In this document: piece by piece, positions 1 to 41,798 of the stretch
Layout of the letters: each line of letters starts with the position of its first letter
How positions within the stretch are numbered: position 1 is the stretch's first letter
Assembly (NCBI GenBank): GCA_048885185.1
Contig: JBHLQC010000002.1
Location: 1-41,798, forward strand
DNA: 41,798 nt
Direction: 5' to 3'
From: Candidatus Odinarchaeota archaeon
Lineage (GTDB): Archaea > Asgardarchaeota > Hermodarchaeia > Hermodarchaeales > Hermodarchaeaceae
Translations under genes and position numbers: made by a program
Notes under the pieces: model-generated
Databases searched by the model: none
What the model was told of the DNA's origin: nothing
Seen by the model: the letters and a program-made list of their open reading frames with translations, nothing else

Positions 1-770
1 ATTGCTTGAATAGTTTCACGATTTGTTGCATAAAAGGCAATTATCGATTCGGGTGAAACCTCAGCTTGAGTAAATTCCGCTTTTAATAAATCTAGATTAC
101 CCGCATGTTCTGCGACTCCACTTATCCCTCCTACTTCTAGGGCAGCAATGATGTAATCGTATGATTTGAGATATTCGTCCAATCTTTCTCCTGGTTTCAA
201 TCGGATGAGCCTTGAGGTTTTTCCTGCTTTGTACTGTTTCATAAGAATATGTGCTTCATCATTGTCAGTGAGTATAACACGCCATGTTGCCAATGAGGGT
301 GTGGCTCCTCGACGAAGGGGACGGGCATTTGAGAGTAGATTGCCCATGTGGGCTAGTTGTTCCATTGAGCACTGGTTCACCTGTTCGAGGGCTTGCTGAA
401 ACCAATCTAGACGTTGAGTAATCACATCGATTTTGGATGAAGGAAGAGGATAGTAAAGAGACAACTTATCTTTAGCAAAAAGGCTGTTCGCGTATGACTG
501 AATGATACTCAGAATACGTTGGTAAATCGTTTGAATATCCTCGGTTTTTAAGACTTCAAATGCGCTAATGCCTTCTCGTATTGTGTATGCATCCTGTACA
601 ATGTCGAGGGCTTTTTTCTTTCCTACACCAGGAATGCTAGCAAGTGTTGCTACTTGTGCATTATTGATAATGTTGAGTGCAGCAAGTTCGGAGCCAAACA
701 CATCAACTAGTTTTTGAGCAAGGCGAGGTCCTACACCTGGAATTTGGTCCAATCGTTCTAGCTCTGGCAA
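1..770 (-). CDS. Helix-hairpin-helix (HhH)2 domain protein, N-terminal part; the gene runs off the left edge. Possibly the N-terminus of an archaeal MutS-like ATPase.
   Basis: Absent from the ORF track because no stop lies in the window. The minus-strand frame is open from TTG at 770-768 (GGGAGG 7 nt upstream) to position 1. Translation starts LPELERLDQIPGVGPRLAQKLVDVFGSELAALNIINNAQVATLASIPGVGKKKALDIV, i.e. two tandem IPGVG HhH motifs. The MutS-like assignment is from memory of archaeal N-termini only. Confidence 0.55.
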   Translation of the reverse strand, partial: MPELERLDQIPGVGPRLAQKLVDVFGSELAALNIINNAQVATLASIPGVGKKKALDIVQDAYTIREGISAFEVLKTEDIQTIYQRILSIIQSYANSLFAKDKLSLYYPLPSSKIDVITQRLDWFQQALEQVNQCSMEQLAHMGNLLSNARPLRRGATPSLATWRVILTDNDEAHILMKQYKAGKTSRLIRLKPGERLDEYLKSYDYIIAALEVGGISGVAEHAGNLDLLKAEFTQAEVSPESIIAFYATNRETIQA

Positions 771-912
771 ATAGTTTCCTCCCGTTCGTACAGTGCATTT
801 TTGAACAGCTATTTAATCTTCACCCCCCTCCATAGAACTGGATAAATGACTTTATAAGGCACAATGAAATTCCACTGGGTTTATCATTTAATGAAAACGA
901 GGGCATAGAACA

Positions 913-2310
913 GTGATACCGACTATACTCGTAGCAATTTTCGTGCTACTGGTGACCTTCATTGTTACTTTCATTGTGATGCCTTATGTCATCAAGGCAA
1001 TGAAGAAACGCAACATCGTTGGTGTTGACGTTCATAAGGCGGATAAACCAAAAATCGCCGAAATGGGCGGAGTTGGTATACTCATCGGCGTAACTGTTGG
1101 TAGCCTTGTTCTTTTTGTTATTGCCGGAATATTTGTGACTGGATTTTTTGATCTGCGAATCTTAGTTTTTCTGTCAGTAGTTCTGATTGCAGGTCTCATT
1201 GGTATTGTAGATGATGTTAAAACTCTTGGAGCAAAGTTTAAACCAATTTTAACCGCAGCGGCTTGTTTACCAATTCTTCTTTACACGTGGACCATAATCG
1301 GATTAGGATTATCTCCACCCCTATTGCCCGCGTATGTACCGAATCCACATTTGCCATTTTTGGGCCGGACTCGTTTAACATTTGTCTATCCTTTTTTGGT
1401 TCCTTTGGCAATTGCTATTCCTGCAAATGCTATGAACATGATGGATGTTTTCAACGGTGTGATGCCTCTAAAATCAATACTCATGTTTGTTGCACTTCTC
1501 ATTGTATCCTTATTTCTGATGGCAGTTGGTATTCCCGGAGCAGAATTAGGTGTTTTATTGTCTGCGGTAATGATTGGCGCCCTTATTGCTTATTATGCAT
1601 TCAATCGGTACCCTGCAAAAGTCTTTGCTGGTGACACTGGATCATTAGCAGTTGGAGCAGCTTTAGGCGCAGTCGCAATAATGGGACGGGTGGAAATTAT
1701 GGCCATTGTTGCTCTTTTACCAGCGATAATGAATGCGTTTTACAGTTTGGTTAGCATTGGTGGATTGTTGGAACGGCGACAAATGAAAGCGCGTCCGACA
1801 ATTTTTCAAGATGATGGGACTCTTGCCGCTTCTCAAGATGCCAATGCTCCGCTTACGTTAACACGGCTTGTTTTGGCACGAGGTCCTATGACTGAACAAA
1901 GAATTACTCTATCGCTTGCAACACTAACTTTTGCGAGTAGTATTCTAGCAGTTTTGACTTTGCTTCTCATCCCATTTGATACGGCATATCTCATTACTTG
2001 GCCTTGTACTCTTATCCTGGTTATTGTTCCGATTTGTCTTATTCTTGGGGTATATTTGGTTCTTAGGAAAATAGATCATCTTGGTTTTCGACTTGCTGGA
2101 CTGATAATGATAATGGTTGGAGTATGGACTTTAGGTATGGCGGGTTTCGCATTACTAGATTTCTTATTGGTTTATATCCAGAGCCCGTACTGGCCAATTG
2201 CTGGAATCTTGTATATGGTTGGGTGGCTTGCATTATGGCACTTTGCGACCCGATTATATTTCCGCTATGAAATGGGTAAAAACAAAGTTGTCAATCAACT
2301 GGTTTCCTAG
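913..2310 (+). CDS. Polyprenyl/dolichyl-phosphate GlcNAc-1-phosphate transferase (GT4, MraY/WecA/ALG7 superfamily; AglH/ALG7-like) with a C-terminal multi-TM extension
   Basis: 465-aa polytopic membrane ORF with a GTG start and GAGGG upstream. Family motifs present: IGIVDDVKTLGAKFK, NAMNMMDVFNG, VFAGDTGSLAVGAALG. Confidence 0.8.
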   Translation: MIPTILVAIFVLLVTFIVTFIVMPYVIKAMKKRNIVGVDVHKADKPKIAEMGGVGILIGVTVGSLVLFVIAGIFVTGFFDLRILVFLSVVLIAGLIGIVDDVKTLGAKFKPILTAAACLPILLYTWTIIGLGLSPPLLPAYVPNPHLPFLGRTRLTFVYPFLVPLAIAIPANAMNMMDVFNGVMPLKSILMFVALLIVSLFLMAVGIPGAELGVLLSAVMIGALIAYYAFNRYPAKVFAGDTGSLAVGAALGAVAIMGRVEIMAIVALLPAIMNAFYSLVSIGGLLERRQMKARPTIFQDDGTLAASQDANAPLTLTRLVLARGPMTEQRITLSLATLTFASSILAVLTLLLIPFDTAYLITWPCTLILVIVPICLILGVYLVLRKIDHLGFRLAGLIMIMVGVWTLGMAGFALLDFLLVYIQSPYWPIAGILYMVGWLALWHFATRLYFRYEMGKNKVVNQLVS

Positions 2311-3121
2311 TTTTCCCCTTTTGCCAGCGATACTCAAAGCTTTGCTGAAATATGGCTACTATCCCCTCGTTAGAAGAGTAGCTTGGACGATATACATAAC
2401 GTGGTTGGCTCTTTTCGACGCCAGGAGATGCCCAGATTAGGAAAACGACTTTAGCTGAGTCAGCAAGAGTACCTCGAACTGGAAAACGTATATCGGAGGG
2501 TTGTCGGACACTAATACCTAATGACAGGAGTCTTTGCACTGCAGACCGGGTTGTGGGATGTTGCATATTCATGAGAACTCGAATTCTGACGCCCCGTTTC
2601 ATTGCCTTTGCTAGATCTTTCTCTACACCGTCAAACCAACTGAACACATCTGTAAAAATATCGAGAGATTTTTCAGCCTCAACAATTAGTTGTCTTGTTT
2701 GTTTTTCTGTTATTGCCAGATTATCCAAAGATTCTAAGAGATCTTCAGGTCGAATTCGGAGACGCTCGCGCCAAAATATTGGAGAGAGAACCTCTTTTAC
2801 TTCCTGACTAGTTTCTACAAGTTGACGGAACGATTCCTCTGAGGCATGTTTTCGTATTGCCAATAAATTTTGGAAACCTTCCTCCGGACTTATGATTTCA
2901 AATTTTTTAGGTCGACCTTCAATTATCACAATTAATCCTAAGTTTTTGAGACTCTCTAGAACTCCATAAACGCGCGGTATTGGGATATTTGCTTTACGGG
3001 CGATTTCCTCAGCACTCATTTGTGATCCTTGCACGAGTATGAGGTATGCCTGTGTTTCATATTCTGTTAGACCCAGTTGTCTAAGTTTTTCAGCAGGTTC
3101 GGTTAACGACATGACAACCAT
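2291..3121 (-). CDS. TrmB-family transcriptional regulator (N-terminal wHTH plus C-terminal effector-like domain)
   Basis: LGLTEYETQAYLILVQGSQMSAEEIARKANIPIPRVYGVLESLKNLGLI is a typical TrmB HTH. The 3' end overlaps the convergent transferase gene by 20 nt. Confidence 0.75.
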   Translation of the reverse strand: MVVMSLTEPAEKLRQLGLTEYETQAYLILVQGSQMSAEEIARKANIPIPRVYGVLESLKNLGLIVIIEGRPKKFEIISPEEGFQNLLAIRKHASEESFRQLVETSQEVKEVLSPIFWRERLRIRPEDLLESLDNLAITEKQTRQLIVEAEKSLDIFTDVFSWFDGVEKDLAKAMKRGVRIRVLMNMQHPTTRSAVQRLLSLGISVRQPSDIRFPVRGTLADSAKVVFLIWASPGVEKSQPRYVYRPSYSSNEGIVAIFQQSFEYRWQKGKTRKPVD

Positions 3122-3220
3122 ATTGCTTGTTGCGATTCCCCTAAATTATCGTTTCGAATAAACTGGTTTAAACGTAACATCGGTAACTTTTTTTAAGCTG
3201 TACCGAATCCTCTAGTTCTG

Positions 3221-4192
3221 GTGATTTCAGTGACTTCTGTTAGGGTTGGTGTTATTGGCGTTGGCGCATGGGGAAAAAATCATGTTCGTGTCTTTTCCGA
3301 GCTAGAAGAAGCCACTCTTGCAGGAATTGCAGATCGAGATGTCCAAAGGGCAAAAACCTATGCACAACAGTTCAATACTATCCACTACTCAAGTGTTGAG
3401 GAATTATTGAAGCAGGAAGATATTGATGCCGTTACTATATGCACTCCAACTGTGACGCATGCGGATCTTGCTTTGCAGGCAATTGATGTTGGAAAACATC
3501 TGTTGTTGGAAAAGCCAATGACTGATACCGCACAACAAGCACAACGTGTCATTGATGCCGCTAAGTCAGCAAAAATCACTTTGATGGTCGGTTTCGTAGA
3601 ACGATTTAACCCTTCTGTCGAAACCGCAGCTAAGATTATTGACGATGAAAAAATAGGTGAATTAGTATTGGGTTCAGCACGAAGGCTGGGTCCTTTTGTA
3701 CCAGGCCGAGTAGCAGATATCGGGATAATTAAAGACATGGCCATACATGATATCGATATTGCTCGATTTCTTGCAAAGCAGGAAGCGACGTCAGTTTATG
3801 CAATTGCAGGTCAACTTTATCACAAATATGAAGATCATGCAAACCTCGTAATTCGTTTTAATGACAAGCCCACATTTTTCCTTGAATGTAATTGGTTGAC
3901 ACCACAAAAAATGCGAGGTATGAATATCACTGGTTCCCAAGGAGTGATATCATTAGATTACATTTCTCAAGAAGTGACCCTTGGAACCAGCCAGCAAGTG
4001 CAAAAATCCCCTTTGCTATGGGATGAACCTCTAAAACGCGAACTTTCTCATTTTATTAAATGCGTTGCAAAAAACCAGAATCCTATAACTTCAGGATCTG
4101 ATGGATTGGAGGCTCTCAGAATTGCCGAAGCTGCATTAAAAAGCGCTCGCACAAAAAGCATAATCTATCTAGAGGAGTTTCGGACCAATTGA
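3221..4192 (+). CDS. Gfo/Idh/MocA-family NAD-dependent sugar dehydrogenase (WbpB-like UDP-sugar 3-dehydrogenase candidate)
   Basis: N-terminal Rossmann motif VGVIGVGAWGKNH and the LLLEKPM (EKP) motif. The stop overlaps the start of the next gene (TTGA). Confidence 0.75.
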   Translation: MISVTSVRVGVIGVGAWGKNHVRVFSELEEATLAGIADRDVQRAKTYAQQFNTIHYSSVEELLKQEDIDAVTICTPTVTHADLALQAIDVGKHLLLEKPMTDTAQQAQRVIDAAKSAKITLMVGFVERFNPSVETAAKIIDDEKIGELVLGSARRLGPFVPGRVADIGIIKDMAIHDIDIARFLAKQEATSVYAIAGQLYHKYEDHANLVIRFNDKPTFFLECNWLTPQKMRGMNITGSQGVISLDYISQEVTLGTSQQVQKSPLLWDEPLKRELSHFIKCVAKNQNPITSGSDGLEALRIAEAALKSARTKSIIYLEEFRTN

Positions 4193-4962
4193 AGTTGAAA
4201 TCAAAAATCCATCCGTCTTCCATTATTGAAGGAACTGTGAATCTTGGAACAGGAAACATCGTGGAACCTTTTGTATTCCTCAGAGGTGATATCAGGACTA
4301 GAAAAAAGTGTTATTTCAGCACAGGATGTAATATTCAGGGTCCTGCAAGAATTGGTTCCTCTGTTTTCTTTGGTGAAAGAACGTCAATAGGTTTCCCTAG
4401 TCAACGCCAGATTATACAATTTCAAGAAGGAAAAGCTGAATCGCTTTGGACTGATTCTGCGACCACAAAAATAGGAAACAGCTGTATCATCCGAACAGAA
4501 TCTGTCATTTACGCAGGATCACAAATTGGTAATAATGTCCGCATGGGTCACAATACGTTAATTCGTGAACAAGTCACAATTGGTGATAACACCCTTGTTG
4601 GAACAGGAGTGGTGATTGATGGAAATACTTCGGTTGGAAAGAATGTGTCAATTCAAACCAACGTTTACATCCCCTGGCAGACATTGATTGAGGATCACGT
4701 TTTCCTCGGCCCCAACTGTATTCTTACCAATGATAAGTATGTCATGCGTAAAGATTACGAATTAAAGGGTCCAATTCTACGGAGAGGAGTTAGTGTCGGA
4801 GCAGGAGCTGTGATATTACCAGCAATTGAAATTGGCCCTGAAGCAGTGATTGGAGCAGGAGCGGTTGTAACTAAGGACGTTCCTCCAAAAGCAATTGTCT
4901 ATGGTGTACCTGGGCGCATTCATTCTTCGGTTCCAGACTCTTGGAAGATTCCTAAGGAATGA
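4189..4962 (+). CDS. Hexapeptide-repeat (left-handed beta-helix) acyl/acetyltransferase, WbpD-like sugar N-acetyltransferase candidate
   Basis: Repeated [LIV]G-x4 hexapeptides (IGNNVRMGHNTLIREQVTIGDNTLVGTGVVIDGNTSVGKNVSI...). Translationally coupled to the upstream dehydrogenase. Confidence 0.75.
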   Translation: MKLKSKIHPSSIIEGTVNLGTGNIVEPFVFLRGDIRTRKKCYFSTGCNIQGPARIGSSVFFGERTSIGFPSQRQIIQFQEGKAESLWTDSATTKIGNSCIIRTESVIYAGSQIGNNVRMGHNTLIREQVTIGDNTLVGTGVVIDGNTSVGKNVSIQTNVYIPWQTLIEDHVFLGPNCILTNDKYVMRKDYELKGPILRRGVSVGAGAVILPAIEIGPEAVIGAGAVVTKDVPPKAIVYGVPGRIHSSVPDSWKIPKE

Positions 4963-5082
4963 ATAGCTTCTCGATTTCTGAGTTTGAAAAATCCCATGGA
5001 ATTTTAGAGATGTGTTTTTGATTTGTAAGTAAGAGAATGCTTAAATACGTGAAAAGAATCGACAACACGATACCTGGTTTCG

Positions 5083-6816
5083 GTGTGTGTACCTGTGAAG
5101 ACTAGAGCCTTATTCCTGTTACTGATACTCTGCGTTCCAATGGTTTTTGCATTTATACCACCTACTAATGCAAATTCTTCACACTTGGTTATTGCTGATA
5201 TCCAGCGTAATATCGATTTCCAGGAATATGGTTTACTTCTCATAACGGATAACCTCACCGTTATTAACTCGGGTCCCGTGCCCGCGTTTTTTGTAGATAT
5301 TGCTTATCCTATTTCTGAATTTGACAAGGTTAAGATGTTTAATGCTGTAACAGCAGATGGAACAGATCAATTGTGGGAAAGGATCACACGACTTGGCCCA
5401 GACTGCACTGGGTGGCGAGTATATCTTCCGGAACCAGTAATGCCAAACCAAACGGCTATATTCGAAACCCAGATGGCTCTGGCTGGATTAACTGCACAAG
5501 ATGGTGTTAACGCTGCTGCCACTTTTTCACCTATTCCAACCAGCCCCTATCTCATTCAAAGCTACACAACCACATTAACGTATCACACTGCATTAACTGC
5601 ACCTTCTCAAAGAGAGTGGACCGGAAGTGACGTTCAGCCCTATTCTTTTGAATATTCTACAGTTGTTCTCGATCACATTGTAAATGATTACACACCACTC
5701 ATTACGTATTTAGAGCTTAAGCGTACATATGCCATTGATGGGTGGGGCTACATTTATGCCCATGAAGAACACACCTTCCGCCTTGACAGCCCCAATCCCC
5801 GATTTGATAACGCGGAACGCTTGTGGACAAGCATCGAGATATCATTACCTCCGGGTAGTGAATTTCTTAGAACCTTTGATAATTTAGCCAACTTATCAAG
5901 AAGTCATATAACTGAACCAACAAATGCAACTCACCCGGGAACACTAAGCGTTGTTCTCGGTTATTTTCTCGAAGAAGGTGACGTTTACCAATTTTTTGTT
6001 GAATACCGAATTCCCCTCGACTTCCATCAACTTGTCCTTCAAACAGGTCAGTTTTTCAGGTTCGATCCCTATTTTGAGGAACCTTGGCTCATTGAAAATC
6101 AGATTACTGAGTTTATTCTTCCTCCAGGCAGTTGGCTGCAAGCAATTCCCGTGGGATCAGATGTTTCAATTTCTTCAACTGGTCAATATATGGTTAGTTA
6201 CCATGAAACAAATGTTACATCATTGCATAGAGCCGAGATAAACTTCAATTACATTTATCCAATCCCACCCACCCTCACTCGGCCAATGATGTTCTTCATC
6301 ATTATAGTTATCATCTCTTTGATGTATGTTGTTGTACGCCGCATTCCTTATTTCCGTGAAGAAGAGGAAGATGTTGTGGTTGTAAGGGATGTAGATCCAG
6401 TTATTCTTGGGGAATTTTGTAATTTATACGGAGAAAAGATTGCCTTGTTACTTCAAACGGAAAGGCTTGAACAAAGTATGTTACAAGGTAAAATCTCAAA
6501 GCCCAGATATCGAAAGGAAAAGAAGAATTTTGAGCGTAAGATTAGAACGCTTAATTTTGAATTAGCTAGTAGAAGTCAACAATTAATCGAGGCAGGAGGT
6601 AAGTACGAGTCTAGTTGTAACCAACTGGAACTATTAGAAGCTGAACGAATCAGCACCATTGAGGCACTCCATGCCCTCGAACAAAGATACCGTCAAAAGC
6701 GAATTACTGCCCAAGTTTATCAGAAGCTACAGAAAGACCTTCAAAAACGTCGAGATAGAGCAGTATCACGTATGGATCGAATCCTACTCGGTCTTCGCGA
6801 AGAATTAAACGAGTAG
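5083..6816 (+). CDS. Ribophorin I (OST1)-like oligosaccharyltransferase accessory subunit candidate: signal peptide, ~400-aa extracytoplasmic domain, one TM, cytoplasmic coiled-coil tail
   Basis: Signal peptide MCVPVKTRALFLLLILCVPMVFAF. IADIQRNIDFQEYGLLLITDNLTVINSGPVP resembles the ribophorin I N-terminal block (V-x-R-x-[IV]-D-L...N-x-G). KRTYAIDGWGYIYAHEEHTF resembles eukaryotic R-x-IEVSHWGNIAVEE. The TM is MMFFIIIVIISLMYVVV, followed by a K/R/E/Q-rich coiled coil as in RPN1. Confidence 0.6.
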   Translation: MCVPVKTRALFLLLILCVPMVFAFIPPTNANSSHLVIADIQRNIDFQEYGLLLITDNLTVINSGPVPAFFVDIAYPISEFDKVKMFNAVTADGTDQLWERITRLGPDCTGWRVYLPEPVMPNQTAIFETQMALAGLTAQDGVNAAATFSPIPTSPYLIQSYTTTLTYHTALTAPSQREWTGSDVQPYSFEYSTVVLDHIVNDYTPLITYLELKRTYAIDGWGYIYAHEEHTFRLDSPNPRFDNAERLWTSIEISLPPGSEFLRTFDNLANLSRSHITEPTNATHPGTLSVVLGYFLEEGDVYQFFVEYRIPLDFHQLVLQTGQFFRFDPYFEEPWLIENQITEFILPPGSWLQAIPVGSDVSISSTGQYMVSYHETNVTSLHRAEINFNYIYPIPPTLTRPMMFFIIIVIISLMYVVVRRIPYFREEEEDVVVVRDVDPVILGEFCNLYGEKIALLLQTERLEQSMLQGKISKPRYRKEKKNFERKIRTLNFELASRSQQLIEAGGKYESSCNQLELLEAERISTIEALHALEQRYRQKRITAQVYQKLQKDLQKRRDRAVSRMDRILLGLREELNE

Positions 6817-6896
6817 ACATCTGCTTACAACGCCGAAACACTCAATAAGTCCCAACGAAAAGGGTTTCGCGTTAGGATAATAGCCCGGTAGTGTAG

Positions 6897-6931
6897 GCAA
6901 TTTCAGAGTAGTTTCCTTTGAATTCGCACAA
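6897..6931 (+). other. tRNA-Gln intron 1 (35 nt, D-loop, between nt 15 and 16)
   Basis: BHB: central helix GUGU(6891-94)/GCAC(6926-29), bulges AG|G and AA|U, inner helix AAUUU/GAAUU. Confidence 0.75.
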
Positions 6932-6954
6932 TGGTCAATCATCCGGGGCTTTGG

Positions 6955-6980
6955 TGCTGTAATCAAAAAACAGCGAAGAT
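6955..6980 (+). other. tRNA-Gln intron 2 (26 nt, canonical 37/38)
   Basis: Perfect hBHBh': C32UUU pairs with GAAG of the intron 3' end, bulges GG|U and AU|A, inner helix GCUG/CAGC. Confidence 0.85.
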
Positions 6981-7020
6981 ACCCCGGGACCGCGGTTCGA
7001 ATCCGCGCCGGGCTACCATT

Positions 7021-7860
7021 TTATTTTTTCTTTGACGCTAGGGACGGGTGCCAATGTGTTATTTTTGCCTTTTCTGCTTGATTGTCCCATTCTGCAAGAA
7101 TTTTTACAGCTTCACATGCCGTCTTACTAGCTTCTTCTTCGCCTGCAACTGCAAATTCATCAGTTTCGCGATTAGCAAATACTGTGCAAACCGCACCACT
7201 TCTAAGTTCGAAAAGGTTTGATAACGTAAATATTGTTGAGCATTCCATTTCAAAATTTAGTACTCTGGCAGCCTGTAAATCAGGGAGGATATTTTTCATT
7301 GAAGACTGCCAATAGTTGTTGAACCCTGGTCGCCCCTGTCCCGTAAAGAAACTGTCTGTGCTACAAGTAATCCCTACATGGTATCGATAACCTAAACTTT
7401 CAGCTGCTTCGATTAAGGCTTGTACGACTTGATAGTGGGCTAAAGCTGGATATCGTGGTGTTACATACTGTATACTAGTACCATCGTTTCGGACAGCACC
7501 AGTTGAAATGATCAAGTCACCGCATTGGATTCCTTTTTGGATTGCCCCTGAACTCCCTACACGGATGAACGTCTTCGCTCCAATTGTGGCTAGTTCTTCA
7601 ATAGCAATTGCAGTGGCAGGGCACCCAATCCCGGTTGAGGTCGTTGATATTGGTGTGTTCTTATAGATGCCCGTGTAGGTTACATAGCTGCGTTTGCGTG
7701 CCATGTTTTTTGAAGAATCCCATAGTTTTGATATCAAAGTAGCACGATCTGGATCACCCGGTAACAGGACTATCGGCGCAATATCTCCGGGTCGTAATCC
7801 GATATGGTACTGCATTTGATCAGCCGTTTCAGGTCGGCTTGCTGATTCCCATTTTTTCAT
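7021..7860 (-). CDS. Nucleoside phosphorylase, PNP/UDP family 1 (uridine phosphorylase-like)
   Basis: YHIGLRPGDIAPIVLLPGDPDRA, STTSTGIGCPATAIAIEEL, FIRVGSSGAIQ and ECSTIF resemble Udp/DeoD-type motifs. Confidence 0.75.
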   Translation of the reverse strand: MKKWESASRPETADQMQYHIGLRPGDIAPIVLLPGDPDRATLISKLWDSSKNMARKRSYVTYTGIYKNTPISTTSTGIGCPATAIAIEELATIGAKTFIRVGSSGAIQKGIQCGDLIISTGAVRNDGTSIQYVTPRYPALAHYQVVQALIEAAESLGYRYHVGITCSTDSFFTGQGRPGFNNYWQSSMKNILPDLQAARVLNFEMECSTIFTLSNLFELRSGAVCTVFANRETDEFAVAGEEEASKTACEAVKILAEWDNQAEKAKITHWHPSLASKKK

Positions 7861-7884
7861 TCCTCCACCCTCTAAGTCTTCGAA

Positions 7885-8490
7885 TTATCGTGTCCCGCGC
7901 CGATAACTTGGACGAACTTTTCGTATCGTTTTTTCCTCGCGCTCTTCAATTTTATTTTCGCTAATGAGATAATCAATTGCTTTGTCTAATTCATCGCGAC
8001 TGATTTCTAGAGAATTAGCAATTTCGCCACGTGGTTGACCGTCATTATAGGTTTCAGTGATTTTGGTAAGTAACTTTTCACCAATGTAAACGTGTTTACC
8101 TTGTGAGATGAGAAGTAATCCTTGAAATCTCATGACTCTTGAGCTAACCATTCGGTTTAATTCTACTTCGATTTTTGCTGGAGTTTCATCAAGGTTTCGA
8201 GCTAATTCAACGAGAGTAATTCTTTCAGCTTCTTCTAATTCGGTCTTTAGGTTACTTACAAAGATTCTTCTACGATAGAAGACGACGAGGCCAATGAAAA
8301 GGATGATTGAAACCAGAAAAATCACTATGCCCCAACTTAAGACCGGATTAACAGCGAATGCAGCCTGAATAGCGTGAATCAGATTGGTGGTGTTCTGTGA
8401 TTGGAAGAAGAGTATGTCTATTATGATTAGTATAATTGCTATTCCAAAAATGGCGGCTAAGAGTTTTGATAGAGTGGATTTTAATGACAT
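7885..8490 (-). CDS. Membrane-anchored protein (2 predicted TM) with two winged-helix-like cytoplasmic modules; function unknown
   Basis: Hydrophobic segments LLAAIFGIAIILIIIDILFF and WGIVIFLVSIILFIGLVVFY, then ITLVELARNLDETPAKIEVELNRMV and RGEIANSLEISRDELDKAIDYLI. Confidence 0.5.
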   Translation of the reverse strand: MSLKSTLSKLLAAIFGIAIILIIIDILFFQSQNTTNLIHAIQAAFAVNPVLSWGIVIFLVSIILFIGLVVFYRRRIFVSNLKTELEEAERITLVELARNLDETPAKIEVELNRMVSSRVMRFQGLLLISQGKHVYIGEKLLTKITETYNDGQPRGEIANSLEISRDELDKAIDYLISENKIEEREEKTIRKVRPSYRRGTR

Positions 8491-8519
8491 ACTAGTACCT
8501 CAGGCTAAGCACTAATCGG

Positions 8520-9293
8520 CTATCCTATGTAACTGGCGCTTTCTGATTCGTCTCGTGGTTCTTGTCGTTCCCGTTGTTGCAGTAGATGGTATTTCACTTG
8601 GTCAAAGATGCCTTTCATTTCTTCGATTTTTTGCTCAAGCTCTGAAACATCAGCCTTGATATCAAATCGATCATTCAGCACTTCAATTATTAATTTCGAT
8701 GCGCGCGGATCAAGCCGGAGTAAAGGAACAGTTTCTGCCAATAGGCAAACGCCTTCTATCCCATATTTGAGTTTAGCCCAAGCGGGTATCACACCATTAG
8801 CCCCGTTTATGACTCCATCTGACATGGGCACAATATAGTCTAACTCAGTGAAGAACTCTTGAAATTTTGACCCTGTTGATGAAACGAATACCTTAGGAGT
8901 TTCCGGATATTCACCGGGAACATAAGCACCAGTTGCGACGACTTTTGATACATTTAGTTTTTTGAATGTCTCTGCGATTCGATCGGAGAACTCGTAGATG
9001 CCTTGTGATGTGGAGGGCTGAAAGTCGCCTGATACCAGTAAGATGTCTTGTTTCAAATTTGAATTTCGATGAAGATAGATTTGGCACTCGGGGATTTTCA
9101 TCATTCCTTCTTCATCTATCATCACATGAGGAGGAAAATCATCAGACAGCACTTGCAAAATTGGTTCAGCGTTAAGACTCCGAATTAAGACTTCAATCGC
9201 AAGTTTCCCTACACTAGCTATGCCTGGCATCCCAACTAGTGCTATTGGATCTTTTATATCGGTGACTTTTTTGAGCCAAATGATTTCAATCAT
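8520..9293 (-). CDS. Proteasome assembly chaperone family protein (PAC2/PbaA-PbaB-like)
   Basis: LVGMPGIASVGKLAIEVLI...ILLVSGDFQP...VVATGAYV...GVINGANGVIPAWAK...CLLAETVPLLRLDPRASKLIIEVLN matches my memory of the PAC2 family layout. Confidence 0.7.
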   Translation of the reverse strand: MIEIIWLKKVTDIKDPIALVGMPGIASVGKLAIEVLIRSLNAEPILQVLSDDFPPHVMIDEEGMMKIPECQIYLHRNSNLKQDILLVSGDFQPSTSQGIYEFSDRIAETFKKLNVSKVVATGAYVPGEYPETPKVFVSSTGSKFQEFFTELDYIVPMSDGVINGANGVIPAWAKLKYGIEGVCLLAETVPLLRLDPRASKLIIEVLNDRFDIKADVSELEQKIEEMKGIFDQVKYHLLQQRERQEPRDESESASYIG

Positions 9294-9383
9294 AGTAGGT
9301 CCCTGCAGGACGTTTAGGCTTCCCGAAGATTGGATTTAAACTTTATGTCCCATATCTTTTAGAGTAACACAGATATCGTTTTT

Positions 9384-10394
9384 CTATTTGGTAATGATAC
9401 CTGAGGAATAGGCGGGTATATAATCAACACGTTGTCGTATGACCCTAATTAGGCTCTCTTTAATCTTATCTTGATCTAATGGTAATACCTGGAACAAGTC
9501 ATCTTGGATGCGCCCAATCTCTCTCCGTAACACTTCAGATACAACAATTATTAGATCGTGGTTGTTGGCGTATTCTCTGGCAAATATCTTTAATTGCTCT
9601 TTTTCGCCGGCGAAAAAGTGTAACCCAAGTTGAAGTTCAGGTAAGAAGAAGTCGTGTTTTGCTGTTTCTCGATATTGGAGACCTAAATCTGTGAGGAGAC
9701 CTTTCACAACGTGAACAAAGTAGGTTCCTAGAGCCTTTACCCTATCAAAGAAATATAGAGTATCCTTGCCACATACTTCTCGTTGAATACCAACACGTTT
9801 GGCGATATCTTTTACATTTTCTATTGGCAAATTTAGGTACCTAGCAAGATATCGTTCAGTCCAGTATGTTCTGATTGCATTACGGAGATGTACGTGCAGG
9901 CCTTCTCGATTCTTACTCATGAATCCGCCTGAGTTCTTTGTAGATGGAGATGGCGTGGGTTTTGATGTTTGGATAGATGGAAGCGGTCTACCTTTAATTC
10001 TGAGATTGAACCAATTTTCAAATGAATCTAGAAGACGAGTAATATTTTCTTTCGATAGTTCAAGTACTGAAATTGCCTGCTCAATATTTGGAATAATTAG
10101 ACCTTCTTGTTTTAACTCTGATACGACGCGAGCTAATTGAATTTTTAATTCTTTAACATCACTTGTAAAGAATGTCATACGGACTTTGAGAGGCGTTCTA
10201 ATCTCAAGGATCCAACGAAGTTGTGATGTGTCTAATCGATAATGGGGGAGTAAGATTAGTTCAAGCGCCTCGGTGATATAAACTTCAGCAATTTGACATC
10301 CCAAAGCCTCTTCTGATACTACAAAGTTGATATCACGTTTTTTGAGGCCCTTAATTAATTCTGATAAATGATCGTGAGTAGATAAATGAGGCAT
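9384..10394 (-). CDS. Hypothetical two-domain protein joined by a Pro/Ser/Thr-rich linker
   Basis: Long ORF with coding-like composition and linker PLPSIQTSKPTPSPSTKNSGG. No family motif recognised. Confidence 0.45.
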   Translation of the reverse strand: MPHLSTHDHLSELIKGLKKRDINFVVSEEALGCQIAEVYITEALELILLPHYRLDTSQLRWILEIRTPLKVRMTFFTSDVKELKIQLARVVSELKQEGLIIPNIEQAISVLELSKENITRLLDSFENWFNLRIKGRPLPSIQTSKPTPSPSTKNSGGFMSKNREGLHVHLRNAIRTYWTERYLARYLNLPIENVKDIAKRVGIQREVCGKDTLYFFDRVKALGTYFVHVVKGLLTDLGLQYRETAKHDFFLPELQLGLHFFAGEKEQLKIFAREYANNHDLIIVVSEVLRREIGRIQDDLFQVLPLDQDKIKESLIRVIRQRVDYIPAYSSGIITK

Positions 10395-10529
10395 TGATTA
10401 TCAAAAAATTAACTACCAAATAGTACAAAAGGTCGTTAATTTCATTACGTTGACCAAATTTCAGCTAGTCATATCAGGTAATCCTCGCAAAGTCGGGCTA
10501 CTAACTTGTAGAAACAGCTCAGAACGTGA

Positions 10530-11396
10530 TTACTTGGGATCTGTAAAAATGAAACAGTGCTCATCATAACGCCGTCCATTTATGATTGCTCCTGTTTCTT
10601 TCTCGATTATCAACTTCTTTTCAAGATACTCTTTCAATTTTTGATTTGCCTTGCTTAGATCACACTGTTTAAGCCAAGGAAGAGGAACATTAACGAACAG
10701 CGGTCGAGCAGGTACAATATGTCGAGTCGTTTTATGCGTGAAAACTTCATTCTTTAGTGCCCATTCAACGACTTCCTCTTTTGTTAGTGATGGAACAATT
10801 AGCACAGGTCGAATCGCTGAGTGAATACTCTCTATAGCATCCGATTCTGTACTATAGAGGAGATTATAACCCATCTCTTGAGCGAGGATTTCAATATTCG
10901 AAATTTCGTCATAGACCGTTTTAATTGAAGGGTTATTGGGGAAGTTTATAAGATGCGCACTAATCCCATTTGCGATTGCGACATCAGCCTTCCGATGTTT
11001 AACGCTTTCAAAAGCCTTGGCTATTGAAGTTGGGATAAGGTTGAATGGACCTTTTTTTGAAAGGTTTTTTTCAAACTCACTAAATTCGACATTACCAGAA
11101 AATTCACGGTGCCATGCTAGAAGTTCAATCGCCGGATTTTGATAATCAACAAGGCACACTGCAGCCATTTGACATCCAAGATCTTTTAAAGCGGCAACAC
11201 GGTGCATTCCATCTAATACGACAAGAGTTGAAGAATCAACTATTATTGGATGTTTAAGCACTTGTACAGCGATAAGGTCGCGTTTCAGTTTTTCGAGTTC
11301 TTTGGGTATTGTTTCTTCATGTATGAAAAGTGATTCAATCAAAACGAGTGTAATTTCCATTGATAGTTGTGGAGTTTCGATTATTACCCCCATCAA
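10530..11396 (-). CDS. ParB/sulfiredoxin-like N-terminal domain protein (SerK-like ADP-dependent kinase is one possibility)
   Basis: IHEETIPKELEKLKRDLIAVQVLKHPIIVDSSTLVVLDGMHRVAALKDLG carries the DG-x-HR ParB/Srx signature. Confidence 0.55.
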   Translation of the reverse strand: MMGVIIETPQLSMEITLVLIESLFIHEETIPKELEKLKRDLIAVQVLKHPIIVDSSTLVVLDGMHRVAALKDLGCQMAAVCLVDYQNPAIELLAWHREFSGNVEFSEFEKNLSKKGPFNLIPTSIAKAFESVKHRKADVAIANGISAHLINFPNNPSIKTVYDEISNIEILAQEMGYNLLYSTESDAIESIHSAIRPVLIVPSLTKEEVVEWALKNEVFTHKTTRHIVPARPLFVNVPLPWLKQCDLSKANQKLKEYLEKKLIIEKETGAIINGRRYDEHCFIFTDPK

Positions 11397-11464
11397 GGCG
11401 TGCTCCAGTTATCTTTTTGATTCTTCATATCACTTGGAGTCTAAGCATATTCGCCCAGAATCAA

Positions 11465-11674
11465 TTATGCTACAATAACATCTTCATCTTTACGAAGAAT
11501 CATTAGACGCGTAATATACCCTGCAATTCGGTTTCGTAGACGTTTGGTTGTATTAGTTAAGAGCTCATCCACAACCTCTTTGTTTTGATCGAAGTCTGTG
11601 GAAAAGCTGTCATGATATCTTTCAACAAGTTCTCTTGAAAGGCGTTTGACTAACACCGTTCTTACTTTACCCAA
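11465..11674 (-). CDS. rps17e: 30S ribosomal protein eS17 (S17e)
   Basis: MGKVRTVLVKRLSRELVERYHDSFSTDFDQNKEVVDEL...LRNRIAGYITRLM closely parallels eukaryotic/archaeal S17e. Confidence 0.9.
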   Translation of the reverse strand: MGKVRTVLVKRLSRELVERYHDSFSTDFDQNKEVVDELLTNTTKRLRNRIAGYITRLMILRKDEDVIVA

Positions 11675-11783
11675 AGTCGTATTCTCCAGAATGTTGTCTT
11701 TTCAGTGCTATGTCGATGCTTATTGTTAGCTATTAGGTTTTTGTAGGTTTGAAACTGGTTATCGTTGATTGATGCACATTTTT

Positions 11784-11798
11784 CGAAAGTTTAAAAAA
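11784..11798 (+). promoter_or_regulatory. Candidate BRE/TATA promoter for tRNA-Glu
   Basis: CGAAAG-TTTAAAAAA is centred about 29 nt upstream of the tRNA 5' end at 11823. Confidence 0.5.
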
Positions 11799-11822
11799 CG
11801 TTATGAAATCACATTCTCCGAA

Positions 11823-11929
11823 GCCGCGTTAGTGTAGCCAGGTCAATCATCTGAGGCTCTCGACCTTAGGACCGGGGTTCGAACCTGGCAGGGTATTTCC
11901 TGTCCGAGAAAATCCCCGACGCGGCACCA
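11823..11929 (+). tRNA. tRNA-Glu(CUC) with a 29-nt intron in the T-loop and encoded CCA
   Basis: GCCGCGU-UA-GUGU-AGCCAGGUCAA-UCAU-C-UGAGG-CUCUCGA-CCUUA-GGAC-CGGGG-UUCGAA[29 nt]U-CCCCG-ACGCGGC-A-CCA. Confidence 0.8.
11884..11912 (+). other. tRNA-Glu T-loop intron (29 nt; the boundary could slide within the A-run)
   Basis: BHB-like: the T-stem is the outer helix, the central helix is UUCG/AGAA (3 bp plus a G.A mismatch), the bulges are AA|C and AA|U, and the inner helix is C.GGCAGG/CCUGUC.G with one mismatch. Confidence 0.65.
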
Positions 11930-11944
11930 TTTATCTTTCTTCAT

Positions 11945-13555
11945 CTATTTCAAATCAAGTGATGTTGTTAATTTTGTGATTGTATTTTTCAGTGATTTGA
12001 GGGAAAAATCTGTATGAAAAATAGTGAGTTCTTTCTCAAGTTTTTTGAACACGCGTTTACAACGTTGAGAAAAGTTAAACCAATTTTCTGTCGAATCAAA
12101 GATTGCATAAAATTTGTGATATTGTCGATTTCGAGCCACGTATTGGCTAATTTGTTCAATAAGCGGGTTTTGATCTTTTAATAGGTTCATTTTAGGAGGT
12201 TCGTTTTGGGCAAGTGGGTAGACATCGGTTAGCTCTAAAGGAACAAGGCCGAAGTATTGAGAGAGGAAAAGGATGTCAAAAAGACTAAGGTTCCTGGAGG
12301 AAACCAGTTCAAATTGGGTTTTAAAGCGTTCAAACGTTTTTGCAGAACGATACGGTCGGGTTTGTGGTGCAGAAATGAATAGAAGAGTTTTCCGCTTCGG
12401 TTTAGGGGGAGTATAGTTAGTCATGCGAGTTTTGTGCCGGATTATTTCTGGTTGATAGAGAGACCATTGGCTTGTGATGAAGATGGCTTTTTTCTTTGTA
12501 ACTGGAGAAAACCTCTCGAATAGTTTATGATATGATGTGAATTTCTTCATGGCATCGACTAATGTAGGATGACTGCTCAGTCTACTTTCTACAAGGCGCC
12601 AAAGCCGCCCCTCGCGAATGGCTGCTTTGATTCTGATAATTTCTTGTTGGCAGATTCGAAGATTATGCTCTGCTAAAACTTGAATTCGTTCTTTTTTTTC
12701 TAGTTGTTTGATTTCAGAAACGGTGAATTGGCTACATGTTGGACAAAAGCAAAAATCATCTTTGATTTCTTCAAGCTTGAAAGTACCCTCAGAAGAAAGA
12801 ATACGATCATGTTTTGCGAAAATGGCATAAGCAGCTGAATCAAACATGTCACAACCCATAGCTACGATTAGCGGAAAAATCAGTGGATGCCCCGCGCCGA
12901 ATAGATGCACTGGTTTATTTGCAGAAATATTCCTCTTGGCAGTTAGAACCAAGTCAACGAGTTTATCAAATTGATACTGTTCCATGAGTTGTGTGGGACT
13001 TCCAATAGCAAAAATGGAAAAATCAAGTTTATTGATTTCTTTGGCGCATTTCTCAACCAAGTCAGTGAATGTCCCGCCTTGGATGGGACCAACCCAAAGT
13101 ATGTTGGGTTTTGTTCTGTGAATAGTTGAAGCTCTCGCACGGCGTATGGTTTCTTCAACCGTTTCCTGTGCTTCTTTATAGACCGCGTTTCCTCCTGTGG
13201 GGACATCTAAAATTACAGCTATGTCGGATTCTATTTTTTCTTGGAATTGGATAATTTGAAGTGGTGTTGTTTTTACATCCCCATAAACAAGAAGTTGATA
13301 GGCCCCCGAGTCTGTCATGATTGTACCAGGATAGTCTAGGATTTCGTGGATGGATCCTTCTAGTTCGGTTTTTGAAAGTAAATAGGCATTTGTAATTATT
13401 GTTTCACAGTTGAAATCCTCAAACATTCTTCGTGGTGGAATGAGAACCCGGGTTGGGTGTACTACCGGAATAAAGGTTGGTGTCTCAACTATCCCTGTCT
13501 TGGTTCGAAATCGTGAGATTCGAGCGAGTAAATCCTTATGGATAATTTCAATCAT
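11945..13555 (-). CDS. tgtA: Archaeosine tRNA-guanine(15) transglycosylase (ArcTGT)
   Basis: MIEIIHKDLLARISRFRTKTGIVETPTFIPVVHP, DSGAYQ, LFGAGHP and the Zn site CFCPTCS. I could not recognise a PUA domain in the C-terminal ~200 aa. Confidence 0.85.
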   Translation of the reverse strand: MIEIIHKDLLARISRFRTKTGIVETPTFIPVVHPTRVLIPPRRMFEDFNCETIITNAYLLSKTELEGSIHEILDYPGTIMTDSGAYQLLVYGDVKTTPLQIIQFQEKIESDIAVILDVPTGGNAVYKEAQETVEETIRRARASTIHRTKPNILWVGPIQGGTFTDLVEKCAKEINKLDFSIFAIGSPTQLMEQYQFDKLVDLVLTAKRNISANKPVHLFGAGHPLIFPLIVAMGCDMFDSAAYAIFAKHDRILSSEGTFKLEEIKDDFCFCPTCSQFTVSEIKQLEKKERIQVLAEHNLRICQQEIIRIKAAIREGRLWRLVESRLSSHPTLVDAMKKFTSYHKLFERFSPVTKKKAIFITSQWSLYQPEIIRHKTRMTNYTPPKPKRKTLLFISAPQTRPYRSAKTFERFKTQFELVSSRNLSLFDILFLSQYFGLVPLELTDVYPLAQNEPPKMNLLKDQNPLIEQISQYVARNRQYHKFYAIFDSTENWFNFSQRCKRVFKKLEKELTIFHTDFSLKSLKNTITKLTTSLDLK

Positions 13556-13569
13556 AGTTAACGCGAGTT

Positions 13570-14019
13570 TTATGTGGAATCTTCTTCAACTTTTGTCTGC
13601 TGCTCTTCTACAAATCGCGTATACACCTTTCTAACTCGATCGGCGAGTGGCCCAGTTCCTTCTACTCCTTGCTCAGTAACCCTAACTTTATTGAGGATAA
13701 CAATTACACGTGCATCTTCAAGAAATCTAACCTCACCAGGCGGAAAGAGCGTCTCAAATTGTTCGGCTAAACCTTTCAAATCAAAAGGATCCTCTGTTTT
13801 CACTAGTTCGAGAATGGTGTGACCAGTAATAACAATCCTATGATATAAGGCTCCTTTTGAATCACGGGCATCAGCTAACACAACACTTAGTGTAGCTGGG
13901 TCATACCCTCGCATCTTCCCTGTAAGGGTTTTCCCAGTATTTGTACTAACAACAACTGTTGCACCTATCAACGATGCAAGCTCTTTGAAAAAATGTCGAG
14001 CCCCTGTACTTTGTGCCAT
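13570..14019 (-). CDS. Sm-like (LSm) domain protein with a C-terminal extension
   Basis: Sm1/Sm2-like GATVVVSTNTGKTLTGKMRGYDPATLSVVLADARDSKGALYHRIVITGHTILELV, followed by ~70 extra residues. Confidence 0.65.
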   Translation of the reverse strand: MAQSTGARHFFKELASLIGATVVVSTNTGKTLTGKMRGYDPATLSVVLADARDSKGALYHRIVITGHTILELVKTEDPFDLKGLAEQFETLFPPGEVRFLEDARVIVILNKVRVTEQGVEGTGPLADRVRKVYTRFVEEQQTKVEEDST

Positions 14020-14317
14020 ATTTAGTTCTCCAGAGATTGTTTTGTTTAGTGATTATCTGTCCGTTTTTATATGTTGTTCACACGCACTATGATGCAATAG
14101 AAGCTACTACGATGAGGTTCTTTTTTTAGTGATGAGAACAGCTCAGCTCGAATTATCCATAGATGACTGATACACTGGTTTCCCCCTGTAGTATCGAATA
14201 CTTTCAGCTTCGTGTCTCTGTGAACTCTCAACCTGCTAGAAAGGACATCCACACCCTTTGACGCTTACCAAGTCTACATTTAACCGGATTCTATTATGCC
14301 AAAAGTCTGGTTAAGAA

Positions 14318-15370
14318 TTGTTGCACTTTGGGACAGTAGAGTCGCCCGAAGTGAAACAAACAATGGAGGATTTACATTGTAGTGAATGCACAGGACAGCC
14401 GATACTAACAAATGGTGAATATGTCTGCCCTCATTGTGGTTTGGTCCTAGCGCGCCAAGTGGTTAATTCGCCATACCAAATATACAAAGAAGAAGGACGT
14501 TCTTCCTCCCAAGGTAAGAGCTATGTTGCTCTTGGGCAAAGGTCGGTCATGGTTGGTGGAATGGGAAGCTTCATAGATTACCAATCCAGCCGCTTTTTCT
14601 ACGACAAAACGGGTAGACCACTAACGCCTCGAAGCCAGCGGCTGTTTCGAAGACTAAAGTTTGATTATAACCTCCGTCTTCGAATCGCCAAACGTGAGAC
14701 AACTTATCGTGCCTTAAGATCCTTGGGTAGAGTGGCAGAATTACTTTCTTTACCGGACAGCATCAAGGATAAAGCCGCATACTACTACCAAAAAATAGAC
14801 AGGAAACTTGAAAGCGAAGATATCACAAGTCATCTCACCCTCATGGCTTATGGATTAATGTTAGCAGTTCGTGAATCGAAAGAAAACGCACCTATCACTT
14901 TGCAGGAAATAGCAGATGCATTTCAGAAACTTGGTCACCGAGTGACTAGTAGATCAATCATTCGCCAAGCACTTTCAGTAAAGAACAAGCTTCCACTTGC
15001 TCCTGCAAAGAGAATGAGCGAAGACTACCTTCAGCGGATAGTATCCCAGACCATTCATCACCCCACAATACAACTGAGATTGCGTCGCGCAGGACTTTCA
15101 GTTCAAGATTATCAGGCGAAGCTAATTAAGCACTCCAATCAATTGTTCGGAAGAATTGATGTTTCTGAGCGGGGTGGAAGAAACCCCTTCATATTTGCAG
15201 TTGCCGTTGTTTACAGTGCAGATTTTCTCATAGCAAAACTGGCGAAACGCCGACCGATTCTTACTCAGCGATTAATTTCGAAGGCAACAAACGCAGCTGA
15301 ATACAGTGTACGAGATCACTACGCCAAGTTACTGAAAGGCCATCTTCTCAAAATGTTACGTCAAGCCTAA
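14318..15370 (+). CDS. tfb: Transcription initiation factor IIB (TFB) family protein
   Basis: Zn ribbon CSECTGQPILTNGEYVCPHCG followed by two cyclin-like repeats (RVAELLSLPDSIKDKAAYYYQKI; FIFAVAVVYSADFL). The ATG at 14363 (MEDLHC...) may be the real start rather than the TTG at 14318. Confidence 0.75.
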   Translation: MLHFGTVESPEVKQTMEDLHCSECTGQPILTNGEYVCPHCGLVLARQVVNSPYQIYKEEGRSSSQGKSYVALGQRSVMVGGMGSFIDYQSSRFFYDKTGRPLTPRSQRLFRRLKFDYNLRLRIAKRETTYRALRSLGRVAELLSLPDSIKDKAAYYYQKIDRKLESEDITSHLTLMAYGLMLAVRESKENAPITLQEIADAFQKLGHRVTSRSIIRQALSVKNKLPLAPAKRMSEDYLQRIVSQTIHHPTIQLRLRRAGLSVQDYQAKLIKHSNQLFGRIDVSERGGRNPFIFAVAVVYSADFLIAKLAKRRPILTQRLISKATNAAEYSVRDHYAKLLKGHLLKMLRQA

Positions 15371-15598
15371 TTGCATCACATGAAGAGTGATTATTAAAAT
15401 TGTGAAGAGTGAAAAAAGAAAGACAGCGCGAAATACTATCGAGTCTATCGCCCAAGCAATCATAAGTACAAATGGTATTGATGTAATAATTGTTCCTGAA
15501 ATTAGTATTATGCTGATTGTATCATTACTTATTGATTGGATTATGAGAAGCAAAATCCAAGAACAAAGTAGAATTTTCAACACCTGAAATAAAAGCAT
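15356..15598 (-). CDS. Small hydrophobic membrane protein (~80 aa), unknown
   Basis: I trimmed the 126-aa ORF to its internal ATG at 15598 so that it no longer overlaps the upstream gene. MLLFQVLKILLCSWILLLII... is strongly hydrophobic. Confidence 0.35.
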   Translation of the reverse strand: MLLFQVLKILLCSWILLLIIQSISNDTISIILISGTIITSIPFVLMIAWAIDSIVFRAVFLFSLFTILIITLHVMQLGLT

Positions 15599-15609
15599 GC
15601 ATTCACTTC

Positions 15610-16050
15610 TTACACGGGTTGGATTATCACTTGGATCACTGTGTCTGTTGCATTCACTGTTAAAATTTGGAGACCACCGGTTACAGAACCAGACAGAAGA
15701 ATGGTACACCGATATGTCCGCGTGATGATATGCCAAGAATTTATGTAAATTTTGAAAATGAGCTGATTATACTCTGTTTCAAGGGTTACGTTACCCGGTA
15801 TGATTAACTGTCTTGTTTGAATAGTTCGGTTGTAATCGGCTACCAAAATTGTTTCATCTACATCATTAACAAACTGCTGAAATGAAAGAGAGTGTTCGGT
15901 TTCTGTTATTACTTGTGTAGTTGTGAGAAAGAGCGGGACACCTATTGTGACAAGCAGCGTAAGATTCAGACCAATTATGATTATTTTCTCAAGACTTTGA
16001 TTCACATAAGTCCCAGAAACTACTCTCAGTAAAGGGAATTTAAAGTCCAA
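15610..16050 (-). CDS. N-terminally anchored beta-rich protein; minor-pilin- or FlaF/FlaG-like candidate accessory of the adjacent type IV filament locus
   Basis: Hydrophobic N-terminal helix KIIIIGLNLTLLVTIGVPLFL followed by a beta-strand-like sequence. It is divergent from the secretion ATPase gene. Confidence 0.35.
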   Translation of the reverse strand: MDFKFPLLRVVSGTYVNQSLEKIIIIGLNLTLLVTIGVPLFLTTTQVITETEHSLSFQQFVNDVDETILVADYNRTIQTRQLIIPGNVTLETEYNQLIFKIYINSWHIITRTYRCTILLSGSVTGGLQILTVNATDTVIQVIIQPV

Positions 16051-16097
16051 GTTTTTCTTGCTTTAAATATGAATCTACGAAATGACAAACGATAAAG

Positions 16098-18167
16098 ATG
16101 GTTTGTCCATTTCAGTTGCATGACGCTTCACCAGATAAGAAAAGGATTCAATTTAGCTGCGATTTATGTTCGTTCCAAGGACCAGCAAAAGGCGATATCG
16201 CTCTCAATTCTTTTTGCCGCCAACAATTCCTTCAGGTAATTTCTTTTACAGATTCCTCTCTTTCATGCCGTTTCAACACTAGAAATCAATTAGTTTCACT
16301 ACCAGCACAGGCAACAAAAATTCTCAAGGAGTACATTGCTACTGTTACAAAACACGAAAAAAGAATACACGATATTTTCAGACAACATCCTGAGATTAAA
16401 CAGAAGTTATATTCTGATCCTGTAGCAGCTTATCGAACGATTATATCCAATTATAATTCAACACCCAAGCGGGTCATTCGAGATTTCATTAAAGATCTCG
16501 AAAAAACCAGTTTAATTTCACTATTAAATTCCCAATTTAGTGATAATCATTCATTTGATAAAAACGTCTTCTACGAGGGCCTTTTAAAAATTAAAAGGGC
16601 TCCAATTGGTTATGATGATTACAAAAGCCTAGAAGAGAATTGCCATCTACTTAGCTCGTATGATGTGGGTCCATTTAATATCAACGTATATGAGTTCCTT
16701 CCCATTCCACTTGAAAAATACTACCGAGTGTCTATCCGCTTGGATGAAACGTTATCTCCAAGAATTTTCCAATATCTTTTTTCTCATCATAGTTCGAATC
16801 ACATAGAAGGAGCGCATCTTCAGAATCTAGATGAACTAATGGATAGAAAGATTTCTGACTTCCAAAATTATCTTCGTTCTAACTTTGTCGAATTAACTGA
16901 TGAAGAACGAAAAAATCTAGCCACCTTTGCAACTGCCCAATCAATTGGGTTAGGTAAAACCATACCATTGTTGCTTGATGACAACGTTCAAGAAGTTTAC
17001 CTCGATAAGCCGGGTAATGCATACTATTTAGACCATGCTGTGTGGGGACGCTGCAAGTCGAATCTAGTGCCTTCTGATTCGGAATTGTCACATATTATAA
17101 CACGACTTCGTCTTGAAAGCCGTAGACCTCTTGATGAGAAGACTCCGTCACTCAAAACAGAACTACAGACTAGTCTTTTCCATGTTCGAGCAGCAGTTGA
17201 CATTCCTCCTTTAGCTCATGAAGGTCCACATCTAAATATTCGAAAAATCCGAATGCGGACACTAACACTCCCTGAACTTATCAGGAATGGGACTATCTCG
17301 CTAACTGCTGCAGCGTTTTTGGTTTTATGCATGACATTGCGAATCAACATTACTATTGGAGGTGAACCTGCTACAGGAAAAACAACTTTAGCAAATGCTA
17401 TCAATCTTCTAGCTCCACCCAATTGGCGAAGGATTGCCATCGAAGATGCTCTTGAAAGCGTCACTGTCAATGAAAAGGGGAGGCACAAAGTTACATTTCG
17501 AGTTGATCCATTTGATTCACTTGAGAAAAGCGGCTCAACAAAATCAAAAGAAATTATTCGGTTGTTGCATCGATCACCTGATTGGGTGTTTTTAGGTGAA
17601 ATTCAAACTGCTGAACATAGTTCTGCAATGTTTCATGCATTAAGTGCAGGTATTAGGGGAATTCAGACTTGTCATGCTAATTCAAATAATGAACTCTTAT
17701 TACGATGGAAAATTCATCACAACATTCCAGAAGTTTGTTTTGAAAGTCTAGGACTCCTTGTTCACATGGTGAAAGATGTAATACAAGGACGAATTATTCG
17801 TAGAGTGGCTCAAATTAGTGAAGTAAAATATGGAGAATCATCCTCCTCATTGGTAACTCTATATGAATGGAATAAGGTGTCAGGGCATCTTGAACAAAAA
17901 TCTGATGAGATTATTACTCCATTAATTATTAGGGCGTGTCAATTCCAGAAGATAACTCAGCACGATGTTCGTAAACAGTTTGAGACCTATAAAGAAACTT
18001 TAGCTACGCTGATTTCTAAACAGGAAGAAACCCCGAGCACGATCGTTTCGACTTTTGATAAAACACATGCTCGTATCTTTTCTGGTACAAAGAATCCACT
18101 AAAAACTCAAAGCAATAAGACAACAAATGAGGGAGAGGTCATTGGATTACATCAAATTACTGGCTAA
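16098..18167 (+). CDS. Type II/IV secretion-family ATPase (GspE/VirB11/FlaI/TadA-CpaF superfamily) with a long N-terminal extension
   Basis: Walker A GGEPATGKTTLANAI, Walker B/Asp box DWVFLGEIQTAEH and His box IQTCHANS. About 400 aa lie upstream of the P-loop, including an N-terminal Cys cluster (CPF...CDLC). Confidence 0.8.
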   Translation: MVCPFQLHDASPDKKRIQFSCDLCSFQGPAKGDIALNSFCRQQFLQVISFTDSSLSCRFNTRNQLVSLPAQATKILKEYIATVTKHEKRIHDIFRQHPEIKQKLYSDPVAAYRTIISNYNSTPKRVIRDFIKDLEKTSLISLLNSQFSDNHSFDKNVFYEGLLKIKRAPIGYDDYKSLEENCHLLSSYDVGPFNINVYEFLPIPLEKYYRVSIRLDETLSPRIFQYLFSHHSSNHIEGAHLQNLDELMDRKISDFQNYLRSNFVELTDEERKNLATFATAQSIGLGKTIPLLLDDNVQEVYLDKPGNAYYLDHAVWGRCKSNLVPSDSELSHIITRLRLESRRPLDEKTPSLKTELQTSLFHVRAAVDIPPLAHEGPHLNIRKIRMRTLTLPELIRNGTISLTAAAFLVLCMTLRINITIGGEPATGKTTLANAINLLAPPNWRRIAIEDALESVTVNEKGRHKVTFRVDPFDSLEKSGSTKSKEIIRLLHRSPDWVFLGEIQTAEHSSAMFHALSAGIRGIQTCHANSNNELLLRWKIHHNIPEVCFESLGLLVHMVKDVIQGRIIRRVAQISEVKYGESSSSLVTLYEWNKVSGHLEQKSDEIITPLIIRACQFQKITQHDVRKQFETYKETLATLISKQEETPSTIVSTFDKTHARIFSGTKNPLKTQSNKTTNEGEVIGLHQITG

Positions 18168-18966
18168 AATAGGTAAGTATACGCCGGGAGTAGCGCAAAT
18201 TAGTAACCGTATTACATCAAAACAGTTCATTAAAGCCGTGGAGTACCTGTATCATGACTCATTATGTCCAGTCAGCATTTCAGGAGGTGTGGTATTAGTA
18301 AGCTGTGCTTTCTTTGGATTAACCACCATCATCCTGAGTTTATTTGTTAATCCTATTAGCGCATGTGTCTTGGGTATCACAATTGCTCTAATGAGTTTTT
18401 TCATTATTATGAATGGATTAATTTCTAGATTTAATAGTCAGCTAGTTCAAATCGAAAAAGTTGCCCCCTATGTTCTTGAAGAATTAGCAACGATTTATCT
18501 AACAACTGGGTCTGTATTTGAGGCTATTCAGTATGTTTCAAAAGGAGATTATTGCCTTGTTTCAGATGCATTTTCTAAAATGATTATGCCGCTAAACCAA
18601 GGTGAAACTCCGGAACAACTGCTGATGGGTTTTGCAATTAATCAACCCTCATTTACCCTTCGTAGGGGACTTCTTGCGTTTATTCAGTACATTGAATCTT
18701 CGACAAGTAACCTTGACGCTGTTATTGTGGATGCCCATGAGAATATTCAACGGAGATATGAAAAGTTAACAATCCAATGGGAGAGTCGAATGATGGTATA
18801 TTCAGGTCTTCTAGTCTTTTTGCCAATTATTATCATTTTGGGATTGGCAATTCGTGGTTTAGCAGATAATCCACTCATTCTACTGTTGCCTGTTTTCCAG
18901 TTTGGATTTTCTAAACTGTTGCATTCATCGCTTCTTCCAAAGGAGAATATCTTGTTAGGAGAGTAG
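18127..18966 (+). CDS. Type II secretion system F-domain membrane protein (TadB/FlaJ-N-like)
   Basis: Polytopic membrane protein immediately after the ATPase. The layout of TM pair, soluble helical domain, then TM is typical of T2SSF. Confidence 0.6.
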   Translation: MRERSLDYIKLLAKIGKYTPGVAQISNRITSKQFIKAVEYLYHDSLCPVSISGGVVLVSCAFFGLTTIILSLFVNPISACVLGITIALMSFFIIMNGLISRFNSQLVQIEKVAPYVLEELATIYLTTGSVFEAIQYVSKGDYCLVSDAFSKMIMPLNQGETPEQLLMGFAINQPSFTLRRGLLAFIQYIESSTSNLDAVIVDAHENIQRRYEKLTIQWESRMMVYSGLLVFLPIIIILGLAIRGLADNPLILLLPVFQFGFSKLLHSSLLPKENILLGE

Positions 18967-18974
18967 AAGTTAAT

Positions 18975-19634
18975 TTGGAATCGGATAATGATTTTGACCA
19001 ATTTGTCGATTTTATGACACACTTTTCTACTGAATTATCTTCAGGGAATAGCCCAGAATATGCACTTCTTAGAACTTCGAATTACTTTGGGAGACAAACA
19101 CCAATAGAGATTACCAGAATTGTAAAAAACATCGTTGAAGGAACAAAATCATTTCATGTTGCATGGTCTGATTTAATCAAAGAATACGAGAATAACCGAA
19201 ATTCTCGACTGGTAGAATTGTTAGGCCGATTTATCGATAAGGGATCGATAGTGGGAGGAGAAAGAATGCTTCTAGTTTTAAAGCAGATTCGAAAAAACAG
19301 TGCTATAACAAAAAACCGGAAGAACCTAGTAAGTGGGCAGAGAATGAAGGTGAAGGCGCTTTCTATTGTTTCATCAGTAGTAATTGGAATGATTGCAGCC
19401 CTTGCCCCAATGCTAACTTTCGCGTTTGTCGAGGGATTTCTTTCTAGCCCCGAAATCAATTATTCCAGTTCTTTTTCCTTCTCTATTCTTTTGGCATTAT
19501 TCTTAACTGTCGTGATAACGGGATACAGATTAAGTCAGACAGTAGGAGGAGTCCGTCATTCAGTGTTCCTAAGCATGTTTGCGTTTATATCAACTTACAT
19601 TCTGATAAACCACCTTCTCATGGCTTTCTTGTAA
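18975..19634 (+). CDS. Type II secretion system F-domain membrane protein (TadC/FlaJ-C-like)
   Basis: Second T2SSF-like unit: a soluble helical N-terminal domain followed by C-terminal TM segments. Confidence 0.55.
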   Translation: MESDNDFDQFVDFMTHFSTELSSGNSPEYALLRTSNYFGRQTPIEITRIVKNIVEGTKSFHVAWSDLIKEYENNRNSRLVELLGRFIDKGSIVGGERMLLVLKQIRKNSAITKNRKNLVSGQRMKVKALSIVSSVVIGMIAALAPMLTFAFVEGFLSSPEINYSSSFSFSILLALFLTVVITGYRLSQTVGGVRHSVFLSMFAFISTYILINHLLMAFL

Positions 19635-19682
19635 TTGTGGAGCTTAAATAACGTGATGCGAACTGCCTATCGGGATAACTGA

Positions 19683-19898
19683 ATGAATATACTGAAAACA
19701 ATTGTGGGATTTCTTCGTAATAAACGGGGTTCGCCTTTAGTAGAAGAAGGATTACTTCTGGGGCTAGCAATTTTAACCATTACTATTCTTATTACAGTAA
19801 TTCTTGATGTACTGGGTTGGTCTCAAGGGCTTTTCCAGTCAATTTTGATCCAGTTAGATCAAGTAAGGCAGGCTTTTCTTGGTTGGATTGGTGGCTAG
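19683..19898 (+). CDS. Flp/Tad-type (class III signal peptide) pilin candidate
   Basis: MNILKTIVGFLRNKRG|SPLVEEGLLLGLAILTITILITVIL has a basic leader ending in Gly, Glu at +5 of the predicted mature end, and then a hydrophobic helix. The protein is 71 aa, like Flp pilins. Confidence 0.6.
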   Translation: MNILKTIVGFLRNKRGSPLVEEGLLLGLAILTITILITVILDVLGWSQGLFQSILIQLDQVRQAFLGWIGG

Positions 19899-19924
19899 TC
19901 CTGCTCTTCTAATCTTGCACAAAA

Positions 19925-21265
19925 TTAAGAGCTCGCACTGGAGGCAGATTCAATCTTTTTTAGTCCCAATCCTTGTAGAGGTTCATTGGTAAGAATTCCA
20001 GTATTAATCGAAATTGGTGGAATCTCCGTTTGTGGATGGGGTCTTATGATTAGTTCATTTGATTCATCGGATTCAACTACTTGAGGAGTAATAATCCGTT
20101 CGTTTCTAACTAGATGAGTACCATCCTGCGAGGAATCGGAGGAGTGGGCTACAATACCTGCAGGAGAGTCTATTCGATATAATTGGAGGGCGTTCCAATC
20201 GACATCATCAAAGATTTCGATGTTACCACGAAAGCCGGGTAAAACAGCCGAGTTCCCTTCTAAACCAGTTACAATAAGCAAAACGCGCACATAACCTGCG
20301 AAATCAGATATTATTCGAGCGCCCCAAATTATTCTAGCATCATGTCGCATTTGTCGTGTGACTACATCAGCAACACGCGTAGCTTCATCCAAGCTTAAAT
20401 CTGGACCACCAATAACATGAATTAAGGCTCCTGTTGCACCTTTAACGCTTAGATCACCGAGTAAAGGAGAGTGGAGCGCGTTTTTGACAGCCTCGGATAT
20501 TCGATCTTTGCCTTTAGTCTCCGATTTGGTAGCTTCGCCTAATCCGACTAAAGCAACTCCACCACCAGCAAGAACGCTTCGTACATCTGCAAAATCAAGG
20601 TTAATCAGGCTAGGTAGACTGATTGTTTCGGTTACGCCCTTAACCATGCTAGCAAGGATTTCATCTGCTACACTGAATGCCTCATCAATTGGTAGGTCGC
20701 GTGCAATCTCAAGGAGTTTATTATTATCGATTACAATGACAGTGTCGGCATATCTTCGCAATCGCTGAAGACCACGATGAGCCTTATCAATTCGTGCTCC
20801 TTCAATGGTAAATGGTGTCGTTACGGTACAAACAACAATTGCACCATTCTGTTTAGCAATTTCAGCAATTACTGGTGCAGCACCCGTTCCCGTTCCTCCG
20901 CCTAGACCGGCAGCAATGAATAGTAAATCAACACCACGAAGAAGAGTTGTTAGATCTTGTCTGGACTCTTCAGCCGCAGCAGCACCTAGCTCAGGGAATC
21001 CACCTGTCCCTAATCCCCTAGTAATTGTTTTTCCAATTAGCATTTTCTTATGAGAACGAACGTGATCGAGGTGTTGTTGATCAGTATTCACTGCTATGCA
21101 TTCGGCCCCTTGAATGCCAATTTGTACTAGCCTGTTGATGGTATTATTCCCACCACCCCCAACACCCGCTACCATAATTCGAGCGCCGGGTTTTGAATAT
21201 CTTGGATTATTCTTTGTTTGGCGTTGTGTTGCATCACGTACAAGCTTAGATAGTCCGCTGTCCAT
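19925..21265 (-). CDS. ftsZ: Cell division GTPase FtsZ (tubulin/FtsZ family) with a long C-terminal linker
   Basis: VAGVGGGGNNTINRL, the tubulin signature GLGGGTGTGAAPVIA, NTDQQHL and a C-terminal peptide GLGLKKIE. Confidence 0.95.
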   Translation of the reverse strand: MDSGLSKLVRDATQRQTKNNPRYSKPGARIMVAGVGGGGNNTINRLVQIGIQGAECIAVNTDQQHLDHVRSHKKMLIGKTITRGLGTGGFPELGAAAAEESRQDLTTLLRGVDLLFIAAGLGGGTGTGAAPVIAEIAKQNGAIVVCTVTTPFTIEGARIDKAHRGLQRLRRYADTVIVIDNNKLLEIARDLPIDEAFSVADEILASMVKGVTETISLPSLINLDFADVRSVLAGGGVALVGLGEATKSETKGKDRISEAVKNALHSPLLGDLSVKGATGALIHVIGGPDLSLDEATRVADVVTRQMRHDARIIWGARIISDFAGYVRVLLIVTGLEGNSAVLPGFRGNIEIFDDVDWNALQLYRIDSPAGIVAHSSDSSQDGTHLVRNERIITPQVVESDESNELIIRPHPQTEIPPISINTGILTNEPLQGLGLKKIESASSASS

Positions 21266-21272
21266 CAGATAT

Positions 21273-21455
21273 TCACCTTGCCGTTATTTGTGGAGATTTT
21301 TGTGCCCAAAGTTCCCGTTTCAGTAAGTCTCTGACTGCAATTCTAATTGCTTCACTTCTATTAGGATAGAGTTTTTCAAGAATTAGTTGTTCGATTCCGT
21401 TTACGTATGCTTCGGGGAGGTTAACTGTAATTAGCTTCATCTCAATCAGAGACAT
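21273..21455 (-). CDS. Ribbon-helix-helix (CopG/Arc/MetJ) protein directly upstream of ftsZ; CdrS-like
   Basis: KLITVNLPEAYVNGIEQLILEKLYPNRSEAIRIAVRDLLKREL is an RHH motif. Its stop lies 7 nt from the ftsZ start. Confidence 0.7.
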   Translation of the reverse strand: MSLIEMKLITVNLPEAYVNGIEQLILEKLYPNRSEAIRIAVRDLLKRELWAQKSPQITAR

Positions 21456-21718
21456 ACCTAGATATTGTCCTGAAAAGATGCTAGTATTATCCGGGTATTA
21501 CCGCCAATTGAAAGTGTAGTACAAAGGGAGTTGAACATGAGAAATCTTGTGTTCTTTGTGCCTTAAATCGAAAAATAACGGCTTAATTACAGTATTACCC
21601 AAGAGTCAACAGCAAAGAGGCGAGAATCATAGAATTTGAACCATTTTATGAGTATTATTGTTTTAATTTTCCAATAATCTACCTGGATTGACGGGTTGGC
21701 GCCAATAGAGTTAATAAA

Positions 21719-21727
21719 ATTTAAAAA
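21719..21727 (+). promoter_or_regulatory. Candidate TATA box for tRNA-Leu
   Basis: ATTTAAAAA lies ~38 nt upstream of the tRNA 5' end, so the spacing is slightly long. Confidence 0.35.
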
Positions 21728-21760
21728 GTGAGAGGATGACGGGATGGATAAGCCTGCTTT

Positions 21761-21875
21761 GCGGGGGTACCCGAGCACGGTCTATGGAGCTTGATAGAAA
21801 GTTCCGACTAAAGGGGCAGGACTGAGGCTCCTGTGGTGTAGACCTTCGTGGGTTCAAATCCCACCCCCCGCACCA
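21761..21875 (+). tRNA. tRNA-Leu(GAG), class II with a long variable arm, a 27-nt intron in the D-loop and encoded CCA
   Basis: GCGGGGG-UA-CCC-GAGCACGGUCUA[27 nt]A-GGG-G-CAGGA-CUGAGGC-UCCUG-UGGUGUAGACCUUC-GUGGG-UUCAAAU-CCCAC-CCCCCGC-A-CCA. Confidence 0.85.
21785..21811 (+). other. tRNA-Leu D-loop intron (27 nt)
   Basis: BHB: central helix GGUC(21779-82)/GACU(21806-09), bulges UA|U and AA|A, 7-bp inner helix GGAGCUU/AAGUUCC. Confidence 0.8.
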
Positions 21876-21945
21876 TTCTCAGTCTACTCAATCTTTTGTT
21901 GGTTTTTATAGCGAAAACTGCTCCAATTTATGGAGCTATCAAACC

Positions 21946-22872
21946 GTGTCACGAAAAATGTTGGAGCAGTTTGGTTTGCATCTGCAAAGTATCAAATCTG
22001 TTCCAGGAGTTGAAAACTCTGTATTAGTCCAGCGTGATGGCTACCCGATTTCTAGTAGTGGTGTGTGGTTATCAGAAAATGAAATTTTTGGATTGTCTTC
22101 GTCTGCCGCAGCGATTCTCTCAGTAGCCCAGCGACTCCATGAAGATCTGTATTATGTCTTAATAGAAGGAGAACGCAGTAAATTTTTACTGGCTACATTA
22201 CCCCGTGCCGTGAATTATTTTATTACTGTAACTACACAGAGTAACAGCAATCTTGGTGCTTTGTTGTTACAATTGGAACGGACAATTACTCATCTTGATG
22301 AAGCCCTTTGGAATGAGCATTTCATTCCTCCTTTACGCACATTTGAACAGAATGAAAGAGCCAAGATAGTTGATTCTTTTAATGTGCGAGAAGGCCCCAG
22401 AAGAAGGTGGTCAACAAGAACATTGAATCTCACAATAACTGAAAATGCTGCTCAGCAAATCACTGATATTGTTTCTGATTTTCTCCACGCCTTACCTTCA
22501 GCTCAAACAGGAGAAGTTTGTCTTGAAGGGGGATACTTAATTCCTACACAAAGATACAACGAAGGCGTTCGTATTAGGAATTCAACTCTAACATATACGC
22601 TTTTTGACACATCCAGAAAAGTTGCCCAATTAGTAAAACGGACTAGCATTCTACAAGTGCTATGCGATTGCGGGGCAAGTCAGCATTTTATTTACAAACT
22701 TCAAGGAGGATTGTTTAGCACTTTCATAAGAAAAGATTCGACGCGGTTAGGATTACTCCGTTTGATAATTCCTAATTTTATTGCAGAAATTGAATCCGTA
22801 TTGCAAAAAGCACCAACAGCACAACGACCTACCCTCGATGTGGACGGTTTTTTGGAGGCAATAGCTCGATGA
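21946..22872 (+). CDS. Tandem Roadblock/LC7 (MglB-like) domain protein
   Basis: The first domain, LQSIKSVPGVENSVLVQRDGYPISSSG...YYVLIEGERSKFLLATLP, is classic Roadblock/LC7. The second half (EVCLEGGYLIPTQ...FIYKLQGGLFSTFIRK) repeats the pattern. Confidence 0.7.
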   Translation: MSRKMLEQFGLHLQSIKSVPGVENSVLVQRDGYPISSSGVWLSENEIFGLSSSAAAILSVAQRLHEDLYYVLIEGERSKFLLATLPRAVNYFITVTTQSNSNLGALLLQLERTITHLDEALWNEHFIPPLRTFEQNERAKIVDSFNVREGPRRRWSTRTLNLTITENAAQQITDIVSDFLHALPSAQTGEVCLEGGYLIPTQRYNEGVRIRNSTLTYTLFDTSRKVAQLVKRTSILQVLCDCGASQHFIYKLQGGLFSTFIRKDSTRLGLLRLIIPNFIAEIESVLQKAPTAQRPTLDVDGFLEAIAR

Positions 22873-23753
22873 ACACTTTTCTTGATAACGTTTTGAATAC
22901 TCTCGGCAGAAAACAGCTTGCAATAGTTCTAAGATCTGTTTTGGATAGGTATCCTGTAATCATTCACGGAGATTCACCAGAAGTTATCGATTCAATTGCC
23001 GAGACTCTTGTGAAATTTGTTCCCCACCGTAAAGAAGTAGTTTTTGGCTCTGATTTCGTTTCCTTTTCAGATCATGAGCGAATGATGAACCATGAAAGAA
23101 GCGATTACAATGGAGAACGAATAGTATACCGTTCTCCGTCAACATCAACTGAGTTACTTCGTAGTCAGATTAACGATTTTCAAGGATGGATTATGGCCAT
23201 TGAACAGAAAGACATCGAGGAAGTAAAGAGTAAATGTGCTCAAGCTTCTCCAGTTATTATTCGATTTGTAGAGGGGGTTCTAAAATTAGAATCGAATGGC
23301 ACTCCAAAGGCAATCACAAATACACGCTTTGAAGAAAAACTGTTAGAAAAAGTAACCTCTGAAACTGGTACAAAAATGGAGAGAATTACTAGGATTTTAC
23401 GCCGAGCTGCACATGGAAAAGTAAGTGAAAGATTAGAAAAAAGCCTAATCGATCTGAAACAGGAAGAGGAGAGGGTCCGACAGAGCTTATACAGAGAACA
23501 TATTCAGGGGTTTGTTGAAGCATCGTGGAGGGTTATGATCATCTTAATGCGGCTTAGATTATTGCAGGGTGTTGGAGTTAAATCAGTAATCTCTGATAAG
23601 ATGTTAGGGCAGGCAATAGATTATCAGGGATCTTCAATTGATCGACTTATGGATTTTATAAAAGCCGAGTGGGGTGAAGATTTTCGAAGTTCTGTTCAAG
23701 ATGGGGCAGGACATCAATTTGGCGATAGACTGGAAGGGTTTTGGTCAATTTAA
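22869..23753 (+). CDS. Hypothetical protein encoded between the Roadblock and GTPase genes (candidate GTPase regulator)
   Basis: ATGA start/stop overlap with the Roadblock gene. An N-terminal alpha/beta-like region (YPVIIHGDSPEVIDSIAETLVKFVPHRKEVVFG) precedes a helical C-terminal half. No family recognised. Confidence 0.45.
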   Translation: MNTFLDNVLNTLGRKQLAIVLRSVLDRYPVIIHGDSPEVIDSIAETLVKFVPHRKEVVFGSDFVSFSDHERMMNHERSDYNGERIVYRSPSTSTELLRSQINDFQGWIMAIEQKDIEEVKSKCAQASPVIIRFVEGVLKLESNGTPKAITNTRFEEKLLEKVTSETGTKMERITRILRRAAHGKVSERLEKSLIDLKQEEERVRQSLYREHIQGFVEASWRVMIILMRLRLLQGVGVKSVISDKMLGQAIDYQGSSIDRLMDFIKAEWGEDFRSSVQDGAGHQFGDRLEGFWSI

Positions 23754-23766
23754 AGCCAAGAGATGA

Positions 23767-24363
23767 ATGACCGTGTTAATAGATTGGAGTCAAAATATTA
23801 TTCAAACGAAGATTGTTTATTATGGACCAGCGATGAGTGGGAAAACTGAGAGCATACGTGCACTCTTTAAGCATCTCAATATTTTATCTCGGCTTGAATC
23901 AATTGAAACAACATCAGGTCGTACCCTCTTTTTTGATTACGGACCGATTGAACTTGTCCATGGTGATTGGATTATTCAGATTCATATTTGGTCTGCAACC
24001 GGGCAGGACTATTATGCTGAAACCCGTTCTACTGTGTTAGCAGGAACAGATGGTATTGTATTTGTTGCCGATTCGAATCCGAGTTTGATACATGAAAACT
24101 TGCGATGTTGGGAGGAATTGAAGGGATTTTTTGGACCACAACTTTCAACAAATATTCCCGTAGTTTTCGCTTTGAATAAACGGGATTTATGGCCAGCAAT
24201 CAGTCAGTTTGATTTTGTAAATACCCTAGAGTTGAATGGGTTCTCTCTAATCTTTGAGACCGTTGCTACCCAAGGAACCTTCGTCGTTGAAGTTTTACAA
24301 GAGATGTTACGAAACATTTTGCTGGGCTCGAATCTTGCACAACCCAAAAAGATAGGTACATAG
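23767..24363 (+). CDS. MglA-family small GTPase (Ras superfamily)
   Basis: The protein aligns along its length with my memory of Myxococcus MglA. P-loop KIVYYGPAMSGKT, GRTLFFDY (intrinsic Arg-finger region), G3 WSATGQ (Asp replaced, as in MglA TVPGQ), DGIVFVADS and NKRD. Confidence 0.8.
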   Translation: MTVLIDWSQNIIQTKIVYYGPAMSGKTESIRALFKHLNILSRLESIETTSGRTLFFDYGPIELVHGDWIIQIHIWSATGQDYYAETRSTVLAGTDGIVFVADSNPSLIHENLRCWEELKGFFGPQLSTNIPVVFALNKRDLWPAISQFDFVNTLELNGFSLIFETVATQGTFVVEVLQEMLRNILLGSNLAQPKKIGT

Positions 24364-24402
24364 GTCAGCATTTCGAATTATCTCAGATAGGAGATTTTCG
24401 AA

Positions 24403-25281
24403 ATGCGCGTTTCTGAGCTAGAGAATGTTTTTGTTACATTATTACGCCTGGCTGTTACTGATTTACCTCAGGATGTAGTCAACGGTTTAGAAAAAGCATT
24501 GAAGTTAGAGAGTAACTCCACGGCGAAGAGTCAACTTGAAGCGATACTAGAAAACATCAAGCTTGCTCGTCAACGTTCTATTCCAATGTGCCAAGATACC
24601 GGCATCCAGATTTTTTATTTAACAGTCGGATCAAAATTTCCACTGATTACTGAAATTCCTCAAATACTCGAAAATGCAGTTAGAAGAGGAACCCAAGAAA
24701 TCCCATTGAGACCAAACACTGTAAATCCGCTGTTTCCCAAAAACCCTGGTGACAATACCGGTCGGTATATTCCTTGGATTAATTGGAAGATTGTAAAAGG
24801 AAAGGACCTGCAAATAACTGCTTTCCCCAAAGGTGGGGGATCGGAAAATGTTAGTCAGTTGAGAATGCTCACACCAGGTCAAGGTTTGAAGGGAATGAAA
24901 CAGTTTGTGATTGACGCGGTTATTGAAACAGGAGCGAAAGCTTGTCCTCCCATAATAATTGGTATTGGAATTGGTGGAGGTGCGGATATTTGTATGAAGC
25001 TTGCGAAAGAACAGCTCCTTCGTCCTGTTGGGCAACGTCATCCTGACCAGAGGATTGCAGGCATGGAAGCAGAGTTGTTGGAGGCTATTAATAAAACTGG
25101 AATCGGACCAATGGGCTTGGGTGGAGATACAACAAGTTTGGATGTGCATATTGATTTCGCTATGCGACATCCAGCTTCATTTCCAGTGGGTTTGGCGGTG
25201 CAATGTTGGGCTGCAAGGCGCGCATCAGCAACGATTACTAGTGAGGGAAGAGTCGAATTTACTTCGCACAAGGTTGAATAA
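24403..25281 (+). CDS. Class I (Fe-S) fumarate hydratase / tartrate dehydratase, alpha subunit
   Basis: CQDTGI motif, PKGGGSEN, and a length and layout typical of the archaeal two-subunit enzyme. Confidence 0.85.
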   Translation: MRVSELENVFVTLLRLAVTDLPQDVVNGLEKALKLESNSTAKSQLEAILENIKLARQRSIPMCQDTGIQIFYLTVGSKFPLITEIPQILENAVRRGTQEIPLRPNTVNPLFPKNPGDNTGRYIPWINWKIVKGKDLQITAFPKGGGSENVSQLRMLTPGQGLKGMKQFVIDAVIETGAKACPPIIIGIGIGGGADICMKLAKEQLLRPVGQRHPDQRIAGMEAELLEAINKTGIGPMGLGGDTTSLDVHIDFAMRHPASFPVGLAVQCWAARRASATITSEGRVEFTSHKVE

Positions 25282-25282
25282 G

Positions 25283-25882
25283 ATGCCAATATACGAACTA
25301 ACCACACCAATTTCCGAAGATGACATTAGGAAACTCCGAGTCAATGATTTGATATATATTACAGGTACAATTTTTACAGCCCGTGATGAAGCTCATGAAA
25401 GGGCTTTGGAATGGTTCAAGGCAAACAAGCCTTTGCCTATCGACCCAACTGGATTAGTGGTGTTTCATTGTGGACCGATTGTGCGACAAGTGAAAGAAGG
25501 ATGGGAACTGATTGCAGCTGGACCTACTACTAGTACACGAATGGAGATGTTTGAGGAAAAATTCATTGAAGCCTTTCAAGTTCGTGTAGTAATAGGAAAA
25601 GGAGGCATGGGTTCTAAAACCGCAGCAGCAATGAAAAACGTTGGAGCCGTTTATGGTGCGTTTACAGGAGGTGCAGCTGTTTTAGCTGCAAAAGCCGTTC
25701 GCCGCATCACAGATGTTGCTTGGCTCGATCTTGGAATGCCTGAAGCTCTTTGGATAATGGAAGTCGAAAGATTTGGTCCGTTAATTGTTGCAATTGACGC
25801 TACTGGTGAGAACCTTTTTGAACGTGTACAAACAGCTGTCGAAAAAAACCGTGAAAAAGCTTACAAACTAGCTGGCATCTAA
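25283..25882 (+). CDS. Class I fumarate hydratase / tartrate dehydratase, beta subunit
   Basis: I placed the start at ATG 25283 (MPIYELTTPISEDDIRKLRVNDLIYITGTIFTARDEAHERAL), 2 nt after the alpha subunit stop. The track ORF from 25001 is an out-of-frame overlap with the alpha subunit. GKGGMG motif present. Confidence 0.8.
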   Translation: MPIYELTTPISEDDIRKLRVNDLIYITGTIFTARDEAHERALEWFKANKPLPIDPTGLVVFHCGPIVRQVKEGWELIAAGPTTSTRMEMFEEKFIEAFQVRVVIGKGGMGSKTAAAMKNVGAVYGAFTGGAAVLAAKAVRRITDVAWLDLGMPEALWIMEVERFGPLIVAIDATGENLFERVQTAVEKNREKAYKLAGI

Positions 25883-25888
25883 ACCACA

Positions 25889-27457
25889 CTATTTCAAGCT
25901 TTCACCACGATATGACGCCGCCAAAAGATCGGTTATATTCATCACTTTGATATCAGAACCTGCTTTCTTTACCGCATCTAATAGTTGGATGAAACAAAAA
26001 GAACAGCTAGTTGCTATCACATCTGGTTTTACGGCACTAAGAATTTCCAATTTAATTCCCGCGATTTCTTCAGAAAGCTCTCTACGACCTGCTCGCACTC
26101 CTCCACCAGCACCACAACATCGATCACTATCTTCAACATCGATAAATTCGATACCAGGAATCATTTTAAGAAGCCTTCGAGGTTCCTCACTAATTCCTTG
26201 ATGTCGGTTCAAATGACAAGGATCATGATAAACCACTCTGATCGGTAGAGGTTTTAGATCCTCTTGGTTTATTTTTTCAAGCCCAACTTCTCTGACTAAA
26301 TACTCAGTTATGTCAAAGGGTTCGAAATCATAAGGGGGTTTATCTTTCTCGTGGAGAACAATCGGCCAATCCTGTTTAATAGTTGACATACACCCAGGAC
26401 AAAGACCAACCACTTTTTTGACACCCCTTTCCGCGAAGGATTTTACATTCCGGAGAACCATATCATAAGCAACAGATCGTGCCCCTGTTCGAAAAGCAAC
26501 ACTGGTGCAACACACAAAATCCTTGGGAATGTGTACTCGTACGTTGTTGCGTCTCAATACTTCGACTACATTCAGTCCTACTTGTTGAATTCTCAAATTG
26601 ATTAGACAACCTGGGAAAAAAAGTACATCATCTATTGGCTTATCAACTTCGATAACTTCAGGTAGCTGGTCAGTTAGAGGAGGGGTCTTAACATCAACAG
26701 CGTATCCTGTGTCTTCAATTTGTGAGACAAACCCTTTGTGTCCTTCTAAAGGTCCCATTTCTCGCTCAACAGCAAGAGCCCGTAGACCTTCAACTGCTGT
26801 TCTCCGTGTATCAATGTGTTTGGGGACACAGACTTCCTTGCATATTCCACAGCTAGTGCAATCATAAAGCCCGCTACTAACTGCCATTTGAACTCGATCA
26901 CCTTGATCACGGGGGTCAAATTCAAAGCTTGCCAGCTCACGCATTGCAATAGGACCAGGATATTCTTGTTTTGCAGACTCGACAGCTGGGCAAGCTGCAT
27001 AACAGGAGAAGCATTCGATGCATGCTCGTAATTCCATTGCAGATGAAATTTCCTCGCGTGTTAGTATTTCTGGGCGATCAGGCGCAGAGGTTCGTTCAAG
27101 GTAAGGACGAAGTTTTTCAATACGTCTAAACCCAGGTCCGAGATCCACAACAAGATCTCGGATTATTGGAAAGTTAGGTAGTGGTTCTAGCACATAGTTA
27201 TTGTTAGGATCGACCACAGTACGACAGGCAAGTCCTGGTACCCCATTGATGTTAATGGCACAAGACCCACATTGTCCTGTTCTACAATTCCAACGGTAAG
27301 CTAGAGAGGAATCAAGATTTCCGAAGATATAATTTAGTGCATCTAAGACGCCCTGACGATCTGTATAAGGAACTTTATAGGTGACGAATTTCGGTTCATC
27401 ATCTAAATCTGGATTGTATCGTTGGATTCGAAATTTCACAACTTGGTTTTTTGGCAT
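25889..27457 (-). CDS. Succinate dehydrogenase/fumarate reductase Fe-S subunit fused to a double CCG (heterodisulfide-reductase-like) domain; TfrB-like
   Basis: 2Fe-2S site CRTGQCGSCAININGVPGLAC; ferredoxin motifs CIECFSCYAACP and CTSCGICKEVCVP; CCG motifs CCTSVAF and RCCGAGGG with flanking Cys. I prefer the start at ATG 27457 (GAGG 9 nt upstream); the ORF extends to 27505. Confidence 0.8.
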   Translation of the reverse strand: MPKNQVVKFRIQRYNPDLDDEPKFVTYKVPYTDRQGVLDALNYIFGNLDSSLAYRWNCRTGQCGSCAININGVPGLACRTVVDPNNNYVLEPLPNFPIIRDLVVDLGPGFRRIEKLRPYLERTSAPDRPEILTREEISSAMELRACIECFSCYAACPAVESAKQEYPGPIAMRELASFEFDPRDQGDRVQMAVSSGLYDCTSCGICKEVCVPKHIDTRRTAVEGLRALAVEREMGPLEGHKGFVSQIEDTGYAVDVKTPPLTDQLPEVIEVDKPIDDVLFFPGCLINLRIQQVGLNVVEVLRRNNVRVHIPKDFVCCTSVAFRTGARSVAYDMVLRNVKSFAERGVKKVVGLCPGCMSTIKQDWPIVLHEKDKPPYDFEPFDITEYLVREVGLEKINQEDLKPLPIRVVYHDPCHLNRHQGISEEPRRLLKMIPGIEFIDVEDSDRCCGAGGGVRAGRRELSEEIAGIKLEILSAVKPDVIATSCSFCFIQLLDAVKKAGSDIKVMNITDLLAASYRGESLK

Positions 27458-27477
27458 TAACTTTAGCCTCAAATCTC

Positions 27478-29181
27478 TTAATTCGTGACCCAAGGTGGCT
27501 TCCATTTTGTGACAATTACTTGTGTTTTTTTGAGTGTCATCAAACCCTTGCTTTGTGAAATTATGATATTAGCAAACCAGCTCTTATTATCTGGATTTGG
27601 ATAATCAGTTCGATAATGTGCACCTCTTGATTCTTTACGGAGAAGCGCAGCTCGAACGATCATCTCAGCAACAAGTGTCATATCTTGTAGCTCTAGGGCA
27701 CTGATCCACTCTGTATTATAGCGCGTGGTTTTATTACGAACAGAAAGTTTTGAAGCAATCTGTTCTTGTTGTTGTTTGATAAATTTGAGTGCTGCATTTA
27801 GGTCTTGTTCATTTCTGAATAACCCAGCCTTTTCCCACATTGTGCGTTGTAAACGCTCCACTTCCTTAGAAGGAATTACTTCCTCCTCCCTTTCCAAGGG
27901 TGCCATAACGCGTGAATATTCTTCTTGAATGATTTTCCTATTAAGAACTGGAGTTGGTGCAGTTGAGGCATATTTTGCAGCGGAGTCACCAGCAATTTTA
28001 CCGAACACTTGACCAGCTGCTAAAGCATTACCACCTAGTCTGTTACCACCATGAACTCCTCCTGCTACTTCTCCTGCTGCAAAAAGACCTTGAAGGTTTG
28101 TGCCACAAGAAATATCGATTCTTAGTCCTCCCATTACATGGTGAGCAGTGGGTGTGACTTCCATTGGTTCTTCTCGAATATCAATACCGATATCCAGGAA
28201 GTCCTCTAACATTGTAGGAAGCCGTTCTTCAATTATTTTTGCAGGTAGAAATGAAACATCTAAATACACTGCTTGATTTTCCGTTCCTCGCCCTTCACGA
28301 ATTTCAGTAGCTAATGATCTAGCAACTTCATCACGTCCAGCTAGCTCCATTTGACGCGGGTTATATCGTTTCATAAACCGTTCGCCATTTTTGTTCAGAA
28401 GAATACCGCCCTCACCACGTACACCTTCAGTCACTAATCGTCCACGAGCAGCCGGAGGAACAGCAGCGCCAGTTGGATGGAATTGAAATTGTTCCATATC
28501 AATTAATTCAACACCAGCTTTGTAAGCCATAGCATATCCACTACCAACATCAGCCTGGGCATTTGTAGTAACATCATAAATTCGTCCTGCACCGCCTGCA
28601 GCCAGGACTATAGCGGGAGCTCTGAAAACCCGGAATTTTCCGGTTCGAATGTCTATAACTGAGACGCCAGCTATGCGTTTTTTATCGCGAAAAAGTGACG
28701 TGGCAAATACCTCATCGATGATGTTAATTTCACGTCTACGAAGTTCGTCGGTCAGAGTAGATAAAACCTCATGCCCTGACCTATCTCCAGCATAGCATGT
28801 TCGACGAAAAGTTTGATGCCCAAAAGGTCGTTGCATGATTAACCCATCAGGGGTTCGAGAAAAAATTGCCCCAAAAGATTCAAGATCATATACACGTTGT
28901 GGCGCTTCATTAGCTAAGATTTCAGCAAGATCCTGATTGTTTAGGTAAGCTCCAGCCTTACAGGTGTCACTTGCATGAATGTCACATAAATCGTCAGGAT
29001 CCAGATTAGCTAGCGCTGCGTTAATTCCTCCTTCTGCCATTACAGTATGAGCTTTTCCAAGAATATCTTTAGTGATTATTGTGATTTCTTGATTAGATTC
29101 GGAGGCTGCAATGGCAGCACGACATCCTGCTCCCCCTGCACCAATAACTAATACATCTGTGTCAATGATTTCAAAAGTCAT
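27478..29181 (-). CDS. Succinate dehydrogenase/fumarate reductase flavoprotein subunit (SdhA/FrdA/TfrA-like)
   Basis: FAD motif DVLVIGAGGAGCRAAIAA, HTVMAEGG, HPTG, RGEGG, the active-site region HHVMGG and SRGAHYR. Confidence 0.9.
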   Translation of the reverse strand: MTFEIIDTDVLVIGAGGAGCRAAIAASESNQEITIITKDILGKAHTVMAEGGINAALANLDPDDLCDIHASDTCKAGAYLNNQDLAEILANEAPQRVYDLESFGAIFSRTPDGLIMQRPFGHQTFRRTCYAGDRSGHEVLSTLTDELRRREINIIDEVFATSLFRDKKRIAGVSVIDIRTGKFRVFRAPAIVLAAGGAGRIYDVTTNAQADVGSGYAMAYKAGVELIDMEQFQFHPTGAAVPPAARGRLVTEGVRGEGGILLNKNGERFMKRYNPRQMELAGRDEVARSLATEIREGRGTENQAVYLDVSFLPAKIIEERLPTMLEDFLDIGIDIREEPMEVTPTAHHVMGGLRIDISCGTNLQGLFAAGEVAGGVHGGNRLGGNALAAGQVFGKIAGDSAAKYASTAPTPVLNRKIIQEEYSRVMAPLEREEEVIPSKEVERLQRTMWEKAGLFRNEQDLNAALKFIKQQQEQIASKLSVRNKTTRYNTEWISALELQDMTLVAEMIVRAALLRKESRGAHYRTDYPNPDNKSWFANIIISQSKGLMTLKKTQVIVTKWKPPWVTN

Positions 29182-29642
29182 TATGATTCCCTCAATTCAT
29201 TAGCTAATTTACTGAGTTTTACTGGAGAACTAATGATCTTTTCTTTGAAAGTAAATCGTGATTCTAAGGGTTGGATAAGCGTTTGAAATACCCAATCCGA
29301 AGCTTTGGTTTGTGCAACCTCATAATTTTCAGCTTCAGTATTTCGGTCTATACGCATGAAGAAATTGAAGGGTTCTTGTTTTGTACTTTCTTTTGAGATA
29401 GCCCAGAAGGATTTTCCCCCTTCAGGAACGTTAATTGATCCAGTCAGTTCGTACCACTCTTCAATTCGAATTTTCCCTTGCTCCTCTCGATCAAGACGAG
29501 CTTTTGTCATCTGAACATTTCGTAGTTCCGATACTTTTTGTAAAAATTGGTATAACGTTTCACTTGACTTTCTTAAATCAAAATCAGAGGTAGTTAGTTT
29601 TACATAAAGATCTGTTCGAAATATTGGCATTAAGTTGTACAC
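29181..29642 (-). CDS. Hypothetical 153-aa protein translationally coupled to the fumarate-reductase flavoprotein gene
   Basis: The TAATG stop/start overlap at 29181 is visible. No family recognised. Confidence 0.5.
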   Translation of the reverse strand: MYNLMPIFRTDLYVKLTTSDFDLRKSSETLYQFLQKVSELRNVQMTKARLDREEQGKIRIEEWYELTGSINVPEGGKSFWAISKESTKQEPFNFFMRIDRNTEAENYEVAQTKASDWVFQTLIQPLESRFTFKEKIISSPVKLSKLANELRES

Positions 29643-29706
29643 CTTCTGTGGAGTCTCAGCAGCGGCAAAGTCTTAGAATGTATTAAACTTTACTCATTTT
29701 GTTGAA

Positions 29707-31221
29707 TTGAAGCTGTGGATTGTAGATAAGAAATTTCGTTTTACGAGTTTTTATCACCTGATTTCTAGATTCCTTACGAGAACGATGAGGATTTCAATAG
29801 CTAAGAAATATGAGCAGACGATTTCAACAATATTTAGTTGTCTCAGTGTTGACTTTTTCCTGCTTCTTATTCAACGATTTCTGTTTCTTGAGAACGCAAT
29901 TGCAAACATTCTCGTATTGTTCATTATTTTCGTTTCATCGATTCTTGTTGTTAGATCTTTTTATTTTGAAAGAAGGAACGAAGTCTTTGACCTAACCGAC
30001 CCAACGATTTTTGAAACTGGTCTCCTAGTCTTTCAATCTCAGCAAAATCACTGTGCGGTCTTTTTTGCATTTAGCATTTCGTCATGGAAATTAAATAAAA
30101 TACTAGCACAGCGAACTCTAACCATACTACTCAAAATTTTACCTGTTTCAACGGTCGTAGCTCTTGAATGGACATCAAAAGGAAAATGTTTCATAAATTT
30201 CTACATCAAACTAGAGAAGTCTTCCTTCCTTACTCGAACCAGAGAGTTAGTTGATAACATAGACAAAAGCTTCAAAAAGATACTTGGAACTCCTTATGTT
30301 CACAAACTGAATGCTGAAGAATTGATGAGGCATTTTTCTCTGGGAATTCCAGGGATAATTCGTCAAATTCAGGGGAAAGGGAAATATCCCATTAATATAC
30401 GAACAGATGTTACATCAGAAAAACGAGTGTTATCCCTAATTACTCCGGTTAACCGTGATACCATAGACCGAATTTTCACAGAATTTCCTTCTCAAACCAC
30501 GAGGTTAATTTTGCCAATACAACGCAAAGATAAGAATCTACAGATAGCTGAATCCTTTGTGATGATTTCAGATGAATCACCTAATAATAGGCGTTACAAG
30601 CATTTCCAAGAAAATAAAATTTCACTGAATATACTTCATGCATCAAAATTACTGCGAACATTTGGTGATATATTATCCCGAAATATGATTCAAGATAATT
30701 ACGAAATATCTGATTTCAGGAACGCCGTCGATTTCATTTTGAATATTGTTCCAAAAGCTCAACAACGTCAATTAGAGAAAAAACCACCAATTGAGCGAAA
30801 ACAGCCTATATCTCCTCAGAACATAAACCCTTCAACATGGAGAGAATTATTAATTCAGTTTTGTACAGACCTAGAACTTTCCTGTGCAAGCAATCCCCTT
30901 ATTCATATTGATAAAATCCCAATAAGATTTGATGCAAAAATTTTTGATAAAGTGTTTTTCATCGTGTCCCATACCAATGATCAACATCTAAGATGGCTAA
31001 TCAACACATGGAAGAAACTACATGAACCAAACGAGCAAAATGAAATTGTTCTCTTAATCACTGAAGACTCACAGAAGACTATAATAGAAGACATGGTCTC
31101 CCCAACTTCGAAATCCCACTACATCACTATTATTTCCACAAAACAAGAGTTAAGAAAACAATTAGAAAAATTAAAGAATCGAATCCTTACCGAAGGGGAA
31201 GCAGTAATCCAAGTTACTTAG
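29707..31221 (+). CDS. Hypothetical membrane-anchored protein (N-terminal TM segments, ~400-aa soluble part)
   Basis: Hydrophobic N-terminus (FSCLSVDFFLLLIQRFLFL, ILVLFIIFVSSILVV). TTG start, with an internal ATG (MRISIAKK) as an alternative. Confidence 0.45.
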   Translation: MKLWIVDKKFRFTSFYHLISRFLTRTMRISIAKKYEQTISTIFSCLSVDFFLLLIQRFLFLENAIANILVLFIIFVSSILVVRSFYFERRNEVFDLTDPTIFETGLLVFQSQQNHCAVFFAFSISSWKLNKILAQRTLTILLKILPVSTVVALEWTSKGKCFINFYIKLEKSSFLTRTRELVDNIDKSFKKILGTPYVHKLNAEELMRHFSLGIPGIIRQIQGKGKYPINIRTDVTSEKRVLSLITPVNRDTIDRIFTEFPSQTTRLILPIQRKDKNLQIAESFVMISDESPNNRRYKHFQENKISLNILHASKLLRTFGDILSRNMIQDNYEISDFRNAVDFILNIVPKAQQRQLEKKPPIERKQPISPQNINPSTWRELLIQFCTDLELSCASNPLIHIDKIPIRFDAKIFDKVFFIVSHTNDQHLRWLINTWKKLHEPNEQNEIVLLITEDSQKTIIEDMVSPTSKSHYITIISTKQELRKQLEKLKNRILTEGEAVIQVT

Positions 31222-31268
31222 AAAATTCTTTATAGGCTTTCTGACTTCCTTCAGAGAAGGTATTTCAA

Positions 31269-31568
31269 ATGGTTAAGAAGAATAAGCCCATTTCAAAGCA
31301 ATCCTCCAAAGGCGAAAAAGAGAAAGAAGAGACAAAAGGTCGCTACGAAGCCGTTAGACGTGAACTCGTGATCAGTGAAGAACAAAAACAGGAAATGGAA
31401 AAAGAAATTCCTACAATGCGGGTGATTACACCTAGCGCAATTGCCCAAAAATATGGAGTCCGCGTTAGCATTGCAAAGGCCGTGTTAACAGAGTTAGAAT
31501 CAAAGGGATTAATTCGACAAGTAATCTCTGAAGGAAAATTTAAGTTGTATTCCAAAACATCAGCTTAG
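31269..31568 (+). CDS. rps25e: 30S ribosomal protein eS25 (S25e)
   Basis: Lys-rich N-terminus followed by RVITPSAIAQKYGVRVSIAKAVLTELESKGLIRQV, the winged-helix motif typical of S25e. Confidence 0.8.
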   Translation: MVKKNKPISKQSSKGEKEKEETKGRYEAVRRELVISEEQKQEMEKEIPTMRVITPSAIAQKYGVRVSIAKAVLTELESKGLIRQVISEGKFKLYSKTSA

Positions 31569-31583
31569 ATTGGAGCGATTTTT

Positions 31584-31973
31584 TTGAATACTTCGGAACT
31601 TTCTCCTACAATCGCTATAGAAATTATCATCAACAATGATATCAGTCTTGAGGGAGAACTACGAAGCATATTATCCCCCAGAACAATTGACAGGATTCTC
31701 CCGAAGCTTCCTATTACTAGTAGGATACACCTTTGGAAAGAAGAATTGTACTTTGAAATAGGGATTCGTATGGGGTCTGAGAAAGCTGTTGCCGCATGCA
31801 ACGCTGGTGACATAGCCTATTGGCCCCAAGGTGATGCAATTTGTCTCTTTTTTACGGCAATGACACCCTTTAACAAAGTAAACCCACTAGGTCAGTTTAC
31901 AAACGTTGATTATGAAAGCGTGTTTAAGCAAATTCGTTCAGGAATGCCGATTGTTCTAAAGGAAAAGCCTTAA
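31584..31973 (+). CDS. Cyclophilin-like-fold protein (COG2164/TM1367-like), unknown function
   Basis: AGDIAYWPQGDAICLFF and the ~130-aa size match my memory of this family. Confidence 0.55.
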   Translation: MNTSELSPTIAIEIIINNDISLEGELRSILSPRTIDRILPKLPITSRIHLWKEELYFEIGIRMGSEKAVAACNAGDIAYWPQGDAICLFFTAMTPFNKVNPLGQFTNVDYESVFKQIRSGMPIVLKEKP

Positions 31974-32031
31974 TCCGCAGAATATTTCTTCTGATTGAGT
32001 GGTTTAAGTAATCTGTTTTTAACACACAACT

Positions 32032-40930: not shown

Positions 40931-41798
40931 ATGCAAATAGATTTGGACTTGGTAGCTAAGCATCTGAAATGCAAGCCGTGGCGGAAAATATCCAATCAGG
41001 TCATATCATCAGCAAGCCAAATACTAGACCATTGGTTGCCTCCAATATTACCAAACCTAGTTAAAGAAGACTTTCTGGAATTCTTTAAAAACAAATTATC
41101 GGGAAAACTGGGGTGGCTTCGCAGCTGCGTTGATTCATCCTTTACAAAATTCAAGGTTGAATTCGGGCTAGGCGGATACCGTGGTTTACCTGACTTTATT
41201 GACTGGGATAACAAATTGGATGGCCAATTTCTTGAACACATGCTTCCTTTACTTCAATCCATTGCTGAATGCACAAATACACCAATTACTACCGCACAAT
41301 TCTTCATGCTCGCAACTGAGCTTTGTAAGTTCAGCAATTTTCCCTTAAGTTCCCTTGATGTCAGCATCATCAAAACCTTCAGCCAAATGCCAACAATTAC
41401 AGTTCCTGCACTCGCCAGATTACTAGGCAAATCTTACAAGAAAGTAAGGAACCGATGGAAGCGTTTACAGAGACTAGGTATATGTAAGATTCAAGCCAAG
41501 ATCAACTATCCCATTTTGGGATTAATTCCAGTTATTATCGAACTTTATGATTCGAAAAGCGCAATAAGAAGCCCTTATCTAGTTTCACGGCTCGAACTTT
41601 CTGGGGATTTAAGATGCAGATTTTTCATGATGGCAGTCCCCGAAAAAGAGCTTAGCACACTTTCACACTTTCTTGATTCCCATTTTGGAACAACTCACAC
41701 ACTATATGTGGTTAAAGATTTAGGACAGATAGTAGAATTCACACATTATCATATTACCAAAGAAGATTGGAATATCGATTGGAAGAAATTACTTATTG
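40931..41798 (+). CDS. Hypothetical protein with an AsnC/Lrp-like wHTH segment; the 3' end runs off the window
   Basis: The frame is open from ATG 40931 to the window end and is absent from the ORF track because there is no stop. LDVSIIKTFSQMPTITVPALARLLGKSYKKVRNRWKRLQRLGI is HTH-like. Confidence 0.5.
   Translation, partial: MQIDLDLVAKHLKCKPWRKISNQVISSASQILDHWLPPILPNLVKEDFLEFFKNKLSGKLGWLRSCVDSSFTKFKVEFGLGGYRGLPDFIDWDNKLDGQFLEHMLPLLQSIAECTNTPITTAQFFMLATELCKFSNFPLSSLDVSIIKTFSQMPTITVPALARLLGKSYKKVRNRWKRLQRLGICKIQAKINYPILGLIPVIIELYDSKSAIRSPYLVSRLELSGDLRCRFFMMAVPEKELSTLSHFLDSHFGTTHTLYVVKDLGQIVEFTHYHITKEDWNIDWKKLLI

Follow-up and report, generated by a model that had tools for sequence, protein, structure and literature searches.

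The three genes described here belong to a conserved Asgard operon that encodes a Roadblock protein (g1), a DENN-like protein (g2) and a small GTPase (g3), and we consider it likely, at a probability of roughly 0.7, that they constitute a self-contained GTPase switch in which g3 is regulated by g1, as the GAP platform, and by g2, as a DENN-type protein. The locus, which belongs to a close relative of Candidatus Hermodarchaeum yapensis, is not a discovery but a copy of an already published (2020/2021), known and still uncharacterised system: Liu et al. (bioRxiv 10.1101/2020.10.19.343400; Nature 2021) reported an operon, "conserved in most Asgard archaea", in which a small GTPase is encoded together with a DENN-domain protein and a member of the Roadblock superfamily. 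We equate the two because their composition and distribution agree. The first-pass annotation of this DNA had proposed a distinct three-component GTPase switch, and the novelty which that implied is lost, since an operon of the same composition is already described by Liu et al.

Within the window (the whole stretch of DNA that was analysed, 41,798 nucleotides), the features of the locus are the following:

21903..21910, + strand: candidate archaeal TATA box TTTTTATA, proposed from inspection of the sequence only
21946-22872, + strand: g1, 308 aa, GTG start (ORF list)
21946..22311, + strand: Roadblock domain 1 of g1, residues about 1-122 (Pfam, PDB, AF2, Foldseek)
22432..22815, + strand: Roadblock domain 2 of g1, divergent, residues about 163-290 (hhalign, PDB profile search)
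22869-23753, + strand: g2, 294 aa (ORF list)
22869..22872, + strand: ATGA in which the stop codon of g1 and the start codon of g2 overlap (sequence)
23754..23766, + strand: spacer between g2 and g3, 13 nt (sequence)
23767-24363, + strand: g3, 198 aa (ORF list)

The genes are as tightly packed on one strand as had been claimed from the first reading, with the ORFs exactly as given there. At the g1/g2 junction, gctcgATGAacac, the stop codon TGA of g1 shares letters with the ATG of g2, and the 13 nt between g2 and g3 read agccaagagatga. An identical 4-nt overlap of g1 and g2 was seen in three related loci (L001, L002 and L010), and such an overlap suggests translational coupling, by which the two proteins may be co-translated in fixed proportion. 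The candidate TATA box lies 36 nt 5' of the g1 start codon. A tRNA is also located upstream, which ARAGORN missed in its default mode. All three ORFs are real genes rather than chance ORFs, because g2 has 63 homologues (49-93% identity), g1 has 42 and the same order recurs in 64 of 80 independent genome loci.

Related loci were collected with the GTPase alignment; g2 alignments gave no conserved stretch. When the three-gene order noticed in this single stretch was profiled across archaeal genomes, it proved to be kept in many lineages: in 64 of the 80 genome loci g2 sits between g1 and g3, and at least eight Asgard lineages are represented (Hermod-, Thor-, Odin-, Baldr-, Loki-, Hel-, Sigyn- and Hodarchaeota); the closed chromosome of the Loki strain MK-D1 carries the order g1-g2-g3 as well, at about 153.6-156.1 kb of NZ_CP042905.2. 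Baldrarchaeia keep the order although their g2 is only about 28% identical and the surrounding genes differ. The three genes are thus a conserved unit across Asgard archaea. The same Hermod genomes additionally hold a paralogous pair, g1'-g3', that exists without g2, which indicates that a Roadblock-GTPase pair can do without g2.

By its motifs and its closest solved relatives, g3 is an MglA-type small GTPase in which both the catalytic Arg (R52) and the catalytic Gln (Q80) are intrinsic. All MglA hallmarks first reported for this gene were recovered, namely the motif stretch KIVYYGPAMSGKT, GRTLFFDY, WSATGQ and NKRD. The Walker A/G1 motif (GxxxxGK[ST]) is present as GPAMSGKT, which is invariant in 6 module orthologues, as are GRTLFFD, ATGQ (A77, T78, G79, Q80) and NK.D. 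R52 in GRTLFFDY, likewise invariant in the module orthologues, pairs with the Arg of ERTLFFDF in the MglA of Thermus and Myxococcus, and the Asp-less G3 motif SATGQ pairs with TVPGQ of MglA, with Ser replacing Thr. A phmmer search of the PDB places g3 nearest MglA, so that it falls where the first reading had put it: the best match is Thermus MglA (3t12, E 1.5e-26), followed by Myxococcus MglA at about 2e-22, and the best non-MglA chains are a DnaJ-family GTPase (1.3e-5), then Rab11, with Arf from 2.7e-4. The reference genomes contain 301 relatives of g3, and Asgard MglA groups had been defined before the present analysis. One could instead regard g3 as a Rab-like or Arf-like GTPase of eukaryotic type, which would make the module a proto-Rab/DENN pair, as Pfam and NCBIfam return only generic matches (Arf, Ras, Roc, small_GTP), none of their models that match g3 is specific for MglA, and the operon is labelled with a 'Rab-like' GTPase and a 'LAMTOR1-like' Roadblock protein where Liu et al. 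describe it (bioRxiv 10.1101/2020.10.19.343400). However, among solved structures the MglA match stands some 20 orders of magnitude above Rab or Arf, and the intrinsic Arg in RTLFFD and the Ser/Thr in place of Asp in G3 are MglA-specific and invariant, and we therefore regard a eukaryote-type GTPase as very improbable.

The first gene encodes a covalent tandem Roadblock protein, an MglB-like pseudo-dimer, and the early description of it as a fused double Roadblock is borne out for both halves by different methods. Its N half matches Pfam Robl_LC7 (PF03259; E 2.2e-6, 27.7 bits against a curated cut-off of 23) and the PDB entries 7f8m and 7yh1; its AF2 model has a pLDDT of 58-88 and the expected a-b-b-a-b-b-b-a topology, and Foldseek retrieves Asgard Roadblock proteins, LAMTOR2/3 and MglB at E about 1e-7 and TM (target) about 0.8. 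For the C half, the AF2 model is unreliable (pLDDT below 50) and was therefore left out as fold evidence, and the assignment comes from profiles. Aligned against each other by hhalign with a 76-sequence Asgard-wide alignment, the N and C halves match over 120 columns at a probability of 88% and P 3e-6, whereas P was 0.08-0.56 in the controls, which were reversed or unrelated. The internal repeat reaches significance only with this Asgard-wide alignment, an earlier comparison on Thor/Hermod sequences only being non-significant (P 0.33). The C-half profile also finds Roadblock proteins of the PDB directly (9jue_D at E 1.3e-7, 7f8m at 1.1e-4 and 3leq at 4.5e-4). The g1 family, in which PF03259 is detected in most of the 42 homologues, is found throughout Asgard archaea directly 5' of g2. 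We also considered g1 as an arginine-finger longin GAP of the FLCN/SMCR8 type ('GP motif') and rejected this candidate: the Arg before DGYP, R30 in the QRDGYP loop, is not invariant but R, K or Q among homologues, and g3 has an Arg of its own.

The middle gene had been said to lack a recognisable family, which does not hold: g2 is a member of an Asgard-wide family of ~300-aa proteins (89 cluster representatives, including Baldrarchaeia and Promethearchaeota) and fits the DENN protein of Liu et al. as described there. Because composition and distribution match, g2 probably corresponds to the DENN-domain protein that Liu et al. reported. Its DENN assignment is not statistically established in the present analysis, the Pfam matches all lying below the curated cut-offs. 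Searched alone against Pfam, NCBIfam and the PDB, the g2 sequence gave nothing above threshold, and a third homologue search with the broad g2 alignment returned mostly Thor/Hermod sequences, with P0186 as the sole addition. The sub-threshold matches to Folliculin_C within the family (P0108 at E 4.8e-4, P0107 at 0.015 and the N domain of the window protein at 0.095; 20.2, 15.3 and 12.7 bits, below the cut-off of 27) all fall in one register, residues 5-62 of the g2 family on profile positions 4-62. The family consensus also matches Avl9, which we take to be a member of the DENN superfamily, at E 0.005 (15.9 bits, with the cut-off at 22; profile positions 162-230). In a second set, of 45 g2 orthologues, Folliculin_C is missing from the 25 Pfam families listed, an hhalign comparison of g2 profiles with the C-terminal domain of human FLCN (FLCN-CT; sequence checked against PDB 6ulg) was non-significant (P 0.44), profile searches of the PDB, run for the complete g2 and for its N domain, retrieved no DENN chain, with ferritin and KaiC at chance level, and Pfam scans of longer g2 relatives found no fused longin domain.

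The AF2 model of g2 (mean pLDDT 59.8) shows an N-terminal alpha/beta domain at residues about 14-141 (pLDDT 67-85), in which strands and helices alternate with six strands between residues 30 and 141, and then a C-terminal helical domain of four helices, of which the stretch 144-210 is below 50. Structural searches with this model raise another reading, in which g2 is a catalytically dead ATPase of the RecA/ASCE (P-loop-like) fold that serves the Roadblock-GTPase pair as adaptor or effector and is not a DENN protein. The top Foldseek matches are indeed the secretion ATPases VirB11, CpaF, GspE and FlaI (probability 0.89-0.98, E about 0.01-0.04), with DENND1B below them (probability 0.87, E 0.043, TM 0.24), and the top PDB profile match of the N domain is KaiC, at E about 0.09-0.2 on the Walker-B-strand region. 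These matches outrank the DENN matches, yet they are still weak: every one of them is non-significant, with TM below 0.3, and since DENN and RecA folds are both three-layer alpha/beta sandwiches, they may not discriminate between the two. Moreover, Walker A and Walker B are missing; the consensus at the P-loop position is PIIVxGDxxxxxD without GK[ST], and at the Walker B region it is (E)R-x-I-x-x-x-P, without the conserved acidic residue after the strand. The Pfam pointers favour DENN-superfamily families, and the published analysis names the protein DENN (Liu et al.). Accordingly, we think an ATPase fold improbable for g2 and continue with it as a DENN-type protein.

The division of GAP and GEF roles, the formation of a complex and the cellular output of g1, g2 and g3 are what we infer from these assignments. 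Because of the operon linkage in 64 of 80 loci and the g1'-g3' pairs, g1 is predicted to be the partner and GAP of g3, which it would bind with two Roadblock units per GTPase. By analogy, g1 would correspond to the MglB dimer that engages a single MglA, with its two units joined covalently. Most likely, g1 would dock on the switch regions of g3 and stimulate hydrolysis of GTP by bringing the intrinsic Arg and Gln into position, and, like some Roadblock and longin platforms, it may also act on nucleotide exchange. The g2 protein would most likely be a domain of the DENN type and bind g1, g3 or both. It would serve either for nucleotide exchange or as the scaffolding half of a folliculin-FNIP-type regulator that is split into a Roadblock/longin part and a DENN part. 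The roles may also be swapped or split otherwise, with g1 as exchange factor or membrane platform in the manner of Ragulator, Mon1-Ccz1 or TRAPP, and g2 as GAP, effector or scaffold. Roadblock and longin platforms of eukaryotes are typically GEFs, and in folliculin-FNIP, as is established for FLCN-FNIP2, the DENN domains are scaffolds and the longin domains hold the GAP arginine. Bifunctional Roadblock and longin platforms have also been discussed (PMC13408092). Against such a distribution of roles, g3 has the intrinsic Arg and Gln of MglA, a setting in which MglB-type Roadblock dimers are GAPs that donate no catalytic residue, and we thus consider swapped roles rather unlikely and prefer g1 as the GAP platform and g2 as the DENN-type regulator.

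It is possible, if doubtful, that the module combines a bacterial-type MglA/MglB switch, with MglB as a covalent pseudo-dimer, and an acquired DENN regulator of eukaryotic type, so that DENN acts here on an MglA-type GTPase. If so, the module would stand as a living intermediate, with the prokaryotic MglA-MglB polarity switches on one side and, on the other, the longin/Roadblock-DENN proteins that regulate Rab, Rag and Arf in eukaryotes, and the g1'-g3' paralogue without g2 in the same genomes would provide a natural 'minus-DENN' control. Proof that an MglA-type GTPase is controlled by a fused Roadblock pair together with a DENN-like protein would mean that the GAP/GEF logic behind the membrane-traffic switches of eukaryotes predates eukaryogenesis. 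Few gene neighbourhoods are conserved among the trafficking genes that count as 'eukaryotic signature' genes in Asgard archaea, and this operon is one of them; because it holds a GTPase and two candidate regulators, it can be tested directly in vitro. Our refinements of the published account, a GTPase of MglA type rather than 'Rab-like' and a Roadblock protein that forms a tandem pseudo-dimer, are modest but useful for construct choice.

Compared with known systems, the locus agrees with the operon of Liu et al. as presented there in having three genes, a small GTPase distinct from Rag, a DENN protein of about 300 aa and a presence in most Asgard lineages; it differs in that the GTPase, labelled 'Rab-like' in that description, comes out as MglA-type in the present analysis, and the tandem duplication of the Roadblock protein found here goes unmentioned in the text on the operon. 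With bacterial MglA-MglB (Thermus thermophilus, Myxococcus xanthus; PDB 3t12, 6izw) it shares the intrinsic Arg finger, the Asp-less G3 motif, the catalytic Gln and a Roadblock-fold partner in the same operon, with two Roadblock units expected per GTPase. Unlike in the bacterial system, a single g1 chain holds both Roadblock domains, which have drifted apart in sequence and would form a pseudo-heterodimer, g2 intervenes between the Roadblock gene and the GTPase gene, and RomR and RomX are not evident nearby. Folliculin-FNIP (acting on RagC/D), C9orf72-SMCR8 and DENND1B-Rab35 resemble the module in placing a Roadblock/longin platform and a DENN-like alpha/beta-plus-helical module on a small GTPase. 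In contrast to these eukaryotic regulators, the Roadblock and DENN parts here are separate polypeptides, the platform is Roadblock and not longin, the client GTPase is MglA-type and not Rab, Rag or Arf, and the matches of g2 to the start of Folliculin_C and to Avl9 162-230 are weak and non-significant. Relative to Ragulator (LAMTOR2/3, LAMTOR4/5), the Roadblock pair is covalent and the client GTPase stands alone, without a Roadblock C-terminal domain, and what the two systems have in common is a Roadblock-Roadblock pair as the GTPase platform, with a Foldseek TM (target) of about 0.8 to LAMTOR2/3.

The first-pass annotation had placed three same-strand open reading frames in this region, and their coordinates match exactly in the window:

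21946-22872, + strand: g1, double-Roadblock protein gene (open reading frame of 308 aa, GTG start)
22869-23753, + strand: g2, middle gene, putatively DENN-like (open reading frame of 294 aa)
23767-24363, + strand: g3, MglA-type GTPase gene (open reading frame of 198 aa)

The ATGA overlap shared by the g1 stop and the g2 start, and the 13-nt gap between g2 and g3, were likewise read in the window sequence as previously described. Because g2 has 63 homologues (identity 49-93%) and g1 has 42, and the alignments show strong conservation over the full length of both proteins, the three are genuine genes. The nearest genome match was Candidatus Hermodarchaeum yapensis, whose GTPase is 97% identical, which places the source within the Hermod/Thor group of Asgard archaea.

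A GTPase alignment yielded 301 relatives, with contigs taken from one genome per species, and HMMs for the three proteins were used for an arrangement census of the best 80 loci of the 301.

Gene arrangements among the best 80 loci
g1-g2-g3, same order and strand: 64 of 80
g2-g3, contig ending upstream: 3 of 80
g1-like gene followed directly by the GTPase, without g2: about 11 of 80
GTPase alone: 2 of 80

Gene order is conserved among relatives: Hermod-, Thor-, Odin-, Baldr-, Loki-, Hel-, Sigyn- and Hodarchaeota are all represented among the 64 three-gene loci, one of which lies on a closed chromosome, that of Promethearchaeum syntrophicum MK-D1 (Loki). Since the flanking genes vary across lineages, the conserved unit is the three genes themselves. 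Two complete Asgard-type modules carry the labels 'Planctomycetia bacterium' and 'Nanopelagicaceae bacterium' (CAZWON010000051.1 and DATKTW010000131.1), and a protein labelled Bathyarchaeota (P0022) also comes from such a module; the sources of all three are probably mis-binned Asgard contigs. In two Baldrarchaeia loci (L003, 6457-7083; L004, 3114-3740), a same-strand gene of 208 aa without a Pfam match lies 5 nt after the GTPase and may be an extra module component in that lineage. Most Lokiarchaeial loci have, just downstream of the module, a gene in convergent orientation for an Arf-like GTPase of about 226-231 aa (for example L089, 3921-4616, - strand, Pfam Arf E 6e-16).

Nine of the roughly 11 loci in which the GTPase directly follows a g1-like gene (L024-L032), most of them from MAGs labelled Hermodarchaeota, have in common a g1-like tandem Roadblock protein of 320-346 aa and a directly adjoining MglA-like GTPase of 184-188 aa. 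In one of them (L026), the pair occupies 3032-3994 and 4001-4555 and is followed by an aminotransferase and then a Ras-family GTPase. This paralogous two-gene pair and the three-gene module coexist in at least four genomes. The occurrence of such pairs without g2 suggests that g2 is an add-on and not a core partner.

The assignment of g3 to the MglA-type GTPases, already made in the first-pass annotation, is upheld by sequence and motif comparison. The Pfam matches of g3 were limited to generic similarity with Arf, Ras and Roc; among solved structures g3 matched Thermus thermophilus MglA (3t12) at E 1.5e-26 and Myxococcus MglA at about 2e-22, compared with 1.3e-5 for the best non-MglA chain. 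In the alignment, the intrinsic arginine of MglA corresponds to R52 of g3 (in GRTLFFDY), SATGQ pairs with TVPGQ of MglA (a G3 motif without Asp in which Gln is kept), NKRD is found, and these motifs are unchanged among module orthologues of four distant loci. Asgard MglA groups (MglA1, MglA2-5) have been recognised previously in the literature.

The N half of g1 is confidently a Roadblock domain: it scores above the cut-off of Pfam PF03259 and matches PDB 7f8m and 7yh1, and its AF2 model (pLDDT 58-88) retrieved Asgard Roadblocks, LAMTOR2/3 and MglB in Foldseek (E about 1e-7, TM by target about 0.8). For the C half the AF2 model is poor (pLDDT <50), and an hhalign comparison of the two halves using close homologues only was non-significant. 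With a later alignment of 76 Asgard-wide orthologues, the halves aligned over 120 columns, the whole domain, at 88% probability and P 3e-6 (reversed-sequence and unrelated-profile controls, P 0.08-0.56). Independently, the C-half profile matched MK-D1 Roadblock3 (9jue, E 1.3e-7), the Thor Roadblock (7f8m, E 1.1e-4) and CvnB5 (3leq, E 4.5e-4), with MglB at E 0.3. Because the halves align significantly and the C half matches solved Roadblock proteins, the earlier proposal that g1 is a tandem Roadblock protein forming a covalent pseudo-dimer is supported.

The g2 sequence alone had no match in Pfam, NCBIfam or the PDB. When 1.8 billion cluster representatives were searched with a profile, 89 relatives emerged, each about 300 aa long; the named ones belong to Baldrarchaeia and Promethearchaeota, so the family is Asgard-wide. 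Its conserved motifs are LRxLLDRxPIxIxG, LxP(H/F)R, DF, E..D...R and F.GW.xG. AF2 gave a mediocre model (mean pLDDT 59.8), with a strand-helix alternating alpha/beta domain of six strands at the N terminus (residues about 30-141, pLDDT 67-85) followed by long helices. Several matches, every one sub-threshold, are pointers to the DENN superfamily. Pfam Folliculin_C, which we take to be the DENN domain of folliculin, matched two homologues (P0108, E 4.8e-4; P0107, 0.015) and the N domain of g2 itself (0.095), always with residues 5-62 on profile positions 4-62; the family-consensus N domain matched positions 162-230 of Avl9, presumably a DENN-superfamily family, at E 0.005; and Foldseek retrieved DENND1B (3tw8) at probability 0.87 and E 0.043. 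The DENN matches were not repeated in a second set of 45 orthologues, and hhalign against the verified C-terminal domain of human FLCN gave P 0.44, though in the expected register. RecA/ASCE ATPases (VirB11, CpaF, FlaI, KaiC) matched g2 somewhat better than DENN, still at chance level, and neither Walker A nor Walker B was found in the family alignment. Adjoining divergent g2-family paralogues, with no Roadblock or GTPase gene close by, occur at L006 (5052-5966 and 6001-6936) and L005 (849-1856 and 1872-3176), an arrangement that resembles DENN heterodimers, FLCN-FNIP being one example.

It is established for PDB 3t12 and 6izw that one MglA is bound by an MglB dimer, whose GAP action consists of bringing the Arg and Gln of MglA itself into place. 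Because both catalytic residues occur in g3 and g1 provides two Roadblocks in one chain, the most economical reading is that g1 would serve, like MglB, as a GAP platform that offers each GTPase two Roadblock units. The Arg ahead of the g1 DGYP loop varies among orthologues, which argues against an FLCN-type trans arginine finger. If g2 is a DENN protein, it could be either the exchange factor or, within a split Roadblock-plus-DENN regulator, the half that acts as scaffold. The ATGA overlap suggests that g1 and g2 are co-produced in fixed proportion.

The surroundings of the module in the window are as follows:

16098-21455, upstream: type-IV-pilus/Tad-like cluster and FtsZ region
21761-21875, + strand, directly upstream of g1: tRNA-like gene
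within 24403-29181, + strand, downstream: class I fumarate hydratase alpha and beta subunits
within 24403-29181, - strand, downstream: fumarate-reductase/succinate-dehydrogenase-like pair

The pilus-like cluster contains genes for a 689-aa T2SSE ATPase, for a T2SSF-like membrane protein and for a small protein (71 aa) judged by eye to be a possible pilin, and is followed by a divergent FtsZ (446 aa) and a small RHH/CopG protein; L002 has the same arrangement, and in L001 the RHH gene appears together with the gene upstream of it. The minus-strand pair is of thiol:fumarate-reductase type: one member is a flavoprotein, the other an Fe-S protein with fused CCG domains. In Myxococcus, MglA controls type IV pilus polarity, and by analogy the adjacency is suggestive; the wider neighbourhood (pilus-like ATPase cluster, FtsZ and RHH, fumarase, fumarate-reductase-like pair) is kept in the Hermod/Thor group only, and the pilus and FtsZ neighbours, being lineage-specific, are no evidence of module function. 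In the tRNA-like gene, a long insert accompanies an acceptor stem, a T arm and an encoded CCA. ARAGORN called nothing there in default mode, the match to the Rfam tmRNA model was confined to the ends, acceptor and T arm (below gathering, E 1e-5), and ARAGORN intron mode gave a 115-nt class II tRNA with an intron, Ser or Leu by intron placement. Its probable identity is an archaeal tRNA gene that carries a non-canonical intron.

Structures of Asgard Roadblock proteins were determined by Tran et al. (2024), who also pointed out MglA-like GTPases in MK-D1; a 2026 MglA-MglB study modelled a Thorarchaeota MglA/MglB-like pair, and a 2025 Traffic paper discussed Asgard FLCN/SMCR8-type longins. Liu et al. 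(bioRxiv 10.1101/2020.10.19.343400; Nature 2021) described an operon, shared by most Asgard archaea, with genes for a Roadblock-superfamily protein, a small GTPase and a DENN-domain protein, and proposed for it a folliculin-like exchange-factor action. Our module agrees with this operon in composition and distribution, and on these two grounds we consider the module and that operon to be identical with a probability of roughly 85%. The first-pass interpretation therefore stands as to a real, conserved module and falls as to novelty, the system having been published earlier as the Asgard DENN operon. The module, known but experimentally uncharacterised, is a good in-vitro target. The accessible parts of the literature examined contain neither a description of the fused double Roadblock nor an MglA-type label for the operon GTPase; these two features are refinements of the published operon and not a new system.
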